NCBI GenBank assembly: GCA_028284295.1
Contig: JANQSB010000068.1
Location: 5,571 to 69,570 of the forward strand
DNA: 64,000 bases
Source: Myxococcota bacterium
GTDB taxonomy: Bacteria; Myxococcota_A; UBA9160; UBA4427
Reading direction: 5' to 3'
Of the stretch, positions 1 through 64,000 are shown piece after piece. The notes under the pieces are model-generated. The model searched no databases and was not told where the DNA came from. It saw only the letters and a list, made by a program, of their open reading frames with translations. How positions within the stretch are numbered: the stretch's first letter is position 1; the number at the start of each line of letters is the position of its first letter. Both the position numbers and the translations under genes were made by a program.

Positions 1-1814
1 ACGCTGCCGGTCCCGACGCTCGTGACCTGGTGGTCGACGGCGATGTCGATCGCGCCCAGCCCGCGGGCCACGCCGAGGCTGAGGGCGCCCGTGGACTCGA
101 CCAGCCGGTCGATGATGCCCCGGTCGATCCGCTGCCACATCCAGCGGGCGGCAGCGAGGGTCGGGCGCGCGATGAACACCTCGTACATCTCTTCGAAGTA
201 GCCCCGGTTCAGGAAGAAGACATAGAGACGCTTCTGCCAGGCCGGGACGGGCCGGGAAGACCCCCGATCGCGCCGCGCGTAGGCGACGACCCAGCCCAGC
301 CCGGCGACCGCGAGAGGCACGAGCACCCAGGAGCTCGGTCCGACGCTTTGCTGCACCGGCATCCCTCCCACGGCCGTCGACAGGAAGTCCGCGAACCAGC
401 GCCACACGACCAGGAGCAGCGCGATCGCGAAGCCCGCCATCACCGCGATGCCGACGAGGTGCCGCGGCGAGAACGGTGCGGGGGCCACGCGCCCGCCCGG
501 ACCCACCCCGGAGACGCCGTGGCGGAACACCGTCGTGAAGGCCCGGAAGAGGACCATCGCGGTCGCGAAGACCGTACCCAGGCCGACGACCCACAGGGCG
601 GCGCTCGCCGCCCCGAAGCCCTGGGAGAGCCACAGGCCCTGGTAGGCGCCCGAGAAGACCACGAGGGGCGGAAGCGCGGACAGGACCAGGGCCCATGCGA
701 AGAGCCCGCTCGCGGAGCCGTCCGTCTCTTCTTCGGCCAGGCCGAGACGGCGATGCGTACCCGCCAGCGCGTTGCCGGTGGAGAGAAAGAAGAAGGCCTT
801 GAAGAAGCCGTGGGCGAGCAGGTGGAAGATCGCCGCGACGAATGCGCCGACGCCGCAGAGGAAGGTCATGAAGCCCAGCTGGCTGATCGTCGAATAGGCC
901 AGGGTGCGTTTCACGTCGGTCTGGGTCAGCGAAACGAGAGCGGCGAACAGGGCCGTGACGGCGCCCACGCAGGCGATGACGGCCATTGCCGGGCCCGAGA
1001 GAACGATCACGGGGCTCAGTCGGACGAGGAGGAAGGGGCCCGCGTTGACCATCGTCGCCGCGTGGATCAACGCCGAGACGGGCGTGGGCGCCTCCATCGC
1101 GAGCGGCAGCCAGGCGTGCGTCGGCACCTGCGCGGACTTTCCCATCGCGCCGACGAAGATGCACAGCGTGAGCAGGGTGACCGTGGACGTCGGGATCTCG
1201 GTGCCGGAGCGCGCCTGCGCGAGGATCTCCGGGATGCTCAGCGTCTCGAAGGTCGTGAAGATCAGGATGATGCCCAGGAAGAGGCCCAGGTCCGCCACGG
1301 CGTTGACCAGGAAGACCTTCGTGGCGGCCTGGGCGGCGGCGGGACGCTCGGCGTAGTGGGAGATGAGCAGGTAGGAGCAGAGCCCCATGACCTCCCAGAA
1401 CATGAAGGTCAACAGCAGGTTGCTGCTCATCACCAGCACCGTCATCGCGCCCGTGAAGAGTGCGGTGAGGGCGAAGAAGCGGCTGTGTCGCGCGTCGCCC
1501 ACCATGTAGCGAGCGGCGTAGACCTGGACGATCGTGCTGACGCCGGTGACCAGCAAGAGAACCACCACCGTGAGCCGATCGAGGAAGAGACCCGCGTCGA
1601 TCTCGAGCCTTCCGGATTCCAGGAGGCGATAGAGATGGATCTCGATGGCGCCATTCGCCGATACGTCCAGGAACGCCCCGATGGACAGGAGGAACGACGC
1701 GGCGATCGCCGGGATCACGAGCCGGTGGCCCTTGCCCTCCAGGCGGGTCCCGAAGAGGGCCAGGGCGAGTGCGGCGGCGAAGGGAAGGAGCGGGATCAGC
1801 GCGTAGACGGACAT
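1..1814 (-). CDS. NuoL/MrpA-N-type antiporter-like subunit (candidate DabB-type partner); 3' end lies beyond the window edge
   Basis: Absent from the ORF track because there is no stop inside the window. My minus-strand translation from ATG 1814-1812 reads MSVYALIPLLPFAAALALALFG... It contains WEVMGLCSYLLISHY and GKSAQVPTHAWLPLAMEAPTPVSALIHAATMVNAG, typical of NuoL/MrpA/DabB. A distal RGYFEEMYEVFIARP segment resembles the NuoL lateral-helix region. The gene starts 5 nt after the mrpD stop. Confidence 0.85.
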   Translation of the reverse strand, partial: MSVYALIPLLPFAAALALALFGTRLEGKGHRLVIPAIAASFLLSIGAFLDVSANGAIEIHLYRLLESGRLEIDAGLFLDRLTVVVLLLVTGVSTIVQVYAARYMVGDARHSRFFALTALFTGAMTVLVMSSNLLLTFMFWEVMGLCSYLLISHYAERPAAAQAATKVFLVNAVADLGLFLGIILIFTTFETLSIPEILAQARSGTEIPTSTVTLLTLCIFVGAMGKSAQVPTHAWLPLAMEAPTPVSALIHAATMVNAGPFLLVRLSPVIVLSGPAMAVIACVGAVTALFAALVSLTQTDVKRTLAYSTISQLGFMTFLCGVGAFVAAIFHLLAHGFFKAFFFLSTGNALAGTHRRLGLAEEETDGSASGLFAWALVLSALPPLVVFSGAYQGLWLSQGFGAASAALWVVGLGTVFATAMVLFRAFTTVFRHGVSGVGPGGRVAPAPFSPRHLVGIAVMAGFAIALLLVVWRWFADFLSTAVGGMPVQQSVGPSSWVLVPLAVAGLGWVVAYARRDRGSSRPVPAWQKRLYVFFLNRGYFEEMYEVFIARPTLAAARWMWQRIDRGIIDRLVESTGALSLGVARGLGAIDIAVDHQVTSVGTGS

Positions 1815-1819
1815 GACGC

Positions 1820-3283
1820 TCAGATGCCCCCGCCCGACACGAAGTCGATCAGCACCTTGAAGATCGGGTCGCTGAAGATTCCGAGCGCGATCAGCGCGAC
1901 CGACGCCACGCCCAGGCTCGCCATCAGCGAGCCGGGTGCCATCGGGGCCTCGGCGCTGGTGGCACCCGGCCGGTGGAACCAGGCGGCGAAGACCCTGACG
2001 AAGTACCCGAGCGTGAGCAGGGTGGAGGCGACCACCGAGAAGGCGGCGAGATAGTGCTCCGCCTCGAGGGCTCCCAGCACGATGTTCCACTTGCCGAAGA
2101 ATCCGCCCGTGGGAGGCAGACCGACCATGCCCACCGCGACGACGATCAGGGCGCCGGTCAGCCACGGCGAAGGCCGGCCCATCGCGCGCAGATCGTCGAG
2201 GGTGCGCACCCCGTGGCCGTGGACGAGGGCGCCGGCGATCATGAACAGCACCGCCTGCATGACGGAATCGTTGAGCAGGTAGAAGATCCCGCCGGCGAAG
2301 CCGGTGGCGTTGCCGAGGCTCACGCCGACCAGGATCAGGCCGACGTGGCCGATCCCTCCATAGGCGAACATCCGCTTGAGGTCCGTCTGGATCAGCGCCA
2401 GGGCCCCACCGACCACGGCTGCGAGCACCCCGACCTCCTCGAGGAGCACCAGGACGGGGACCGCGCTCACTTCGGCGCCGGGCAGGATCAGCGAGTACTC
2501 GATTCGGACCCAGGCCACCAGCGCGACCTTGGTCACGGTCGAGGCGAGCAGGGGACTGACCGTCTCGGGCGCATTCTGATAGGCGTCCGGCAGCCAGCCG
2601 TGGAGCGGAATCAGGGCCATCTTGATCGACAGCCCCAGGAAGATGTAGATCAGCCCGCCGGCGACCGCGGTCGATGTCAGCAGGTCGGGAATCCGGGTGG
2701 CCAGATCGGCCATGTTCAGGGTGCCGGTCGCGACGTAGAGGTGGCCCACCCCGAGCAGGTAGAGGCTTGCGCCCAAGGAGCCCAGCAGCAGGTATCGGAA
2801 GGCGTAGACCGCGCCCTTCCCGCCGGATGCGCCCACGAGCGCATAGGCCGCGAGCGCGGAGACCTCGAGGAAGACGAAGAGGTTGAAGAGATCCGCGGCA
2901 AAGACGATCCCCACGAGACCGGCCAACAGCACGAGGATCAGCGTGTAGTACGACACGCTCCGCTCGAGCCGGGCAGGCACGACCACGCGCCCGTACACGA
3001 GCGTCAGCAGCGAGACGGTGCTCACGGCCAGGACCACGACCGCCGCCAGGGAGTCGTTCAGCCAGGCAATGCCGATGGGCGCGGCCCACCCTCCCAACGC
3101 GTACTCGATCGGGCCCTGCGTCAGGACGATCCTCAGATTGTAGGCCGCCACGAGGGTCATGAGCGCGATCGCGCCCAGCGCGATGGGCTGGCGCCACGCG
3201 CTTCGCCTCGCGGTGACGATCGGCAGGGCGACTCCCGCGACGAAGGGGATCAGGAACAGGAGAATGGACATCCCCATGCTCAT
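1820..3283 (-). CDS. mrpD: MrpD/MbhH/NuoN-class antiporter-like subunit (487 aa)
   Basis: ORF 1820..3637 trimmed to ATG 3283 (MSMGMSILLFLIPF...). Polytopic, with the IPLHGWLPDAYQNAPETVSPLL motif. ATGA overlap with the mrpC stop at 3280. Confidence 0.85.
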   Translation of the reverse strand: MSMGMSILLFLIPFVAGVALPIVTARRSAWRQPIALGAIALMTLVAAYNLRIVLTQGPIEYALGGWAAPIGIAWLNDSLAAVVVLAVSTVSLLTLVYGRVVVPARLERSVSYYTLILVLLAGLVGIVFAADLFNLFVFLEVSALAAYALVGASGGKGAVYAFRYLLLGSLGASLYLLGVGHLYVATGTLNMADLATRIPDLLTSTAVAGGLIYIFLGLSIKMALIPLHGWLPDAYQNAPETVSPLLASTVTKVALVAWVRIEYSLILPGAEVSAVPVLVLLEEVGVLAAVVGGALALIQTDLKRMFAYGGIGHVGLILVGVSLGNATGFAGGIFYLLNDSVMQAVLFMIAGALVHGHGVRTLDDLRAMGRPSPWLTGALIVVAVGMVGLPPTGGFFGKWNIVLGALEAEHYLAAFSVVASTLLTLGYFVRVFAAWFHRPGATSAEAPMAPGSLMASLGVASVALIALGIFSDPIFKVLIDFVSGGGI

Positions 3284-3678
3284 TCGGCCCTTTGCAGCAC
3301 TTCGTTCTCGTCCAGGCTGCGGTACTTCCGGTAGGCCGCCGAGACCAGGGCGAGAGACACTCCGAGGGTGGCGACCTGGACGACGATCGCGGTGACCGTC
3401 AAAGCGTGGGGCAGTGGGTTGGCGTACTCCACCGCGTCGACGGGCATCGAGTCGGGCCGGATGACTGGAACGGTCGCGCCCTCCTTCGAACTGAAGGCCA
3501 CCAGGAAGAAGATCACGCTGGTCTGCAGGATGTAGAGCCCGATCAGCTTCTTCACCAGGTTGGTGTGCACCACCATGATGTAGAGGCCCCACAGAAAGAG
3601 GGTCACGAAGACGATGAAGTTGGGCCGCAGGAGCCACTCGTGGACCAGATCAAGCACGGAAAGGCTCGTCCTCGGCAT
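3280..3678 (-). CDS. mrpC: MrpC/MnhC (NuoK-like) subunit
   Basis: 132-aa ORF with three predicted TM helices (FIVFVTLFLWGLYIMVV, LIGLYILQTSVIFFLVAF, TAIVVQVATLGVSLALV). The start could be GTG 3657 instead. Confidence 0.8.
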   Translation of the reverse strand: MPRTSLSVLDLVHEWLLRPNFIVFVTLFLWGLYIMVVHTNLVKKLIGLYILQTSVIFFLVAFSSKEGATVPVIRPDSMPVDAVEYANPLPHALTVTAIVVQVATLGVSLALVSAAYRKYRSLDENEVLQRAE

Positions 3679-4111
3679 CGTCCTCGTCGTCCGCCGAGAG
3701 GCTGATCGAAATCGATACCCCCGTGACGGCGACGTCGAGGGCGACGCCGATCTGGGTCAACAGGATCCCCAGGTAGCGCCGGGAGGCTTCGTCCAGACCC
3801 GGGACCTGCAGGTTTGCGTAGTTGAGGTAGACGCCACCGCCGATCAGGCAGAGACCGCCGACGCCCGCGAAGAGCAGCAGCCCCAGCCCGTCGCCATGCA
3901 GGACCATCCGGGAGAGCCAGGTGTCCTTCGTGTCCAGCCCGTAGATCAGGTTCGCGAGGATCATGCTCGCCGCCAGCACGACGCCTCCCACGAAGCCTCC
4001 ACCCGGCCCGTACTGGCCGAAGACGAGGACATAGACGCCGAAGAGCTGCGCCACCGGAATCACGATCCGCCCGAGGGTGCGCACGATCACGCTGTCGTGT
4101 GAGTGGATCAT
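3650..4111 (-). CDS. mrpB: MrpB/MnhB-domain subunit (MbhF-like)
   Basis: 153 aa with the GQYGPGGGFVGGVVLAAS motif characteristic of the MnhB domain. 4-nt overlap with the upstream gene. Confidence 0.75.
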   Translation of the reverse strand: MIHSHDSVIVRTLGRIVIPVAQLFGVYVLVFGQYGPGGGFVGGVVLAASMILANLIYGLDTKDTWLSRMVLHGDGLGLLLFAGVGGLCLIGGGVYLNYANLQVPGLDEASRRYLGILLTQIGVALDVAVTGVSISISLSADDEDDAEDEPFRA

Positions 4112-4632
4112 CGAGCGCCGTTTCGCAGCAGGAGTGCGCAGGCGATGCCTGCCGTGAAGATGACCAGGGTCTCGACGAGGGTGTCCAGCGCGCGGTAGTC
4201 CATGAGGATGGCCGTCACGACGTTCGGGGTCCGGGTCTGTTCGACGCTGTTCTCCAGATACAACGGGGAGAGATGCGTGCTCGCCGGAGAGCGCGGGTCG
4301 TTGAACACGGGGAGGTCCCCGGCGCCGTAGAGCATCAGCAGGGCGAGCAGGGGCAATCCGATCAGCGCGACCTTCGGCACCGGCAGTCGTCGGAGCTCCG
4401 TGTCCTTCTCTTCGGTGCGCGAGAGCGTCAACAGGAAGAACACCGTGGCGAGGCCAGCGCCCACCACGGCCTCGACGAACGCGACGTCCACCGCGCCGAC
4501 GAGAGCCCAGACCAGCGCCAGGACGAAGCTGTACGAGCCGAGGATGAACACGCCCGAGACGAGATCCTTGACCAGGATCGCCCCGGCGGCGGTCATGACC
4601 AGCAACACGAGGAGGGGCAGCTCGAGAATCAA
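4108..4632 (-). CDS. Split MrpA C-terminal-like subunit (DUF4040-like N half plus MnhB-like C half; MbhD/E-like)
   Basis: 174 aa. The N half (LLVLLVMTAAGAILVKDLVSGVFILGSYSF...AVDVAFVEAVVGAG) looks like DUF4040. The C half has NVVTAILMDYRALDTLVETLVIF, typical of MnhB. Confidence 0.7.
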   Translation of the reverse strand: MILELPLLVLLVMTAAGAILVKDLVSGVFILGSYSFVLALVWALVGAVDVAFVEAVVGAGLATVFFLLTLSRTEEKDTELRRLPVPKVALIGLPLLALLMLYGAGDLPVFNDPRSPASTHLSPLYLENSVEQTRTPNVVTAILMDYRALDTLVETLVIFTAGIACALLLRNGAR

Positions 4633-4931
4633 GCGTTTTCTCCCGAGCCGGGCCGGAGGCCCGATCGATAGGCCGCGCGGATCGTCGCGTGGGCGATCAC
4701 CGGGTTGAGCAGGTAGATCAGGCCCAGCACGACCAGGATCTTGAGGAGGTTGGTATTGAAACCCTCGTAGAGGGCGAGTCCCACCAGAGTGAAGAGCGCT
4801 CCGAGCGAGTCCGTGAGCGACAAGGCGTGGGTCCGGGCGAACACGTCCGGCAGGCGCAGCATCCCGATCGAACCGACGACGAGGAAGAAGAGCCCGATCA
4901 GGATCAGGACCGTGCCGAGCCCGACCATCAC
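4629..4931 (-). CDS. mrpG: MrpG/MnhG subunit
   Basis: 100 aa with the GSIGMLRLPDVFARTHALS motif of the MnhG/PhaG family. Overlaps both neighbours by 4 nt. Confidence 0.8.
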   Translation of the reverse strand: MMVGLGTVLILIGLFFLVVGSIGMLRLPDVFARTHALSLTDSLGALFTLVGLALYEGFNTNLLKILVVLGLIYLLNPVIAHATIRAAYRSGLRPGSGENA

Positions 4932-5197
4932 TCTCGTTCCCCCCGCTCTTCCAAGAACTTGGTGATGGCCAACGCGCCGACGAGGTTCAGGATCGCATAG
5001 CCCGTGGAGATGTCGACGAACATGTCGACCCGTCCGAAGATCGTGCCGAGCAGGACGATCAGGATGATCGCCTTGGTCGAGATGCCGTTCAGGCCGAGCA
5101 CGCGATCGAAAGCCGTGGGACCTCGCACGACGCGATAGAGGTACACGAGCATCACCGTCGTCAACGCGACGAGTACGAAGAAGAGGAAGGTGTTCAC
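4928..5197 (-). CDS. mrpF: MrpF/MnhF subunit (89 aa)
   Basis: C-terminal part of ORF 4928..5515, starting at GTG 5197 (VNTFLFFVLVALTTVMLVYLYRVVRGPTAFDRVLGLN...). GTGA overlap with the mrpE stop. Confidence 0.75.
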   Translation of the reverse strand: MNTFLFFVLVALTTVMLVYLYRVVRGPTAFDRVLGLNGISTKAIILIVLLGTIFGRVDMFVDISTGYAILNLVGALAITKFLEERGERE

Positions 5198-5661
5198 GAA
5201 TCGCTCGTTTCGGATCGGAACATGTCCGCCACCTTGCCTTCCAGTGCGCCGCCCACCAGGTCTTCGGTCGACTCCTCGTCGATGGCGTGCACCACGAGCT
5301 GCCCGGGCGCGACCTCCACCGTGATGGTTCCCGGCGTCAGCGTGATCGAGTTGCCGAGCACGACCAGCTCGCCGTCGCTCGTGAGCCGGGTGCGATGGCT
5401 CACGAGTCTCGGGGAGATCGGCAGCGACGGATGCAGGATCAGCCGGCTGACGTGCACCCCGCTCTTCAGGATGCGGCCGAAGAGCCAGGGCCCGTAGGCC
5501 AGCGCCGCGAGCCACGAGAGCCGCCGCTTGTGGGGGAGGACCGGGTTCACCCAGGCCACCAGTCCGGCGATGATCGCGCCCACGGCCACGTGGGCCGGGG
5601 ACAGCGTCGCCGACAAGCTGAGCCAGAGCGCGAAGAGCACGGCCGCCGTCACGAACCTCAC
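5194..5661 (-). CDS. mrpE: MrpE/MnhE subunit (~155 aa)
   Basis: C-terminal tail of the artefactual 989-aa ORF 5194..8163 (VRFVTAAVLFALWLSLS...NSITLTPGTITVEVAPGQLVVHAIDEES). GTG 5661 overlaps the dabA stop; GTG 5652 is an alternative start. Confidence 0.75.
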   Translation of the reverse strand: MRFVTAAVLFALWLSLSATLSPAHVAVGAIIAGLVAWVNPVLPHKRRLSWLAALAYGPWLFGRILKSGVHVSRLILHPSLPISPRLVSHRTRLTSDGELVVLGNSITLTPGTITVEVAPGQLVVHAIDEESTEDLVGGALEGKVADMFRSETSDS

Positions 5662-8525
5662 AGCTCGACGGGCTCCCAGCTCGAGTCCGTGTTGTAGCGC
5701 TGGAAGGTGAAGGTCTCCCGATCGAGGACGACCAGGTTCAGCCACTCGTTGTGGAAGAAGTGCTGGAGGATCTCGTGCCGGGCGATGATCCCTCCGACGA
5801 TCGAGGGCTCGGCCTCGATGATCGCCAGCAGGCGCATCGGCTCGTGGAAGTGGACGTCGCCATCGTTGACCGTCTGCAGGGGGAGGCCGGTCGCCAGATC
5901 GCTCTGGGAGCCGTACATCACGCCGATCCCCCCCACGATGTTGTGGATGACCTTGCTGCCGCTGCCGTACTTCCACGGATCCGTCGCCGAGGTGTAGTAC
6001 TGCATGTTGATCCACTCGCCGACCACGAGCGGGGCCGTCATGATCTTCTCGAGGATCGCGCCCTCCGGGTCGGTGCTCGCATCGTAGGAGTGCAGGAAGC
6101 AGCGCCCGCCGATGTTCACGCCCTTCGTCAGCGCTCGGCGGCCGATGATGAAGGCGGCGTTTCCGGAGAGTCCCCATTCGGGCCGCGTGGTCGCCCAGTC
6201 GATCGCTCGCGACGCCGCGTGGGCATGCGCCTTCTCCGGCGTCATGCCGCGGGGGGTCCCTGGGATGCGAGCGCATCGCTCCAGGGCCTGTTGCTGCCCC
6301 GCCTCCAGGAAGCAGCGACCCAGCTCCTCCAGGTCGTCGCGGTGCGTGTCGGGCAGGTCCACGAGGTCGTAGAAGGCGACCCGATCGGCCGTGGTGTCGT
6401 GCTTGGCAGCGAGGAAGTAGGTGTCCTCGGGGACCTGGAGTCCGCGCTTCGCCAGCTCGGCGCGCACCTCGGGACGGTTCCCCATCTCGGCGAACGCCCG
6501 CGCGTTGGGGTCTCCGTGGCGTCCGCCGCACGCGCCGCAGTCGAGCGCCGCCGCGTAGGGATTGTTCTCGGTCGTGCTGCCGTGACCGCACAGCACCACG
6601 AAGCGAGCGAAGTCGTCGATGAGGCCGATCGTGCGCAGTCCGCCCTCCACGAAGTCGGCCTGCTGTTCGATCGAGAATCCGCGAGCCAGCTCGACCGGGA
6701 GTCCGCCCACGTGGGGCGGGTCTTCGGTGGCGGAATCCACCGGAACGCTGGTCACGACCGGCTGGACGAACCACCCGCGGACGCTGCGCACCAGCGCTTC
6801 GTAGGGGCGCCGCAGCAGGGTCTTGCCCACCAGCGCGGCGCTGAAGAAGAGGCCGAGGAGGTCGACCAGCAGGAAGGCCGCGATGGGGTTGTGCTTGAGG
6901 TCGTGGAGCAGGTGCTCCCCGAGCTGCTTCCAGCGCGATCCCGATGCGTAGCTCTCGAGGGCCTGCTCCTCCCCGGCGCGGGGCAGCTCGAGGAGCGCGT
7001 TCGAGGGCGTCAGCAGCACCGGACAGAGCGGAAACGACTCCTCGGTGTCGAAGCTGCGGTGATCGATGGGGATGCCGAAGAAGCCGGCGTAGCCGAAGGT
7101 CTCGAAGGCCCCGGTCTCCTCGAAGTGCCGGCGAAACGGCTCGGAGCGCACGTCGATGCAGAAGGCTGCCTGAGCCAGGGGACGGCCATCGATCGCCGGA
7201 GCCGAGGCCCGGTGATCCGCGATCTTCGACAGGAGCTCGTGGCGGAAGGAGTCCTCGTAGGCTTCCAGCCAGACCGGGTTCTGCCGCTCTTCGGGAAAGG
7301 CGTCCAGCCAGGCCAGCATCGTCTGTGCGTCCTCGCGTCGCATCGAGCGCAGGTCGTTGGCCGGGAGATCCAGGAGCTGTGCGAGGTGGAAGAGGCGCCA
7401 CGCGTCCCGACACACGGCGAGCTTGTTGGCATCGACCTGGGCATGAGGCGTCTCGCCGCTTGCCGAGAGCTGGCTCGTGATCGCGGGCAGGGTTCCGGCC
7501 ACGCCCCACTGGCGACGCGTCTCGACGGCGACGAGCTCGACTTCGTAGAACAAGCGAACGGCGAGATACTGCGTCACGTCGATCGGGTTGGACTTCTGGA
7601 TCGGATCGTCGGGGTTCAGATCGCGCCAGCGGACCAATCCCGTCCAGCCCGGCAGCTGAGCGAGCACCCGGGCCAGGTAGTCCGGCCAGCGGGCCTCCGG
7701 GATCTGCAGTGTCTCGAGGGCGCCCCGGACGGCCGCTTCCGGGTCGTCGGGCAGCGCGGCGAGCTTCTCGGTGAAACGCTCGATGCCCATCAGCCGACCG
7801 CTCGCGTCGTGCTGGGCGAGCTCCCGCCAGGCGGCATAGAAGCCGGCGCGTTTCGACGGCATCTCCCATCCGGCCATGCCCTCGTCGACGAAAGAGGAGA
7901 CCCACTTGATCACCTGGGAGTCGATCCGGGCGACGACGGAGTTGCCCGTCGCTTCCTCTACCCAGTCGCTGAGCGCGCGACGAAAGGGAAGCTCGACCGT
8001 CCCGGCCCCTTCGGGCGCTCCAGCCCCGGCGTCCGCATGTCCGGACGAAGGATCGACCAGGTCGAGCAGGGAGAGCGCGGCCTGCCAGAGCGCGCCGACA
8101 TCGGCGCCCGCGGCCGCGCCGGAGCGCGGCCGCGACAGCGCTCCATGGCTCGTGACCTGCCATTCGAAGAGCGCGGGTTCCAGCGCGTCGATCCCGTGCA
8201 GGAGATGCGTCCGCCGTACCTCGGACGCCGAGATCGTTCGGGAAGGCAGCGACACCGATTCGCCGCCGTCGGGCGCGATTCGCGCGAGGGCCCGGTCGAT
8301 GCTGCGTTCCCCGATGCGGCCCGCGCGGTGCAACTCACGGTACTCGGCCAGGGGCAGGTAGCCTTCGGCGCCGAGCAGCTGCCTCGCCTGCTGGACCGCC
8401 TCGTCGAAAGGCAGGTGCTCGAGACCCTGGATCGGGTTGTGGGATACGAACCCCTTCATCGGCCAGAACTGCGAGACCGGTTCGGCGGCCTCCTGGATCT
8501 GGTCGCGCAGCGCGTTCGTCGTCAT
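5658..8525 (-). CDS. dabA: DabA (DUF2309) beta-carbonic-anhydrase-like inorganic-carbon transporter subunit, 955 aa
   Basis: N terminus ...FWPMKGFVSHNPIQGLEHLPFDEA, central AAFCIDVRSEPFRRH, and distal VLCGHGSTTENNPYAAALDCGACGG are the hallmark DUF2309/DabA blocks. Starts 3 nt after the SulP stop. Confidence 0.9.
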   Translation of the reverse strand: MTTNALRDQIQEAAEPVSQFWPMKGFVSHNPIQGLEHLPFDEAVQQARQLLGAEGYLPLAEYRELHRAGRIGERSIDRALARIAPDGGESVSLPSRTISASEVRRTHLLHGIDALEPALFEWQVTSHGALSRPRSGAAAGADVGALWQAALSLLDLVDPSSGHADAGAGAPEGAGTVELPFRRALSDWVEEATGNSVVARIDSQVIKWVSSFVDEGMAGWEMPSKRAGFYAAWRELAQHDASGRLMGIERFTEKLAALPDDPEAAVRGALETLQIPEARWPDYLARVLAQLPGWTGLVRWRDLNPDDPIQKSNPIDVTQYLAVRLFYEVELVAVETRRQWGVAGTLPAITSQLSASGETPHAQVDANKLAVCRDAWRLFHLAQLLDLPANDLRSMRREDAQTMLAWLDAFPEERQNPVWLEAYEDSFRHELLSKIADHRASAPAIDGRPLAQAAFCIDVRSEPFRRHFEETGAFETFGYAGFFGIPIDHRSFDTEESFPLCPVLLTPSNALLELPRAGEEQALESYASGSRWKQLGEHLLHDLKHNPIAAFLLVDLLGLFFSAALVGKTLLRRPYEALVRSVRGWFVQPVVTSVPVDSATEDPPHVGGLPVELARGFSIEQQADFVEGGLRTIGLIDDFARFVVLCGHGSTTENNPYAAALDCGACGGRHGDPNARAFAEMGNRPEVRAELAKRGLQVPEDTYFLAAKHDTTADRVAFYDLVDLPDTHRDDLEELGRCFLEAGQQQALERCARIPGTPRGMTPEKAHAHAASRAIDWATTRPEWGLSGNAAFIIGRRALTKGVNIGGRCFLHSYDASTDPEGAILEKIMTAPLVVGEWINMQYYTSATDPWKYGSGSKVIHNIVGGIGVMYGSQSDLATGLPLQTVNDGDVHFHEPMRLLAIIEAEPSIVGGIIARHEILQHFFHNEWLNLVVLDRETFTFQRYNTDSSWEPVEL

Positions 8526-8528
8526 CGG

Positions 8529-10157
8529 TCAGCCGGACTTCCTGCGCGCCGCCAGGCGATGCTCCGACAGGGCCCGGTGCCCTTCGAGTCCGGCCACCAC
8601 GAGCTCGCGGTCGTTCTCGCCGAACTCCGTCTGGAGGTACGAGAGACCCGACATGACCGTATGGTCGACGAAACGCGCAGCCGACATGTCCACGACGACT
8701 CGGGGGGAGGACTCCTGGACGATCCGTTTGCGCAACGCGATCCAGGTGCTGAATACGGCGGATTGGTCGACCTGGATCGTCGTTTCCTCGCCGCTGCGTT
8801 CGGATGCGATGCTGGGCCGGAAGAGGGAGAGGATCGGCGTGCCGTTGATGACGTTCATGACCGCCTTGACCCCGATCCCGATGCCGATACCGACCAGCAG
8901 ATCGGTGGCGAGTACGCCCAGGATGGTCGAGGAGAAGACGATGAGCTGCTCCGGACCGACCTTGTACATGTGGATGAATTCGTGAGGTGACGCAAGTCGA
9001 AAGCCCGTGAACACGAGCATGGCCGCCAGTGCAGCCAACGGAATCTGGTTGATCAGTGCCGGAACGAGCGCGACGAAGGCTAGCAGGAAGATGCCGTGGA
9101 ACATGTTCGCGAATCGGGTGCGGGCACCGTTGTCGATGTTCGCCTTGCTTCGCACGATCTCGGAGATCATCGGCAGCCCGCCGATGAAGGCGGCTGCCGT
9201 GTTGCCGATGCCGACCGCGAGCAGGTCCTTGTCGAAGTCGGTCTTCCGGCGCCACGGATCGATCTGATCGATCGCCTTGGCGCTCAGGAGCGACTCGACG
9301 CTGCCGATGAGCGAGAACATCACGATGTACTTGATGCCGACGCTCGTCAGCACGCCGGAGAAATCGGGGAAGGTGAGCGCGGTGAACATGTTGCTCGGTA
9401 CGTCGACCAGGTAGTGCGGTCCGAGCGCGTGGTCGTGGCCGCGGAACGCGTAGACCTGCTCGATACCGATGCCGAAGTACATGCCGAGCGGGACCGCGAT
9501 CAGGAGGACGAGCATCGGGGCCGGGACGATCTTGAGTCTCGGATTCCGGATGAACGGGAAGCCGAACATGATCACGAGGCTGAGGCCGCCGATGACCGCG
9601 ATCGCCGGGTTCATCTCCACGAAGTAGCTCGGAATCGCGGCGATGCGCTCCAGCGGGGTCCCCGACGCCTGGACGCCGAGCGCGATCGGGATCTGGGTCG
9701 ACATCACGAGAAAGCCGATCGAAGCGAGCAGGCCGTGAACCACCGCGGTCGGAAAGAACTCGCCCAGGACGCCCAGCCGGAAGACGCCGAAGAGGATCTG
9801 GATGGCACCCGCGGCGACCCCGACGCCCAGCGCCAGCCGGTAGGCATGGAGATCCGCCGCCGGATCCGCGCCCCCGGTGAACCCGAACTCGGTCACACAG
9901 CCCAGTGCGACGACGATGAGCCCGGCCGCCGGCCCCTTGATGGTGAGCTCGGAGTTGCTCAGGAAGGCGGACAGGATCCCGCCGATGATGGCGGTGAAGA
10001 CGCCTGCGATCGCGGGGTACCCGCACGCCAGCGAGATCGCCAGACAGAGGGGAAGCGCAATCAGGAAGACGAGGAACCCCGACAGCGCGTCGGCTCCGAA
10101 GTTTCGCTTCAAGCCCTGGAGCGTCCCTACGGGGACATCCGAGGTCTCGGGGTTCAC
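8529..10157 (-). CDS. SulP-family anion transporter with C-terminal STAS domain (BicA/sulfate-permease class)
   Basis: 542 aa. Polytopic core (GFLVFLIALPLCLAISLACGYP..., IKGPAAGLIVV...). C-terminal STAS-like VVVDMSAARFVDHTVMSGLSYLQTEFGENDRELVVAGL. GTG start with a GAGGGAGG RBS-like run upstream. Confidence 0.9.
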   Translation of the reverse strand: MNPETSDVPVGTLQGLKRNFGADALSGFLVFLIALPLCLAISLACGYPAIAGVFTAIIGGILSAFLSNSELTIKGPAAGLIVVALGCVTEFGFTGGADPAADLHAYRLALGVGVAAGAIQILFGVFRLGVLGEFFPTAVVHGLLASIGFLVMSTQIPIALGVQASGTPLERIAAIPSYFVEMNPAIAVIGGLSLVIMFGFPFIRNPRLKIVPAPMLVLLIAVPLGMYFGIGIEQVYAFRGHDHALGPHYLVDVPSNMFTALTFPDFSGVLTSVGIKYIVMFSLIGSVESLLSAKAIDQIDPWRRKTDFDKDLLAVGIGNTAAAFIGGLPMISEIVRSKANIDNGARTRFANMFHGIFLLAFVALVPALINQIPLAALAAMLVFTGFRLASPHEFIHMYKVGPEQLIVFSSTILGVLATDLLVGIGIGIGVKAVMNVINGTPILSLFRPSIASERSGEETTIQVDQSAVFSTWIALRKRIVQESSPRVVVDMSAARFVDHTVMSGLSYLQTEFGENDRELVVAGLEGHRALSEHRLAARRKSG

Positions 10158-10357
10158 GCGGCCCTCCCTCGTGCTGGCCCGGAGAGGCTGTTTGCATCAA
10201 GATCGCCTTCGCTGCCAGCCCTCCTCGGCGGTCTTCGACGGCGCGGCCCCGACGTACTGCGCCGTCCGAGCGCGTGGGGGAGGGCCCGAGCGCCCCGAGA
10301 CGCCGGCTCGCGAGCCCGTCGGGCCGGGGTGGACGCGTGCCGACCGCTGCCGCGCCG

Positions 10358-10388
10358 AAGAATTCATCAGATATTTCAATGATTTATC
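10358..10388 (-). promoter_or_regulatory. AT-rich island in the 405-bp region upstream of the sulP-dabA-mrp operon (candidate promoter/regulator site)
   Basis: aagaattcatcagatatttcaatgatttatc stands out against the GC-rich background. On the minus strand it contains TTGAAA and ATAAAT hexamers and an ATA-N11-TAT dyad. Confidence 0.25.
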
Positions 10389-10562
10389 GGTGAAGTTGCG
10401 GTGCGATGGAGGGACTCGGGTCCCTTCCGTCCTCTGGGAGGACACGCTCTCGGACAGGGATGCCGCTCTGGTGGTGCACCCAGCCCATCAGGCTCGACGG
10501 GCTCCGGATCGCCCGGGGGCCGGGACACGCCTCGTCCATGCGGGGCCTCCGGTCTGCCGCGG

Positions 10563-12029
10563 CTATTCGCCGAGCAGGTTGCCCACGCACTCGTCGAACA
10601 TCGCGACGAAGCGATCGTTGTCGTCTTCGGTCGTGTACGGAGACGTCAGGATCATGTTCTCCCAGGGCATCACCACGAAGCCCCGGTTGAGGGCGAAGAG
10701 ATTGAAGTACTCGTGGTAGCCGCCCAGGCCGATGCTGCGAACGGCGTCGAGACAGGTGTACGAATCGGTCGGTACGAAGTTGAGGTGCATCCGGGCGCCG
10801 GTCTGGGTGATCGAGAAGTCGACCTGGCGGCGCTCGATCACGCCACGCATCCCTCGAACGAGGTGGTCCATGGCGCCGACCATCCTTCCGTATGTCTCGT
10901 CGGTGTAGTAGTGCTCGAGGGCCAGCCGCAGGGCGCGCACCGCCAGGGGATTCGCGGCCATGGTCGTACCCTGGCCCAGGAAGCTCAGCACGCCCGCGCC
11001 GCCGGGCACGCTGAGGTCGTTCACCTTGGCGGCGTAGGCGTCTCCCACGGCTTCGCTCATTCCCAGGACGCCACACGGGATGCCTCCGGCGATGGGCTTT
11101 CCGGTCGTCCACATGTCGCCCTTCAAGTCCAGCTCCGTGAACATGCCGCGGGGCGTACTGGCCAGGGTGTGGGTCTCGTCGATGAGGAGCAGCGTCCCGT
11201 ACCGGTCGCAGAGCTCCCGGACGCCCTCGAAGTACCCGGGGCGGGGCACCACGAAGCCGCCGTCGGTCATCACGGGTTCGGTGACGAATACCGCGACGTC
11301 CCGGTCCCGAAGCGCGGCTTCGACGGAGTCGAGGTCGTTGAACTCGGCGATCTTCACCGCCGGGTCCGCGTGGCCCGGGAGGTAGTGGGGCCAGCGGGTC
11401 ACGGGCGGGAGATTCGGCTGGGGCTTCCAGTACATGCCCTCCTCGGGCGCGCCCATGTAGCCGAAGTTCGGGCTCAGGACCTTTCGCCGCCCGGTGACGA
11501 TCCGGGCGATGCTGATCGCGTTGCGGTTGGCGTCCGACGCGGAGAGCGTCATGAACCAGTACTTGAGGTCGATCATCTCCTGGAGGAGCCGCGTCGCGAG
11601 TACCGCTTCCTCGTTGGGGACCAGGCAGCCGAACGACTCGGACCGGACCGCCTCGGCGATGCCGCGGGTGACCTCGTCGTCCGGGGCGTGGCCCCAGAGG
11701 GTCGGCCCGTCGGCGTAGAAGTAGTCGACGTACTCGTTGCCGTCGGCGTCCCAGCAGCGCTGGTTCTTGGCCCTGTCCCAGTACCACAGATGGGGCAGGA
11801 GGAAGTCGTCGTTGCGCGGGTCGGGCATCCGCCAGTGGTTGCACCAGATGTTCGCCGTGCCGTTGACCATCGACTCCTTCGCTTCCTGGAAGCGCTCGGC
11901 GCTCTTCGGCGTTCGCGCGACGAAGAGCGAGACCTCGTCGTCGATGCGCTTCCACACCTGCTCCAGATCGATGCGGTCGTGGCGGGGGACGAGGTCGGCG
12001 GTCATGAAATCCCGGTCGTCGATGTTCAT
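10563..12029 (-). CDS. Class-III (GSA-aminomutase-like) PLP aminotransferase, 488 aa
   Basis: C-terminal part of ORF 10563..13322, from ATG 12029 (MNIDDRDFMT...), preceded by AGGAG. LLIDETHT...TTGKPIAGGIPCGVLG contains the PLP-lysine context. Confidence 0.85.
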   Translation of the reverse strand: MNIDDRDFMTADLVPRHDRIDLEQVWKRIDDEVSLFVARTPKSAERFQEAKESMVNGTANIWCNHWRMPDPRNDDFLLPHLWYWDRAKNQRCWDADGNEYVDYFYADGPTLWGHAPDDEVTRGIAEAVRSESFGCLVPNEEAVLATRLLQEMIDLKYWFMTLSASDANRNAISIARIVTGRRKVLSPNFGYMGAPEEGMYWKPQPNLPPVTRWPHYLPGHADPAVKIAEFNDLDSVEAALRDRDVAVFVTEPVMTDGGFVVPRPGYFEGVRELCDRYGTLLLIDETHTLASTPRGMFTELDLKGDMWTTGKPIAGGIPCGVLGMSEAVGDAYAAKVNDLSVPGGAGVLSFLGQGTTMAANPLAVRALRLALEHYYTDETYGRMVGAMDHLVRGMRGVIERRQVDFSITQTGARMHLNFVPTDSYTCLDAVRSIGLGGYHEYFNLFALNRGFVVMPWENMILTSPYTTEDDNDRFVAMFDECVGNLLGE

Positions 12030-12073
12030 CAGGGGGCTCCTTCTGGGGTGGAGGTGGTGGTCTTCGGCCCTCG

Positions 12074-13465
12074 CTAGGACGCGAAGCCGAGCCTGAGTCG
12101 GTCGAGGATCCGGAGCCACCAGCCGCGAGTTCCGGTCCGGTCGGCCCGGGCGAGTGCCGCCTGGGTGGCCGCGACCGCAAGCGATCGCACGGGCTCGGGG
12201 GGCCAGGGGAACGAGCGCTTGCGGACGATCTCGAGGGACAGGTGCGGGGCCTGTCGCCCGTCGAGCAGGTCCAGTGCGACGCGTGCCCCGAAGCGGCTGG
12301 CGACGACACCCGATCCCGTATACCCGGTGGCCCACGCGACGCGGCCTTCGTGCGCGCAGCCGACGTCCATGCAGAAGCGGGTGGTCGAGGCGATCGGGCC
12401 GCCCCAGCCGTGCGTGAAGCGAAGCCCCTCGAGCTGGGGGAAGGTCTCGAAGAAACGCCTTGCCAGGCCCCGGAAGCTCTCGGGCCGCTGCTCGAAGCGC
12501 TTCTCCAGGCGGCTGCCGAAGTGGTAGATGGCGTCGAAGCCGCCCCACAGGATCCGGTCGTCGGCGGTCGGACGGTAGTAGTGGAAGAGGTTGCTGGCGT
12601 CGCCCACGCCCTGGCGGTTCGCCCAGCCGATCGATTGCATCTGACTCGTCGAGAGCGGCTCCGTCACGAGGACGTAGTCCCAGATGGGGATCGTCCGGCG
12701 CCGGACGCTCGCGAGCGGGCTCGGGAAGGCATTGGTCGCCAGCACGACCTGGTCCGCACGGAGCCTGCCGCCTGGGCTGGCGAGCTCGATTCCGGACCCC
12801 GTGGCTTGCAGGCCCGTCACCGGCGTCTCCTCGAAGACCCGGACGCCCAGCCGCTTCACCGTCCGCAGCAGGCCCCACACGAGGCGGGCCGGATCGAGGA
12901 TTCCGCCGTGCTCGTGCCAGATGCCAGCGAGCAGGGCAGGGGAGTGCAGCTCCCGCCGGACCGCGTCCCGATCGAGGAAGGTGGCCTTCTGGCCCAGGCC
13001 CTGGAGGACCCGCTCGTAGATGCGCAGCGGGTCGACCTCGTGCGGCGCGCGAGCGACGCCCAGAGTACCCGTCTCCTCGATGCGCGCGTCGATCCCGTGG
13101 CGTTTGGCGTCGTCGACCAGGCCGCGGAAGGTGGCCGTGCCGATCTCCTCGAGCTGCGGGACCTCCTCCGGGAAGTGCTGCAGGGCGTTGACGAGCCCGT
13201 GCGTGATGGAGGGGCTCGCGAAGCCGCCGTTCCGCCCCGAAGCGCCGTCCCCGATGGTGCTCGCCTCGACCAGGACGACGCGGCGCCCCGGAGAGTCCTC
13301 CACCGCCTGGAGGGCTGCCCACAGGCCGGTGAATCCTCCGCCGACGATCGCGAGGTCGGCGCGCGTGTCGCCCGCAAGCGCCTCGGCGGGCTCCGGGCGC
13401 TCGGGCCGGTCCAGCCAGTAGCAGGCGGGGCGGGTCTCCTCGAGAGCCTTCAGGAAGGGCTGCAT
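12074..13465 (-). CDS. FAD-dependent oxidoreductase (DAO/amine-oxidase-type)
   Basis: 463 aa. ADLAIVGGGFTGLWAAL dinucleotide fold followed by GASGRNGGF. Confidence 0.85.
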   Translation of the reverse strand: MQPFLKALEETRPACYWLDRPERPEPAEALAGDTRADLAIVGGGFTGLWAALQAVEDSPGRRVVLVEASTIGDGASGRNGGFASPSITHGLVNALQHFPEEVPQLEEIGTATFRGLVDDAKRHGIDARIEETGTLGVARAPHEVDPLRIYERVLQGLGQKATFLDRDAVRRELHSPALLAGIWHEHGGILDPARLVWGLLRTVKRLGVRVFEETPVTGLQATGSGIELASPGGRLRADQVVLATNAFPSPLASVRRRTIPIWDYVLVTEPLSTSQMQSIGWANRQGVGDASNLFHYYRPTADDRILWGGFDAIYHFGSRLEKRFEQRPESFRGLARRFFETFPQLEGLRFTHGWGGPIASTTRFCMDVGCAHEGRVAWATGYTGSGVVASRFGARVALDLLDGRQAPHLSLEIVRKRSFPWPPEPVRSLAVAATQAALARADRTGTRGWWLRILDRLRLGFAS

Positions 13466-13472
13466 GACCGGG

Positions 13473-14075
13473 TCACGCCTCCGATCGCAGGAGCGCCGGC
13501 AGGACGCGCTCGATCTGGCGCCCCAGGTCGGCGGGCTTCCGGTTCGGCTCGGTGAGGCACGCGAGCTCGAACGCCCGCGTGAGGCCCATGATGATCCGCG
13601 CCGCCTCGCGCGGACGCGGCGCGCCCCGCTCCTCGAGCACCTGGGCGATCTCGCTCTCCATCCGGCGCTGCCAGCGGTGGTACTCGCGCGCCAGGGCCTC
13701 GTTGCGAGCGGCGTAGAGGATGAGCTCGTACTCCGCGGCGAGCATCTCGCGCTCCCGGAGCTGGCGCTTCTGCAGCTCCACGCTGAAGTCCACGACGCTC
13801 CAGCCCCCCTCCGCCCGCTCCTCGAAGAGCCCTTCGAGCATCGCGAGGTAGGCCGCGATGTAGTGGCGGAAGGCGGCCAGCACGATGCCGTCCCGGGACG
13901 CGAAGTGATAGGTGAGGGTGCCGTGGGTCAGGCCCGCTTCCCTGGCGACGCTGCGGTGGGTCACGGCTTCGACACCGCCGCGGGCGACCACGCGAAGCGC
14001 CGCCTCGAGGATGCCCTGTCGCGTGCGCTCGCTCCGGCTCCGCCGGACGCCGTCGGCTGCTTCGATCGTTTGCAT
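13473..14075 (-). CDS. TetR-family transcriptional regulator
   Basis: 200 aa. N-terminal HTH region (RQGILEAALRVVARGGVEAVTHRSVAREAGLTHGTLTYHF). Confidence 0.9.
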   Translation of the reverse strand: MQTIEAADGVRRSRSERTRQGILEAALRVVARGGVEAVTHRSVAREAGLTHGTLTYHFASRDGIVLAAFRHYIAAYLAMLEGLFEERAEGGWSVVDFSVELQKRQLREREMLAAEYELILYAARNEALAREYHRWQRRMESEIAQVLEERGAPRPREAARIIMGLTRAFELACLTEPNRKPADLGRQIERVLPALLRSEA

Positions 14076-14084
14076 TCGTCCAAA

Positions 14085-14103
14085 TGTACGATAAATTCGT
14101 ACA
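14085..14103. promoter_or_regulatory. Inverted repeat TGTACGA-N5-TCGTACA (candidate TetR operator) in a divergent intergenic region
   Basis: Perfect 7-bp arms read directly, 10 nt from the TetR start codon. Flanked by the direct repeats ATTCGTcCAAA and ATTCGTaCAAA. Confidence 0.4.
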
Positions 14104-14161
14104 AACGCAAGAGGCGCATCATCGAGGCGCAGCTCCTTCTCGACCCTGCCGGAGGACCCTC

Positions 14162-15442
14162 ATGAACGAGTCGACCCGTCGGCTGGCCGAGCGACGCGAG
14201 CGCGTATTCGGTGCCGGCGCGAAGCTCTTCTACGACGAGCCGCTCGAGCTGGTGCGAGGTGAGGGCGTGCACGTGTTCGACGCGGAGGGCCGCCGCTACC
14301 TCGACCTCTACAACAACGTGCCGTGCGTCGGGCATGCCCACCCGCATGTGGTCCGGTCGATCCAGCGCCAGGTCGAGACCCTGAACGTCCACAGCCGCTA
14401 CCTGCACGAAGGGGTGGTGCGCTATGCGGAGCGGATCGTGGCGCGCCACCACGAGTCGCTCGAACGCGTCGTCTTCACCTGCACCGGCAGCGAGGCCAAC
14501 GAGGTCGCGATCGGGATGGCGCGCGCCGCGACGGGCAAGCGGGGAATCGTCTGCTCGGACCGGGCATACCACGGCAATACCGAGCTGGTGCACAAGCTCA
14601 CCTGGGCGGGGGGGCGGCCGGACCCCGAGCTGCGCGCCGTTCGCTTTCCACAGCGCTATCGGCCCGTGGAGGAGGGGCTCTCGGACGACGAGCTGTGCGA
14701 GCGCTACCTCGACGACCTGCGGGAGGCGATCGAGAGCCTCACGGCCAGCGACGTGGGGTTGGCCTGCCTGGTGGTGTGCCCTCTCTTCGCCAACGAAGGC
14801 CTTCCGGACGTACCCGGCGACTACCTGGCCCGCGCCGCCGAGCTCGTGCGCGAGGCGGGCGGACTCGTCGTCGCAGACGAGGTCCAGGCGGGCTTCGCGC
14901 GGAGCGGGCAGTGGTGGGGCTACGAGACGGCGGGCTTCGTGCCCGACATCGCGACGATGGGCAAGCCGATGGGCGCCGGCGTGCCCTTCGCGGGAGCCGT
15001 CGCGCGCGCCGAGCTCGTCGAGCGCTTCCGCAAGCACACCGGCTACTTCAACACCTTCGCGGCCAGCCCGCTCCAGGCCGCGGCGGGCGCCGCGGTCCTC
15101 GACGTCATCGAGGAGGAGAGGCTGGACCGGAACGCGCGCGAGGTGGGTGCCCATCTCGCGGAAGGGCTCCGACGAATCGACTGCCCCGGGATCGGAGACG
15201 TCCGCGGGCGCGGCCTGTTTCTCGGAGTCGACTGGGTGAACGACCGGGAAGCCAGGACGCCGGACCGCGACGGTGCGCGTCGGGTCGTGAACCGACTGCG
15301 GGAGCGCGGCTTCCTGCTGGAGAGCGCCGGGGCGCACTTCAACGTGCTCAAGATCCGCCCCCCGCTCGTCTTCGGGCGCGACCACGCGGATCTCTTCCTC
15401 GAGGCGTTCGAAGAAACGCTGCGCGAGGTGTCTCGAAGTTGA
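14162..15442 (+). CDS. Class-III PLP enzyme of the AGXT2L type (aminotransferase or O-phospho-amino-alcohol phospho-lyase), 426 aa
   Basis: ORF 14084..15442 trimmed to ATG 14162, behind a GGAGGA RBS. VVADEVQAGFARSG...FVPDIATMGKPMGAGVPFAG closely resembles the DEVQ.GF.R.G...PDI.TMGKPMGNG.P block of AGXT2L1/2. Confidence 0.85.
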   Translation: MNESTRRLAERRERVFGAGAKLFYDEPLELVRGEGVHVFDAEGRRYLDLYNNVPCVGHAHPHVVRSIQRQVETLNVHSRYLHEGVVRYAERIVARHHESLERVVFTCTGSEANEVAIGMARAATGKRGIVCSDRAYHGNTELVHKLTWAGGRPDPELRAVRFPQRYRPVEEGLSDDELCERYLDDLREAIESLTASDVGLACLVVCPLFANEGLPDVPGDYLARAAELVREAGGLVVADEVQAGFARSGQWWGYETAGFVPDIATMGKPMGAGVPFAGAVARAELVERFRKHTGYFNTFAASPLQAAAGAAVLDVIEEERLDRNAREVGAHLAEGLRRIDCPGIGDVRGRGLFLGVDWVNDREARTPDRDGARRVVNRLRERGFLLESAGAHFNVLKIRPPLVFGRDHADLFLEAFEETLREVSRS

Positions 15443-15456
15443 AGGCGGACCCGAAG

Positions 15457-16428
15457 ATGGAGCGCCTGGCCCGCGAGGCCCTCGCCGCCTGGGACCTGGT
15501 GCCTGCCGAGCTCGACCTCGTCTCGGTGAGTGAGAACTTCGTCTACCGGGTCGCGTCGGCCGACGGTGAGCGCTTCGCGCTGCGCGTCCACCGGCCGGGC
15601 TACCACACCCTCGCGGAGCTCGAGTCCGAGACGCAATGGACGCGTGCGCTGGAGCAGGCCGGCATCGGTGCACCCCTCGCCATCCCGGCACGGAACGGGA
15701 GGCACTACGTCGAGGCCGGGCCGGCGGGGTGCGGCGAAGCCCGCTTCGTGGGTCTCACCCGTTGGCTCGAAGGCACACCGCTCCACGAGATGGGCAGCGC
15801 CGCGGAGGACGCCGGCGCCGAGAGCTACCGGCAGCTCGGAGCCCTGATGGCCGCCATGCACGATCAGGCCGTCGCGTGGCAGCCTCCGACCGGGTTCACG
15901 CGTCATGCGCTCGACGCCGACGGCCTGATGGGCGACGCGCCCTTCTGGGGTCGCTTCTGGGACCTGCCCCGGCTCTCGTCCGCGCAGCGCACGCTGCTGG
16001 ACGAGGCGCGGCAAGCGCTCCACCGAAGCTTCACGGCCTACGGGAAGTCTCGCGCGTACTCCATGATCCACGCGGACCTGCACGCGGCGAACGTCCTCGT
16101 CGTCGAGGGTCGCCCCTGTGCGATCGACTTCGACGACGCCGGGCTCGGCTGGCACGTCTACGACCTGGCGGTGGCGCTCTTCGACGAGCTCGACAAGCCC
16201 TCCTACGAGGCAACGCGGGACGCGCTGGTGGCCGGCTACCGCTCGCGTCGCGCGTTCCCGGACGAGGACCTCGAACGGCTGCCCGACTTCCTGCTGGCGC
16301 GAACGCTCGCCCTCGTGGGGTGGCTCCACGCGAGACCCGAGGTCCCGCTCCACGCCGTCCTGCCGCAGGCCATCGAGCTGGCCTGCGAGCGCGCGACGGC
16401 CTGGATGGACGGGGGCGCGAGGCGCTGA
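15457..16428 (+). CDS. APH-fold small-molecule kinase (homoserine-kinase type II / hydroxylysine-kinase-like), 323 aa
   Basis: In-frame tail of ORF 14323..16428, from ATG 15457 (MERLAREALAAWDL...). Catalytic MIHADLHAANVLV and IDFDDAG motifs. Confidence 0.8.
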   Translation: MERLAREALAAWDLVPAELDLVSVSENFVYRVASADGERFALRVHRPGYHTLAELESETQWTRALEQAGIGAPLAIPARNGRHYVEAGPAGCGEARFVGLTRWLEGTPLHEMGSAAEDAGAESYRQLGALMAAMHDQAVAWQPPTGFTRHALDADGLMGDAPFWGRFWDLPRLSSAQRTLLDEARQALHRSFTAYGKSRAYSMIHADLHAANVLVVEGRPCAIDFDDAGLGWHVYDLAVALFDELDKPSYEATRDALVAGYRSRRAFPDEDLERLPDFLLARTLALVGWLHARPEVPLHAVLPQAIELACERATAWMDGGARR

Positions 16429-16515
16429 GCCTTCGACAGGACGCGTCGAGGCACGTCGATGCCGAACGGTCCCACGCGGAGTCTCACCTGAGGCCGCCGA
16501 ACGGCGCGCCAGGGC

Positions 16516-17406
16516 TCAGTCGGGCCGGTCGTTCGGGCAGCCGCGCTCGTCGAGCATGTGACGCATCTCGTGATAGGCCGGGCCGGTCTGGAAGAGCGGG
16601 ATGCGGGGGAACAGGTGGTGGACGATGTGATACTCCATCCCCAGCGAGAGGATCGTCCCGACCGGGGATCGCCAGGCGCGCGTGTCGCGATAGCGTCCCG
16701 TCTCCTCCATGGGGTGGTGCGGTGCCCAGCTCAGGAAGATCTGGATGTAGGTCATCGCGATGTGTCGGGGCAGCCACCAGATCAGCGCCGCCTCGATCGC
16801 GTGGCCCGACCAGGCCAGGGTCGTGAGTACGAGGTAGTAGGAGAGCGAGAGGGCCGCGGCCTCGCGATAGGCCTTCGCCAGGTTGGGATCGTCGCTGCGG
16901 CCGAGGGCGTTCCGATAGCCGTGGCCCGCGCCGAACTGGCGGGTCTGGATGCCATTCCAGGCAGCTTGCCACCAGGTGTCGCCCTTGTTGCCATGGTCCG
17001 GATCCAGCTCCGGGTCGTTCGCGTGGGCGTGATGCTGCTTGTGCGTGATCCAGGCGATCCGGTACGGGAGGAGCAGCGGGATCGTCGAGACGTGCCCGAC
17101 CAGCTCGTTCAGCCAGCGGAGCTTCGATCCCTCGGTCGCGATGATGGAGTGCTGTGCTTCGTGGGAGGGCAGGTAGCAGAGGGTGATGGAGAGGGTCGAC
17201 AGGACGAAGCCCGCCCACAACGGCAGGACGCCCGAGAGGGTGAGGGGCCAGAGGGAGAGCCAGAGGACGAAGTTCCCCAGTCCCCAGGCGACCATCTCCC
17301 AGGGAACCCGGCCCATGTACTTGCGGGCGATCGCGGCCTCCTCGCGCTTCCACTCGCGGTCCTGGCGTGCGGCGCGCGCTTCCGCTGACGTGACGGCCGC
17401 GCTCAT
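16516..17406 (-). CDS. Membrane fatty-acid desaturase family protein (three His boxes), 296 aa
   Basis: Tail of ORF 16516..18138, from ATG 17406 (MSAAVTSAEA...). His boxes HEAQH, HKQHH and HIVHHLFP. Confidence 0.85.
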   Translation of the reverse strand: MSAAVTSAEARAARQDREWKREEAAIARKYMGRVPWEMVAWGLGNFVLWLSLWPLTLSGVLPLWAGFVLSTLSITLCYLPSHEAQHSIIATEGSKLRWLNELVGHVSTIPLLLPYRIAWITHKQHHAHANDPELDPDHGNKGDTWWQAAWNGIQTRQFGAGHGYRNALGRSDDPNLAKAYREAAALSLSYYLVLTTLAWSGHAIEAALIWWLPRHIAMTYIQIFLSWAPHHPMEETGRYRDTRAWRSPVGTILSLGMEYHIVHHLFPRIPLFQTGPAYHEMRHMLDERGCPNDRPD

Positions 17407-17603
17407 AGCCAGCGCCCCCTTCGCGCAGCGACGATCCCGAGGCCGATCCCCGTTGCCAGACCGAAGTGGATGGGGGCCAGGCCGAAGGGTGCGGACAGCG
17501 AGGCCGCCTCGAGCGACTGAGCGACCAGCGGAGCGAGGAACGCGACGCCGAACAGGACCGGGCCGGCCGCGGTCCGCATCGGAGTGGAACGGACGAATCT
17601 CAT
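17403..17603 (-). CDS. Small hydrophobic protein (66 aa), unknown function
   Basis: MRFVRSTPMRTAAGPVLFGVAFLAPLVAQS... has two predicted TM helices. ATGA overlaps at both ends (TetR stop and desaturase start) argue that it is translated. Confidence 0.5.
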   Translation of the reverse strand: MRFVRSTPMRTAAGPVLFGVAFLAPLVAQSLEAASLSAPFGLAPIHFGLATGIGLGIVAARRGRWL

Positions 17604-18229
17604 GACACCTTCCTTCCTTCGTCTTCCCGTGACGAAACGATGCTCGTCCGGCTGCGGTGTACGACCAGGTCGAGCACCGAGTCCGCGAGAGCGTCCACGT
17701 CGTCCACGTCGAATGCCCACGCCGAGTCGGCGAGGAGCTGCGCGGTGCCCATGGCGGCCGCGCAGCTGAAGGCGAGCAGGGTCTCGACCGGAACCTCCGG
17801 GTGCCAACCCGACGCGCGCGCGGCCTCGACGCCCTCTCGCAGGGTCGCGACCCAGGCCGCGCGGGCTTCCCGCAGCTCGTCGTCGGCGTGAGCCTGGACC
17901 TCGGGGTGGTTGATGGCCCGGAAGCACGAGGGGTTGTCGCGCGCGAACTGAACGTACGAGCGCCCGAGAGCGCGGTAGCGCGCGACCGGGTCGGCCCCCG
18001 CCGCCTCGGCGCCCGCGTGCATGGCCGCAAGGCTGAGGCGGAAGCCCTCCTTGGCCAGCTCGCCGAGCAGGGCGCGCCGATCCGCGAAGTGCGCACGCGG
18101 CGCGGCGTGCGAGACGCCGAGGTCACGGGCCAGCGCACGCAGGCTCAACGCCTCGATGCCCCGCTCCGCGATCACCTCGGCGGCCCGCTCGAGGAGCGCC
18201 TGTCTCAGATTCCCGTGGTGGTAGGCCAA
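17600..18229 (-). CDS. TetR-family transcriptional regulator
   Basis: 209 aa, TTG start. HGNLRQALLERAAEVIAERGIEALSLRALARDLGVSHAAPRAHF. Confidence 0.9.
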   Translation of the reverse strand: MAYHHGNLRQALLERAAEVIAERGIEALSLRALARDLGVSHAAPRAHFADRRALLGELAKEGFRLSLAAMHAGAEAAGADPVARYRALGRSYVQFARDNPSCFRAINHPEVQAHADDELREARAAWVATLREGVEAARASGWHPEVPVETLLAFSCAAAMGTAQLLADSAWAFDVDDVDALADSVLDLVVHRSRTSIVSSREDEGRKVS

Positions 18230-18252
18230 GCTGCCCCGCCCGATCTATTCAC

Positions 18253-18284
18253 TGACAAGATGGGCTGGACGAGGCATCTTGTCA
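18253..18284. promoter_or_regulatory. Perfect 10-bp inverted repeat TGACAAGATG-N12-CATCTTGTCA (operator or terminator hairpin)
   Basis: Read directly. The right arm overlaps the stop codon of the TetR at 18282. The left arm lies 24 nt upstream of the TetR start at 18229. Confidence 0.4.
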
Positions 18285-18881
18285 ACGCCTAGTTTGGCTG
18301 TTCCCGGCGAGCCCCTCGATCACCTGGCGGATCGAACGCTCGATCGCAGCGTTCGAGATGCGGGGCCGGCGATGGAGCGAGGCCAGCGCGGCTTCCGCCA
18401 GCGCTGCGTTCACGAAGCGGGCGGCGAGCTCCGGCGACTCGACCCGGACCTCCCCCGCGCGCGCGGCTCGCTCGATGGCGCGCACCATCAAGCCGAGGCT
18501 GGTGTGGGCTTCCAGGTCGCGTGCGCGCTTCCAGCCCAGCACCTGGGGCCCCTGCTCGATCACGATGGCGGCGACGGCGGGCTTCCGCACCTCGCGCAGC
18601 CAACGCAGGCAGACCTGCACGAGGCTCTCGAGAGGGGAGTCGGACTCCGGCGCCCCCCGCATGGCGCGCTCGATCGCGGCGTCCGAGACCCGTTGGAAGA
18701 CGGCTTCGAAGACCGCCTGCTTCGTCGGAAAGTGGTGATAGAGGGCGCCGCGACTGATCGCGGACGCCTGCAGGATGGCCTCGGTCGAGGTCGCCTCGTA
18801 ACCCTCGGCTGCAAAGAGGGCTTCGGCGGCATCGAGCAGGCGGGCCCGGGTGGCGGCGCGACGCTCTGCCTGGGTGGGCAT
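18282..18881 (-). CDS. TetR-family transcriptional regulator
   Basis: 199 aa. RARLLDAAEALFAAEGYEATSTEAILQASAISRGALYHHF. Confidence 0.9.
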   Translation of the reverse strand: MPTQAERRAATRARLLDAAEALFAAEGYEATSTEAILQASAISRGALYHHFPTKQAVFEAVFQRVSDAAIERAMRGAPESDSPLESLVQVCLRWLREVRKPAVAAIVIEQGPQVLGWKRARDLEAHTSLGLMVRAIERAARAGEVRVESPELAARFVNAALAEAALASLHRRPRISNAAIERSIRQVIEGLAGNSQTRR

Positions 18882-18889
18882 GCTCCCAC

Positions 18890-18938
18890 TTTACAGACTC
18901 TCCGTCGGTTTGCTAAAAACAGACAGACAGTCTGTAAA
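18890..18938. promoter_or_regulatory. Candidate TetR operator pair: TTTACAGACT ... AGTCTGTAAA, with inner palindrome ACAGAC-a-GTCTGT (18923-18935)
   Basis: 10-bp perfect inverted arms at 18890-18899 and 18929-18938, in the divergent TetR/NTF2-like intergenic region. AT-rich relative to the surroundings. Confidence 0.45.
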
Positions 18939-18948
18939 TGGAGGCCCC

Positions 18949-19317
18949 ATGGCTCGCTACCCCGAATCCCTCGACCACATGCTCGCCGCCTGGAACGAGC
19001 GCCACCCCGAGCGCGTGCGCGCCCACCTCGAGAAGGCGCTGTCACCCGAGGTCGTCTTCATCGATCCCAGCATCGTGACGCGCGGCATCGACGAGTTCGA
19101 GGCCAACGTCCACGAGGTGCATGGACGCCTGCCCCGTGCGGAATACCGTCGTGCCAGTGGCGTCGATCTCCACCACGACGTGGTGCGATACGCCTGGGAG
19201 ATCCACCGCGACGGCGAGCTGGTCCTGCCCGGCTTCGACGTCACCGAGCTCGACGAAGAGGGGCGGGTGCTTCGGGTGCTCGGCTTCTTCGGGCCCCTCC
19301 CCGCGAGCGAGGACTGA
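18949..19317 (+). CDS. NTF2/SnoaL-like small protein (122 aa)
   Basis: ORF 18850..19317 trimmed to ATG 18949, behind GGAGG. Size and pattern (HPERVRAHLEKALSPEVVFIDP...EFEANV...) fit SnoaL-like folds. The assignment is tentative. Confidence 0.55.
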   Translation: MARYPESLDHMLAAWNERHPERVRAHLEKALSPEVVFIDPSIVTRGIDEFEANVHEVHGRLPRAEYRRASGVDLHHDVVRYAWEIHRDGELVLPGFDVTELDEEGRVLRVLGFFGPLPASED

Positions 19318-19320
19318 TTC

Positions 19321-19359
19321 GCCAGGCCCCCGGGTGGATTGGTGGGGCGGGGGCCTGGC
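19321..19359. terminator. Bidirectional terminator-like hairpin between convergent genes
   Basis: GCCAGGCCCCCG (19321-19332) pairs perfectly with CGGGGGCCTGGC (19348-19359) across a 15-nt loop. It lies between the stop at 19317 (+) and the stop at 19367 (-). No U-tract. Confidence 0.5.
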
Positions 19360-19366
19360 GACCCGG

Positions 19367-20833
19367 CTACTGGCCCTGCGCCATCGAATAGCCGGGTTCA
19401 GCGTCCGCGAGCTCGTACAGGTTCTCGGTCTTGATCACCTCGAGGCCCGCCTGGTGGATCCGGTCCAGGAGCTTCAGCACGTCGCCGTAGTCCGTGGCTC
19501 GACATCCCATGAAGCGGCAGCGCCAATGGTCGGTGCGGAGCGTCTCGGAGAGGCCTTCGGGAAAGACCTTCACGCCCCGATTCGTGATCACGCGCAGATC
19601 GAAGGCCGCGTCCGCCAGCGGACCGAGTCGACGCCCGAGCTCGTCGGGGTCGCGATCGGCTTCCGACCACGCGAGGAACACGTCCACGCCCGCCAGGCGG
19701 CGCGGGCCGGGCGGCTCCGCGCGCCATTCGGGGAGCAGGAACCCGGTGCCCGTGTAGCGGACGGGCTCGAGGCGCTCGGGCAGCACCCCGAGTCGCTCGA
19801 TCACGGCGCGGGTGAAGGTCTCCGTGTCGGCGTGGATGCGCGAGAGGCCCTCGCGGTAGATGTCGGCCGTGTGGATCCCGTCCTCCAGGGTGCGGAGCCA
19901 CGCGTTCTTGATCTTCGTCGCGTGGGAGGACAGCCCGAGGTGGACCAGCATCTGGGTGGCCGCGACGATCAGGCCCGAGGGGTTGGCGACTCCCTTGCCC
20001 GCGATGTCGGGAGCCGACCCGTGGACCGCCTCGAACATCGCCGCATGGCGACCCACGTTCGTCGAGCCCGCGAGTCCGATCGAGCCGGCGACCTGCGCGG
20101 CGATGTCCGAGAGGATGTCGCCATAGAGGTTCAGCGTGACGATGACCTCGTAGCGCTCGGGCTGCGCCGCGACGCGTGCCGCGCCGATGTCGATGATCTC
20201 GTGGTGGGCCTCGATGTCGCCGTATTCAGCGGACACCTCCTCGAAGATCCGATGGAAGAGCCCATCGGTCATCTTCATGATGTTGTCCTTGGTCATGCAG
20301 GTGACCCGGCGTCGGCCGTAGGCCCGCGCGTACTCGAAGGCGTAGCGGATGATGCTCTCGCAGCCGGGCCGCGTGACGAGCTTGAGGCACTGCACGACCT
20401 CGTCGGTCTGCTGGTGCTCGATGCCGGCGTAGAGGTCCTCTTCGTTCTCCCGGATGATCACCAGGTTCATGCCCGGGTGGTTCGAGCTGACGAAGGGGCT
20501 GTACGCCTTGCACTGACGCACGTTGGCGAAGAGGCCGAGCGACTTCCGCAACGTGACGTTGACGCTCTTGTAGCCGCCGCCCTGGGGCGTCGTCATGGGT
20601 CCTTTGAGCAGGGTGGGGTGGGCGCGGAGCAGCTCCCAGGCGCGCTCGGGCACCCCCGAAGGCTCGCCGGCCTCGTAGGCGGCCTGGCCGAGTACTACGC
20701 TCTCGGTCTTCAGGGGAACCCGCGCGGCATCGAGGATGCACATCGTCGCATCCATGATCTCGGGGCCGATGCCGTCCCCCGGTGCCAGAACGATCGTTGC
20801 CGGTTCCTGTCGCGCTTGGTCGATGGGGTCCAT
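19367..20833 (-). CDS. icd: Isocitrate dehydrogenase (isocitrate/isopropylmalate dehydrogenase family) with a ~130-aa C-terminal extension, 488 aa
   Basis: ORF trimmed to ATG 20833, behind GGAGG. PGDGIGPEIM, NLVIIRENEEDLYAGIE, TLNLYGDILSDIAA and GSAPDIAGKGVANP motifs. Confidence 0.9.
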   Translation of the reverse strand: MDPIDQARQEPATIVLAPGDGIGPEIMDATMCILDAARVPLKTESVVLGQAAYEAGEPSGVPERAWELLRAHPTLLKGPMTTPQGGGYKSVNVTLRKSLGLFANVRQCKAYSPFVSSNHPGMNLVIIRENEEDLYAGIEHQQTDEVVQCLKLVTRPGCESIIRYAFEYARAYGRRRVTCMTKDNIMKMTDGLFHRIFEEVSAEYGDIEAHHEIIDIGAARVAAQPERYEVIVTLNLYGDILSDIAAQVAGSIGLAGSTNVGRHAAMFEAVHGSAPDIAGKGVANPSGLIVAATQMLVHLGLSSHATKIKNAWLRTLEDGIHTADIYREGLSRIHADTETFTRAVIERLGVLPERLEPVRYTGTGFLLPEWRAEPPGPRRLAGVDVFLAWSEADRDPDELGRRLGPLADAAFDLRVITNRGVKVFPEGLSETLRTDHWRCRFMGCRATDYGDVLKLLDRIHQAGLEVIKTENLYELADAEPGYSMAQGQ

Positions 20834-20927
20834 GGGCCTCCGCTTCGGGCGCAACCGGTAACATCGGCGAGTCCGGACCTATAGGCGAGTAGGAATTTTC
20901 ACGTCTTCATATAGGTTTTGTCGAAGC

Positions 20928-22376
20928 ATGATCTACGAAGCGACCCGGGAGAGCGTGCAACGACACCCCGTTCCGACGTGGTTCGACGACGCCAAGCTCG
21001 GGGTCTTCATCCACTGGGGCGTCTACAGCGTTCCGGGCTACGCGCCGCGAGGCGCCCCCTCCGCGGTGTACTCGCGTGCCGGGCAGGCGGCGTCTCCCTA
21101 CGCCGAGTGGTACTGGAACTCCCTGAAGCTCCCGGACAGCGCCGTTCGCGCACACCACCGGAAGACCCATGGAGACGCGTCCTACGAGAGCTTCGCGGCC
21201 GACTTCCGGAAGGCGCTGGAAGGATGGGACCCCCGAGCCTGGGCGAAGTCCTTTCGGGATGCCGGGGCCCGTTACGTGGTGCTCGTCACCAAGCATCACG
21301 ACGGTTTCTGTCTCTGGCCCAGCGCGGTGCGGCACCCCGACCCGTCCCGGCGGGACTGGAACGCCGGTCGCGACCTGGTGGGCGAGCTGGCGGCCTGCGT
21401 CCGGGCGGAGGGACTGCGCTTCGGCGTCTACTACTCCGGTGGACTGGACTGGACCTTCAACGATCGCCCGCTGCGTGGCGTCGCGGATCTCATGGCGGGC
21501 ATGCCGGATGGCGAGTATGCGGGCTATGCGACCGCTCAGGTGCGCGAGCTCATCGAGCGCTACGCCCCCGAGGTCCTGTGGAACGACATCAGCTGGCCGA
21601 CTGGGCGCCAGGAGCTCTTTCGCCTCGTCGCGGACTACTACAACGCGGTTCCCGAAGGGGTGATCAACGACCGCTGGATGCACCGGACCCTCGCGGTTCC
21701 CCTCTTGCGGATCGGGCCGATCCTCTGGCTCGCGAACCTGCTGGTGCGGCGTTGGATGGTCCAGGAAGAGGGGCTCGGCTCGCCCCCTGCACCCAGTGTC
21801 TACGACTACCGCACGCCCGAGTACTCCTCGTATGCGGAGACCCAGTCCGGGAAGTGGGAGTGCGCCCGGGGAATCGACAAGAGCTTCGCCTTCAATCGGA
21901 ACTCGCGGCCCGAGGACTTCCTGTCGCACGAAGAGCTGCTGCACGACTTCGTGGATGCGGTCTCCAAGAACGGGAATCTGCTGATCAACGTCGGGCCGCG
22001 GGGTGAGGACGCCCGGATCCCGGAGCTGCAGCTCGAGAGGCTCCGGTGGCTCGGGGACTTCCTGCGCGACTGCGGCGAGGCGATCCACGGCTCTCGCCCC
22101 TGGAAGCGGGCCGAGGGCGAGACCCGCGAGGGCGTCCCGGTTCGCTTCACCACACGGGCGGGCATTCTGTACGCGACCCTCCTGGGGACGCCGACCGGTC
22201 GGACGGTGACCTTCGTCGATGTTCCGACCGCGGACCCCGCTGCGGTGGCACTGCTGGGGGACCCGCGACCCCCTCGCGCCGCGCGCGTGGGCGACGGAGA
22301 CATGAGGGTCGAGATCGGCTCGAACTGGCCCGATCGTCCCGCACACGGTCTGCGTCTGGGGCCGGCCTGGATCTGA
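20928..22376 (+). CDS. Alpha-L-fucosidase (GH29)
   Basis: 482 aa. WFDDAKLGVFIHWGVYSVPGY and YVVLVTKHHDGFCLWPS are GH29 signatures. Confidence 0.9.
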   Translation: MIYEATRESVQRHPVPTWFDDAKLGVFIHWGVYSVPGYAPRGAPSAVYSRAGQAASPYAEWYWNSLKLPDSAVRAHHRKTHGDASYESFAADFRKALEGWDPRAWAKSFRDAGARYVVLVTKHHDGFCLWPSAVRHPDPSRRDWNAGRDLVGELAACVRAEGLRFGVYYSGGLDWTFNDRPLRGVADLMAGMPDGEYAGYATAQVRELIERYAPEVLWNDISWPTGRQELFRLVADYYNAVPEGVINDRWMHRTLAVPLLRIGPILWLANLLVRRWMVQEEGLGSPPAPSVYDYRTPEYSSYAETQSGKWECARGIDKSFAFNRNSRPEDFLSHEELLHDFVDAVSKNGNLLINVGPRGEDARIPELQLERLRWLGDFLRDCGEAIHGSRPWKRAEGETREGVPVRFTTRAGILYATLLGTPTGRTVTFVDVPTADPAAVALLGDPRPPRAARVGDGDMRVEIGSNWPDRPAHGLRLGPAWI

Positions 22377-22411
22377 GCCGCTCGGGGACCTGCGCCCCGT
22401 CGGGTCCGCCT

Positions 22412-23179
22412 TCAGACCGGTCGCACCTCGGCGAGGCGCCGGATCGCGTACTCGTCGTCCCAGCACACGGCGGCCTCCCATGCGGCCGATGCCTGCGCGG
22501 CGACGTCGTATGCGTCGTCGTCGAGACCGGCCGCATTGTGAGGAAGCACCAGGTCGAGGTCGGGAACGTCGACGTGCGCCTCGTCCCAATCGATCAGCGC
22601 GACGCGGTCCGGGGTGACGCGGACGTTGCCCGGATTGTTGGAATCGCCGTGGACGACGCAGGTCGGGCGCCCCGACAGTCGGCTCCACGCGGCTCGGCAG
22701 CGCGCGACGCCTTCCCTCGGCATCGCACCGAGGTCGACCTTCGTCCCGGTCTCGGCGTGGAGGAGCTCGGTCGAAGATCGCCAGCCCGGGCGCTGCGGCC
22801 AGTCCTCCGTCAGCTGGTGCAGCTTGCGGAGCGTCGCCGCCACGCGACGCCAGTCGGCCTCCGTCTCGGGGGGCCCGCCCTCCACCCAGCTCATCACCAC
22901 CAGGCCCTCGGCGAAGAGGCGCCCGTCCGTGGTCGGGATCGGCACGGGCACGCTGAGGCCCTCCCGGTCCAGGTGCTGGACGAGCTCGGTCTCCCACGCG
23001 AGGTCGGCGTCGCTCCTCGTGCCGAGCCGACCGACCGCGAGACGGCCATCCACGCGGACCCGCCACACCTCGTTGGCGACTCCGCCCGTGAGTGGCTCGA
23101 TGCGAGTGGCGTCATCTCCCCATTGCCCGAGTGCATCCCACCCCACGGCCTCGTCCTCGCAAGATTCCGGCCGCCTCAC
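22412..23179 (-). CDS. APH-fold phosphotransferase
   Basis: 255 aa. LTGGVANEVWRV (nucleotide loop) and VVHGDSNNPGNVRV...LIDWDEA catalytic motifs. Confidence 0.75.
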   Translation of the reverse strand: MRRPESCEDEAVGWDALGQWGDDATRIEPLTGGVANEVWRVRVDGRLAVGRLGTRSDADLAWETELVQHLDREGLSVPVPIPTTDGRLFAEGLVVMSWVEGGPPETEADWRRVAATLRKLHQLTEDWPQRPGWRSSTELLHAETGTKVDLGAMPREGVARCRAAWSRLSGRPTCVVHGDSNNPGNVRVTPDRVALIDWDEAHVDVPDLDLVLPHNAAGLDDDAYDVAAQASAAWEAAVCWDDEYAIRRLAEVRPV

Positions 23180-23268
23180 GGCAGCAGATCGACGCCTAAC
23201 CGTTGGCGCCGCGGCAGAGTACCTTCGCTCTCGGCCTCGGGGACCCGGCCGAGCGGAGGAGTCGGAAC

Positions 23269-23601
23269 ATGGATCAGTACGCCTGCATCATCCAGGAAGG
23301 CCAGGCTGCCGATCAGCGCATCGATGCGCTCGAGACCGGCCTCAAGCGGCTCGCCAGCGAGTTCTTCGGCGACGACCCGGCGGAGGTGGGCATTCGCTGG
23401 ACGCGCCAGGCCCGGGGCTGGGCGTGGACGGCGGGAGAGCCCAGCACTTCGTCGATCGTCGTCCGGTCGGTTCCCGTGGGCTGGGACGACGGCGAGCGGG
23501 AGAAGTTCCTCCGCGCCGTCTGCGACCTCTGGGTCGACACCACCGGGTGCTCCATCAACGAGATCGTGGCGACGGCCTACGACGGGCCGCTTCCACTCTA
23601 G
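23269..23601 (+). CDS. Tautomerase-superfamily-like paralog lacking Pro-1 (110 aa)
   Basis: ORF 23203..23601 trimmed to ATG 23269 (MDQYACIIQEG...). Its N terminus parallels that of the next gene (MPLYRCAIREG...). Confidence 0.5.
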   Translation: MDQYACIIQEGQAADQRIDALETGLKRLASEFFGDDPAEVGIRWTRQARGWAWTAGEPSTSSIVVRSVPVGWDDGEREKFLRAVCDLWVDTTGCSINEIVATAYDGPLPL

Positions 23602-23616
23602 AGGCGAGGTTTTCGC

Positions 23617-24006
23617 ATGCCCCTGTATCGATGCGCGATTCGAGAAGGCCTGAGCAACGAGTCCCAGCGAGAGCAGATCGCGAAGGAGGTCGTCCGGATC
23701 CACTGCGGCGTCACCGGAGCTCCGCCCTCGTTCGTCCACGCCTTCTTCCAGGAGCGCCCCTCCTCCCAGCTTCCGGAGGGCCAGGTGGCCTTCGTACTGG
23801 GGACGATCCGTTGGGGGCGGACGGACGAGCAGAAGGCGGAGATCGTCTCCGAGCTGCGTCGCAGCGTCGCCAGCGCCCTCGGTCGCGCCGATGGCGAGGT
23901 CGGCGTCGTCACCGTCGACATCCCCTCGAAGTGGAACATGGAGGGCGGGTCTCTTCTCCCGGAGCCGGGCGAGGAGGCCGCGTGGCTCGAGGCGCATCGC
24001 TCCTAG
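23617..24006 (+). CDS. Tautomerase-superfamily protein (Tautomerase_3/cis-CaaD-size) with N-terminal Pro-1, 129 aa
   Basis: MPLYRCAIREGLSNESQREQIAKEVVRIHCGVTGAPPSFVHAFFQE. Met-Pro start and beta-alpha-beta-like pattern. Confidence 0.65.
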   Translation: MPLYRCAIREGLSNESQREQIAKEVVRIHCGVTGAPPSFVHAFFQERPSSQLPEGQVAFVLGTIRWGRTDEQKAEIVSELRRSVASALGRADGEVGVVTVDIPSKWNMEGGSLLPEPGEEAAWLEAHRS

Positions 24007-24026
24007 CGGAGCCGCCCCGGGGATCG

Positions 24027-24821
24027 TCAGCTCGACGCGTCCGGGAAGAAGTTCGGCTCGCGCTTCTCGAGGAAGGCGCTCATGCCTTCGCGCATCTCGG
24101 CGTTGCCCATGCCGCGGCGCACCTCGCGACGCTCGACCTGAAGCGCCTCTGCGAGACTCGCCTCCTCGGCCCCGACCACACAGCGAAGCACCGAGGCGAC
24201 GGCCAGCGGCGGGCGCCGGGAGAGCTCGTGTGCCAGCTCCTGGGCCTTCTGCTGCAGCTCGTCGTTCGGCCAGACCTCGTGGACCAGCCCGATGCGCAGG
24301 GCCTCTGGGCCGGAGATCATCTTGACGCGCAGGATGATGTCGAGAGCGGCCGCGCGGCCGACGCATCGCGTGAGCCTCGCGGTTCCCCCCCAGGCGGGCA
24401 CGCCCCCGATGTCGAGCTCCGGCAGGCCGATCTTCGCGCCCTCGGCGGCAGCCAGCCGGAAGTGGCAGCCGAGCGGAAGCTCCAGGCCGCCCCCCAGGCA
24501 GTAGCCGTAGAGGGTGGCGATCCAGGGCTTGTTCATGTTCTCGATCTTCGAGATGACCCGTAGCCGCTGATCCAGGACCGCTTCGAAGCTGCCCTTCCGC
24601 CGGATGCCCTCCGGCATCTGCTTCAGGTTCATGCCGACCGAAAAGTGCTCCTCGCCGGCGCCGCGGATCACGACGGCACCCACCGAGTCGTCCTTGTCGA
24701 GTGCGTCGACCTGCTCCTCCAGCGCGTCCATGAAGTCGAGGCTCATCCGATTGCGCGGTGCGTCGTCGTTGATCAACGTCACGACGCGGCCGTCGCGTTC
24801 GACGATCAGTGCGTCTCCCAT
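24027..24821 (-). CDS. Enoyl-CoA hydratase/isomerase (crotonase) family
   Basis: 264 aa. VVIRGAGEEHFSVGMNLKQ and ATLYGYCLGGGLELPLGCHFRLAA. Confidence 0.9.
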   Translation of the reverse strand: MGDALIVERDGRVVTLINDDAPRNRMSLDFMDALEEQVDALDKDDSVGAVVIRGAGEEHFSVGMNLKQMPEGIRRKGSFEAVLDQRLRVISKIENMNKPWIATLYGYCLGGGLELPLGCHFRLAAAEGAKIGLPELDIGGVPAWGGTARLTRCVGRAAALDIILRVKMISGPEALRIGLVHEVWPNDELQQKAQELAHELSRRPPLAVASVLRCVVGAEEASLAEALQVERREVRRGMGNAEMREGMSAFLEKREPNFFPDASS

Positions 24822-24875
24822 GTCTTCGTCTTCCTCCGGTTGGGGGCGGGCGACTCGCGTGGCGGGCCATGCGGA

Positions 24876-26045
24876 TCACGGGACCGTCGGCTCTTCGCCG
24901 GGTCTCACGTTCTGGAAGCGAGCGTTCACCTCGCGGATCCCCGGCACGACCCGGGCCAGCCAGACCGCGAACGCCAGCGCCACGATCCAGCCAGGCAGGA
25001 CGAGGCCAGCCGCGATCCAGCCCGCGACGAAGAGCGGAACGCGTAGCGCCGCCCGGCGGATGCGGCGCGGAACCGTGTTCTCGCCCGCCCTCTGGTCGAA
25101 GGGCATCGGCCGCAGGAACCAGCCGTTCGCCAGCAGCAGGGTGACGAAGACCGGCCAGGGCGTCGGCGGGGTGTCCAGGCTCGGATCCGCGTCGATCGCC
25201 GCGTCGGGGGCGTCCTCCGGGTCCCGGAGCGCCGAATCGACCCGGCCCCAGACGTGATCCGGCGTCGGGCGGGCGATCGCGCCGCCCAGGTTCTGGCGAC
25301 TCGGGCGACAGCGCCAGCGGTAGAGCACCCGGCCCTCGCGGCTCAGCGCGAGCACGCCCGGCTGGAAGTAGCCCTTGGGATGGGAGACCCAGTCCCCAGC
25401 GATCCATCGGTTGTCCGGCGAGTGCTCTCCCCAGTCGTTGGTGAACAAGGAGAGCCAGCCGCGCTCGGCGCACGCGCCGGCGATCTCCTGGTGGGGATCG
25501 CCGACGTGCTCGAGGCCGGTCGCCCAGTCCTGCTCGGCGTTCTTCGCCAGGGTCTGCGGCTCGCTCGTGATCGCGTACACCTCGCCGCCTGCCGCGCGAA
25601 CCCGCTCGAGCACACCCGCCTTCGCGTAGCCGCGCAACTCGGGGCGACAGGGGGGACACCAGAAGCCGCGGTAGAAGAGGAGCACGACGAAGGCGTGACG
25701 GGGAAGAGTCCGTTCCAGCCATGCCGCGCGAACGCCGACGGGCGGGTCGAGGAGAGGCGCCGGCGAGCCCGGGTCGGTGGTGGCCTCGGCGAGGTGCGTG
25801 ACGTCGAAGCCCGACGTCGCGGGGGCGATCTCGAAACGCTCGCGCAGGCACACGTCCTGCCCGTCCTCCTGCCCGCAGAGGATCAGCTGCAGCTCGCGTG
25901 CGGCGGTACCGGCTTCCGGGGCTTCCTCCGGGTCGAGGATCCCCGTCAGCTTGAACTCGCTTCCCCGCTCGCTGGAGAACCAGGCTCGTGCGGCCTCGGC
26001 CGCGTCGGCCAGATGGGGCGGAATCGTCTCGTGGACTCGGGGCAT
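24876..26045 (-). CDS. Redoxin/AhpC-TSA-like thiol oxidoreductase (WCPPC) with a C-terminal membrane anchor, 389 aa
   Basis: ORF 24876..26171 trimmed to ATG 26045 (MPRVHETIPP...). LLFYRGFWCPPCRPELRGY motif. C-terminal TM segments (WPVFVTLLLANGWF, LFVAGWIAAGLVLPGWIVALAFAVWL). Confidence 0.7.
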   Translation of the reverse strand: MPRVHETIPPHLADAAEAARAWFSSERGSEFKLTGILDPEEAPEAGTAARELQLILCGQEDGQDVCLRERFEIAPATSGFDVTHLAEATTDPGSPAPLLDPPVGVRAAWLERTLPRHAFVVLLFYRGFWCPPCRPELRGYAKAGVLERVRAAGGEVYAITSEPQTLAKNAEQDWATGLEHVGDPHQEIAGACAERGWLSLFTNDWGEHSPDNRWIAGDWVSHPKGYFQPGVLALSREGRVLYRWRCRPSRQNLGGAIARPTPDHVWGRVDSALRDPEDAPDAAIDADPSLDTPPTPWPVFVTLLLANGWFLRPMPFDQRAGENTVPRRIRRAALRVPLFVAGWIAAGLVLPGWIVALAFAVWLARVVPGIREVNARFQNVRPGEEPTVP

Positions 26046-26188
26046 CGAGGCGGGCCTGCGACGCAGCGCGGCGAGAGCCGCGTGCCTCGGAGCCGTTCCG
26101 GACCGCGAATCCCGCTCGGCGCACCGGACTAGGTAGCACGGCGTACGCGTGCACTGGCGTTCGCGCACCACTCTCGTAGCTTGTCGCC

Positions 26189-27595
26189 GTGAGAAGGGAA
26201 ATCAGGCGCTACGTCGAGAACGACGTCACGGGGCCCGACGAGGCGCTCGACGCGGGCGACGCCGAGGCGATTCGCGCGCGATGTCGGGAGGAGTTCGAGC
26301 GCGGCATCTCGGAGCTGCTCGAAGCCGCGCCTCCGGCAGCGGTGGCGCCCCGGCGCCGACGCATGGGTCAGGAGCTGTACGCCGGGCCGCTGGGGCTGGC
26401 CTTCGGATTCCTCCACATCCACGAGCGCACCGGCGAACGGGAGGCGATCGAGCGGGCGGCCGACTACCTCGACGTCGCGCTCGAGGCGATGGAACGCTCG
26501 AGCGTGCCTCGTCCGGAAGAGTGGCTCTCGTTCCACGCGAGTGGGGGCCTCCCCGCCGTGGCTGCCGTCGTGCGCGATCGCCTCGGAGACTCGGCAGCGT
26601 CCAAGCAGCACCTCGAGGACTTCCGCCGCGTGGCGGAGTGCGCCGCGAAGACCGACTTCCCGACGGAGGACCTGCTCTGGGGAAGGGGTGGCTTCTCCAT
26701 CGGCGCCGCCTTTCTCCGCGCCCGTCTGGGTGAGGCGAGCGTCCGCGACGAGCTCGTCGCCGCCGCGCTCGCGCGCACGATCGAGACCGGGCGGCGGCAC
26801 GCACGCGAGCATGCGCCCGATCTGACTCCCGGAGCTCACGGCTGTCCGCCGCTGCTCTACATCAACTTCGACCGATTCATGATGGAGTGCTTCGCCCGCT
26901 CGGCCATGGGCTCGCGCTCCCGTCCCGCACGGGGGCTGGCCGCCGTCGCCGCGCGAGTGGTGATGTGGATCGGAGAGCGGACGGAGCATCTCTCGCATCG
27001 CTACGACATCGGTCTCGTCCATGGGCTTCCCGGAGCGCTCTATCTGATGCTGCAGTTCCCCGAGCTGCTGGCAGGGCACGCCGCCACGAACGAGGTCCGC
27101 GCCTCCCTCGACTGTCTCGCCGACTGCATCGATGCCGAGCGCGGCATGCTCGAGCTGCTGCCTTCGCGCCACTCCGAGCCGGAGAAGTGCACGGACAAGA
27201 TCCACTGGTGCAACGGAACGACGGGCGCCGTCTTCCTCTTCGCACGCGCGTACGAGCTGTTCCGCGAGCCGGCCTACCTGGACGCCGCCCGTCGCGCCGC
27301 CGAGCAGGTCTGGCGCTACGGGCTGCTGCGCAAGGGCAACGGGCTCTGCCACGGGATCGCGGGCAACGCCTACGCGTTCCTCTCGCTCTACCGCGCGAGC
27401 TCCGAGAAGCGGCAGCTCGATCGTGCTCTCCACTTCGCCCGCTTCACCTGGACGGATCGCATCACCCGGGAGCAACGGGCTTCGGATCGTCCGTGGTCGC
27501 TCTACGAGGGCCGGATGGGGACCCTCTGCTTCTACCTCGACTGTCTCGACCCCGCGCGCGCTCGTTTTCCCGCGTTCGAAGTGGACGCGCCATGA
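26189..27595 (+). CDS. Stand-alone LanC-like (LANCL-type) protein
   Basis: 468 aa. Zinc-ligand motifs HWCNGTTG and GLCHGIAGN. Terminal SLYEGRMG resembles the eukaryotic LANCL ending. Confidence 0.85.
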   Translation: MRREIRRYVENDVTGPDEALDAGDAEAIRARCREEFERGISELLEAAPPAAVAPRRRRMGQELYAGPLGLAFGFLHIHERTGEREAIERAADYLDVALEAMERSSVPRPEEWLSFHASGGLPAVAAVVRDRLGDSAASKQHLEDFRRVAECAAKTDFPTEDLLWGRGGFSIGAAFLRARLGEASVRDELVAAALARTIETGRRHAREHAPDLTPGAHGCPPLLYINFDRFMMECFARSAMGSRSRPARGLAAVAARVVMWIGERTEHLSHRYDIGLVHGLPGALYLMLQFPELLAGHAATNEVRASLDCLADCIDAERGMLELLPSRHSEPEKCTDKIHWCNGTTGAVFLFARAYELFREPAYLDAARRAAEQVWRYGLLRKGNGLCHGIAGNAYAFLSLYRASSEKRQLDRALHFARFTWTDRITREQRASDRPWSLYEGRMGTLCFYLDCLDPARARFPAFEVDAP

Positions 27596-29385
27596 GGGGC
27601 AGGACGCTCGCGTTCGTGGCGGTCGCGGGCTCCCTCCTCCTGGGTCTGTACCTCGTCTTCGGCACCGGCCCGGCGCTCCATCCTCCCTCGGATCTGTCGG
27701 ATCTGCTGGCCCTGGACGAGAGCCCCATCCGGGTGAAGGAGGTCTCGGGTCTCGAGAGCGAGCTCCGCATCGAGCGCGACGTGGCCGTCATGACTCGAGA
27801 CGGGACGCGGCTCTCGGCCAACGTCTTCCGTCCCCGGGCCCCCGGTCGGTACCCGGTGGTCATGACGATCACCGCCTACCACAAGGACGACGGACCGCGG
27901 CGCTACCCCGACCACCTGCGCAACGCGCTCGAGCCCGACTTCGACATGGGCCGCTTCGAGGTGAGTCCCTGGACGCCCTGGGAAGGACCCGACCCGGCCT
28001 ACTGGGCTGCCCGGGGCTACGCGGTGGTCACCCTCGACTCGCGCGGCTACGGCAAGTCGGGCGGTGTCGCGAGCGTGCTCAGCCTGCAGGACCGTCACGA
28101 CTTCCACGACGCCATCACCTGGGCCGGAACGCAGGACTGGAGCAACGGCAGGGTGGGGCTGACGGGCGTCTCCTACCTGGCGATCGCGCAATGGGTCGCG
28201 GCCAGCGGGGCACCGGAGCATCTCGCGGCGATCACGCCCTGGGAAGGGCAGAGCGACAACTTCCGCGAGGTGCTCTTCCACGGCGGCATCCCCGAGACCG
28301 CCTTCACCGAGTTCTGGCTCACGCGCGTACGCAGCAAGGCCAACGAGATCCGCCTGCCGCCCGCGTCCATCGTGGGCTTCGCGGGCAGGCGGCCGATGCT
28401 GATGCGCTGGCTGCAGGCGCGCTTCATGCCGCCCTCCGGCATCGCGTTGGAGGAGATCACCGTCCCGGCGCTGATCTGTGCCAGCTGGTCCGATCACGGC
28501 ATGCACACGCGCGGATCCTTCGAAGGCTTCAAGCGCATCGCCTCCGACCAGAAGTGGCTCTACACCCACGGGCAGCCGAAGTGGGCCGTCTACTACAGCG
28601 AGGAGGCGCTCGAGATGCAGAGCGCCTTCTTCGACTTCTTCCTGAAGGGGGTCGACAACGGCTTCGACGAGCGCCCCCGCGTGCGACTGGAGGTGCGCGA
28701 CAGCCTCGACCGCTACACGGTGCGCGACGCGGAGGCCTGGCCGCTGCCCGACACGGTGCTGACGCCGCTCTACCTCGATGCGGCTCGGGGAACGCTGGAG
28801 CCGAGCCGCGTGGAGTCGGCCGGAAGGCTTCGCTACCCGGCGCGCGAGGGCAGGGCGGTGTTTCGCAGGACCTTCGACACGGAGACCGAGCTGACCGGCA
28901 ACATGAAGCTGAAGCTCTGGGTCGAGGCCGACGGCGCGTCGGACATGGACCTCTTCGTGGCGGTGAAGAAGTTCGACGCCCGGGGCGAAGAGGTCACCTT
29001 CTACGGCAAGGCGGGCTACTCCCGCTCGCCGGTCGCGCTCGGCTGGCTGCGGGTGTCCCAGCGGGAGCTCGACCCGGAGCGCTCGACGCCGGCCCAGCCG
29101 GTGCTCCTGCACGAACGCGCGCTCCCGCTGGAAGCGGGCGAGGTCGTGCCGGTGGAGATCGAGATCCTGCCCAGCAGCACGCGCTTCCTGCCGGGCGAGT
29201 CGCTGGAGGTGGTGGTGCAGGGACGCGACCCCTTCGACCATCCCGCGCTGGCCCACGAGGAGACGGTCAACGCAGGCAGCCACGTGATCCATGCGGGCGG
29301 ATCCTACGACTCCCACCTCCTCGTCCCGTGGATCCCGGCGCGCCGGGCGAGCCACGCGGACGCATCGGCGGGTCCGGCGCGCTAG
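27592..29385 (+). CDS. CocE/NonD-family (S15, X-Pro dipeptidyl-peptidase-like) hydrolase with an N-terminal TM/signal segment, 597 aa
   Basis: In-frame tail of ORF 26887..29385, from ATG 27592 (ATGA overlap with the LanC-like stop). LSANVFRP...YPVVMTITAYHKD, DSRGYGKSGG, GLTGVSYLAIAQW (nucleophile Ser context). Confidence 0.85.
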   Translation: MRGRTLAFVAVAGSLLLGLYLVFGTGPALHPPSDLSDLLALDESPIRVKEVSGLESELRIERDVAVMTRDGTRLSANVFRPRAPGRYPVVMTITAYHKDDGPRRYPDHLRNALEPDFDMGRFEVSPWTPWEGPDPAYWAARGYAVVTLDSRGYGKSGGVASVLSLQDRHDFHDAITWAGTQDWSNGRVGLTGVSYLAIAQWVAASGAPEHLAAITPWEGQSDNFREVLFHGGIPETAFTEFWLTRVRSKANEIRLPPASIVGFAGRRPMLMRWLQARFMPPSGIALEEITVPALICASWSDHGMHTRGSFEGFKRIASDQKWLYTHGQPKWAVYYSEEALEMQSAFFDFFLKGVDNGFDERPRVRLEVRDSLDRYTVRDAEAWPLPDTVLTPLYLDAARGTLEPSRVESAGRLRYPAREGRAVFRRTFDTETELTGNMKLKLWVEADGASDMDLFVAVKKFDARGEEVTFYGKAGYSRSPVALGWLRVSQRELDPERSTPAQPVLLHERALPLEAGEVVPVEIEILPSSTRFLPGESLEVVVQGRDPFDHPALAHEETVNAGSHVIHAGGSYDSHLLVPWIPARRASHADASAGPAR

Positions 29386-29437
29386 CGCGACTCGGTCTCA
29401 GGGAGCTCGAACGGAGTCCTTGCCAGCCCGAGCCGGC

Positions 29438-29458
29438 TGAAGTATGAACTGAACTTCA
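29438..29458. promoter_or_regulatory. Inverted repeat TGAAGT-N9-ACTTCA abutting the TetR start codon (candidate auto-operator)
   Basis: Read directly. AT-rich patch gaagtatgaactgaacttcATG. Confidence 0.35.
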
Positions 29459-30075
29459 TGTCAGAAATTTCGATCGCGCCGGCCCCCGACGAGACCCCGG
29501 CGAACGGCCATACGACCCGGCGCCTCGAGACCCGCCGCAAGCTGCTGGAAGCGGGCGCCGAGCTCTTCGCCGAGGGCGGGGTGCGCGCCGTCACGAGCAC
29601 CCGCATCGCGCGAAGGGCCGGTGTGGCCACGGGCACCTTCTACCTCCACTTCCCCGACAAGCACGCGCTGTTCGAGGAGCTGGTGGACGCAGCCCTGGAG
29701 GAGATGCGCCCGCAGTCCGACGCCGAACGCGCCGGCTCGGGAGAGGACTCGATGCGCCGCGACCTGGAGCGGATGCTCGAGGTGGCCGCGCGCCGCCGGA
29801 ACCTGATCCGCGCCGTCTTCGACCGTGGCGAGAGCTCGGGTCTGGCCGAACGGATCCAGGACCGCATCGCGCGCGGTTTCGAGCAGCGATACGAGCGCGT
29901 GTTCCGCGAGCGCGGCATCCCGCTCCATCCGGGAGCTGCCGCCCAGGCCCGCGCGGCCGTGCTGGTTCGTGTCATCGCGTGGTGGGTCGAGGAGCCCGCA
30001 CGCGCAGAGCGAGACGAGATCGTCGACGTGTTGATGGCACTCGCCCCGGGGCGGGTGCAGGAGGAGTCCCCTTGA
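29458..30075 (+). CDS. TetR-family transcriptional regulator
   Basis: 205 aa. RRKLLEAGAELFAEGGVRAVTSTRIARRAGVATGTFYLHF. Confidence 0.9.
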   Translation: MSEISIAPAPDETPANGHTTRRLETRRKLLEAGAELFAEGGVRAVTSTRIARRAGVATGTFYLHFPDKHALFEELVDAALEEMRPQSDAERAGSGEDSMRRDLERMLEVAARRRNLIRAVFDRGESSGLAERIQDRIARGFEQRYERVFRERGIPLHPGAAAQARAAVLVRVIAWWVEEPARAERDEIVDVLMALAPGRVQEESP

Positions 30076-31400
30076 GCGAGACAGCGACCGCGCAGACCCA
30101 GCCCCTTCCGACCGGATTCCGGACCCCCGAGCAGGAGCAGGCGGCCAATGGCCGCGGTGTCGCCCCGGCCGACGAGCTGGCGCTGGAGGACCTCAACCCG
30201 CTCAACGCACACCTGTTCCGCGAGAACCGCTGGCACGGCTACTTCGAGCGCCTGCGCCGAGAGGACCCGGTCCACCTGAACGAGATCGAGACCGCCGGCC
30301 GCTACTGGTCCGTGACGAAGTACGACGACATCAAGGCGGTCAGCTCGGATTGGGAGACCTTCTCGTCGGCCCACGGAATCACCCTGGGATTCCGGGTCGG
30401 TTCCGACTCTGCGAACATGATGCAGCTGGGATCGCGTCCCCCCTTCATCTCCCAGGATCCGCCCACCCAGACCGAGCAGCGCAAGACCGTGCGACCTGCG
30501 GTGGCCCCCCGCAACCTCGCCAGGCTCGAGCCGCTCATCCGGGAGCGGACCTGCCACGTGCTCGACGCGCTGCCCGAGAACGAGAGCTTCGATTGGGTGG
30601 ATCGGGTGTCGATCGAGCTCACCACGTTGATGCTGGCGACGCTCTTCGACTTCCCGCTCGAGGATCGCCGCAAGCTGACCCGCTGGTCCGACGTCGTCTT
30701 CGCCATTCCCGAGCCCGGCGGCATCGTCGAGTCCGGCGACCAGAAGCGCGCGGAGCTGTTCGAGTGCCTCCAGTACTTCTCGCGACTCTGGGACGAGCGC
30801 CGGCAGAACCCCGGGGACGATCTCATCTCGATGCTCGCGCACGGAGAAGCCACCCGCGACCTGTCCGCCGCCGAGCACCTCGGCAACGTCCTGCTGCTCA
30901 TCGTCGGGGGCAACGACACGACCCGCAACACCATGTCGGGGAGCGTCTACTCGCTGATGCACCGCTTCCCGGATCAGGGACGCAAGCTGGTCGCGAACCC
31001 GGGCCTGATGCGGAACGCGGTGTCCGAGATCATCCGCTGGCAGACGCCCCTCAACTACATGCGCAGGACGGCGACCCGCGACTGCGAGCTGCACGGCCGG
31101 GAGATCCGGAAGCACGACCAGCTCCTGATGTGGTACGTGTCCGCCAACCGTGACGAAGAGGTCTTCGAGAACGGGGACGTCCTCGACATCGAGCGCCCGA
31201 ACGCGTCGCGGCACCTCTCCTTCGGCTACGGAATCCACTTCTGCATGGGCAGCCGGCTGGCCGAGCTGCAGCTTCGCGTGCTGTGGGAGGAGATCCTCGA
31301 GCGGTCCCTGAAAATCGAGGTGCAGGGGGAGCCGACCCGCGCCTTCTCGTCCTTCGTGAACGGGTACACGCATCTGCCTGTGGTGATTCGCCGCAGTTGA
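30072..31400 (+). CDS. Cytochrome P450, CYP153-like (terminal alkane/alkyl hydroxylase type)
   Basis: Frame of ORF 29979..31400. The probable TTG start at 30072 overlaps the TetR stop. LLLIVGGNDTTRNTMSG (CYP153-type I-helix), EIIRWQTP, and heme loop FGYGIHFCMGSRLA. Confidence 0.85.
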   Translation: MSETATAQTQPLPTGFRTPEQEQAANGRGVAPADELALEDLNPLNAHLFRENRWHGYFERLRREDPVHLNEIETAGRYWSVTKYDDIKAVSSDWETFSSAHGITLGFRVGSDSANMMQLGSRPPFISQDPPTQTEQRKTVRPAVAPRNLARLEPLIRERTCHVLDALPENESFDWVDRVSIELTTLMLATLFDFPLEDRRKLTRWSDVVFAIPEPGGIVESGDQKRAELFECLQYFSRLWDERRQNPGDDLISMLAHGEATRDLSAAEHLGNVLLLIVGGNDTTRNTMSGSVYSLMHRFPDQGRKLVANPGLMRNAVSEIIRWQTPLNYMRRTATRDCELHGREIRKHDQLLMWYVSANRDEEVFENGDVLDIERPNASRHLSFGYGIHFCMGSRLAELQLRVLWEEILERSLKIEVQGEPTRAFSSFVNGYTHLPVVIRRS

Positions 31401-31518
31401 AGTCCGGCCTTGCCCCGGTGTGCGCGTAGGCGCACGGGTCGCCAGCGGTCGAGGAACGGCGCCGCGTTCGCCATACTGATCGCGCAAGCAGCGCGAACGG
31501 GGGGACGCGGCTGTCGCC

Positions 31519-32250
31519 ATGAATTGGCTGAAGGCAATCCTGCGCAGTCTGTCGGGCAGTGCCCGGGACCTCGCCTTCATCGTGCTGGTGATCTCCTTCT
31601 TCCAGCTGGTCATCCTGCGCCAGCCCTTCCCGGACCTGGGCAAGGCGCTGGTCGGGCTGGTCCTGGTGCTCCTGGGTCTCGCGATGTTCGTGCGAGGTCT
31701 CGACCTGGGCCTCTTCCCGCTCGGTGAAGGCATGGCCCAGGCCTTCGCGCGCAAGGGGTCGCTGGGCTGGCTGCTCGCCTTCGCCTTCGCGCTGGGCTTC
31801 GGCACGACGGCTGCCGAGCCGGCACTGATCGTGATCGCCGAGGAGGCGTCGGAGGTCGCCGCGGGGGCCGGCGCCATTCTCGACACCGAGGAGGCACGCG
31901 AGCGCTACGCCCTCGGGCTGCGGCTCTCGGTCGCGCTGGCGGTCGGCGTCGGGATCGTCGTCGGCGTGTGGCGGATCCTGACCGGCTGGCCCATCCACCT
32001 CATGATCGCCGTCGGGTATCTGCTCGTGGTCGTCATGACGGTGCTGGCGCCCGAGGAGATCATCGGCATCGCGTACGACTCCGGGGGGATTACCACCTCC
32101 ACGATCACGGTGCCCCTGGTCACCGCCCTGGGTGTCGGCCTCGCGTCGTCTCTCGAGGGTCGCAACCCCGTGTCCGACGGCTTCGGGCTGATCGCGTTCG
32201 CGTCCCTGACCCCGATGATCTTCGTGATGCTGTACGGAATGCTGATCTGA
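31519..32250 (+). CDS. DUF1538 integral membrane protein (243 aa)
   Basis: Polytopic. [16 protein letters not shown] and [24 protein letters not shown] blocks typical of DUF1538. Confidence 0.8.
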
Positions 32251-33068
32251 TGGACCTGGTCGCCGAGTTCCTCGAGGTCCTGGTCGAGACGATCCGCGAC
32301 GTCCTGCCGATCGCGGCCGTGCTCGTGACCTTCCAGCTCTTCGTCCTGCGTCGTCCTCTCGCCAACCCGAGGCGCCTGGTGTTGGGCTTCGGATACGTGC
32401 TCCTCGGCCTGGTGCTCTTCCTCATGGGCCTCGAGCAGGCCGTCTTCCCGGTGGGCAAGGCCATGGCCGCGCAGTTCACGGCGCCCGGCTTCCTCGGGGT
32501 GGACCACACCGCGGCGGGCCATTCCGTCGACCCGGCGGCCTACGTCTGGCTGTACGCCTTCAGCTTCGCCATCGGGTTCAGCACCACCATGGCCGAGCCC
32601 TCCCTGATCGCCGTGACCCTCAAGGCCAAGGAGCTCTCTGCCGGTGCCATCGGCGCCTGGGGGCTGCGGGTCGCGGTGGCACTCGGCGTCGCGATCGGCA
32701 TCACCCTGGGCGTCTATCGAATCGTGATCGGCGTGCCCCTGCAGTACTTCATCATGACGGGCTACGTCGTGGTCATCGTCCAGACGATGTTCGCCCCCAA
32801 GCTGATCGTCCCGCTGGCCTACGATTCGGGGGGCGTCACGACCTCGACGATCACGGTGCCTCTGGTGGCCGGCCTGGGACTCGGGCTCGCGGAGTCGATC
32901 CCCGGCCGCAGCCCCCTCATCGACGGCTTCGGCCTCATCGCCTTCGCCAGTCTCTTTCCGATGATCACCGTCATGGGATACGCCCAGGCCTCCGAGTGGC
33001 GCGCGGCTCGCAAGCGCTCGCCCGACGCCACGAGCGATCCCGCAACCCCCGAGGAGAGTCCATCATGA
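32250..33068 (+). CDS. DUF1538 integral membrane protein, paralog (272 aa)
   Basis: In-frame tail of ORF 31968..33068, from ATG 32250 (TGATG overlap). FSTTMAEPSLIAVTLKAKE and [24 protein letters not shown]. Confidence 0.8.
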   Translation: MDLVAEFLEVLVETIRDVLPIAAVLVTFQLFVLRRPLANPRRLVLGFGYVLLGLVLFLMGLEQAVFPVGKAMAAQFTAPGFLGVDHTAAGHSVDPAAYVWLYAFSFAIGFSTTMAEPSLIAVTLKAKELSAGAIGAWGLRVAVALGVAIGITLGVYRIVIGVPLQYFIMTGYVVVIVQTMFAPKLIVPLAYDSGGVTTSTITVPLVAGLGLGLAESIPGRSPLIDGFGLIAFASLFPMITVMGYAQASEWRAARKRSPDATSDPATPEESPS

Positions 33069-33418
33069 GGTTCAAGCTGCTGGTCGCCTTCGTCGACGAT
33101 CACCTGACGGAGGCCATTACGGAGGCTGCCCGGGAAGCCGGAGCCACGGGCGCCACCGTGGTGTCGAGCGCTCGCGGCGAAGGCCTCGAGAAGAAGCGCA
33201 CCTTCCTCGGCCTGAGTCTCGAGACTCAGCGCGATATGGTCCTGCTTCTCGTGGAGGAGCACCGGGCGCGGCACATCCTGGAGACGGTCGGGAACGCGGG
33301 CGAATTCGACGCCAGCTCGGGCACCGGAATCGCGTTCCAGGTGGATGTGGAAGATGCGGTCGGAGTGGCGCATCAGGTGAAGGACATCACTCCGACGCTG
33401 GAGAAGGAGGAGCTATGA
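33065..33418 (+). CDS. PII-like signal-transduction protein (117 aa)
   Basis: ATG 33065 (ATGA overlap). MRFKLLVAFVDDHLTEAITEAAREAGATGATVVSSARGEG... shows the beta-alpha-beta PII pattern. Confidence 0.75.
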   Translation: MRFKLLVAFVDDHLTEAITEAAREAGATGATVVSSARGEGLEKKRTFLGLSLETQRDMVLLLVEEHRARHILETVGNAGEFDASSGTGIAFQVDVEDAVGVAHQVKDITPTLEKEEL

Positions 33419-33822
33419 CGGACAAGAAGATCGTGCGCGTCGAGGACGTGATGCAGCGCGACTACGCGATCATCGACGGGGTCGCCACGGTCGCCGAGGC
33501 ACTGGCGGTCCTGCGGGAGAAGGAGCTGCACTTCCTGATCGTCGCCAAGCGCCACGCCGACGACGAGTACGGCATGGTGATGGCTGCCGACATCGCGAAG
33601 CAGGTCCTCGCGCCCAATCGTTCGCCCGAGCGCACGAACGTCTACGAGATCATGGCCAAGCCCGTGCTCTCCGTGAAGCCGGAGATGGACATCCGCTACT
33701 GCGCCCGGCTCTTCCACCGATTCGGAATCTCCGCCGCCCCGGTGATCAAGAACGACGAGGTGCAGGGAATCGTCGCCTACGACCAGCTGGTGCTGAAGGG
33801 GCTGGCCGATGTCCAGAGCTAG
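33415..33822 (+). CDS. CBS-pair domain protein (135 aa)
   Basis: VRVEDVMQRDYAIIDGVATVAEAL...EIMAKPVLSVKPEMDIRYCARLFHRFGISAAPVIKNDEVQGIV shows two CBS motifs. ATGA overlap with the PII-like gene. Confidence 0.85.
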   Translation: MTDKKIVRVEDVMQRDYAIIDGVATVAEALAVLREKELHFLIVAKRHADDEYGMVMAADIAKQVLAPNRSPERTNVYEIMAKPVLSVKPEMDIRYCARLFHRFGISAAPVIKNDEVQGIVAYDQLVLKGLADVQS

Positions 33823-33871
33823 GGGCGAGAACCGGGGCGGGTCGGAATTCCGGAAGCGGTAGACTCTCGAG

Positions 33872-34264
33872 ATGTCCGAATCCGAGAGCCCGACCCCCGC
33901 CCATCCCCTCGACCGCCTCGGGGTCTTCGCCGGCGTCCTGACGGGCGTGGTGGGCTTCCTGGTGGCCGTCGCTTGCGTGGCCGTGCCGCTTTTGCACTTC
34001 GTTCTCGGACCTCTCGGTCCGGCCATCGGCGGCGCCGTGGCAGGGCGGCTGGGTCGCGGCGGGTTGGGTCGGATCCTGATGGCCGCAGTCACGATGGCGG
34101 CCGGTATGGCGGCCGTGGCCGCTGCATTCACGGGCATGATGACCGGTGACGGGGAGTCCGAGTCCACCTGGGTACGGCTGGCTCCGGCGATCGCCTTCTT
34201 CTACACCGGCGCGCTCGCCACCGCGGGTGCCTTCTTCGGGGCCGCCACCGCCCCGGCCGAGTAG
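33872..34264 (+). CDS. Gly/Ala-rich hypothetical membrane protein (130 aa)
   Basis: Four hydrophobic segments. No recognisable family. Confidence 0.45.
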   Translation: MSESESPTPAHPLDRLGVFAGVLTGVVGFLVAVACVAVPLLHFVLGPLGPAIGGAVAGRLGRGGLGRILMAAVTMAAGMAAVAAAFTGMMTGDGESESTWVRLAPAIAFFYTGALATAGAFFGAATAPAE

Positions 34265-34279
34265 CGCGACCCGAGACGG

Positions 34280-35332
34280 TCAGGGCGTCGGCTCGCCTGC
34301 CGGGCAGTCGAACGCGTAGATCGTCTCCTGGCGATAGGTCTCTCCCGGCCGCAGCACGATCCCCGGAAAGGACTCGTGATGGAGCGCGTCCGGGAAGTGC
34401 TGGGTCTCGAGGCAGAGGCCGGCGTGCGGGCCGTAGGCGGAGCCGCCCTTGCCCCGGGCGTCGAGGGAGTTTGCCGTGTACAGCTGGACGCCGGGCTCGG
34501 TGGTCGAGAGCCGCAGCCGCCGGCCCGACCCCGGGTCGCGAAGCCACCCGATCTCTCGGGGCGTGCTGCGGGCCGCATCCGCGAGCACGAAGTTGTGGTC
34601 GTAGCCTCCTCCTCCCGGCACCCCCTCCAGGTCGCGGCCGACGGTCTTGGCGACCCGGAAGTCGAGGGCCGTTCCGTCCACGGGGAGCAGTCGGCCCGTC
34701 GGAATCAGGGCCGGGTCGACCTCCGTGTAGCGCTCGGCTCGCAAGCACAGCTCGTGCTCGAGGACGCCTCCCCTGCCGGCCAGGTTCCAGTAGCTGTGAT
34801 GGGTGAGATTGATCGGCGTGGGCGCGTCGCAGCGCGCCTCGTACTCGAAGCGAAGGGCGTCGTCGTGTCCGAGCACGACCGTCACCGCGACCTCGAGCCG
34901 GCCGGGGTAGCCCTCGTCTCCGTCCGGGCTCGTGAGCGAGAAACGCAGAGCCGGCCCGTGCGGGTCGTCCTGTCGGTCGACCGTCCAGAGCTGCTTGTCG
35001 AATCCGACGCGGCCCCCGTGGAGGTGGTTGGGGCCGTCGTTCGCAGCGAGCTCGTAGCGGGTCCCGTCGAGCTCGAAGGAAGCCCCGGCGATCCGGTTCG
35101 CGACGCGTCCCACCGTGCAGCCGAAGTTGCCGCCACCCAGGTAGCCCGCGACGTCGTCGTAGCCGAGCACCACGTCGGCCAGGGTGTCGTTCCGGTCGGG
35201 GAGCCACAGCTCGGTCAGGGCGGCTCCGAGATCGATCCAGCGCGCGATCGATCCGCGGTCGTTCTCGAGGGTGTAGCGACTCACGTCCCGACCATCCTCG
35301 AGCGTTCCGAAGGCTTCGCAGCGGGGCTCCAT
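34280..35332 (-). CDS. galM: Aldose 1-epimerase (galactose mutarotase)
   Basis: ORF 34280..35401, probable start ATG 35332. GCTVGRVANRIAGASFELDG, GPNHLHGG, LTHHSYWNL and ETQHFPDA motifs. Confidence 0.85.
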   Translation of the reverse strand: MEPRCEAFGTLEDGRDVSRYTLENDRGSIARWIDLGAALTELWLPDRNDTLADVVLGYDDVAGYLGGGNFGCTVGRVANRIAGASFELDGTRYELAANDGPNHLHGGRVGFDKQLWTVDRQDDPHGPALRFSLTSPDGDEGYPGRLEVAVTVVLGHDDALRFEYEARCDAPTPINLTHHSYWNLAGRGGVLEHELCLRAERYTEVDPALIPTGRLLPVDGTALDFRVAKTVGRDLEGVPGGGGYDHNFVLADAARSTPREIGWLRDPGSGRRLRLSTTEPGVQLYTANSLDARGKGGSAYGPHAGLCLETQHFPDALHHESFPGIVLRPGETYRQETIYAFDCPAGEPTP

Positions 35333-35456
35333 GTCGGGGATCCTAATCCCCGATGGAGCGAGGGGAAGACGGGTCGGCGCCGAGAACCGCTCGTCGGCCA
35401 CGCTATCGTGCCGCTGTCCGGGCGGGTCGGCGACACCCGATCCGGGAGGAGAGCCG

Positions 35457-36284
35457 GTGAGCCAACACCCCGCGCTGCATCCCTACAACGACGGCTTCGC
35501 GTGGCGGTCCTCTCCCGTCCGGGGCCGTCTGCCCGAAGGTCTCGCCAGGCAGTTCGACGAGCAGGGCTTCTGCCTCTACGAAGGCGCCTTTCCGGCCGAC
35601 CAGGTGGCGCGCGCCATCGAAGAGATCGATCCCTGGGAAGAGAAGGTCGAGCAGTTCCTGCGCACCCGGAAGGACGGTCGGGCCCTCATCGCCCGCGCCG
35701 GCGAGATCACCTTCTCGACCCACCTGGTGACCCGCAGCGGCTGGCTGCGCGAGATGAGCGCGGCCGCTCCGATCCTCGACCTCTGCCACGACCTGATCGG
35801 TCCCGACGTCCGGCTCTACTGGGACCAGGCGGTCTACAAGAAGCCCGGCACCACCCAGGAGTTTCCGTTCCACCAGGACAACGGGTACACCTTCATCGAG
35901 CCGCAGCAGTATCTCACCTGCTGGGTGGCGCTCACCGATGCCACCGTCGACAACGGCTGTCCGTGGGTGATCCCCGGCTGGCATCGCTACGGCACCATCG
36001 CTCACGAGGCGACCGAGCTCGGCTGGCGCTGCGTCGAGTCGTCGCCCGATGCCGTGCCGGTGCCGGCGCGCGCGGGAGACATCGTGGTGTTCTCGTCCCT
36101 GACACCGCATCGCACGGGGCCGAACCTCTCGGACGGGGTGCGCAAGGCCTACATCCTGCAGTATGCGCCCGACGGGGCCCGCTGCCGCGACGGGGGCGGT
36201 GCCGACCCGGGACTCCAGAACGACGCCGACCGGCAGTACGAAGTGCTGCGCGGCGGGGAGCGGGTGCTCGTCCCCAGAGCTTGA
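35457..36284 (+). CDS. Phytanoyl-CoA dioxygenase (PhyH) family Fe(II)/2-oxoglutarate oxygenase
   Basis: Frame of ORF 35331..36284. GTG 35457 lies behind GGAGGA. FPFHQDNGY (HxD) and distal SLTPHRTGPN His. Confidence 0.8.
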   Translation: MSQHPALHPYNDGFAWRSSPVRGRLPEGLARQFDEQGFCLYEGAFPADQVARAIEEIDPWEEKVEQFLRTRKDGRALIARAGEITFSTHLVTRSGWLREMSAAAPILDLCHDLIGPDVRLYWDQAVYKKPGTTQEFPFHQDNGYTFIEPQQYLTCWVALTDATVDNGCPWVIPGWHRYGTIAHEATELGWRCVESSPDAVPVPARAGDIVVFSSLTPHRTGPNLSDGVRKAYILQYAPDGARCRDGGGADPGLQNDADRQYEVLRGGERVLVPRA

Positions 36285-36327
36285 CCCGTCGCTCCCGCGC
36301 GTGAGATCATCTCTCCGGAGGCGCGCG

Positions 36328-37295
36328 ATGCCCTCTCGATCGATGCCCTCTCGATCCAGGCCGGCCGCTCGGGCCGCCGGGCTCACGGTCGCCTTCGCGC
36401 TGGTCGGGCTGCTGGCAGCGTCGGCGGCGCTGGCCGAGCCCACGAAGTTCTACGTCGCGCCTGCCCTGAGCTCGATCTCCCTGGACGGAACCGGCATCAC
36501 CTTCGACCTGGGCACTCCCGTCGGAGAGGTGTCGATCCCGCTCTCGGCCGGGACGGGTACGGGCGCTCCGCTGCCCGACGGGACCAACGGGGACGGACTG
36601 CGCTCGACCCTCGAGGGCCACTTCAACGTGGACGTTTCGGAGTCCCTGACGACCATCGCCTTCGGCGGCCTCGGGGGTGTCGTGGTGCCGAGCACCAGCG
36701 GCAGCTGGCTGCCGGGTCCGCCCGCCGCACCCGGCGCGGCCGAGGAGGCGCAGCTCGCCATCACCCTCGCCGACCCGCTCGGCGTCGTGTCGGGGACGGC
36801 GGCCGTTCGCGAGTTCGCCATCGGGCTCGACGCGTTCGGTGTCCCGAAGGGCCTGAGCGAGGTCGCTCCGGGACGCTACGAGTTCCCCATCGGACAGTTC
36901 GCGTCGCCGCCGCTCTTCCTGGGCGTGGCGGACGGGGTGATCGACATCGCCACCAGCCTCGGCGACATCGGTTCCGGCTACCAGCCGCGGATCGGTCTGC
37001 CGCTGGGCTTCGAGCTGCCTCCCGTGGACGGCACGACGGGTGTCCTCGAGGTCGTCGACGCGACCGAGGGCATCCTGAAGCTGACCCTGCCGATCGACAT
37101 CACGGCCGTGATCCCGCCCACGACCTTCGGCGAGTCGCTTCCCCTGTCGCTCGACCTGCGCGCTTCCAGGGCCAGATCGTGGCCTACAACCGCATTCCGG
37201 TGCCCGAGCCGACATCGGCCGGGACGGCCGCTGCGGCCCTCGTCGCCCTGGCCGGGATCGCGGCGCGGCGACGCAGTCCGGGAAGGGCCCGATGA
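36328..37295 (+). pseudogene. Secreted PEP-CTERM protein with an apparent frameshift near 37160
   Basis: Signal peptide (AGLTVAFALVGLLAASAALA) and a sensible sequence run to ...SLPLSLDLR in the frame of ORF 36163..37791. The canonical tail FQGQIVAYNRIPVPEPTSAGTAAAALVALAGIAARRR-stop is in the adjacent frame and ends in an ATGA overlap with the next gene. Span = 968 nt (3n+2). Confidence 0.6.
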
Positions 37296-38257
37296 GACGC
37301 TCCCGTCGCGCTTCGTCCCGCATCACGACGCTGGCCGCGCTGGCGCTGGTCCCGCTGCTGCTGGGCAGCGAGTGCAACGAGGCCGAGGAGCTGCAGTACA
37401 TCGTCTTCGGCCTGTCGCGCCCGATCAGCGAGGCGCAGCTGAACGCCGCGGCCGTGCAGGTCGCCTTCTGTCGCTCGCTCTCGCTGACGGTCCGGGTCGA
37501 CGACGTGGTCGAGGCACAGACTCCCGACCCCGAGGCCTGCGAGACCCAGCAGACCGTGTCGCTGCCCGACGAGGGCGTGACGATTCTCGCGGACGTGGAG
37601 CTGCCGACGGATCCGCAGCGTCAGTCACTCGGACTGACGCTGACCTCGACCCTCGACAACGCGCTGGCGCCCGGTCGGGTGCGCGTCGATTGGGAGGCGA
37701 CGTTCCGCTACGAATCGGATCCCTACACCGAGACGGAGCCGGACCCGGCGGTCTACGTGCAGTTCACCAAGGTCATCCGCTACCCGGATAGCGACCCCGG
37801 GGCCACCGCCTCGGTGGGGATCGGACCGGCGGGTGGGCCGATCCAGCCGGTCGCTCTGCCGACCGCGGGGGTCTTCCTCGATCCGGCCGGAGACTCGTTC
37901 GATCTCGAGGCGAGCATCGGCTACTCGCCGACACTGCCGGGCAACACGACCCAACAGCTGTGGGGCCTCTCCTCGGTTCAGGCCATCGTGGCCAGCTCGA
38001 ACTTCGTCTGCCGCGAGCTCGACGACGGCAAGCCCTTGAGCGGCGGCTTCCTTCCCCCCTGCCACACCGGGACCGCCGGCGACTCCTGCGAGTCCGATCG
38101 GCAGTGCGGAGAGGGCTTCGGATGCCGCAGCTTCAGCTGTACCCCACTGGGCGGTCTCGGAGCCCCCTGCCAGGACGACTCGGACTGCGATGGCACCCTG
38201 CGCTGCGACGACGAGGCCGGGGAGTGCCTCGTGGGCCTGGTGATGCCTGAGCCCTGA
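37292..38257 (+). CDS. Secreted protein with a C-terminal Cys-rich repeat domain
   Basis: 321 aa. N-terminal signal (ITTLAALALVPLLLGSEC). C terminus GDSCESDRQCGEGFGCRSFSCTP / GAPCQDDSDCDGTLRCDDEAGECL resembles myxobacterial-type Cys-rich repeats. Confidence 0.7.
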   Translation: MRRSRRASSRITTLAALALVPLLLGSECNEAEELQYIVFGLSRPISEAQLNAAAVQVAFCRSLSLTVRVDDVVEAQTPDPEACETQQTVSLPDEGVTILADVELPTDPQRQSLGLTLTSTLDNALAPGRVRVDWEATFRYESDPYTETEPDPAVYVQFTKVIRYPDSDPGATASVGIGPAGGPIQPVALPTAGVFLDPAGDSFDLEASIGYSPTLPGNTTQQLWGLSSVQAIVASSNFVCRELDDGKPLSGGFLPPCHTGTAGDSCESDRQCGEGFGCRSFSCTPLGGLGAPCQDDSDCDGTLRCDDEAGECLVGLVMPEP

Positions 38258-38265
38258 GGCCGATA

Positions 38266-38292
38266 TTCGCAATGATGTCGAGGGCTTGCGAA
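38266..38292. promoter_or_regulatory. Inverted repeat TTCGCAA-N13-TTGCGAA upstream of a TetR gene (candidate operator)
   Basis: Read directly. 7-bp perfect arms, 11 nt upstream of the TTG start at 38303. Confidence 0.35.
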
Positions 38293-38302
38293 ATGCAGCC
38301 AC

Positions 38303-38899
38303 TTGGCTACATTGCGGCCCGTGCCCCGATCCGACTCCAGGACTGCCAGCCCTCGCGGTCGCGACGCCGTGGTCGACGCGGTCTGCAAGGCCGGCGCCGA
38401 GCTGTTCGCCGAACGCGGCCCGGGCGCGGTCTCCAGCCGCGAGATCGCGGCGCGAGCGGGCGTGAACTACGGCCTGCTGCACCGGCACTTCGGCAGCCGG
38501 GAGGCGCTCGTCAGCGAGATCATGACGCGCCTGTCCGCCGAGCTCGGGCGCGCCCTCGACGAGGGCCAGCGGAGCGGGCGTTCCGTCTTCGCGACGCTCG
38601 CCGAGCAGCCCGCGTACGCACGGGCGCTGGCCCGGGCCGCTCTCGACGGCTTCGACATGACGAGCCTGCAGGACGCCCATCCCATCCTCGATCGCCTGGT
38701 GCCCCTCGTCAGTGGCGGGGCCGGCGTGGCCGACGCCTCCCTCGAGGACCGCGCCGCCGTGGCCGCGGCCTCCGCGGCCTTCCTGGGCTGGGCGGTCTTC
38801 GGATCGTTCCTCGGGCCCGCACTGGAGCTCGAGGGGACCGAGGGCGAGCACGCCATCGAGGCCGCCCTGCGCGCCGCGGGCGCGCTCGCCGAAACCTGA
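38303..38899 (+). CDS. TetR-family transcriptional regulator
   Basis: 198 aa (TTG start; a GTG a few codons downstream is possible). RDAVVDAVCKAGAELFAERGPGAVSSREIAARAGVNYGLLHRHF. Confidence 0.85.
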   Translation: MATLRPVPRSDSRTASPRGRDAVVDAVCKAGAELFAERGPGAVSSREIAARAGVNYGLLHRHFGSREALVSEIMTRLSAELGRALDEGQRSGRSVFATLAEQPAYARALARAALDGFDMTSLQDAHPILDRLVPLVSGGAGVADASLEDRAAVAAASAAFLGWAVFGSFLGPALELEGTEGEHAIEAALRAAGALAET

Positions 38900-38928
38900 A
38901 CCCACGACACGAACCGCCAGGAGACGAC

Positions 38929-39774
38929 ATGCAGACCCAGCCCCTCGACGGTGCCTTCGGCGCCCAGGTCCTGAACGTGAATCTTTCCGAGGCCGTCGAC
39001 GACGAGGCCTTCGCCAAGGAGCTCCGCGCGCTGCTGCTGCAGGAACGGTTGCTGGTGTTCCGCGACCAGCAGCTCGACGCCCGCACCCTTCGGGACGTCG
39101 GTCGCTGTCTCGGAAGCCTGGACGTGCACCCCTTCATCGAGCCCGTCGAAGGGGTCCCGGAGGTCGTCGCCATCGTGAAGGAGGCCGACGAGCGGCAGAA
39201 CTTCGGGGGTGCCTGGCACTCCGAGGTCAGCTTCTACGAGGAGCCGGCGATGGGGACCATGTTGTACGCCGTCGAGACCCCCGAAGACGGTGGCGACACC
39301 CTGCTCGCGGACGCGGTCCGCGCCTGGGAGGCCCTGCCGGCGGAGACCCGGAAACGGATCGACGGCCTGCGCGCGCTGCACTCGGCCGAGCACGTCTACG
39401 GGGTCGGCGGCTTCTATCAGGACCGCGCCCAGGGAGCGGCCTCCGGCACGAAGACGCGCGGGATGGACGCCGTGCAGGGTCGGGTCTCGCATCCGCTCGT
39501 ACGCACCCACCCCGAGACCGGCGAGAAGATCCTCTACGTGAACCTCGCGTTCACGGTCGGGATCGAGGGCATGCCCGACGAGGAGGCGCGGCCCCTGCTC
39601 AACGAGCTGATCCAGCACGCGACGAGCAAACCCTTCGTGACGAGGCTCCAGTGGCAGCCCGGGACCCTCGCGATGTGGGACAACCGCTCGACCCAGCACT
39701 GCGCCCTCAACGACTACCGGGGTCAGCGCCGGGAGATGCTGCGGGTGGTGATCGAGGGAGACCGGCCCGTCTGA
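38929..39774 (+). CDS. TauD/TfdA-family Fe(II)/2-oxoglutarate dioxygenase
   Basis: Tail of ORF 38272..39774, from ATG 38929 (MQTQPLDGAFGAQVLNV...). GGAWHSEVSF (H-x-E), GDTLLAD, WDNRSTQHCA. Confidence 0.85.
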   Translation: MQTQPLDGAFGAQVLNVNLSEAVDDEAFAKELRALLLQERLLVFRDQQLDARTLRDVGRCLGSLDVHPFIEPVEGVPEVVAIVKEADERQNFGGAWHSEVSFYEEPAMGTMLYAVETPEDGGDTLLADAVRAWEALPAETRKRIDGLRALHSAEHVYGVGGFYQDRAQGAASGTKTRGMDAVQGRVSHPLVRTHPETGEKILYVNLAFTVGIEGMPDEEARPLLNELIQHATSKPFVTRLQWQPGTLAMWDNRSTQHCALNDYRGQRREMLRVVIEGDRPV

Positions 39775-39788
39775 CGGGCCGGCTCGCT

Positions 39789-40199
39789 TCAGCCCGATTG
39801 CTCGTCGACGCGGGGCAGGGTCCCGAGCTCGTCGAGCCAGCCCTGTGCCGACCGGCACCAGAGCTGCGCGACGGGTCGCAGCGACCCACGCTGCTGCAGC
39901 ACCCCCGTCCGCAGGCTCAGAGGGCCTCGCTCTCCCGGGCCGGGGCCGCCGTAGAGGGCCGTCCCGCAGCTCGGGCAGAAGCCGAGTGCGCGCTGCGCTC
40001 CGCTCTCGGCACGCTTGAGGTACTCGCGAACCTCGCCGGAGAGCAGCCGGAACGTATCGCGTTCGCTCACCGCGATGGTGCGGAAGGCGCTCCCCGAGTG
40101 CGTCTGACAGTCGGTGCAGTGACAGACGAACACGAGGCGGGGATCCACCTCGGCCTCGAAGGAGACCTCGCCACACAGGCAGGCACCGTCGACCTTCAT
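39789..40199 (-). CDS. GFA (glutathione-dependent formaldehyde-activating / CENP-V-like) zinc protein, 136 aa
   Basis: Tail of ORF 39789..41381, from ATG 40199. GACLCGEVSF...[15 protein letters not shown]...FCPSCGTAL. Confidence 0.8.
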   Translation of the reverse strand: MKVDGACLCGEVSFEAEVDPRLVFVCHCTDCQTHSGSAFRTIAVSERDTFRLLSGEVREYLKRAESGAQRALGFCPSCGTALYGGPGPGERGPLSLRTGVLQQRGSLRPVAQLWCRSAQGWLDELGTLPRVDEQSG

Positions 40200-41401
40200 G
40201 GCCGGAGCCCCGACCTCCTCCCGGAGCCCTGCGCGCCGGCGCCTCGCCTTCGCAGCAGGGTGACGGCCCCGAGTGCAGCCGCGGCCGCGACTCCGGCCCC
40301 GGGCTCCGGCACGAAGGCCACGAAGTCGGGAAACTCGCGCTTGTCGGTGTCTCCGTGGTCGAGCTCCGGGCTGCTCAGGACGGTGCCGCTCACGGCGTCG
40401 AGGTCGAGTGAGTAGAGGTCGAAGGGCACGGACGAGCTGGCGCGGTACATCGTGAAGAAGATGCCGCTCCCGGAGTCGATGGCGCCGCGACCCGTGGCTC
40501 CGCTCGTCTCCACGAAGGTGTCGCCGACGGGAGTGAGCGCGCCGGTCGTCGTGTTCACCTGCATCAGGTAGCGGGTCCGCGGGTTCGTGGCGTTCGAGCC
40601 GAAGACCCCGAAGAGGGTTCCCGAACCTTCGTCGAACTCGAGGAAGTCCGGGGCGTTCAAGAGGCCGGTGACACCGCCGTCGTCCAGGTCGGGATTGGCG
40701 ACGACGGCGCCCGTGGTGAGGGAGACCGAGTAGATCTTCCGGTTGCCTCCGGAGACGGCTGGGCCGATGAAGTGGAAGAGCCCGTTCGCCGGGTCGATCG
40801 CCGAGGCGCCGCCGGCGGAGTTGAGCGAGAAGCCCGCGCCGATCGGATCGATCTCCCCGGTTGCAGGATCCAGGGTCGCGACCCACCAGGTCCGATTCTC
40901 GACGGGAGTGACGTCGGTCTGGACCACGCCGTAGATCGTCCCGGTGCTGGGGTCCAGGTCGAACAGGAAGGGGCTGAGCCGAAGGTCGGCGACCGGACTC
41001 GACGTGTCCTGGAGCGGGTTGGAATCGAGCTGGTTTCCGGTCGCGAGGTCCACGGTGTACAGCGTGCGATTGCTCGAAGGGCCGACGTTGGGCCCCGCAC
41101 TCACGTAGGCGACACCGGGACCCGGGTCCGCGGCCATGTGGTTGCCGCCGAAGGTCACCCATTTCGCGGGGATGCCGTTGCCGTAGATCGACACCGAACC
41201 GCTCGCGGTGTCGACGGTGCCGAGGAAGTAGCTCTCGAGCACCGTGTCGTAGAACATTCCGTAGTAGGTGCCCTGGGCCCGCGACGTTCCCGGGATCGAG
41301 ATCCCCAGAACCAGACCGAGGATTGCGGCCAGCAAGCGCACGGAAAGCCTCCCCCAAGGTGCTGGGGAGCGTCGACAGCATGGGCGAGATCCTTCGCTCA
41401 T
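40196..41401 (-). CDS. Secreted PEP-CTERM protein with repeat-rich (propeller-like) body, ~401 aa
   Basis: ORF 40196..41638, probable start ATG 41401. Signal LLAAILGLVLGISIPGTSRAQG. C terminus FVPEPGAGVAAAAALGAVTLLRRR. ATGA overlap with the GFA start. Confidence 0.75.
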   Translation of the reverse strand: MSEGSRPCCRRSPAPWGRLSVRLLAAILGLVLGISIPGTSRAQGTYYGMFYDTVLESYFLGTVDTASGSVSIYGNGIPAKWVTFGGNHMAADPGPGVAYVSAGPNVGPSSNRTLYTVDLATGNQLDSNPLQDTSSPVADLRLSPFLFDLDPSTGTIYGVVQTDVTPVENRTWWVATLDPATGEIDPIGAGFSLNSAGGASAIDPANGLFHFIGPAVSGGNRKIYSVSLTTGAVVANPDLDDGGVTGLLNAPDFLEFDEGSGTLFGVFGSNATNPRTRYLMQVNTTTGALTPVGDTFVETSGATGRGAIDSGSGIFFTMYRASSSVPFDLYSLDLDAVSGTVLSSPELDHGDTDKREFPDFVAFVPEPGAGVAAAAALGAVTLLRRRGAGAQGSGRRSGLRP

Positions 41402-41487
41402 GCCAGCCACGGGTGCCACGGCGTCTACACCGCCGTGTGCTCGCAGTGGGCGATGCCGTGTCGGGCCCGGGAGACTTCTTCTCCCGC

Positions 41488-42024
41488 TCAGCGGACGCCG
41501 AGCTTGCGGGCGGCGCGGTCTGCGGCCTCCGGCCCGGCCAGCTGGCGCAGGAGGAGAAGGCCGTCGACGAGGGCGGTGGCGGCCTCGGCCTCGGCGCGCC
41601 GGCGCTTCGGCGTGCCCTCGAGAAAGGTCGCCGTCCACGCGATCCAGCCCTCCACCAGGGCGGGCACCAGTGTCCGGTAGGGGTCGCGGCCCGCGGCTGC
41701 CAGGCCGTTCGCCTCGAAGAAGAGCCCGAACAGGGGGTCGGTTTCGGGTTGCGCGAGCACCGGCCAGGCGGACCGCACCAGCTCGACGTGGTCGCGCGCC
41801 GGCTTGCGGAAGGCGTCGCCGAGGGTCTGCTGCAGCTCGAGGCCCATCGACCCGAGGACCTGGCCGATCAGGTCGTCCTTGGACGGGAAGTAGTACACGA
41901 CCGTCCGGTCGCTGATTCCGAGCCGCCCGGCGACACGACCGAAGCTCAGCTGGCTGAGCCCGTCGTCGAGCGCCGCCGCCAGGGCCTCCTCGAGGATCCG
42001 TTCCCTGCTGTGCCTGCGGCGCAT
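41488..42024 (-). CDS. TetR-family transcriptional regulator
   Basis: 178 aa. RERILEEALAAALDDGLSQLSFGRVAGRLGISDRTVVYYF. Confidence 0.9.
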   Translation of the reverse strand: MRRRHSRERILEEALAAALDDGLSQLSFGRVAGRLGISDRTVVYYFPSKDDLIGQVLGSMGLELQQTLGDAFRKPARDHVELVRSAWPVLAQPETDPLFGLFFEANGLAAAGRDPYRTLVPALVEGWIAWTATFLEGTPKRRRAEAEAATALVDGLLLLRQLAGPEAADRAARKLGVR

Positions 42025-42035
42025 CCCGGATTGAC

Positions 42036-42070
42036 TGTAGCAGTCACTACGATATTGTAGCGGTCACTAC
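42036..42070. promoter_or_regulatory. Two direct 15-bp repeats TGTAGCrGTCACTAC spaced 20 bp centre to centre (candidate TetR operators)
   Basis: tgtagcagtcactac (42036-42050) and tgtagcggtcactac (42056-42070), 14/15 identical. Each contains GTAG...CTAC dyad symmetry. Located in the divergent TetR/hydrolase intergenic region. Confidence 0.45.
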
Positions 42071-42116
42071 AAAACGACACGGCGCGCCCCTGGACGAAGC
42101 GAGAGGAGATCGCGAC

Positions 42117-43004
42117 ATGACCAATTCCGCCGGAAGGGCCGAGCTCTGGCCCGAGCCGAAGCAGGCGCGCACCCACCTGGGCACCATCGAATACCGCGAC
42201 ATCGGCCGGGGCCCGGCCATCGTCTTCCTGCATCTGGTGCTCGCCGAAGCCTCGCACTGGGACCGCATGCCGCCTCTCCTGGCCGATCGCTTCCGCTGCA
42301 TCCTCCCGACCCTGCCGATGGGGGCGCACCGACTTCCGGCCGACGCCGACGCCGATCTCTCGCCCGAGGGACTCGCTCGCGCCGTGGCCGACCTGCTCGA
42401 CCACCTCGACCTGCGCGACGTCACGCTCGTCGGCAACGACAGCGGCGGCGCGATCGCCCAGGTGGTGGCCGTCCACCACCCGGAGCGGCTCGGACGGGTG
42501 GTGCTCACCAACTGCGACATGTACGACGACTTCCCGCCGAAGATCTTCGGCTACTTCAACCTGATCCCGCACGTCCCGGGAGGCATGTCGATCCTGGGAC
42601 GGACCCTGAAGATCCGCGCGTTGTGGGGACTGCCTTTCGTGTTCGGGCTTCTCACCAACGAGATCGACGCCGTGAAGATCGATCGCTGGGCCGACGCCCT
42701 GCTCGCGGACGAACGCGTGCGCAGGGACGTGCGCCAGGTGATGCTGGGCTTCGGTCCGCAGGTCACCAACGCTGCGGCCGCCGCGCTCCGCTCCACGAAG
42801 CTCCCCTTCCTGGTGGCCTGGGGGGCCGACGACCGGGCCTTCAAGCCCGCGCTGGCCGAGCGCTTCTGCCGCGAGATCCCGACCGCCGAGCTGGTCATGA
42901 TCGAGGACTGCAAGACGCTCGTGTGCTGGGACCAGCCCGAGCGGCTCGCCGAGCTGATCACGGACTTCGTCGCAGAGACCGGCAGCGCCGCCGAGCCGGG
43001 CTAG
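42117..43004 (+). CDS. Alpha/beta-hydrolase with Asp-type nucleophile elbow (haloalkane dehalogenase / epoxide hydrolase-like)
   Basis: 295 aa. PAIVFLH, then LVGNDSGGAIA (Sm-x-Asp-x-Sm-Sm). Confidence 0.8.
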   Translation: MTNSAGRAELWPEPKQARTHLGTIEYRDIGRGPAIVFLHLVLAEASHWDRMPPLLADRFRCILPTLPMGAHRLPADADADLSPEGLARAVADLLDHLDLRDVTLVGNDSGGAIAQVVAVHHPERLGRVVLTNCDMYDDFPPKIFGYFNLIPHVPGGMSILGRTLKIRALWGLPFVFGLLTNEIDAVKIDRWADALLADERVRRDVRQVMLGFGPQVTNAAAAALRSTKLPFLVAWGADDRAFKPALAERFCREIPTAELVMIEDCKTLVCWDQPERLAELITDFVAETGSAAEPG

Positions 43005-43044
43005 CGGGGACGCGGGTCCACGGGACGGAGCGGTCCGACCGGGT

Positions 43045-43848
43045 TCAGGCCACGTCGCGGCGCGTCAGCGGCTCGAGCTCCGGCCACAGCTCCTTCCCCT
43101 TGCTCCGCATCATCTCGATCGCGGCAGGGGCCGCCCAGGCTTCGACGGCTCGGTCGTAGGCCGGGCGTGCCTTCACCCGCTCCAGCCAGCTCGCGACCGC
43201 AGGCCGGGCATCGCGCGAGAGCAGGGGGTCCATCGCCAGGTGCTCGAGCCGCAGCACGTACGGGAGAAGAGTCGCGTCGGCCAGGCCGAAGCCGTCGCCC
43301 GACAGCCATGCGGAGCTCGCGAGGGCGCTCTCCATGTCGTCGAGGATGTCGAGGAACACGCTCAGTGCCCCGGCGAACTCGGGTGCCGCGATCCCGTGCG
43401 CGAGGACGCTGCGCCGCGTGGCGCGAGCCCTCGGGTCGGGGATCGCCTCGATGTTGGCCTCCCGTACCTCCTCGGGAAGCTCGAGGAGGGCGTCGCGCGG
43501 TCCCATCGCGAAGGTCACGACGGGTGCGGCCGGGTGGAGCGATTCGTCGACGCGCTTGATCCACGAGTCGACCGCGTATCGGCCCGCCGCGTCGGCAGGG
43601 CGCAGCGGCGGGTCGGGGAAGGCGTCGTCCAGGTACTGGTTGATCAGGGTGGACTCGACGAAGACCCGCCCGTCGTGGACCAGGGTGGGGACGACGTGCC
43701 TGGGGTTGAGCTTCACGTACGCGGGGTCGTGCTGCTCTCCGGCCAGCAGGTTGACCTCGTGGGAGACGAACTCGAGGCCCTTCTCTTCGATCACGAGGCG
43801 CACCTTCTGCGAGCAGGTCGAGAAGGCGAAGTGGTAGAGCTCGAGCAT
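43045..43848 (-). CDS. Glutathione S-transferase family protein
   Basis: 267 aa. MLELYHFAFSTCSQKVRLVIEEKGLEF...VPTLVHDGRVFVESTLINQYLD (thioredoxin-like N domain). Confidence 0.85.
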   Translation of the reverse strand: MLELYHFAFSTCSQKVRLVIEEKGLEFVSHEVNLLAGEQHDPAYVKLNPRHVVPTLVHDGRVFVESTLINQYLDDAFPDPPLRPADAAGRYAVDSWIKRVDESLHPAAPVVTFAMGPRDALLELPEEVREANIEAIPDPRARATRRSVLAHGIAAPEFAGALSVFLDILDDMESALASSAWLSGDGFGLADATLLPYVLRLEHLAMDPLLSRDARPAVASWLERVKARPAYDRAVEAWAAPAAIEMMRSKGKELWPELEPLTRRDVA

Positions 43849-43912
43849 GCGTCTTCCTCCGAGGTGTCTTCTGCCAGCTCGTTCCGGCGTCTTCAGGAGA
43901 TTCGCTGGTCGA

Positions 43913-43961
43913 TTGAAAAGCGAGACGCGGCGAGGCTAGAGGCTTGAGTTTCGCTTGTCAA
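43913..43961. promoter_or_regulatory. Imperfect inverted repeat TTGAAAAGCGA ... TCGCTTGTCAA upstream of a TetR gene
   Basis: 10/11 complementary arms at 43913-43923 and 43951-43961. An inner CTTGA-N10-TCAAG dyad overlaps the right arm. Confidence 0.3.
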
Positions 43962-43996
43962 GTGAATAATGTAGTGGCATCGAGGGGGGCACGAGG

Positions 43997-44611
43997 ATGG
44001 GCGCGACCACCGAGGGGACGACGAGCCGGGCCGAGCAGCGCGAGGCGACCCGGGAGCGGATCGTCGAGGCGGCCCTGGAAGGCTTCGCGGAGAGGGGGTT
44101 CCGAGGCGCGAGCACCCGGGACATCGCGAGGCGGGCCGGCGCCAACCAGGGCCTGCTCACCTATCACTTCAAGAGCAAGGACGCGCTGTGGCGAGCGGCG
44201 GCCGACCGGATCTTCGGTCTGCTCCGGAAGAGCCTGGAGGAGCAGCTCGAAGGTCTCGAGTTCGCCGAGGTCCGGGATCGCAACCGCGAGGAGATCCGTG
44301 CCTTCGTGCGTTTCGCGGCCGAGCATCCGGAGCTCTTCCGGCTGATGGTGGACGAGGGCAAGAACTCCAGCGAGCGGATGGAGTGGCTCGTCGAGAACCA
44401 TCTGGAGCCGATCTACGAAGGCTTCTGGCAGGGTCGGGACGCCGTCCCGGACGAGTCCCTGCTGCCCCACGCCTACTACGTCCTCGCAGGAGCCGGGTCG
44501 TTGATCTTCGCGGTCGCGCCCGAGTGCCGTCGCCTGACGGGTCTCGATCCGGCCGCTCGCGAGGTCGTCGAGACCCACGCGGACTTCGTGGCAGGCCTGC
44601 TGCTGCCCTGA
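43997..44611 (+). CDS. TetR-family transcriptional regulator
   Basis: 204 aa. TRERIVEAALEGFAERGFRGASTRDIARRAGANQGLLTYHF. Confidence 0.9.
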   Translation: MGATTEGTTSRAEQREATRERIVEAALEGFAERGFRGASTRDIARRAGANQGLLTYHFKSKDALWRAAADRIFGLLRKSLEEQLEGLEFAEVRDRNREEIRAFVRFAAEHPELFRLMVDEGKNSSERMEWLVENHLEPIYEGFWQGRDAVPDESLLPHAYYVLAGAGSLIFAVAPECRRLTGLDPAAREVVETHADFVAGLLLP

Positions 44612-44650
44612 GGCCTGGCCCACCGGGTGCGGGAGCCGGGCCCAGGGAGA

Positions 44651-46153
44651 TCAGTCGTAGCGGAACTCCTCGCCTTCGAGGTCGATGGCCGGGATCTCGT
44701 CCTTCTCGCGCCAGTAGTCCTGGGTGTGCTGCCACTCGGGCTTGTCGCCCCGCTTCGGCAACAGGTGCATGCTGCGCATCAGGTAGTTGGGGTTGAAGTT
44801 GTCCGGGTCGATCCACGGCAGCAGCGGCATGTCCGCGTCCTCCGCTCGCAGGCCGACTTCGACCCGGCGATACCCGTTGGCATCCATGTGCTTCAGCAGG
44901 CGGCAGACGAAGTCGCAGAGCAGATCGACGCGCAGGGTCCAGCTGGCGCGGAAGTAGCCGAAGATCCAGAGCAGGTTCGGCAGGCCGGTGAACATCATGC
45001 CGCGGTAGGTGAGGGTCTTCGCGAAGTCGAGGGGCTTGCCGTCCACCTCGAACTGGATGTCGCCCAGCACCGACAGGTTGAAGCCCGTCGCCGTCACGAT
45101 GATGTCGGCCTCGAGCTCGTCGCGCGAGCGCAGGCGGATGCCGCGCTTCGTGAAGCAGTCGATCTCGTCGGTCACCACCGAGGCCTTGCCCGCGCTGATG
45201 CCCTGGAAGATGTCGCCACTGGGGACGAAGGCGAGGCGCTGCTGCCAGGGTCGGTAGCGGGGCGTGAAGTGCTTCTCGACGTCGTAGCCTTCCGGTAGCA
45301 GCGCCTTCACGGCGCCGACCAGCAGCTTCTTCATGTCCTCGGGCTGGTCGATGCAGGCCTGGGTGACCTTGGCCTGGTCGGACAGGATCTTGCGACGGGT
45401 GATCTCGTGGATCCAGGCTTCGTCGATCTCGAGCTCGCGGAGGGTGTCGGCCATCTCGTTCTGGTTCTCGGCCGGGAAGAAGTAGGTGGGCGAGCGCTGC
45501 AGCATGGTGACGTGCTCGGTCTCGCCCGCGATGGCGGGGATCAGGGTGGCGGCTGTCGCGCCCGAGCCGATCACGACCACGCACTTGCCCGTGTAGTCGA
45601 GGTCTTCGGGCCAGGTCTGCGGATGGACGATCTCGCCCTCGAAGTCCTCCATGCCCTCCCATTCGGGGGTGTATCCCTGGGCGTGCCGGTAGTAGCCCTG
45701 GCACATCCACAGGAACCCGGCGGTGAAGACCACGGACTCACCGGTGTCGAGGCGCGTGGCCTCGACGGTCCACCGCAGGTCGTCGTTCGACCAGCTCGCG
45801 CGCTCGATGCGATGGCCGTAGCGGATGTGCTGCCCGAGGTCGTTCTCTTCGATGACCTCGTTCATGTAGGTCAGGATCTCGCCGGCCGTGGCGATGGGCG
45901 GACCCGTCCACGGCTTGAAGCGATAGCCGAAGGTGTACAGGTCGCTGTCCGACCGGATGCCCGGGTAGCGGTGCATGTGCCAGGTGCCGCCGAAGCTCTC
46001 GTAGGCCTCCAGCACGACGAAGCTCTTGTCGGGGCACTGCTGGGTCAGGTGGTAGGCGGCGCCCACTCCGGAGATGCCGGCACCCACGACGAGGACGTCG
46101 AAGTGCTCGGTGGGAGGGCCGGCGGGATCGGGGGCAACAGCGGGCTGGGGCAC
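44651..46153 (-). CDS. Class-B flavin monooxygenase (Baeyer-Villiger / EthA-like)
   Basis: 500 aa, GTG start. [32 protein letters not shown] (BVMO fingerprint-like), [13 protein letters not shown]. Confidence 0.9.
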   Translation of the reverse strand: MPQPAVAPDPAGPPTEHFDVLVVGAGISGVGAAYHLTQQCPDKSFVVLEAYESFGGTWHMHRYPGIRSDSDLYTFGYRFKPWTGPPIATAGEILTYMNEVIEENDLGQHIRYGHRIERASWSNDDLRWTVEATRLDTGESVVFTAGFLWMCQGYYRHAQGYTPEWEGMEDFEGEIVHPQTWPEDLDYTGKCVVVIGSGATAATLIPAIAGETEHVTMLQRSPTYFFPAENQNEMADTLRELEIDEAWIHEITRRKILSDQAKVTQACIDQPEDMKKLLVGAVKALLPEGYDVEKHFTPRYRPWQQRLAFVPSGDIFQGISAGKASVVTDEIDCFTKRGIRLRSRDELEADIIVTATGFNLSVLGDIQFEVDGKPLDFAKTLTYRGMMFTGLPNLLWIFGYFRASWTLRVDLLCDFVCRLLKHMDANGYRRVEVGLRAEDADMPLLPWIDPDNFNPNYLMRSMHLLPKRGDKPEWQHTQDYWREKDEIPAIDLEGEEFRYD

Positions 46154-46168
46154 GAGAGTCTCCGTGGC

Positions 46169-46192
46169 TTCGGGTTCGGGTTCGGGTTCGGG
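46169..46192. repeat. Hexanucleotide microsatellite (TTCGGG)x4
   Basis: ttcgggttcgggttcgggttcggg read directly, 16-40 nt upstream of the monooxygenase GTG start (minus-strand sense CCCGAA x4). Confidence 0.85.
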
Positions 46193-46333
46193 TCGCGGGC
46201 GTCGCAGGAGAGGACAGCAAGGCCCATGCCGCCCGAGCCGGCTCCTGGGGCTTGGACGGCAGAGAAGGGTGGGGCGGAATGCCTCTCGGTGGGTCCACCG
46301 CGGGCGCGGCGACTCCCCGGCCGACGGGACGGA

Positions 46334-47407
46334 TCAGGCCAGGAACTCCTCGCTTCCCAGGTCGAGGGCGTGCCGGGCATGGCGTCGGGCCATGGCGGTG
46401 AACATCTCGTCGCCTCGCTCGGTCTGCTCGACCATCGGGGCGGCGATCACCGTGACCGCGAAGCCCGAGAAGACGCCCCTTCGGTAGTCGTCGAAGCAGC
46501 GGTCGGCGTCGTATCCCGTGACGCCGGACTCGACCAGCGCACGGTGGTAGTCGTTCACGAGACCCCGCTCGAGCTCGCGCCGCGTCTCCGGCAGCAGCCC
46601 GGCGCCGAGGAAGTAGGCGACGTCCGAGAGCGGGTTGCCCAGGGTCAGGCTCTGCCAGTCGACCGCCGTCGTGACCGGCGGAGTCTTCGACGCGTCGATC
46701 AAGAGGTTGTCGAGTCGGTAGTCGACGTGCACGACGCTGAACACGTCCCCGAGCGGCTCGAAGGGGGGTCCGTTGGACTCCGCGGCCCGCTCGAGGATGG
46801 CGACCTCGTCGGCCTCGAGCCGCTCACGGAATCGGTCGAGGAAGCGCGGAAGCTGGGCGCGGTAGAGGGCCCGTCCGATCTGTATCGTCAGCTCGTTCGG
46901 GACGCCCAGCCAGTCCAGCTTCGTGAGCGACGCGTCGCACCAGGTCGGACCGTGCAGTCCGACGAGCTGCAGCACGGCGGCCTGCGCCACCGGCGGCGAG
47001 CAGCCGGCGAGCTGGTCGCCCTGGGTGGCGGGGGCGAGGTCTTCGAGCAGGAGCAGGTGCTCCGGTCCGTCTCCCTCGATCTCCGCGAAGTAGCAGCGGG
47101 GCGTGCGGATCGAGAGCCTCGCCTGCAGCGTTCGGTAGAACGAGACCTCCTTCAGGTAGTTGCGCAGCTGGACGCCCGTCTGTCGGCTGGTCGGGTCGTC
47201 GGAGGGGCCCTTGGCGACCAGGCTGCGCGGCGCGCCATCGGCCTCGCCCGAGAGCTCGAGCACGTAGCGGAAGCAGTTGCCGATCTGGCCGGTGCCGATC
47301 TGCGCGACCTCGAGCGAGCGCAGCTCGACGTCGGGAAAGCCCGCCTCGCGCAGGCAGCCGGCGATGAAGTCCGGGGTCAGCGCTTCGGCGCGGGGCAGCG
47401 CCGTCAT
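46334..47407 (-). CDS. APH/EcKL-like phosphotransferase family protein, 357 aa
   Basis: Tail of ORF 46334..47569, from ATG 47407 (ATGA overlap with the LLM stop). IGTGQIGNCFRY, LLLEDL, VVHVDYRLDNLLID, VDWQSL. Confidence 0.75.
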   Translation of the reverse strand: MTALPRAEALTPDFIAGCLREAGFPDVELRSLEVAQIGTGQIGNCFRYVLELSGEADGAPRSLVAKGPSDDPTSRQTGVQLRNYLKEVSFYRTLQARLSIRTPRCYFAEIEGDGPEHLLLLEDLAPATQGDQLAGCSPPVAQAAVLQLVGLHGPTWCDASLTKLDWLGVPNELTIQIGRALYRAQLPRFLDRFRERLEADEVAILERAAESNGPPFEPLGDVFSVVHVDYRLDNLLIDASKTPPVTTAVDWQSLTLGNPLSDVAYFLGAGLLPETRRELERGLVNDYHRALVESGVTGYDADRCFDDYRRGVFSGFAVTVIAAPMVEQTERGDEMFTAMARRHARHALDLGSEEFLA

Positions 47408-48489
47408 GTGCGTCGCCCGGCCGGGTTCGCGGGCAGGTCGTCGAAGCGGCTCGCGGGACGCACCTTGCGCCAGGCCGCGACCACGGGCTCGAGCTCGTCC
47501 GGGCTGGCGCCGTGCAGGATCACGCCGTCGCAGCCCAGGTCGAGCTGCTCCTGGATCCTGGCGGCGCACTGCTCGGGGCTGCCCGTGGCGGCGGCGGCGA
47601 GCCAGTCCTCGGGGATCAGCCCGGCCACGTGCTCGAGCTGCTCGGCGGTCGCGCTGGCGTCGAGCGCACCCCGGAAGCCGGCGACGAAGGAGTCCTCGCG
47701 GAAGCGACGCAGGACGTCGGGGTCCCAGCCGTTGGTCTCCACCATCAGGTCACCGTAGCCCTGCAGGTAGGTCGCCATGCGGCCCACGGTCTTCTTCAGG
47801 CGCAGCGTGGGCGGGAGGTGGTCGCCCACCGTCGCGAAGCAGGACCACACCCGGACCTCGCCCGGGTCGCGGCCCGCCTCCTCGGCGGCGCGCTTGACCG
47901 TTCGCACGCAGCGAGCGGTGGTCTCGTCCGTGAAGAAGGTGTGGAGCACCACGGCGTCGAAGGCGCGTCCGCCGAGTGTGAGTGAGTTGGGTCCGAAGGC
48001 CGTGAAGGTGAGCGGAATGGTCTCGTCGTAGTCGGGCCCCATGGTGAGGAGCGGATAGCGCCCGGCAGGCCCGTCGTGTCCGGCGACGATCTCGCCTCGC
48101 CAGATGCGGCGCATCAAGCCGACGAAGTCCTCGATCTCGGCCGTCTTGATGCGCGGGAGCCCGAAGGCGTCGAACAGGGGTGCGATGCCGCGCCCGAGCC
48201 CCAGCGAGAAGCGCCCGCCCGTCAGTCGGTGCATGGTCATCGCGAAGGCGGCCGTCACCATGGGGTGGCGCGTGTTGTGGTTGGTGGCGGCGGTGGCGAT
48301 GCCGATCTCGCTCGAGACGGCGCCGACGGCCCCGGAGAGGGTCGCCGCCTCCTTGACGTTGAAGCGTTCCGATACGAAGGCCGCTCCGATTCCGAGGGCC
48401 TCGGCCTGCTGGACCTCGGCGATCAGGTCGCGGGGGGTCCGGGGTGCACCGGCCAGGGTGTAGAAGCCGAGCTCGTTCATTCGCTCCAT
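47404..48489 (-). CDS. Luciferase-like monooxygenase (LLM; flavin/F420-dependent oxidoreductase class), 361 aa
   Basis: Tail of ORF 47404..49482, from ATG 48489 (MERMNELGFYTLAG...). GIGAAFVSERF, RFSLGLGRG. Confidence 0.85.
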   Translation of the reverse strand: MERMNELGFYTLAGAPRTPRDLIAEVQQAEALGIGAAFVSERFNVKEAATLSGAVGAVSSEIGIATAATNHNTRHPMVTAAFAMTMHRLTGGRFSLGLGRGIAPLFDAFGLPRIKTAEIEDFVGLMRRIWRGEIVAGHDGPAGRYPLLTMGPDYDETIPLTFTAFGPNSLTLGGRAFDAVVLHTFFTDETTARCVRTVKRAAEEAGRDPGEVRVWSCFATVGDHLPPTLRLKKTVGRMATYLQGYGDLMVETNGWDPDVLRRFREDSFVAGFRGALDASATAEQLEHVAGLIPEDWLAAAATGSPEQCAARIQEQLDLGCDGVILHGASPDELEPVVAAWRKVRPASRFDDLPANPAGRRT

Positions 48490-48506
48490 CGGCCTCGTCC
48501 CCGTCT

Positions 48507-49955
48507 CTAGCGAGCGATGTGGATCACCTTGCGCTGGGTGAACTCCAGCAGCCCGTCGCGGCCCAGCTCGGTGCCGATCCCCGAGCTCTTGGCACCGCCG
48601 AAGGGCACGCCGGGGTCGAGGTCCGCGTGCTTGTTGACCCACACCGTGCCCGACTCGATGCGCGCGGCCAGCTTCGTCGCGGCCTCGGGGTCCGACGACC
48701 AGACGCTGCCCCCCAGGCCGTCGCTCGAGCGGTTGATGCGGGCGAGCGCCTCTTCCGGGTCGCTGTACCGGATGACCGGCAGGAGGGGGCCGAACTGCTC
48801 CTCGTCGACGAGCCGCGAGCCCTCCGCGATGTCCCGGACGATGGTGGGCTCGATGAAGTAGCCGGGACGGTCGGGTACGCCGCCGCCGGCGATCACGCGG
48901 CCATGCTCGGCGGCGTCCGCGAGGATCGCCTTGACCTTCTCGAACTGCATCTCGTTCTGCAGCGGACCGAGCTCCACTCCCGGCTCCGTCCCGTCGCCGA
49001 ACTTCTTGCCGCGAGCGATCTCGGCGAGCTCGTCGCAGACGGCGTCGTAGATGTCGTCGTGGACGTAGAGCCGCTTCAGGGCGATGCAGATCTGGCCGTT
49101 GTTCCGGAAGGCCGCGTCGAAGAGCTTCGGCGCCACCTCCTTGGGATCGACGTCCGGCACCACCAGCCCGGCGTCGTTGCCGCCCATCTCGAGGGTGATG
49201 CGCTTCAGGGTGTCGGCCGCCGACGCCATCACCCCGGAGCCGGTGGCGGAGCTGCCCGTGAACGAGATCTTGCGCACCCCCGGGTGGGCGGTGAGCTGCG
49301 AGCCGAGGTCGTTGGCGTCGGCGATCACGTTGAGGACACCCGGCGGCAGCGCGTCCTTCAGCAGCTCGGCGAGTCGCAGGGTCGAGAGCGGCGTGGTCGG
49401 TGCGGGCTTGACGACCAGGGTGTTTCCCGTGACGAGCGCGGGTGCCAGCTTGAAGCCCAGCAGGACCAGCGGGAAGTTCCACGGGACGATCGCCGCGACG
49501 ACGCCCAGCGGCGCGCGGTGGATCTCGATGCGGCGCTCGTCGCCGTCCTCCACCACCTCGACGGGCAGGTCCATGGCGGCGAAGTAGCGCGTGAACATCG
49601 CCAGGCCGTGCGCCTCGGCGATGCCCTCGGGCAGGGGCTTGCCCTGCTCGCTCGTCAGGATCCGGCCGAGCTCCTCGGCGTTGGCGGTGATGATGTCGGC
49701 AACGGCCTCGAGGGCCTTGCGGCGCTCCGCGGTGGGAGTGGCGGCCCAGCCGGGCTGCGCCGCCTCGGCCGCCGCGACCGCTTCGTCGAGCTGCGAGGCA
49801 GAGGCCCGGGAGCAGGTCCCCGCCAGTGCTTCCGTTGCGGGGTTGATCACCTCGAGCGACTGCGCGCCGGGCACCATCTTTCCGTCGATCAAGAGCTCGT
49901 AGGCGGGCACTTCCTTCCTCCGGGATGGGACGGTCTCGTCCGTCGGGTCCTGCAC
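48507..49955 (-). CDS. NAD(P)-dependent aldehyde dehydrogenase
   Basis: 482 aa. VPWNFPL, FTGSSATG, LEMGGND, NNGQICIA (catalytic Cys), EEQFGP. Confidence 0.9.
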   Translation of the reverse strand: MQDPTDETVPSRRKEVPAYELLIDGKMVPGAQSLEVINPATEALAGTCSRASASQLDEAVAAAEAAQPGWAATPTAERRKALEAVADIITANAEELGRILTSEQGKPLPEGIAEAHGLAMFTRYFAAMDLPVEVVEDGDERRIEIHRAPLGVVAAIVPWNFPLVLLGFKLAPALVTGNTLVVKPAPTTPLSTLRLAELLKDALPPGVLNVIADANDLGSQLTAHPGVRKISFTGSSATGSGVMASAADTLKRITLEMGGNDAGLVVPDVDPKEVAPKLFDAAFRNNGQICIALKRLYVHDDIYDAVCDELAEIARGKKFGDGTEPGVELGPLQNEMQFEKVKAILADAAEHGRVIAGGGVPDRPGYFIEPTIVRDIAEGSRLVDEEQFGPLLPVIRYSDPEEALARINRSSDGLGGSVWSSDPEAATKLAARIESGTVWVNKHADLDPGVPFGGAKSSGIGTELGRDGLLEFTQRKVIHIAR

Positions 49956-50031
49956 GGTCTCGTCGTGCGGACGTTCTTCGTAGCCTACCTGGCAGCCCGT
50001 CGCCGCACTGCGGGCCCGCTGGCTCCCGCGG

Positions 50032-51930
50032 CTAGAGCCGCGGGAGGACCACGTTCCAGGCGCCGGCCCAGGCCGTCAACGCGAGCCCGCCCAGGACGAC
50101 CGACGCGAGTCCCAGTCGGGCCCGGCCGTCGAGCACGCCCCGCCGCCAGAGCCGCGCCAGGGTGACGAGCAGAGAGAAGGACAACGCGCCCAGCAGGTAG
50201 GGGAGGGTGGCCGCCACGTACAGGGTGGCGTGCCGCTCGGCGCCCAGGGTCTGCGCCAGGATCGTCGAACCCACTGCGAGGCACACCACGAAGCCCAGGC
50301 CGCTCGTGCGGATGCCGGCGGCCAGCCATCGCGCCAGTCCCCGGCCGCCGCCCTGGCGCGCCTCCTGCCACCAGCGGCGCGCGCGCCACGCGGGCCTGTG
50401 CAGGAAGGGCCACAGGAGGAGTCCGCCGATCCCGGCCGCGAGCAGCCGCTGGAACCCGATGCCGCGCCACCAGGGCTCGCGCAGGAGCACCGAGTGTCCG
50501 GAGAGGCCACGCAGGGCGGCACGGACTTCTCCTCGCTCGTCCTCCTGGAAGAGCAGCCAGTCCGGGCCGCCCACCTCGCGGAAGAGCAGCGGCTCGGTCT
50601 CGACCCAGTCCTTGTCCATCATGCGAAGGCGGGGGCCCTGGCCGTTCGTCGAGAGCGTGGCCTGCTTGGTGTTCATGAAGTCGGCCAGCGCGAACGAGCT
50701 GTGAACGCCGCTGCGGGACTCGCGATACCAGCCGACGAATCGCGGCAGGCGCTCCCCGGCGCCGTCCATGGGCGTGGGGTCGCGGGGGCGCGTCGCCGGG
50801 AAGTAGCGTTCGGTGAGCAGGCGCGTGAGCAGGAAGGGCGCCGCGCTCCGTCCGTTGACGGAAGCGAAGAAGCCCGCGCCGTGCTCCGGCAGCAGGACCA
50901 TCGAGGTCAGGTGGGTCACCATCCCCCCCGAGTGGCCGATCATGCGCACGCCGCCGATGTCGTTCTCGAAGAACTGATGGGCGAGCCCGTTGACGCGAGG
51001 ATCCAGGGTGAGCAGCCGGGTCTGCATCCTTCGGGCCGTCTCCTCCTCCAGGATCCTGGCGTCGCCCAGCCTTCCGTGCTGCAGGTGCGCGATCATGAAG
51101 CGCGCCATGTCCGTCGCGGTGGACGAGACCGAGCCCGCCGGCGCGATCGCGACGCGAATGAAGAAGTCGTCCGGGCGGGGTCCGGTGGAGGTCCGGGCCG
51201 CCAGGCCCTCGGGAAGTGGCTGTCGGGCCGAGCTGTGGTGCATGCCGAGTGGCTCGAAGACGTGCCGATCGAGGTAGGCCTCGTAGGGCTCGCCGGAAAC
51301 CTGCTCGACGACCAGCCCGGCGAGTGCGGTCGCGTGGTTGGAGTAGGCGATCAGCTCGCCGGGTGGGCGCACCCGGGCCGGCAGGTGGCCCGCCAGGACC
51401 TCCTTCAGCGGGCGATCGTCCTCCAGGGGCACGAAGAGGTCCCGGATGCTGTCCTCGAAGCCCGTCGTGTGGGTCATCACGTGGCGCAACGTGATCGGGT
51501 CCTCGAAGGTGGCGGGGATCTCGACTCCTTCGAGGTACTCGTTCAGGTCCGTGTCGAGATCGATCTTTCCCTGCTCGACGAGCTGCATCAGGGCCGTGGC
51601 CAGGAAGATCTTGGAGACCGAGCCGACGCGGAACAGGGTCCGGTCTGCCACGACCGGCGTGCGGCTCTCGGCGCGGGCGATCCCGTAGCCCTTCGCGAAC
51701 ACGATCTCGCCGTCCTTCACCACCGAGACCGTCAGGCCTGGGGCCTGGTCCGCTCGCAGCAGCGCCGGAGCGGCGCCATCGACGAAGGCGGCGACGTCGT
51801 TCCGGTCCGGGAGGCTCTGGGCCGGGGCGCTCGCGGGACCGAGACAGCAGAGGGCGACGCCGACAGCCGCCCCGAGCGCGCGGCGCGTCGAGACCCGGGC
51901 CCACCCGGCTGCAGTCGCAGCGCGACGCAT
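50032..51930 (-). CDS. Beta-lactamase-fold serine hydrolase with a C-terminal multi-TM extension, 632 aa
   Basis: Signal peptide, then FRVGSVSKIF (SxxK), YSNHA. The last ~150 aa are hydrophobic (LLLWPFLH..., GFVVCLAVGSTILA..., VLGGLALTAWAGAW). Confidence 0.85.
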   Translation of the reverse strand: MRRAATAAGWARVSTRRALGAAVGVALCCLGPASAPAQSLPDRNDVAAFVDGAAPALLRADQAPGLTVSVVKDGEIVFAKGYGIARAESRTPVVADRTLFRVGSVSKIFLATALMQLVEQGKIDLDTDLNEYLEGVEIPATFEDPITLRHVMTHTTGFEDSIRDLFVPLEDDRPLKEVLAGHLPARVRPPGELIAYSNHATALAGLVVEQVSGEPYEAYLDRHVFEPLGMHHSSARQPLPEGLAARTSTGPRPDDFFIRVAIAPAGSVSSTATDMARFMIAHLQHGRLGDARILEEETARRMQTRLLTLDPRVNGLAHQFFENDIGGVRMIGHSGGMVTHLTSMVLLPEHGAGFFASVNGRSAAPFLLTRLLTERYFPATRPRDPTPMDGAGERLPRFVGWYRESRSGVHSSFALADFMNTKQATLSTNGQGPRLRMMDKDWVETEPLLFREVGGPDWLLFQEDERGEVRAALRGLSGHSVLLREPWWRGIGFQRLLAAGIGGLLLWPFLHRPAWRARRWWQEARQGGGRGLARWLAAGIRTSGLGFVVCLAVGSTILAQTLGAERHATLYVAATLPYLLGALSFSLLVTLARLWRRGVLDGRARLGLASVVLGGLALTAWAGAWNVVLPRL

Positions 51931-52031
51931 GGCCCGATTCTATCAGAGCCCGCGGGCGAGCTCGGCCGGCATGGGAGCTATCCTGAGCTCCCCAGCAAAC
52001 GACACGCAGGCACGAGCGAAGCGGAGAAACC

Positions 52032-52682
52032 ATGAGCGAAGCCTCCCAAGCGACTCCCAGCCCGGAGGAAGCCCGGGCCCAGCGCGATGCCGCGCGCAAG
52101 GCCGACCGCAAGCGTTGGAAGGAGCACGCTCGGATCCACTTCGTCATGGGCATGGGAGCGCTCACGCTGTGGGGGGCGGCCGACGCGTGGGCGGCGGTCA
52201 GCGGGCTCGCCATCGCGCACGCCGCGTCCATCGCGAACGCGCTGATCGCCTCGACGATCGTCGCCTCCATCGTGCACGAGTGGGGTCACTTCGCGGGCGC
52301 GAGGCTCTCGGGGGCCGTCTCTCCCGCTCTCGAGAAGCGCGCGAACCACTTCTTCATGTTCGACTTCCCCTTCGACCGGAACGACGGCCGACAGTTCGTG
52401 TGGATGAGCTGGGGTGGGATCCTCGCCCCCTGGGCGCTGGTCCTCCTCGTCCTGGTGTCCGTGCCCCTCGATGGCCTCGGCCGGATCGTCCTGCTCGCGG
52501 GCTTCGTGACCCGCGCGGTACAGGTCGCGATCTTCGAGGTCCCCGTGGTCCGGCGTGCCATGGACGGAGGCGATCCGCGCAACGAGCTCGGGCGTCAGAT
52601 CGCCGCGGGCTTCGGCCGCAGCCGCCTCGTCGGCAACGCGGCCGGGGTGGCGGCGTTCCTCGTCTTCTGGCTGGCGGCCTGA
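52032..52682 (+). CDS. Small membrane protein with HExxH and PLDG motifs (minimal site-2-protease/M50-like)
   Basis: 216 aa. IVHEWGHFAG (codons at 52275-52289) lies in a TM context. VSVPLDGLG (LDG at 52467-52475) lies in a later TM segment. Confidence 0.5.
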   Translation: MSEASQATPSPEEARAQRDAARKADRKRWKEHARIHFVMGMGALTLWGAADAWAAVSGLAIAHAASIANALIASTIVASIVHEWGHFAGARLSGAVSPALEKRANHFFMFDFPFDRNDGRQFVWMSWGGILAPWALVLLVLVSVPLDGLGRIVLLAGFVTRAVQVAIFEVPVVRRAMDGGDPRNELGRQIAAGFGRSRLVGNAAGVAAFLVFWLAA

Positions 52683-52685
52683 AGC

Positions 52686-53528
52686 TTGGAGGCGCCGATC
52701 GAGTTCGGAGGCGGGCGGGTCCGCCTGGAGGCGCACGAGGGGATCGCGCACGTCCTCCTGAGCCGCCCGGACAAGAAGAACGCTCTCGACGCGGGCATGT
52801 TCGAGGGCCTGCGCGAGGCGGCGCGCCACGTCGCCGGCGAGCCTTCGATCCGGGTCGTCGTCCTCTCGGGTGCGGGTGACTCGTTCTGCTCGGGTCTCGA
52901 CTTCGCGACCTTCGGCGACATGGCCGACGGCGGCCTCGACGCCGATCGGGACGACGTTCGTGCCGCTGCCGCCGACCTGTCCGAGGACGGAGCCAATGCC
53001 GCCCAGCAGATCGCCTGGCTGTGGCAGGAGCTGCCGATCCCCGTCATCGCGGCGGTCCAGGGAGCGGCCTTCGGCGGCGGCTTCCACGTCGCCCTGGGCG
53101 CCGACATCCGCTTCGTGGCACCGGACGCGCGCATCGCCTTCGTGGAGATCACCTGGGGACTGGTCCCCGACCTCTCCGGTACCCAGGCCCTGCGGCGTCT
53201 GGTGCCGCTGGATCGGGCCAAGAAGCTCGTGATGAGCGGCGAGCCGATCTCCGGCGAGCAGGCCGTCGCGTGGAACCTGGGGACCGAGCTCTCGGACGAT
53301 CCGCTCGAGGATGCCTTCGCGCTGGCGCGGGTCTTCGCGGGGCGAAGCCCGGACGCGCTGCGCGCGGCCAAGAAGCTCCTGAACGAGTCGGCCCTGGTGC
53401 CGCTCGCACGAGGTCTGGCGAACGAGTTCGACGCTTCGGCGTCGCTGATGGGCGGCGCGAACCAGATCGAAGCCGTGGTCGCGCGCCTGCAGAAGCGCCC
53501 GCCCGTGTTCCGCGACCCGGAGCCCTAG
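52686..53528 (+). CDS. Enoyl-CoA hydratase/isomerase (crotonase) family
   Basis: 280 aa, TTG start. VVLSGAGDSFCSGLDF, AAVQGAAFGGGFHVALGADIRF. Confidence 0.85.
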   Translation: MEAPIEFGGGRVRLEAHEGIAHVLLSRPDKKNALDAGMFEGLREAARHVAGEPSIRVVVLSGAGDSFCSGLDFATFGDMADGGLDADRDDVRAAAADLSEDGANAAQQIAWLWQELPIPVIAAVQGAAFGGGFHVALGADIRFVAPDARIAFVEITWGLVPDLSGTQALRRLVPLDRAKKLVMSGEPISGEQAVAWNLGTELSDDPLEDAFALARVFAGRSPDALRAAKKLLNESALVPLARGLANEFDASASLMGGANQIEAVVARLQKRPPVFRDPEP

Positions 53529-53556
53529 GAGGTCGGGGCAGGCGGCGGCGGGCGAC

Positions 53557-54014
53557 TCAGGTCGAGCGGGACTTCCAGTGCCGTGTCATCTCGAGCCAGT
53601 CGGCGTCGCTCGGGTGCTCCTCGAAGCGCAGCGCGTTCTCGGGGATCTCGATCCAGGGCTGTGCGCTGCGGACCCAGATGTGGCCCGCCGGCTCGATCCA
53701 CGAGGTGTCGTCGAAGGTCCCGCCTTCGATCATCTCGAGGCCCTCGCCGCGCGACTGGCCTCCGGTGGGACCGCGACAGGACGGGCAGCGGTAGCCGTCC
53801 TTCACGCGCCCGTCGGGAGTCGAAGCCGGATGGAGCTCGGGTGCCACGCCTTCCCAGGTGACCGCGTCGCTGCGCACCACGACCGCCAGCAGGCAGGCCG
53901 AGCCCGTCTCGGTCTGGCAGTCCGTGCAGTGGCAGGCGTAGATCGTGACGGGGTCTTCGTCGAGCCGGAAGCGGAAGGCGCCGCAGATGCACCCGCCGCG
54001 TTGGGGCAGGGGGA

Positions 54015-54018
<4 letters not shown>
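53557..54018 (-). CDS. GFA (CENP-V-like) zinc protein, 153 aa
   Basis: Tail of ORF 53557..55089, from GTG 54018 (GTGA overlap with the monooxygenase stop). [10 protein letters not shown]...[15 protein letters not shown]...RCPSCRG. Confidence 0.8.
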
Positions 54019-55496
<1,478 letters not shown>

Positions 55497-55574
55497 TCCG
55501 GCTCCGTTTGCGTCCCCTGGGTAGCACGCTTCGGGGTCCGGGGGAGCCGGAGAGGGTTGGGGTCGCTCGGGCTC

Positions 55575-55919
55575 CTAGGCGGCGGCCCGGCTCCCCACGA
55601 ACTGGCTCAAGCGGGCGAGCGCCACGTCGTCGATCGACAGGAACTCGATGCTCACGCCGGTGGGCTCCTCGGGGCGTCGGCCGCAGCGCACGGCACGACC
55701 GCGCAGCTTGAGGGGCGGCTCGCCGTCCGGCAGGCACAGACAGATCTCGAGCTCGGCATCGATCGGCGGCCGCTGGCGGCCCTCGATGTAGATGCCGGAC
55801 TCGGTCAGGTTGACGGTGTGCGTGAAGGCGTCGACGCCGGCTCCGTCGCACTGGACCGGGAGGCGGACCGGGAGGCGGGGGGTCTTGCGTCTTTCCGTCG
55901 CGCTCTTGCCGTCGACCAT
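55575..55919 (-). CDS. PilZ-domain protein (114 aa)
   Basis: Tail of ORF 55575..57026. [10 protein letters not shown] (RxxxR) and NLTESGIYI (N-x-S/T-x-x-G). Confidence 0.75.
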
Positions 55920-56219
55920 GAATCCAGACTCCTGTGCCGGCGCACCGGCTGCTTTCGGGCGTTCCGTCCTCTTGTGAGTGGCCCGGAGAGCGCGCGGGGG
56001 GTCACGGCTTTCTCGCTGCCCCCTCGATTCTCCCGGTCGGGTTCCGGAACCTCTTTCCGGTGTCGCGGGCGCGGATGCAAGCGGCCCTTGCATCCGGGCT
56101 GCGAGCGGTCCGCGTGCCAGAGCTCGAGGCGGAGCCGCCGCGGCCGCGCAGCTCCTGCGCGTCTCAAGTGCGCCTCCGGGCCGGACGATTCCAGCGGGGC
56201 GGACCGAGTGGGAGAGAGC

Positions 56220-57167
56220 ATGAGCGCGCAGCTGCGCCGCCTGACCGGATCCGGCCCCTTCCAGGCCTTCATCACCGCGGTGATCGTGGCTGCGGGGGTG
56301 CTGGTCGGGCTGGAGACCGACGCCCGGATCGTCGCGGATCACGGCCGACTGCTGCACGTTCTCGACCGGGCGATCCTGGCGATCTTCGTCGTCGAGATCG
56401 CGCTCAAGCTCGGCGCGGAGGGCCACCGTCCCTGGCGCTTCTTCGGGGACCCCTGGAACGTCTTCGACTTCTTGATCGTCGGCGCCTGTCTGCTGCCCTT
56501 CGGCTCGAGCTCGGTGACGGTCCTGCGTGTCCTGCGGCTGCTGCGGGTGCTGCGTCTGGTACGGGCGCTGCCGAAGCTGCAGCTGCTCGTCAATGCGCTG
56601 CTCAAGAGCATCCCCTCGATGCTCTACGTCACCCTGCTGCTGGGGCTGCTCTTCTACGTGTACGGCGTGACCGGCGTCTTCCTGTTCCGCGACAACGACC
56701 CGGTCCACTTCGAGAACCTCGGCCTCTCGATCCTGTCGCTCTTCCGGGTGGTCACCCTCGAGGATTGGACCGACATCATGTACATCCAGATGTACGGCTG
56801 CGACGCCTACGGGTACGCGGCGAATCCGGAGCTCTGCACCCGGCCCCAGGCGACTCCCTTCCTGGCCCCGGCCTTCTTCGTCTCCTTCGTGCTCCTCGGC
56901 ACGATGATCACCCTGAACCTCTTCATCGGCGTGATCATGAACGGGATGGACGAGGCCCAACGGGAGAGCGCGGAGGCCGCTGGCGAGGACGGAGGCGACC
57001 CGAGCGAGACGCTGCCGGTGCTCCATCTGCAGGAGCGGCTGGCCTCGCTCCAGCGCTCGGTCGCGGCGCTCGGAGAGTCGGTCGAGGCGCTACTGCCCGA
57101 GGAGCGCGAAGCGGCGGATGGCGCTCCGCCTCGGGCCGAGAGCTCTGCTCGATCTCCTAGCTCCTGA
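56220..57167 (+). CDS. Single-domain voltage-gated cation channel of the BacNav (NaChBac) family, 315 aa
   Basis: Tail of ORF 54024..57167, from ATG 56220. S4 [19 protein letters not shown], pore [15 protein letters not shown]6 [23 protein letters not shown]-terminal coiled-coil-like [25 protein letters not shown]. Confidence 0.85.
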
Positions 57168-57771
57168 CCCCTCCCCGGAAGAGCGCGAGCGCGGCGGCCC
57201 CCAGCAGTACGAAAGCCGTGCCGGTGACGACCACGACCCCCGGAAGCGGTCCGATGTGGGCGCGGGCCAGGATCTCGCTGGCCTCGGTCGTCGCCTCGGG
57301 ATGACTGGCGAGCTTGAGGCCCCAGGCCGCGAGCTGGACGCCCAGCAGGTAGACGTAGACCCGTCGCAGGCGACGCGCGGCCGCCTTGGTGATGGACATG
57401 CTCGGGATCGTGGTGCCGAGCTCTCCCGCGAGCTCGCCTTCGAGCGACGGGTCGAGCGGAAGCGTTCCCTCTTCCGGCGCCGCCCTCAGGGCCGGGGCCA
57501 CGAGGCCGCGTTCCAGTACGAGCGCGCGCCGTTGCCACAGGTGGTAGAAGGTCAGTCGGCGGGCTTCGAGGAGCAGGAAGACCAGCGTGAGGAAGAAGCC
57601 GACGTGAACCACGTAGTGCGGGGACGCGGCGTTGCCGAGAGCGAAGGAGAGCACTGCGGCCGTCGTGCCGATCGCCCAGTTGGTGGTCGCGTCCATGCGC
57701 ATGCGCCAGATGTCGGCGCGGCCGACCAGGGCCCGGTAGTAGTGAACGAGAATCGTCGCGCGGTCGCTCAT
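57157..57771 (-). CDS. DUF2270-like integral membrane protein
   Basis: ORF 57157..57816, probable start ATG 57771 ([35 protein letters not shown]...[17 protein letters not shown]). Confidence 0.6.
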
Positions 57772-57908
57772 CGGTGGGGCCCCTTCGGCTTCGGTCGGGG
57801 AGGCGTTTCGCCCCATCCGGCCAGCATAGCCTCGGGTCGGTCGCGGAAGCGTGCCAAGGCCGCGAGCCGGTCGTCTAGAATCGGCGGGGATCCGGACGGG
57901 AGCACCAC

Positions 57909-59348
57909 GTGAAGCGCAGACAGCTGGAGACCTGCATCGTCGGTGCCGGCATGTCGGGGCTGCTCATGGCGATCCGGCTGAAGAAGGCCGGAAGGCCCTT
58001 CCAGATCATCGAGAAGGCGCACTCGGTGGGCGGGACCTGGCGGGAGAACCGCTACCCGGGCCTCACCTGTGACGTTCCGTCCTTCTTCTACTCCTACAGC
58101 TTCGAGCCCAACCCGGACTGGACCCATCGCTTCTCGCCGGGGCCGGAGATCCGCGCCTACTTCGAGCGGGTCGCCGAGAAGTACGGCCTTCTCGAGCACG
58201 TCCGCTTCGGCGAGACGATCTCGGCGGCGCGCTACGAGGGTGGGGCCTGGTCGATCGAGACCGGCCGCGGCGACCGCATCCGGGCCGAGGTGCTGGTGGA
58301 CGCCACCGGTCCGCTGCACATCAAGAACTACCCGGAGATCCCGGGCATGGACGACTTCGAGGGGGCGCTCTTCCACTCCGCCGACTGGGACGACGAGCTC
58401 GACCTCCGGGGCAAGCGGATCGCCGTGATCGGCAACGGCTCGACGGGCGTGCAGATGATGAAGCCGCTCGCCGAGCAGGCGAGCGAGCTCACCCTGTTCC
58501 AGCGCACGGCGCAGTGGATCTTCCCGGTGGGCAACCAGCGCTACAGCGAGAGCCAACGACGCTGGACCCGTCGCCTGCCGATCCTGGGATGGCTGACCCG
58601 GCAGTTCTACAAGCGACTCTTCGATCTCGCGTCGGTGGGTGTCACCCAGGACGGCTACTGGCGACGCAGGATGAAGAAGGGCTGCGAGGAGCACCTGGCG
58701 AGCGTTCGCGATCCGGAGCTGCGCGCCAAGCTCACGCCGGACTACGAGCCCGGGTGCAAGCGCCTGATCCTGAACCGGGACTTCTACCGCGTTCTCGAGC
58801 GCGACCACGTCCACCTGGTGACCGGGCGCATCGATCGCATCGAGCCACGGGGCGTCGTGACGGCCGACGGACGCCTGCACGAGCTGGACGTGATCGTGCT
58901 GGCGACCGGGTTTCGCGCCCACGACTGGGGTATCGACAACGTGGTGGGCGCGGAAGGCCTGAGCCTCGCCGAGGCCTGGGCCAGCGGGCCGCGCACCTAC
59001 CGCTCGATCACGATGCCCGGCTTCCCCAACTTCTTCATGCTCGTGGGGCCCAACAGCCCGATCGGGAACATCTCGATCATCGACGTCTCCGAGACCCAGA
59101 CCCGCTACGTGCTCGACTGCATCCGGCGCATCGAGAAGGCCGAAGGCCGGGCGCTCGCACCGAAACCCGAGGCCGCCGAGCGCTTCCAGGCGGAGCTGCG
59201 CGAGGCGATGAAGGGCACCGTCTGGATCACCGGCTGCAACAGCTGGTACCTCGATCCCGACGGGATTCCGACCTTGTGGCCCTGGTCGGCCGCGCAATTC
59301 CACCGCGTGATGCGCCGGCCGGAGTTCGGCGACTTCGACTGGATCTAG
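57909..59348 (+). CDS. Class-B flavin-containing monooxygenase (FMO/BVMO-like)
   Basis: 479 aa, GTG start. IVGAGMSGLLMA, VGGTWRENRYPGLTCDVPS, IAVIGNGSTGVQ. Confidence 0.85.
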   Translation: MKRRQLETCIVGAGMSGLLMAIRLKKAGRPFQIIEKAHSVGGTWRENRYPGLTCDVPSFFYSYSFEPNPDWTHRFSPGPEIRAYFERVAEKYGLLEHVRFGETISAARYEGGAWSIETGRGDRIRAEVLVDATGPLHIKNYPEIPGMDDFEGALFHSADWDDELDLRGKRIAVIGNGSTGVQMMKPLAEQASELTLFQRTAQWIFPVGNQRYSESQRRWTRRLPILGWLTRQFYKRLFDLASVGVTQDGYWRRRMKKGCEEHLASVRDPELRAKLTPDYEPGCKRLILNRDFYRVLERDHVHLVTGRIDRIEPRGVVTADGRLHELDVIVLATGFRAHDWGIDNVVGAEGLSLAEAWASGPRTYRSITMPGFPNFFMLVGPNSPIGNISIIDVSETQTRYVLDCIRRIEKAEGRALAPKPEAAERFQAELREAMKGTVWITGCNSWYLDPDGIPTLWPWSAAQFHRVMRRPEFGDFDWI

Positions 59349-59373
59349 GCCGAGTGCGGGTATCCTGGCCGGG

Positions 59374-60261
59374 ATGGAGGCAATCGTCCGCTACGGCTTC
59401 TACCCCTTCGTGCTGTTCGCCGCTGCGACCGGCGCCGTCCTCGCCTTGCAATCGGGCACGCCGCCCACGCTGGTGGTGGCGGCCGCCAGCGGAATCCTCA
59501 TCCCGGTCTGCCTGACGATGGAGCTCGTCCTGCCCGAGACGCCGCGGTGGCGCCTGCAACGCGGCGAGGCGTTCGCGGATCTCCTGCACATGCTGCTCTC
59601 CAGTCCGATCCCGATGGCGATCCTGCAGGCCACGCTCTTCGTCGCCGCCGTCGCCGCCTCCGGGGCGATCAGTCGGGCCGTGGGCTTCGGACTGTGGCCG
59701 ACCGACTGGCCGCTCGCCGCCCAGTCGCTGCTGGCGATCGCGCTGGCAGAGCTCGCGAACTACTGGATCCACCGGGGATTGCACGAGTCCCGCTTGTGGC
59801 CCCTGCACGCCGTCCACCACTGCTCGAGGCGGATGTACTTCCTCATCTCGATGCGCAAGCACCCCCTGCAGTCCTTCCTCACCTACGGGGGCAGGCTGTC
59901 GCTGCTGTGGCTGCTCGGAGCGACGCCGGAGTCGATCGCCGTCTACACGGTGTTCGTCACCGCGAACTCGCTGCTGCAGCACGCGAATCTGCGCATGGAG
60001 ACCGGACCCCTGGGCTGGGTGCTGGCGACTCCCGAGCTGCACCGACTGCACCACTCTCGTCGGCCGGACGAGCTCGACACGAACTACGGCGACTCGCTCA
60101 TCGTCTGGGATCGGCTCTTCGGGAGCTACCGCGCGCCCGACCCCGCGCGGCCGATGCACGATGCCATCGGCCTCCCCGAGATCGAGGTGCCGCAGACCTA
60201 CCTCTGCCACCTGAAGCTGCCCTTCGTCTGGAAGCGGCTCCACGAGGCTCGCGGCCGATAG
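59374..60261 (+). CDS. Sterol desaturase / fatty-acid hydroxylase superfamily membrane di-iron enzyme
   Basis: 295 aa. His clusters HRGLHE, HAVHH, LHRLHHS. Confidence 0.8.
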   Translation: MEAIVRYGFYPFVLFAAATGAVLALQSGTPPTLVVAAASGILIPVCLTMELVLPETPRWRLQRGEAFADLLHMLLSSPIPMAILQATLFVAAVAASGAISRAVGFGLWPTDWPLAAQSLLAIALAELANYWIHRGLHESRLWPLHAVHHCSRRMYFLISMRKHPLQSFLTYGGRLSLLWLLGATPESIAVYTVFVTANSLLQHANLRMETGPLGWVLATPELHRLHHSRRPDELDTNYGDSLIVWDRLFGSYRAPDPARPMHDAIGLPEIEVPQTYLCHLKLPFVWKRLHEARGR

Positions 60262-60276
60262 GCCTTGGCCGCCGGC

Positions 60277-60828
60277 TCAGCGGGACGGCTTGGAACCGGG
60301 CGGGGACGGAGCCGCGCCGGGCGCGACGCCTCCCGTCAACGCTCGCACCGCCGGGTCCTTCATCAGGCGCTTCATCTTCGGGTGGCGCTGCAGGAACTCC
60401 ATGTCGCGGCGCGCCACCGCACGCAGGATCTCCGGGTCCTGGAGGACCTCCTGCATGGCCGGGTTGCTCTGCAGCTGCATCAGCGCGGCGCTGAGCTGGG
60501 GATCGGTGAGCATCCGCGTCTGCAGGTCCTGGATGGCCGCGGCCGAGGGGGGCGGCGCGGTCGGTCGCGTGGGCGGCCCCTCGATCTTCTTGACCCGGGT
60601 CGCCGGCACGCGAATGCGTCCGAGGGTCGGGGACTCGAAGGTGTAGACCCCCTTCTCGAGGGAGCGGACCTCGGCAACGATCTCGCTGCCGTCGCGCAGC
60701 AGGATCCGCTGGGGGTCTGCGGCGAGCTCGGCTGCGGGACCGAGCCCGAGTGCGATCGATAGCAGGAGCCACGCGGACGCGGTGCTCCGGCGCCGGGGCC
60801 GTGCGGGTTGCGAGGGCTGCGAAGTCAT
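60277..60828 (-). CDS. Secreted protein with STI1/DP-like repeats
   Basis: 183 aa. Signal RRRSTASAWLLLSIALGLGPAAELAA. C half TDPQLSAALMQLQSNPAMQEVLQDPEILRAV...HPKMKRLMKDPAVRAL. Confidence 0.55.
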   Translation of the reverse strand: MTSQPSQPARPRRRSTASAWLLLSIALGLGPAAELAADPQRILLRDGSEIVAEVRSLEKGVYTFESPTLGRIRVPATRVKKIEGPPTRPTAPPPSAAAIQDLQTRMLTDPQLSAALMQLQSNPAMQEVLQDPEILRAVARRDMEFLQRHPKMKRLMKDPAVRALTGGVAPGAAPSPPGSKPSR

Positions 60829-60919
60829 GACGACTCCCTTCGCCTTCCCTCTTCGGCACGATTCGCGCCGGAATCAAGCGGGGCGGGCGCCGCCCCCGCA
60901 GGCGCTCGCGCTGGAACGC

Positions 60920-62212
60920 TCAGGACGAGCGCGCCACGCGAACCGGCAGCTGGGAGACGCCGCGCAGGGCCGTGTTGCTGCCCCAGGGCGGTCGCTCGCG
61001 AGCGAGCTCGATGCGGGGATAGCGGTCGAGCAAGGCGTCGAGTGCGACCCGGGTCTCGAGCCTTGCGAGTGACGACCCCAGACAGAAGTGGATCCCGTGT
61101 CCGAAGGACAGGTGGTTGTTGGGCGTACGTCCGACGTCGAGGATCTCGGGATCGTGGAACTCCTCCGGGTCGCGGTTGGCTGCAGCCATGGCGAGGATGA
61201 CCATCTCGCCCCGACCGATGCGCGTCGTCTTGAAGCTCAGGTCCTGTACGGCGATGCGCGCCGTCATGTGCACCGGTCCGTCCCAGCGAAGCAGCTCCTC
61301 GACGGCCGTCTCCATCAGCCCGGGTTCTTCGCGCAGCCGCGCGAGCTGGTCGGGATGGCGGAGCAGCGCGAGCAGGCCGTTGCCGATCATCTTCGTGGTC
61401 GTCTCGTTGCCCGCCACCAGCAGCAGCACGACCATCTGGTAGATCTCGCCTTCGTCCAGGCGCTCGCCGTCCTCCTCCGCGGCGATCAACGCGCTGAGCA
61501 GGTCGTCGCGCGGCTCCCTCCGGCGTTCGGCCACGATCGGCTCGAGGTAGGCCTCGAGCTCGCGCACGGCGCGGATCGAGGCGCGCAGGTCTTCGCCGGC
61601 GTCCGAGCCCAGCGAGCGCACCGCCTCGTCCGACCAATGCCGAAAGCGCTCTCGGTCCTCGCTGGGGACGCCGAGCAGCTCGGCGATCACGGTGACCGGT
61701 AGCGGGTAGGCGAGGGCGCCCACCACGTCGATCTCGGTCGCGTCGCCCCGGGCGTCGAGCAGCTCGTCGGCGATCTCGCGCATGCGTCTCTCGAGCGCCT
61801 TGACGGCGCGCGGCGTGAAGGCCTTGTTGACGAGGCCCCGCAGCCGGGTGTGACGGGGAGGATCCGAGCTGAGCATGCTCGGGTTCTCGAGCTCGGACTC
61901 GCTGGCGCCGGCCCGCAGCTGGGCCCGTCGGATGCGGGCCCAGTCCCGGCCGTGGCGGAAGTCGGACGACAGACGGCGATCGCCGAAGAGCTCGCGCACG
62001 TCGTCGTAGCCGGAGAAGACCCATCCCCGGGTCAGCCGGCTGCGGTGGACCGGCCGCTCCTCGCGCAGGCGACGGTACAGGGGGTGGGGGTTCTCGATGA
62101 AGTCCGCGCCCGTCGGGTTGAAGAAGAGCCCCGACTCGAGTCTCTCCCACAGACCGAGGCCGTTCACGATTCCGCGTCCCACGGCCCGACGGGCCCGGTC
62201 GGAGATTCCCAT
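60920..62212 (-). CDS. Cytochrome P450
   Basis: 430 aa. LLLVAGNETT (I-helix), EELLRW, heme loop FGHGIHFCLGSSLA. Confidence 0.9.
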   Translation of the reverse strand: MGISDRARRAVGRGIVNGLGLWERLESGLFFNPTGADFIENPHPLYRRLREERPVHRSRLTRGWVFSGYDDVRELFGDRRLSSDFRHGRDWARIRRAQLRAGASESELENPSMLSSDPPRHTRLRGLVNKAFTPRAVKALERRMREIADELLDARGDATEIDVVGALAYPLPVTVIAELLGVPSEDRERFRHWSDEAVRSLGSDAGEDLRASIRAVRELEAYLEPIVAERRREPRDDLLSALIAAEEDGERLDEGEIYQMVVLLLVAGNETTTKMIGNGLLALLRHPDQLARLREEPGLMETAVEELLRWDGPVHMTARIAVQDLSFKTTRIGRGEMVILAMAAANRDPEEFHDPEILDVGRTPNNHLSFGHGIHFCLGSSLARLETRVALDALLDRYPRIELARERPPWGSNTALRGVSQLPVRVARSS

Positions 62213-62266
62213 TCGACCAGTGTACCCGTCGTCTCCCTTCGGTGAAGTCGTGCTCGGGAGTCGGGT

Positions 62267-63481
62267 TCAGGCGGCTCCGGCCACTACCCGATTGCGCCCG
62301 CCCTGCTTCGCCTCCATCAGGGCCTGGTCCGCACGCTTGACCAGACCGGAGACCGTATCGCCGGGCCGGTAGTCGGCGACGCCGAAGCTCGCCGTGACCG
62401 CGGCGCGGGTCCCCTGACCGCTCGTCTCGATCAGGTCGCGCAGGCGTTCCGCGGCATTGAAGGCCCCGGGCAGATCGAGATTCGGAGCCACCAGGAGGAA
62501 CTCCTCGCCCCCCCAGCGGCCGAACACGTCGGTCTGGCGCCGACTGCGATCCATCAGCATCGCGACGCGCCGAAGCACGCGATCCCCTTCGTCGTGGCCG
62601 TGGGTGTCGTTCACTCCCTTGAATTCGTCGAGATCCAGCAGGATCACGGCCAGGCTGCCGCCCACCCGTTCGCACTGGAGGATCTCCTGCTCGAGCGCCA
62701 GGGTGATCGAACGCCGGTTCGCGATGCCGGTCAGGAAGTCGGTCTCGGCGAAGCTCCGCAGGTTCACGGCCAGCTTGTGGGTGTCGAGGAAGGTCATCTT
62801 GAGACGCGCGAATCCGTAGACGAGCATCAGGCAGCCGAGCTGCCCCATGAAGAACTCGGAGACGTCGCCGTGGTAGATCGTGGACGCGCCCGGGACCACC
62901 CAACGCCAGACGAGGGCCGCGCTTGCCAGCAGCAGGGTCAGGCTGAGCATCAGCGCACGCCGGCGATCGAAGACCAGGAAGGCGAAGAGATAGAGACAGG
63001 GAAACCAGATCAGCAGCTCGTAGGTGTCGAGCACCGGGATCAGCCCGGGCTTTCCGTTCGTCGCGGAGAAGTGGATCCGCTCCAGCAGCACGCCGCCGCC
63101 CACGAGGAAGAGCCCGAGCTCGGCGCCGCGCAGCCTTCCCTTCCAGGTCAGCAGGGTCAGGGCCGCGAACATGACCGCGAGCACCGGAACGATGACCCGC
63201 TCGACCGAGTCGATGTCCTTCATCGCGCCGAATACCCAGAAGACGGCGCTCAGCAGCGTGCCGGTTCCGGTGGCTGCGAACAGGATCGTCCGTCGCAGGC
63301 GCTCCGGTCCACCGGGGCCCAGGTCTTCGAGCGCGCTGCTCGGGATGGCGTCGCGCGACTCGTCGGCGCTCTGCTGGGGGCTCTCGCCGCTCAAGCGGGG
63401 TCTCCTCGTCGCAACGGTGCATCGGCAGGACGACCGTGTGTCGTTAGCCGCCGAACGCGTCGCGTTCGCTCGCCGCGTCAT
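62267..63481 (-). CDS. Membrane-anchored diguanylate cyclase (GGDEF)
   Basis: 404-aa ORF. An alternative TTG start at 63394 lies behind AGGAGA. Six hydrophobic segments, then GIANRR..., the RQTD I-site, and GGEEF. Confidence 0.85.
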   Translation of the reverse strand: MTRRANATRSAANDTRSSCRCTVATRRPRLSGESPQQSADESRDAIPSSALEDLGPGGPERLRRTILFAATGTGTLLSAVFWVFGAMKDIDSVERVIVPVLAVMFAALTLLTWKGRLRGAELGLFLVGGGVLLERIHFSATNGKPGLIPVLDTYELLIWFPCLYLFAFLVFDRRRALMLSLTLLLASAALVWRWVVPGASTIYHGDVSEFFMGQLGCLMLVYGFARLKMTFLDTHKLAVNLRSFAETDFLTGIANRRSITLALEQEILQCERVGGSLAVILLDLDEFKGVNDTHGHDEGDRVLRRVAMLMDRSRRQTDVFGRWGGEEFLLVAPNLDLPGAFNAAERLRDLIETSGQGTRAAVTASFGVADYRPGDTVSGLVKRADQALMEAKQGGRNRVVAGAA

Positions 63482-63636
63482 CGGGCGACGGGCTCCACGG
63501 GGCCCCTGGGGCGGCCACCGGGAGGACCCGGGCCTGTGCTATCGAAGCCCCGGGTTCGAGCGAGAACCGGGTTCGAGCGCGGATTCGGGCTGCCAAGCAG
63601 GAGCTCTCGAGGGTCTCGAGTCCAGGAGGAGCGGGG

Positions 63637-64000
63637 ATGTCCGGGGAGACCGGAGGCAGCTCGGGCGGCCGGGAGGCCGTGCTGCGGCACGCGCCGCGTG
63701 CGGCCGCAGCGCTGGCCGGGCTCGAGGCCGGGGCCTGGTCCGCGATGCAGGACGCCGATCGCTTGGCGCTGGCCGAGCTGGCCTTCCGCGTCGTCGCGGC
63801 CCAACATGGAAAGGCGTCGCTGACGCCTCCTCCCGGCGCCGACGCGAGTCCGTGGCGCGAGATCGACGCGGCGCGCTGGCGCGACGCGAGTGGCCTGGGC
63901 CCGGAGGAGCGCGCCGCCCTCGTCTTCGCCGAGCAGGTGGCCTTCGACGTGGCCAGCCTGGGCGAGGCCGAGCGGGATGCGCTGCTCCAGGCGCTGGGCC
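63637..64000 (+). CDS. Partial ORF, possibly a carboxymuconolactone-decarboxylase/AhpD-like protein (continues beyond the window)
   Basis: ATG 63637, 7 nt after AGGAGGA. My translation MSGETGGSSGGREAVLRHAPRAAAALAGLE...PEERAALVFAEQVAFDVASLGEAERDALLQALG is open to the window edge. The family call is weak. Confidence 0.4.
   Translation, partial: MSGETGGSSGGREAVLRHAPRAAAALAGLEAGAWSAMQDADRLALAELAFRVVAAQHGKASLTPPPGADASPWREIDAARWRDASGLGPEERAALVFAEQVAFDVASLGEAERDALLQALG

Follow-up and report, generated by a model that had tools for sequence, protein, structure and literature searches.

The locus that opens the analysed stretch of DNA (64,000 nucleotides, hereafter the window) raises the question of whether its DabA protein works with a single NuoL-like partner or, as the initial annotation proposed, with a whole Mrp-type membrane arm. 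Ten genes of the locus lie within the window, all on the minus strand, and the identity of each is backed by Pfam/NCBIfam profile HMMs:

8529-10157, minus strand: SulP transporter (Pfam Sulfate_transp 5e-55, STAS 8e-4)
5658-8525, minus strand: DabA, 955 aa (PF10070 8e-264, full model)
5194-5661, minus strand: MrpE-like subunit (MNHE PF01899 1e-31)
4928-5197, minus strand: MrpF-like subunit (PF04066 8e-13)
4629-4931, minus strand: MrpG-like subunit (PF03334 2e-22; TIGR01300 80.3 bits, cut-off 63.1)
4108-4632, minus strand: MbhD+MbhE fusion (PF13244 5e-15 and PF20501 8e-8; NF009159 163 bits, cut-off 141)
3650-4111, minus strand: MnhB/MrpB-like subunit (PF04039 6e-21)
3280-3678, minus strand: MrpC/NuoK-like subunit (PF00420 6e-20)
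1820-3283, minus strand: MrpD/MbhH-type antiporter-like subunit, 487 aa (profile match 3e-53)
1-1814, minus strand: NuoL/NdhF-type antiporter-like subunit, first 604 codons (Proton_antipo_N and _M; TIGR01974 NDH_I_L 441.5 bits, cut-off 407.5)

The order in the relatives, SulP-DabA-MrpE-F-G-MbhD/E-MnhB-MrpC-MrpD-NuoL-NuoM, comprises eleven genes, and, as judged from the orthologs, about 45-130 codons of the NuoL-like gene and the whole NuoM-like gene lie beyond base 1; in every relative with enough DNA, NuoM follows 8-13 nt after the NuoL-like gene (647-732 aa). The start and stop codons overlap by 4 nt at six junctions (DabA-MrpE, MrpE-MrpF, MrpF-MrpG, MrpG-MbhD/E, MbhD/E-MnhB and MrpC-MrpD), the gaps between SulP and DabA and between MrpD and NuoL are 3 nt and 5 nt, and MnhB overlaps MrpC by 29 nt with the ATG at 3678 or by 8 nt with the GTG at 3657. 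All of the genes are coupled in translation and have been inherited together, and the public gene calls, made independently, match this layout. Thus, the profile annotation agrees with the ten genes and coordinates given initially, and the conserved order and the six overlaps bear out the reading as one tightly coupled operon running from SulP and DabA through a complete series of small Mrp-type subunits and MrpD to a NuoL-like gene; the junction list holds as well, apart from the MnhB-MrpC overlap that it missed. The sixth gene, taken for a DUF4040+MnhB protein, is instead MbhD+MbhE, of the MrpA C-terminal-domain type; the tenth, called NuoL/MrpA-N-like, is NuoL-like but not of MrpA type, since NuoL and NuoM are both of complex-I type; and the antiporter-like subunits are three rather than two, with NuoM directly after NuoL outside the window.

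DabA is, by homology, a beta-carbonic-anhydrase-like cytoplasmic subunit of the DAB-type vectorial CO2 hydratases, matching the Halothiobacillus neapolitanus DabA2 (PDB 9rd0_A) at 3e-120, and more than 120 metagenome clusters (at the 90% identity level), from marine and other sources, hold DabAs of about 955 aa that are 56-87% identical. Two of its features bear on the function:

6537-7160, minus strand: zinc-ligand codons of DabA, Cys456 (7158-7160), Asp458 (7152-7154), His648 (6582-6584) and Cys663 (6537-6539)
6828-6884, minus strand: membrane finger/elbow hairpin of DabA, residues 548-566 (IAAFLLVDLLGLFFSAALV), with Asp555 at 6861-6863

The zinc ligands align with the CxD...H...C active-site motifs of DabA2, are invariant in 35 members of the DabA clade and are kept in 41 of the 42 locus-derived DabAs, the exception (L028) being frameshifted; the beta-carbonic-anhydrase zinc site is intact. 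The finger, the sole strongly hydrophobic 19-mer of the protein (Kyte-Doolittle 2.45), aligns with the DabA2 finger, Asp555 matching the position of Glu444. This carboxylate is Asp in all DabAs of the NuoL/NuoM-partnered clades, Mrp-linked and Mrp-less, whereas the DAB1-type and DabB-DabA-type DabAs sampled all have Glu.

In the DAB2 structure the finger Glu444 sits in place of NuoL Lys399/Asp400, and the E444A/Q substitutions abolish activity (PMC13144422). In the NuoL-like subunit of the operon this TM12 site (SKDE in NuoL) is replaced by Y-x-x-L-W, the Lys/Asp being absent in every ortholog examined, with or without Mrp, 23 complete genes and the partial one of the window (by group, 20 complete Mrp-linked genes, 3 further Mrp-linked ones from metagenomes, both Mrp-less NuoLs examined). 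The loss of this site, taken together with the finger carboxylate that replaces it in DAB2, suggests the NuoL-like subunit as the DabB equivalent. Its PDB matches are NdhF (9e-79), NuoL (5e-77), MrpA (1e-43) and DabB2 (3e-38); its TIGR01960 score of 207 bits falls short of the 588.7 required for the NdhF3 family. The TM5 Glu, the GKSAQ Lys and the His-His-Lys chain are kept, the equivalents of K229, H254, D303, H334, H338 and K342 being invariant along with TM5 Glu, and the lateral helix HL and the C-terminal anchor TM are seen in a full-length ortholog (L019); the proton path of the subunit is intact on the cytoplasmic side and in its centre. In complex I the TM5 Glu faces the neighbouring subunit, and it is missing from the classical DabBs. 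NuoM (best PDB match Nad4/NuoM, about 1e-121) has its full length of 490-516 aa and keeps every canonical charged residue; the retention of these coupling residues and of the NuoL TM5 Glu is expected of members of a longer chain. MrpD, whose best PDB matches are MbhH 6cfw_H (6e-61), MBS 6u8y_H (1e-59) and MrpD 7qru_D (2e-57), has the canonical TM5 Glu, TM7 Lys, TM8 Lys and TM12 Lys, invariant in 23 orthologs.

The small subunits are conserved in a modified form. The MbhD+MbhE protein corresponds to the MrpA C-terminal/NuoJ-like domain, and its Glu54 (MrpA E706/MbhD E69) and D...E pair (D792/E796) are invariant in 23/23 orthologs. MrpF keeps Asp31, the equivalent of Mrp D29f, and has Asn37 at the conserved Asp35f position of Mrp, MBH and MBS, the role of which is described in PMC7419157 (alignments with 6z16_F, 6cfw_B, 6u8y_B and 7qru_F). 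MrpC, aligned with 6u8y_G (1e-14) and 6cfw_G (9e-10), has Gln52 where MbhG has Asp37 and MBS has Glu, and Ile where MbhG has His41. Both the Asn and the Gln occur in 23/23 orthologs; these replacements neutralise two residues on the proposed Na+ path of Mrp, and the ion of the small-subunit module is therefore not assignable.

A survey of DUF2309 neighbourhoods, as proposed in the initial annotation, found the Mrp genes between dabA and nuoL, in the same gene order, in 32 other loci (23 genome and 9 metagenome ones), labelled as five phyla: Gammaproteobacteria and MAGs labelled Acidobacteriota, Planctomycetota, Myxococcota and Alphaproteobacteria, labels that may be wrong in the case of MAGs, with some contigs above 1 Mb. 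Of the loci whose DabA reaches about 50% identity or more and whose downstream DNA is present, none had Mrp-free DNA after a full-length dabA; the odd contig L037 carries half a dabA followed directly by nuoL. The block was never found split among the loci examined, and in pairwise comparisons of 19 operons each membrane subunit diverges in step with DabA (r = 0.73-0.92). The Mrp-linked DabAs form one monophyletic clade, the sister clade of which is DabA-NuoL-NuoM without Mrp genes, so that the Mrp module is an addition to a core of DabA, NuoL and NuoM and not, as had been supposed, the primary partner. The contention that DabA is not wired to a lone DabB stands as regards the Mrp-type genes and NuoM; however, NuoL itself bears the signature of DabA docking, the loss of the TM12 Lys/Asp.

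The operon may be compared with several known systems. The DAB2 complex (DabA2-DabB2 of H. neapolitanus, 9rd0, PMC13144422) and the S. aureus MpsAB share with it a full-length DabA homologue with the zinc ligands, the finger hairpin with a membrane-buried carboxylate and a NuoL-like PF00361 partner devoid of the TM12 Lys/Asp; in contrast, the partner in the operon is a complete NuoL of the complex-I type that keeps the lateral helix and TM5 Glu lost in DabB, the finger carboxylate is Asp instead of Glu, and the operon adds nine membrane subunits and SulP, with dabA and the NuoL gene apart. The three-subunit core of DAB1 (DabA-DabB-DabC, Thermocrinis albus cryo-EM preprint 10.64898/2026.05.01.722082) has a NuoM-related protein beside the NuoL-like one: DabC, according to the preprint, is a half-NuoM next to DabB with hydrophobic residues at the proton-transfer positions, and DabC genes match the NuoM of the operon at 25-31% identity, whereas the latter is full length with intact proton-transfer residues and the Mrp module is extra. 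In the COGNAT survey (Klimchuk et al. 2017, PMC5700660), clade C has ybcC (dabA) upstream of a nuoL homologue, with SulP (COG0659) and NuoM (COG1008) nearby; an exergonic ion pump was proposed, in which more membrane subunits mean more ions moved, the function being then unknown. Neither its text nor its figure legend mentions COGs of the small Mrp subunits, and clade C, to that extent, is probably the Mrp-less form. Our search of the literature found no paper describing or characterising a DabA + SulP + Mrp/NuoLM assembly, and the initial annotation knew of no characterised DabA-Mrp assembly, although the ybcC clade with SulP and NuoM had partly glimpsed it.

The cyanobacterial NDH-1MS/MS' (NdhF3/NdhD3/CupA/CupS; NdhF4/NdhD4/CupB), with a CO2-hydrating peripheral protein and a dedicated NuoL/NuoM-type pair at the distal end of a complex-I-like arm, are a working analogy, but CupA is unrelated to DabA and their arm is redox-driven, while no redox module is encoded here. 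The group-3 Mrp (CPA3) clusters, such as the cyanobacterial mnh/mrp and the Aphanothece halophytica Mrp (PMC5703873), likewise have MrpA split to a short MbhD/E-like protein, a separate MrpB, an irregular order starting with E-F-G and multiple antiporter-like genes, and the cyanobacterial cluster is co-regulated with carbon uptake; they differ from the operon in that here DabA and SulP are included, the distal antiporter-like subunits are of the complex-I NuoL/NuoM type, MrpF D35 is Asn and the cation-site residue of MrpC is Gln. In the Pyrococcus MBH/MBS (6cfw, 6u8y), whose subunits are the best PDB matches of MrpD, MrpC and MrpF, a larger machine whose catalytic module is soluble rests in the membrane on an Mrp-type module that has one MrpD-like subunit; unlike them, the operon has no NuoH/MbhM-like connector and no NuoB/D-like subunits, and its carbonic-anhydrase-like module is proposed to attach at the opposite, NuoL, end.

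The operon probably encodes an uncharacterised multi-subunit DAB type and is worth pursuing as a variant of this family. The best explanation as a whole, to which we give an even chance, is that it encodes a DAB inorganic-carbon pump of a third architecture. DabA would dock to the NuoL-type subunit in the way it docks to DabB in both solved structures (DAB1 and DAB2), its finger Asp555 restoring the half-channel on the periplasm side that NuoL no longer has; NuoM would adjoin NuoL in the place of the half-NuoM remnant DabC of DAB1; and in the Mrp-linked subclade MrpD and the small Mrp subunits would lengthen this pair into a complex-I-like arm without a redox module, in the order NuoL-NuoM-MrpD-(MbhD/E, MrpC, MnhB)-MrpF-G-E. 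From the sequences we infer that the Mrp module is physically attached to DabA-NuoL-NuoM. Both the physiological role and the direction in which ions flow are wholly what we infer: ions running downhill through the arm would drive a conformational cycle that makes the hydration of CO2 one-way and traps HCO3- in the cytoplasm. These ions would be H+ in the three antiporter-like channels, possibly exchanged for Na+ by way of the modified path of the small subunits. Several ions per turnover, or the use of a Na+ gradient, would suit alkaline, Na+-rich and CO2-poor seawater; SulP would move bicarbonate or a counter-anion within the same circuit, and in the hosts, heterotrophs without RuBisCO, biotin carboxylases and anaplerosis would draw on the product. 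Against the pump count the two neutralised residues of the Mrp Na+ path, the absence of Arg175 of the NuoL Arg/Glu pair, a TM11-12 loop unlike that of NuoL and the seven genes between dabA and nuoL. Moreover, because the sister architecture is Mrp-less, DabA-NuoL-NuoM can presumably work without Mrp, and the Mrp genes could form a separate antiporter.

Three co-expressed machines that share an ion circuit with no physical contact are to be weighed, as a possible though rather less probable arrangement: a DAB1-like DabA-NuoL-NuoM CO2 hydrator, a Mrp Na+/H+ antiporter (E, F, G, MbhD/E, B, C, D) that recycles Na+ or corrects pH for the other two, and SulP as a Na+- or H+-coupled bicarbonate transporter. 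Besides the Mrp-less sister clade, this accords with the Mrp-like mnh operon (slr2006-2013) of cyanobacteria within the low-CO2 NdhR/CcmR regulon, whose Na+ export was proposed to support Na+/HCO3- symport (PMC4390856; PMC11360081), and with L112, where a separate group-3 Mrp cluster adjoins a DAB1-type locus and is transcribed divergently. However, that stand-alone relative of the same order has two antiporter-like subunits, and the Mrp part of the operon has one of its own and none with a lateral helix, NuoL occupying exactly the place of the second antiporter-like gene of L112. A canonical Mrp has MrpA plus MrpD. The Asn and Gln at two conserved carboxylate/His positions of the Na+ path, the retained NuoL TM5 Glu and NuoM coupling residues and the unsplit block also argue against separate machines.

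It is unlikely that the operon serves mainly alkaline-pH and Na+ homeostasis rather than carbon acquisition, with DabA hydrating metabolic CO2 to supply cytoplasmic protons, SulP exporting bicarbonate down the membrane potential and the arm exchanging Na+ for H+. In favour of this reading, Mrp systems are classic determinants of alkaline and Na+ resistance (PMC5703873), the hosts are marine heterotrophs and, as noted initially, no RuBisCO or carboxysome genes lie within the window, where the neighbours are heterotroph-type genes; judging from the record names, the Mrp-linked form comes mostly from marine genomes and metagenomes and one Mrp-less form from groundwater, and neither the substrate nor the direction of SulP is fixed by its sequence. 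However, every characterised DabA system is a net DIC accumulator, the structure disfavours loss of the product, SulP also stands beside the Mrp-less form (L051; COGNAT clade C), and the upstream regulators differ among genomes (LysR in Pseudohaliea rubra, ArsR-type in Pseudohongiella). That the adjacency is meaningless, i.e., chance, a decaying remnant or a DabA clade without carbonic anhydrase chemistry, is highly improbable: the disrupted dabA of L028, the half dabA of L037 and the AF2 monomer model with a pLDDT of only 70.6 (moderate confidence) are outweighed by the recurrence of the gene order, with its overlapping stop/start codons, in 32 independent loci, by invariant zinc ligands and channel residues and by the co-divergence of all subunits.

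The region upstream of the operon was inspected as well:

10158-10562, minus strand: leader of sulP, 405 nt, with an AT-rich island at about 10356-10395

It is presumably the promoter/operator region, although neither a sigma-70 consensus nor an Rfam family matched it, and is preceded by an unrelated class-III aminotransferase gene. SulP, the first gene of the operon, has a weak C-terminal STAS domain; it scores below the NCBIfam cut-offs for BicA (115.8 bits against 880) and DauA (140.5 against 614), and its best PDB matches are SLC26Dg (4e-18) and BicA (6ki1, 1e-16). Its substrate is not assignable on these grounds, and the bicarbonate role is putative. The SulP gene precedes dabA in all Mrp-linked loci having upstream DNA, being a divergent paralog, 20-24% identical, in 4 genome and 2 metagenome loci.

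Ten consecutive minus-strand open reading frames at window positions 1-10157 were all identified by Pfam and NCBIfam, which bears out the ten genes placed there by the initial annotation, except that the sixth, rightly located, is an MbhD+MbhE fusion in both databases and not the DUF4040+MnhB protein it had been taken for.

Genes of the operon within the window, in order of transcription (window coordinates, strand, product and basis)
8529-10157, minus strand, SulP (Pfam/NCBIfam)
5658-8525, minus strand, DabA (PF10070, 8e-264, profile positions 1-747 of 747)
5194-5661, minus strand, MrpE (Pfam/NCBIfam)
4928-5197, minus strand, MrpF (Pfam/NCBIfam)
4629-4931, minus strand, MrpG (Pfam/NCBIfam)
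4108-4632, minus strand, MbhD+MbhE fusion of the MrpA C-terminal-domain type (NCBIfam NF009159, above cut-off)
3650-4111, minus strand, MnhB (Pfam/NCBIfam)
3280-3678, minus strand, MrpC/NuoK-like (Pfam/NCBIfam)
1820-3283, minus strand, MrpD (Pfam/NCBIfam)
1-1814, minus strand, NuoL-like, starting at 1814 and leaving the window after 604 codons (TIGR01974 NDH_I_L, 441.5 bits, cut-off 407.5)

The recomputed junctions comprise a 3-nt gap between SulP and DabA, a 5-nt gap between MrpD and NuoL, 4-nt stop/start overlaps at six junctions, and an overlap of 29 nt between MnhB and MrpC (8 nt with an alternative GTG start), the last being absent from the initial list. The scan of window positions 1-10800 returned no promoter-like site and no convincing internal promoter or terminator; the six terminator-like matches (3.3 +/- 1.8 expected) were dismissed, all lying within coding sequence and having weak T-tails. 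Rfam gave no element across the whole window or the sulP leader, hence no known riboswitch, the Na+/Li+ classes included.

The operon extends beyond the window edge by one gene. In Pseudohaliea rubra DSM 19751, one cultured host, and in a Rariloculaceae chromosome, the NuoL-like gene (678-701 aa) is followed directly by a PF00361 gene of 493-494 aa, and in all 20 relatives with enough DNA the NuoL gene (647-732 aa) precedes a NuoM-like gene (490-516 aa) by 8-13 nt. The same eleven genes are found in P. rubra and a 6.6-Mb Pseudohongiella assembly by independent public gene calls with precomputed Pfam assignments. Past the NuoM-like gene the contents vary by genome (TRAP transporter genes, an opposite-strand ABC transporter, or a kinase), and the operon therefore ends after NuoM.

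Searches against PDB sequences clearly separated the three antiporter-like proteins. For MrpD of the window, the best matches are MbhH of MBH (6e-61), its counterpart in MBS, and MrpD (2e-57); for the NuoL-like protein, they are cyanobacterial NdhF1 (9e-79) and Paracoccus NuoL (5e-77), with MrpA at about 1e-43 and DabB2 at 3e-38 (263-269 bits for NuoL/NdhF vs 135 bits for DabB2); and the eleventh protein has the matches of a typical NuoM (plant Nad4 8e-122, Paracoccus NuoM 1e-121, MrpD 9e-34). By these affinities, the module combines a complex-I-type NuoL-NuoM pair with a base of the Mrp/Mbh type (E, F, G, A-Cterm, B, C, D). Of the Mrp subunits, the operon encodes B, C, D, E, F and G; MrpA is found only as a separate MbhD/E-type C-terminal domain, and the place of its N-terminal antiporter-like part is taken by the complex-I-type NuoL (MrpA 1e-43 vs NdhF 1e-78). 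The E-value ranking was dropped as a test of DabB against NuoL, because a genuine DabB, from Dictyobacter, likewise scores slightly better on NuoL than on DabB2; since the ranking does not discriminate by itself, residue-level and length features were relied on instead.

DabA of the window matches DabA2 of the Halothiobacillus neapolitanus DabA2-DabB2 complex, DAB2 (9rd0_A, 3e-120); its zinc ligands, of the beta-CA type (C456, D458, H648, C663), coincide with the DabA2 motifs in the alignment and do not vary. In the DAB2 structure, a finger-like helix-loop-helix of DabA2 is inserted into DabB2, the finger Glu444 sits where NuoL has Lys399/Asp400 of TM12b, its replacement (E444A/Q) abolishes activity, and DabB2 is devoid of the TM5 Glu of the NuoL Arg/Glu pair (PMC13144422). 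The sole hydrophobic hairpin of the window DabA, residues 548-566, places Asp555 at the Glu444 position; the finger residue is Asp in all DabAs of both clades partnered by NuoL and NuoM and Glu in all sampled DabAs of the DAB1 type (DabA-DabB-DabC, as in Thermocrinis albus) and the DabB-DabA type. The AF2 model of DabA was only moderate (pLDDT 70.6), with low confidence in the loops at the DabB contact of the solved complexes, and Foldseek with this model returned nothing at E < 0.001 from the PDB set to 2026-04-08, which presumably did not include 9rd0.

In the NuoL-like protein the equivalents of NuoL E144 (TM5), D178, K229, H254, D303, H334, H338 and K342 are invariant, while the Arg175 position is Ser, Ala or Gly. 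The SKDE site of NuoL is replaced by Y-x-x-L-W, with no Lys or Asp, in the window gene and 20/20 complete Mrp-linked orthologs first aligned, and this loss recurs in five further proteins, namely three Mrp-linked NuoLs from metagenomes and both Mrp-less NuoLs examined. The full-length protein has a spacer of ~130 residues, which includes the HL motif, and ends in an anchor TM helix, so that the partner differs from the DabB type, which is about 530-560 aa long with the TM5 Glu lost and a short HL; here, NuoL has 647-732 aa and an invariant TM5 Glu. The TM5 Glu and the Lys residues of TM7 and TM8 are retained in both NuoM and MrpD; in addition, NuoM has the TM11 His and its specific TM12 Glu, and MrpD the TM12 Lys. 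On the simplest reading of the homology, NuoL would be the equivalent of DabB, DabB-like on its distal side, where the DabA Asp would complete the outer half-channel, and complex-I-like on its proximal side, where it would meet NuoM. The operon shares most of the defining features of the DAB family: DabA, the zinc site, the carboxylate of the finger, and a NuoL-like PF00361 partner without the TM12 Lys/Asp. The earlier picture of DabA wired to an arm with two antiporter-like subunits and not to a lone DabB holds as to the presence of the Mrp arm genes; with NuoM added, however, the subunits number three, and NuoL itself would stand for DabB.

The Na+-route residues assigned by Steiner and Sazanov (PMC7419157) are kept in part: the equivalents of MrpA E706, D792 and E796 (in MbhD/E), MrpF D29 and the MrpD TM5 Glu are present, but the conserved MrpF Asp35 is Asn in 23/23 orthologs, and the MrpC position occupied by MbhG Asp37 and the MBS Glu is Gln, with Ile at the His41 position, also in 23/23, the MrpC alignment register resting on the MBH/MBS matches. 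The split MrpA and the E-F-G-first order are traits of Mrp group 3 (PMC5703873), into which the operon fits by its layout. It is not a canonical Mrp (CPA3) Na+/H+ antiporter, since the MrpA N-terminal part is replaced and the conserved cation path is altered at two residues, MrpF D35 and the MrpC site, for which H37/H40 of MrpC or D37/H41 of MbhG are the reference. It is not respiratory complex I, since NuoH and the redox (Q/N) module are missing: neither NuoH nor any redox subunit is encoded in the operon, NuoA is likewise lacking, the complex-I-related products are limited to the NuoL-, NuoM-, MrpD-, NuoK-like and NuoJ-like (MbhD/E) proteins, and the flanks are unrelated to complex I and variable between genomes. 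Nor is it the cyanobacterial NDH-1MS, which is defined by CupA/ChpY with NdhF3/NdhD3, as no CupA homolog occurs in the operon and the NuoL-like protein scores 207 bits on TIGR01960 ndhF3_CO2 against a cut-off of 588.7; the likeness is one of analogy only. The partner is not of the DabB type, since it is a full-length NuoL with the TM5 Glu and HL. The sulP product, by its sequence, can be assigned to the SulP family only, falling below the BicA equivalog (NF050096, 115.8 bits vs 880); its PDB match to BicA, at 1e-16, does not surpass that to the fumarate transporter SLC26Dg.

The window DabA was searched against one genome per GTDB species, which gave 48 loci, and the ten window proteins were mapped onto these by tblastn. 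Every locus with a DabA at least about 50% identical and with DNA 3' of a full-length dabA has the SulP-to-NuoL order and the NuoM-like gene (23 loci), and the hosts are Gammaproteobacteria, namely Rariloculaceae, Halieaceae (including the isolate P. rubra), Arenicellaceae and Pseudohongiella, together with MAGs labelled Myxococcota, Acidobacteriota/Bryobacterales (contigs > 1 Mb), Pirellulales/Fuerstiella and Rhodospirillaceae. DabAs 36-44% identical, from Chloroflexia and Rhodothermales, form a classical DabB-DabA pair without Mrp genes. The sole odd case lies in a Planctomycetota MAG (L037, CAUZRQ010000194.1, 6540-9080), where a truncated dabA, a 514-aa ORF covering the N-terminal half of DabA without the His/Cys zinc ligands, is followed after 37 nt by the NuoL-like gene, the last before the contig end; degeneration of the copy, misassembly or splitting of the gene could each account for it. 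At another locus (L028, 10001-12858), dabA matches as two pieces in different frames (52% and 67% identical) in an otherwise complete Mrp-linked operon, being either a frameshifted pseudogene or an assembly error.

For metagenome contigs, the query was a set of aligned DabA representatives, 39-53% identical to the first of the set and 40-51% to the window DabA, and the scan added nine Mrp-linked loci and three other architectures. In one, DabA-NuoL-NuoM occurs without Mrp genes (L051, L052, L055, L056), NuoL being 45-54% and NuoM 44-58% identical to the Mrp-linked counterparts; in L051 (9986-19776), DabA (1087 aa), NuoL (659 aa) and NuoM (506 aa) are followed by Usp and SulP. The SulP companion is present in all Mrp-linked loci with upstream DNA and in L051. 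The contig name of L051 suggests a groundwater metagenome, and an upstream minus-strand ORF at 8028-9143 has a weak match to the CsoSCA catalytic domain (E 1.4e-4). The DAB1-type order DabB-DabC-DabA is another architecture, where DabC matches the NuoM query in 21 loci (L057-L102, L115) at 25-31% identity over about 165-325 aa (tblastn). Structurally, DabC aligns to the half of NuoM that contacts NuoL (DAB1 preprint 10.64898/2026.05.01.722082), and these matches give sequence-level support to the remark that DabC is a NuoM remnant. Several of these DAB1-type loci carry two DabB-like genes in tandem. The remaining architecture is represented by the metagenome contig JAAUXZ010045741.1 (L112, 1-13117). 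Its minus strand carries a stand-alone Mrp cluster of group 3, made up of E, F, G, an MbhD+MbhE+MnhB fusion, C, D and one more antiporter-like gene, which has Proton_antipo_N; divergent DAB1-type DabB/DabC/DabA genes lie about 2 kb from the cluster, with an Omp85 gene between them. L112 is a second, independent Mrp-DAB association, and its Mrp cluster has the order E-F-G-A'-B-C-D-D2 in common with the window operon.

In neighbour-joining trees, the Mrp-linked DabAs form one clade, with the Mrp-less DabA-NuoL-NuoM group as its sister. In pairwise comparison over 19 operons, each of the nine membrane subunits diverges in step with DabA (r = 0.73-0.92), so that the block travels as a unit. An exhaustive HMMER search returned 1865 DabA representative clusters (50% identity, E < 1e-30), of which a handful are at least 50% identical to the window DabA; the clade comprises >120 clusters at 90% identity, its best match to the window DabA (87% identical) being on a metagenome contig, and is a small branch of the DabA family, yet common in the environments sampled. 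The survey of dabA neighbourhoods that the initial annotation had proposed counted 32 Mrp-linked loci, 23 from genomes and nine from metagenomes, besides the Mrp-less DabA-NuoL-NuoM form.

The closest prior note of the operon is a ybcC (dabA) clade, clade C of the 2017 COGNAT gene-neighbourhood survey, which has ybcC upstream of nuoL with SulP and NuoM nearby; the survey predates the DabA function, and its text and legend name no Mrp subunit COGs (PMC5700660). A DabA-Mrp or DabA-NuoL-NuoM system is mentioned neither in the DAB discovery preprint, the 2024 DIC-toolkit review (PMC10880623) and the DAB1/DAB2 structure papers, nor in the Mrp review (PMC5703873) and a wider literature search with sparse coverage of subscription journals, which accords with the earlier statement that no characterised DabA-Mrp assembly was known.

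The operon may encode a vectorial CO2 hydratase of the DAB family seated on an ion-driven arm of NuoL, NuoM, MrpD and the small subunits, a mechanism for which, taken whole, we consider the balance even, its DabA-NuoL-NuoM core being quite probable. DabA would sit on the tip of the arm, and downhill ion movement through it would drive the gating, CO2 entering and HCO3- leaving to the cytoplasm only. More coupling sites, or the use of Na+, would be helpful in seawater, with its small or inverted pH gradient and with CO2 at less than 1% of dissolved inorganic carbon (DIC). The CO2 share of DIC at high pH is tabulated in PMC10880623. SulP probably moves bicarbonate or a counter-anion, and in hosts without RuBisCO the bicarbonate would feed carboxylases, as was proposed for DABs and MpsAB in heterotrophs (DAB discovery preprint). 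A stronger form, possible rather than probable, would unite all eleven products (ten without SulP) in one redox-free CO2-hydrating particle, whose complex-I-like arm (NuoL-NuoM-MrpD with the Mrp/Mbh small subunits) would carry DabA as a "peripheral arm" at the NuoL tip, and where Na+/H+ exchange through the arm, not simple proton influx, would power the one-way hydration.

The main rival, which we regard as unlikely though deserving weight, is that the Mrp genes form an antiporter of their own and share only the ion circuit with a DAB1-like trimer and SulP. The Mrp-less sister clade and the stand-alone Mrp cluster beside the DAB1-type locus of L112 agree with it, as does the Mrp-like mnh operon within the cyanobacterial low-CO2 regulon (PMC4390856). 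However, the Mrp part has just one antiporter-like subunit of its own and none with a lateral helix, NuoL stands at the gene position of the second antiporter-like gene of L112, NuoL and NuoM retain their coupling residues, and the gene block is never split. That the operon is a device for alkaline or Na+ homeostasis, with CO2 hydration as the proton source, seems improbable, and chance adjacency or decay very unlikely, the invariance of the MrpF Asn and the MrpC Gln/Ile favouring function over decay.

The first DAB1 and DAB2 structures date from 2026, and the coupling of the ion gradient to one-way CO2 hydration by DABs is under active study. The clade offers a natural contrast, the same DabA chemistry being set on full NuoL and full NuoM, with or without the Mrp extension and with the finger Glu changed to Asp, which brings ion stoichiometry and specificity, as well as the part played by the TM12 site of NuoL, within reach of direct tests. 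In terms of evolution, it connects three modular lineages (NuoL/NuoM of complex I, the Mrp/MBH modules and DAB) and speaks for an origin of DabB-DabC from NuoL-NuoM. The operon is common in marine Gammaproteobacteria (Halieaceae, Arenicellaceae, Pseudohongiella, Rariloculaceae) and related MAGs, without RuBisCO nearby, and could contribute to heterotrophic "dark" DIC uptake. The single-particle reading, if true, would give a sodium- or multi-ion-geared CO2 pump of abundant marine heterotrophs and a living intermediate in the descent of DabB and DabC from a NuoL-NuoM pair.

Upstream of sulP, the window has a 405-nt leader followed by unrelated amino-acid-metabolism genes. Within the leader, otherwise of 69% GC, an AT-rich island at 10356-10395, CACCGATAAATCATTGAAATATCTGATGAATTCTTC, may be an operator; 9-mers resembling GATAAATAATCA also occur in the leaders of five relatives. 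The sulP leader holds no consensus promoter, and comparison across the clade gave no clade-wide leader motif, the 9-mers being common to close relatives only. An 82-aa ORF upstream of sulP (10197-10445), which has no Pfam match, was taken as non-coding. The regulators 5' of sulP vary, P. rubra having two LysR-type genes and Pseudohongiella one ArsR/HTH_5-type gene (L049 6203-7828, L050 7562-7918); the window has neither type there.

ARAGORN called a 91-nt tRNA-Ser(tga) on the minus strand at 40604-40694, inside a high-GC3 ORF; Rfam yields no tRNA there, whether at the gathering threshold or with E up to 1, and the call is probably spurious. Genes for RuBisCO or carboxysomes were not annotated within the window, as had been stated from the first reading, and its remainder carries genes of a heterotroph type, such as isocitrate dehydrogenase, fucosidase, cytochrome P450s, FMO-like monooxygenases, aldehyde dehydrogenase and a GGDEF protein.

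Monooxygenase genes in the rest of the window (window coordinates)
44651-46153, FMO-like (Baeyer-Villiger-type) flavin monooxygenase
54015-55496, FMO-like (Baeyer-Villiger-type) flavin monooxygenase
57909-59348, FMO-like (Baeyer-Villiger-type) flavin monooxygenase
29979-31400, cytochrome P450
60920-62212, cytochrome P450

The FMO/P450 cluster also has an aldehyde dehydrogenase, a fatty-acid hydroxylase and a phytanoyl-CoA-dioxygenase-like gene, and suggests that the host is a lipid- or hydrocarbon-oxidising heterotroph.

Follow-up and report, generated by a model that had tools for sequence, protein, structure and literature searches.

The window, a stretch of 64,000 nucleotides from a Myxococcota bacterium, carries at positions 56220–57167 of the forward strand a complete gene for a single-domain voltage-gated cation channel with six transmembrane segments (6-TM), which we assign to the ancestor-like BacNav (AnclNav) group. 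The reading frame runs from ATG to TGA and comprises 315 codons plus the TGA. A putative Shine–Dalgarno-like run, GGGAGAG (56209–56215, forward strand), ends 5 nucleotides ahead of the start codon, and the N terminus agrees with the N termini of homologues in an alignment. Base composition changes at both ends of the gene: in the channel frame, GC2/GC3 goes from 0.75/0.77 upstream to 0.45/0.93 from position 56220 and to 0.87/0.54 past the stop codon. GC3 of the open reading frame (ORF) is 0.91, a strong coding signal.

The neighbours of the channel gene include a PilZ gene in divergent orientation, a DUF2270 gene that is convergent with the channel gene and overlaps it by 11 nucleotides, and flavin monooxygenases. 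The nearest database relative of the channel, at 77% identity, is instead flanked by genes for an AraC-family regulator and a nucleoside hydrolase. When six neighbours from the window were compared by tblastn with 84 related loci, a single weak match was obtained, to an enoyl-CoA hydratase some 5 kb away from the gene for the channel. Given the different surroundings of the 77% relative and this nearly empty search, we rejected the idea of an operon or a conserved partner, and conclude that the channel gene stands alone, without conserved partners. No channel paralogue was found within the window, a gathering-threshold Rfam scan of the whole window returned no matches, and a promoter and terminator scan gave nothing above the shuffle expectation. 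The isocitrate dehydrogenase encoded in the window is 100% identical to an NCBI protein on a 70.7-kb contig, and its second-best match, at 77%, comes from a Myxococcota MAG, so that the source is probably an uncultured Myxococcota bacterium.

Four lines of evidence (profile, PDB sequence matches, fold search and the tree described below) confirm that the product belongs to the BacNav family, as the original prediction had proposed. Residues 14–250 match positions 4–240 of the 241-position Pfam profile Ion_trans (PF00520) with E = 1.3e-48; no NCBIfam model matched the channel. Single-domain matches among PDB sequences are NavCt (2.7e-48), NaChBac (1.5e-45), NavMs (about 1e-41) and NavAb/CavAb (about 4e-34). 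T-type Ca2+ channels head the PDB list, but only because their four repeats sum; no single repeat exceeds about 76 bits, versus 168 bits for the single-domain NavCt, and a closer kinship to these eukaryotic channels was therefore rejected. An AlphaFold2 (AF2) model with a mean pLDDT of 87 contains S1–S6, both P1 and P2, and an extended helix at the C terminus, so that the intact 315-residue ORF, the Pfam match and the modelled helices agree on a single-domain 6-TM channel. In a Foldseek search of this model against the PDB, the best 50 matches are all NavAb, CavAb, NavMs, NavCt or NaChBac (E of about 1e-10 to 1e-8, probability 1.00). The TM-scores of these matches are only 0.3–0.47, presumably because the monomer model misses the sensor-to-pore arrangement of the tetramer structures.

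Conservation was assessed in an alignment of 121 sequences, with the window channel as the reference row and its 120 closest proteins; all 51 invariant columns are present in the window channel. Alignment to NavAb, NaChBac and NavPp places the voltage-sensor domain S1–S4 at 56259–56576 of the forward strand (about residues 14–119), with helices in the AF2 model at residues 12–32, 35–66, 78–91 and 96–116. The countercharges E32 (S1), D49 and E59 (S2) and D83 (S3), together with F56, the aromatic residue of the charge-transfer site, align with the corresponding positions of NavAb and NaChBac. F56, E59, K63 and D83 are invariant in the 121 sequences, E32 is found in 119 and D49 in 96. The S4 segment (56520–56576, forward strand) has, on translation, the five Arg residues that had been predicted for it, one at every third position (R103, R106, R109, R112 and R115), and then K119. 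R103, R106 and R109 do not vary; Arg or Lys occupies position 112 in 121 of 121 sequences and position 115 in 108.

The pore module (56580–56954, forward strand; about residues 121–245) comprises the S4–S5 linker, S5, turret, P1, filter, P2, periplasmic loop and S6. Its helices in the AF2 model span residues 133–156, 167–178 (P1), 183–192 (P2) and 215–256. The turret has an invariant N159-D160-P161 motif, and S6 bears G227, T228 and N233, of which T228 is the equivalent of T232 in NavPp and T220 in NaChBac. Translation of positions 56754–56774 (forward strand), the codons originally assigned to the selectivity filter, gives T179-L180-E181-D182-W183-T184-D185, the same filter as that of NavPp. 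T179 and W183 are invariant and E181 is present in 120 of the 121 sequences. A tetramer of the window channel would have 12 filter carboxylates.

This filter had been singled out as ‘extra-acidic’, but among its relatives it is nothing special. Of the 120 closest proteins, 101 have TLEDWTD, and the motif also occurs in 58 of the 70 related genome loci readable by an automatic motif scan, as well as in several of the other 10; about 60 of 80 loci, spread over many phyla, thus carry it. We therefore rejected the idea of a rare filter, as most members of the clade carry TLEDWTD. It also fits the predicted ancestral BacNav filter, TLE(D/S)WTD (Liebeskind et al. 2013, cited in PMC7041947), a computational reconstruction that has no bearing on the remainder of the sequence. 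The filter follows the AnclNav pattern, in which position 7 is acidic or polar and position 6 is Thr or Val. Gly at position 4, the mark of CavMr-type filters, is replaced by Asp182.

The original prediction had proposed alignment to characterized BacNav, CavMr and NavPp sequences, and this comparison separates the window channel from all of them. By blastp, identity is 60% to NavPp (over 285 residues), 50% to CavMr, 37% to NaChBac and 32% to NavAb, and 32–43% to canonical BacNavs overall. The NavPp sequence used was checked against the P. pacifica SIR-1 locus, which encodes it with 100% identity. Within the pore module, identity is 72% to NavPp versus 53% to CavMr, and across P1–filter–P2 it is 79% versus 43%. 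No database record of the exact protein was found; with NavPp at 60% and the best database relative at 77%, near-identity to a characterized channel was rejected. In a neighbour-joining tree without bootstrap (266 trimmed columns; reference sequences from the dataset of the Shimomura 2020 paper), the window channel falls among long-loop AnclNavs with NavPp, outside the CavMr branch and away from canonical BacNavs. On sequence grounds, it belongs to the long-loop AnclNav subclade that includes NavPp. The protein is a new AnclNav/BacNav member, neither a rediscovery nor a new kind of channel.

The long loop itself is the P2–S6 periplasmic loop (56796–56861, forward strand), 22 residues (193–214) that include Cys194 and Cys206 and form an insertion relative to canonical BacNavs. 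In the alignment it is missing from NavAb, NavMs, NaChBac and NavCt and found in NavPp and CavMr. Both cysteines are invariant in the 121 sequences. At related loci, the loop has two Cys residues in 41 cases, none in 28 and three in 1, but never one. The loop is modelled with a pLDDT of >90. A Cys-pair loop is absent from all solved BacNav structures, no AnclNav-group member occurs among the PDB sequence and Foldseek matches, and the NavPp and CavMr papers that we examined do not mention the loop. The co-conservation of the two cysteines suggests that a Cys194–Cys206 disulfide probably staples the periplasmic turret.

Loop length also bears on whether the gene encodes a working channel. Two of the four AnclNavs tested in Sf9 cells were without current (PMC7041947), and the window protein could likewise be a silent homologue that is not expressed or has no voltage-gated current. 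The upstream scan returned no sigma-70-like promoter, although such a scan is uninformative in a genome of 69% GC. However, the silent pair are short-loop proteins with TFEDWTD filters, whereas both tested long-loop members, NavPp and CavMr, conduct. The intact ORF with its GC3 of 0.91, the complete set of invariant columns and the Shine–Dalgarno-like site also argue against silence, which we consider very unlikely.

Beyond S6, an acidic Gly/Pro-containing linker (56955–57008, forward strand; about residues 246–263) leads to the coiled coil. It has a helix break at residues 257–260 (pLDDT 78–86 in the AF2 model) and is little conserved among homologues. The coiled-coil segment (57009–57092, forward strand; residues 264–291) consists of four heptads with Leu, Ile, Val or Met at 100% of the a and d positions, lies inside a predicted helix (261–300 in the AF2 model) and corresponds in the alignment to the coiled coils at the C termini of NavAb, NaChBac, NavMs and NavPp. 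The original prediction called the C-terminal neck coiled-coil-like; for BacNavs, however, ‘neck’ denotes the flexible linker that precedes the coiled coil, and the coiled-coil-like part is the segment distal to it. The remaining residues, 292–315 (57093–57164, forward strand), form a Pro/Ala/Ser/Glu-rich tail with no equivalent in the reference channels; pLDDT is about 56 for residues 301–315, and the tail is probably disordered and unconserved.

The most informative comparison is with NavPp (ZP_01909854), from the marine myxobacterium Plesiocystis pacifica SIR-1 (Shimomura et al. 2020, eLife 9:e52828, PMC7041947). The original prediction referred to a marine-myxobacterial Na+ channel that is blocked by Ca2+ and has this or a very similar filter; that channel is NavPp, and its filter is exactly TLEDWTD (PMC7041947). 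NavPp prefers Na+ (PCa/PNa 0.308, or about 0.31), shows a low-affinity block by external Ca2+ and Sr2+, and has its activation moved to positive voltages by these ions (PMC7041947). The window channel shares with it not only the filter but also the filter flanks (LSLFRVV before and MY after), the long P2–S6 loop and its two cysteines, the turret motif NDPxHF, a 12-residue S6 motif with the T232-equivalent Thr, and the C-terminal coiled coil. The two differ at 40% of residues. S4 has five Arg in the window channel versus R-R-R-K-K in NavPp, whose loop is longer by one residue. The C-terminal domains are only about 31% identical, with no sequence relationship between the necks or between the C-terminal tails, and the organisms differ.

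CavMr, the native Ca2+-selective AnclNav of Meiothermus ruber, shares the architecture and the Cys-pair loop at 50% identity, but its filter is TLEGWVD, with Gly and Val at positions 4 and 6 where the window channel has Asp and Thr. Its filter flanks are FSIL and VLR, compared with FRVV and IMY in the window channel. The canonical BacNavs (NaChBac, NavAb, NavMs, NavCt, NavAe1 and NavSp1, and the engineered CaChBac and CavAb) provide the best fold matches and have in common with the window channel a single 6-TM domain, an Arg-rich S4, the TLExW core, the P1–filter–P2 pore, and a neck and coiled-coil C terminus. They lack the 22-residue loop and the Cys pair, and have four S4 Arg residues rather than five. 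Their native filters, TLESW(A/S)x, lack Asp at both position 4 and position 7; the published sequences of NaChBac (TLESWAS) and NavAb (TLESWSM) agree with the form of the Na+-selective filter given in the original prediction.

Also correct was the earlier statement that added Asp residues confer Ca2+ selectivity on such filters: TLEDWAD (a NaChBac mutant) and TLEDWSD (a NavAb mutant) are Ca2+-selective (PMC7041947). These mutants share all three acidic residues with the window filter, position 6 being the single difference, and on this basis the window protein could be strongly selective for Ca2+, in the manner of CavAb and CaChBac. We regard this as extremely unlikely. An acidic filter gives Ca2+ selectivity in canonical scaffolds but not in the NavPp scaffold: NavPp, with the identical filter, is not Ca2+-selective, and NavPp-T6S and NavPp-T6A, which copy the engineered filters exactly, remain Ca2+-blocked (PMC7041947). 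The D4G mutation, by contrast, makes NavPp Ca2+-selective; Gly4 is the residue on which the Ca2+ selectivity of AnclNavs chiefly depends, and mutants of CavMr and NavPp with the same filter behave alike (PMC7041947; PMC8677417). Acidity is no predictor of Ca2+ selectivity in the AnclNav clade; Gly at position 4 is. Because the clade needs Gly at this position and the window channel has Asp182, Ca2+ selectivity is not expected in it.

A different possibility is that pore residues outside the filter impose a preference like that of CavMr, in which case the channel would prefer Ca2+ but be poorly selective, mainly admitting Ca2+ while leaking K+ and Cs+. CavMr-Pp, which is CavMr carrying TLEDWTD, has a PCa/PNa of 13.8 and discriminates poorly among monovalent ions (PMC7041947), and therefore residues outside the filter matter; 28% of the pore of the window channel differs from that of NavPp. 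Moreover, the authors of that study see Ca2+ preference as the basic property of the CavMr/NavPp architecture and suggest that the Na+ preference of NavPp may be a species-specific adaptation to its marine habitat (PMC7041947), and half of all aligned residues of the window channel are identical to those of CavMr. The filter flanks, however, are of the NavPp type and not of the CavMr type (FSIL-TLEGWVD-VLR), and both the pore identities and the position in the tree, in the NavPp cluster and outside the CavMr branch, point away from CavMr. We find a Ca2+-preferring channel rather unlikely.

On homology to NavPp, we consider it likely that the window protein forms a depolarization-gated, Na+-preferring and Ca2+-modulated homotetramer of the AnclNav group. 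The earlier suggestion of a Ca2+-permeable or Ca2+-modulated channel is, for this filter on this scaffold, the expectation that the literature supports, by homology to NavPp at 60% overall and 72% in the pore. If the channel works as other members of the family do, depolarization would move S4 outward, the S4–S5 linker would then open the S6 bundle crossing, and the coiled coil would hold the four subunits together. Four copies of TLEDWTD would line the filter with one Glu ring (position 3) and two Asp rings (positions 4 and 7). By analogy with NavPp, Na+ would be preferred over K+ and Cs+, with some Ca2+ passing (PCa/PNa of the order of 0.3), and millimolar external Ca2+ or Sr2+ would lower the conductance and shift activation to more positive voltages.

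We also considered a structural reason for the difference between scaffolds. A disulfide-stapled outer vestibule might explain why this filter would give Na+ preference with Ca2+ block here but Ca2+ selectivity in NavAb and NaChBac, which would make the long-loop AnclNavs, with the window channel among them, a structurally distinct pore class. They would then also offer a prokaryotic precedent for cysteine-rich extracellular turrets, which are regarded as a trait of eukaryotic 4×6TM channels. This proposal is tentative and we think it quite unlikely.

The window channel adds one more sequence to a very large and already characterized clade in which the acidic filter is the consensus, and its value as a discovery is low. 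Its Cys-pair turret, common to the whole long-loop subclade, is a reasonable target for a first AnclNav structure. In practice, the channel has some use as a naturally occurring variant in which the NavPp filter sits within an altered pore, and it could help to map the non-filter residues that decide between Na+ preference with Ca2+ block, as in NavPp, and Ca2+-preferring non-selectivity, as in CavMr-Pp.

The channel gene is an ATG-to-TGA open reading frame of 315 codons (56220–57167, + strand) in a genome of ~69% GC. A GGGAGAG run ends 5 nt ahead of the ATG, and the N terminus of the product agrees with those of homologues in alignment. In the channel frame, GC2/GC3 changes from 0.75/0.77 over the preceding 300 nt to 0.45/0.93 at 56220, and to 0.87/0.54 past the stop; the shift at 56220 therefore places the translation start at or very near that position.

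The protein has a voltage sensor whose S4 bears six charges, a P1–filter–P2 pore with three carboxylates per subunit and a C-terminal coiled coil. Translation bore out the original prediction of a five-arginine S4 at 56520–56576 (+ strand; [19 protein letters not shown], with Arg 103, 106, 109, 112 and 115, then K119) and of a selectivity filter at 56754–56774 (+ strand) that reads TLEDWTD inside [14 protein letters not shown]. The sensor countercharges and charge-transfer residue (E32, D49, F56, E59 and D83) are conserved in alignments, as are the S6 residues G227, T228 and N233. An AlphaFold2 model from a 121-sequence alignment (mean pLDDT 87, pTM 0.74) contains S1–S4, the S4–S5 linker, S5, P1 (residues 167–178), P2 (183–192), a 22-residue loop, a long S6 and a C-terminal helix. 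Residues 264–291 form four heptads in which every a and d position is L, I, V or M, and they fall inside a predicted helix (261–300) that follows a break at 257–260. The C-terminal neck had been described as coiled-coil-like; the coiled coil stands but the term does not, because ‘neck’ in the BacNav literature denotes a flexible segment, and the heptads lie distal to it.

Pfam Ion_trans covers residues 14–250 (E = 1.3e-48), and the best single-domain sequence matches in the PDB are NavCt (2.7e-48), NaChBac (1.5e-45), NavMs (~1e-41) and NavAb/CavAb (~4e-34). Eukaryotic 24-TM Cav and Nav channels outrank BacNavs in that list only because four repeats are summed; they were rejected as closest kin, the best single repeat scoring ~76 bits versus 168 bits for NavCt. 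The best 50 Foldseek matches of the model in the PDB are all NavAb, CavAb, NavMs, NavCt or NaChBac. A neighbour-joining tree places the channel among the long-loop members of the ancestor-like BacNav group (AnclNav) with NavPp, away from the Bacillus and NavAb-like groups, and we regard the AnclNav assignment as practically certain. At E <1e-20, the channel has more than 4,300 protein matches. The nearest among 5.8 billion is 77% identical, all others are ≤66% identical and a database look-up found no record of the exact sequence. The channel is thus a further, previously unrecorded member of a characterized clade, with the clade-consensus filter.

That filter is not unusual. TLEDWTD, the predicted ancestral BacNav filter according to Shimomura et al. 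(PMC7041947), is shared by 101 of the 120 closest proteins (the remainder mostly have TLEGWT(D/E)). In a set of 80 related loci drawn from GTDB species representatives, the motif scan could read 70, of which 58 have this filter, as do several of the 10 left over. These loci span Myxococcota, Planctomycetota, Verrucomicrobiota, Bacteroidota, Spirochaetota, Cyanobacteria, Gemmatimonadota, Latescibacterota and others. In some relatives (loci L031, L066, L075, L076 and L073, with the filters TGEDWTD, TQEDWTD, TAEDWST, TGDAWTD and TGEGWVD), a small or polar residue takes the place of the position-2 leucine. They may be natural counterparts of engineered NavAb L176 mutants (G, A, Q, N or T; the equivalent position), which gain divalent-cation block (PMC10349818).

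Aligned with characterized channels, as the original prediction had proposed, using sequences from the source data of PMC7041947, the protein is nearest to NavPp (60% identity over 285 residues; 72% in the pore module), followed by CavMr (50%; 53%), NaChBac (37%; 44%) and NavAb (32%; 35%). The NavPp sequence used matches the one encoded by the Plesiocystis pacifica SIR-1 locus at 100% identity, and 60% overall identity rules out that the channel is NavPp itself. NavPp, from a marine myxobacterium, has the filter TLEDWTD, prefers Na+ (PCa/PNa 0.308) and is blocked with low affinity by external Ca2+ and Sr2+, with activation shifted positive (PMC7041947); it is the Ca2+-blocked Na+ channel with a like filter to which the original prediction had referred.

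By analogy, the channel probably behaves like NavPp, because mutants of CavMr and NavPp behave similarly when their filters are the same (PMC8677417, PMC7041947) and because Ca2+ selectivity in this clade is set by glycine at filter position 4 (Asp182 here), not by charge; NavPp-D4G turns Ca2+-selective (PMC7041947). As in the family, four subunits would assemble as a tetramer, depolarization would move S4 outward and the S4–S5 linker would open the S6 gate. As in NavPp, Na+ would be favoured over K+ and Cs+, Ca2+ permeability would be modest and millimolar external Ca2+ would lower conductance. CavMr carrying TLEDWTD nevertheless has a PCa/PNa of 13.8 and poor monovalent discrimination (PMC7041947), so Na+ preference is partly scaffold-dependent and the NavPp-like reading calls for caution. 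It is unlikely that our channel is likewise Ca2+-preferring and poorly selective, given that its filter-contacting residues follow the NavPp pattern ([14 protein letters not shown]-xMY), whereas those of CavMr differ (LTLFSIL-TLEGWVD-VLR). A silent channel is very improbable, and high Ca2+ selectivity more so, as NavPp given the engineered CavAb or CaChBac filter (mutants T6S and T6A) remains Ca2+-blocked (PMC7041947). The suggestion of Ca2+-permeable or Ca2+-modulated behaviour spans the two leading options, NavPp-like and Ca2+-preferring, and is supported by these analogies.

The channel gene stands alone, without conserved partners. In a comparison with 84 related loci, none of six window neighbours adjoins the channel gene there, the sole match being a weak enoyl-CoA hydratase ~5 kb away; the 77% relative has other neighbours, and the 64-kb window holds no paralogue. 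A divergent stand-alone PilZ-domain gene (55578–55916, − strand) lies 303 bp upstream. PilZ domains are known c-di-GMP receptors, and 5 kb downstream is a GGDEF diguanylate cyclase gene (62270–63481, − strand). In none of the 84 loci does the channel gene again adjoin a PilZ gene, so the arrangement is probably coincidental. Downstream, a convergent DUF2270 membrane-protein gene (57160–57816) overlaps the channel gene tail-to-tail by 11 nt (57157–57167), leaving no space for an intrinsic terminator between the two; the promoter and terminator scan gave no signal exceeding shuffle expectation, and an Rfam scan of the window gave no match.

Flavin monooxygenase genes flank the channel gene on both sides. 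Oxidative-enzyme genes crowd around it (44654–46153 (−), 54018–55496 (−), 57909–59345 (+), 29979–31397 (+), 60923–62212 (−), 59374–60258 (+), 48510–49955 (−) and 52686–53525 (+)): three FMO/Baeyer–Villiger-like flavin monooxygenases, two cytochromes P450, a fatty-acid hydroxylase, an aldehyde dehydrogenase and an enoyl-CoA hydratase, which may constitute a lipid or xenobiotic oxidation neighbourhood. Elsewhere, a DabA-family gene for a probable inorganic-carbon transporter subunit (5661–8525, − strand; Pfam E = 8e-264) directly adjoins a SulP-family permease gene (8532–10157, − strand), and the window also encodes isocitrate dehydrogenase (19370–20854, − strand) and a LanC-like (lanthionine synthetase C-like) protein (26189–27592, + strand). 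The isocitrate dehydrogenase has a 100% identical database counterpart and then, at 77%, a match in a Myxococcota MAG, and the source is probably an uncultured myxococcotan; the collection with the identical enzyme lacks the channel protein, for which its best match is 77% identical.

Between P2 and S6, the channel carries a 22-residue periplasmic insertion (residues 193–214; 56796–56861, + strand) that is present in NavPp and CavMr, whereas canonical BacNavs lack it. Every sequence in the 121-member alignment has both Cys194 and Cys206, and the loop is modelled at pLDDT >90. The loops encoded at 70 related loci contain two cysteines (41 loci), none (28) or three (1) but never a single one, the both-or-neither pattern that a structural disulfide predicts; the loop is thus probably a disulfide-stapled turret. 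The pair also occurs in the NavPp locus and most of the 80 related loci. No solved BacNav has the loop, and the matches of our PDB sequence and Foldseek searches include no AnclNav structure. PMC7041947 does not mention cysteine, disulfide or the P2–S6 loop, and in a 2021 review (PMC8677417) such words occur only in one reference title and one figure legend. A review of channel turrets characterizes the bacterial turret as short and deals mainly with the cysteine-rich loops of eukaryotic 4x6TM channels (PMC4436565). The Cys-pair loop is a trait of the whole subclade, not peculiar to this gene, and as such is part of the residual value of the finding; the channel itself could serve as a natural scaffold variant of NavPp.
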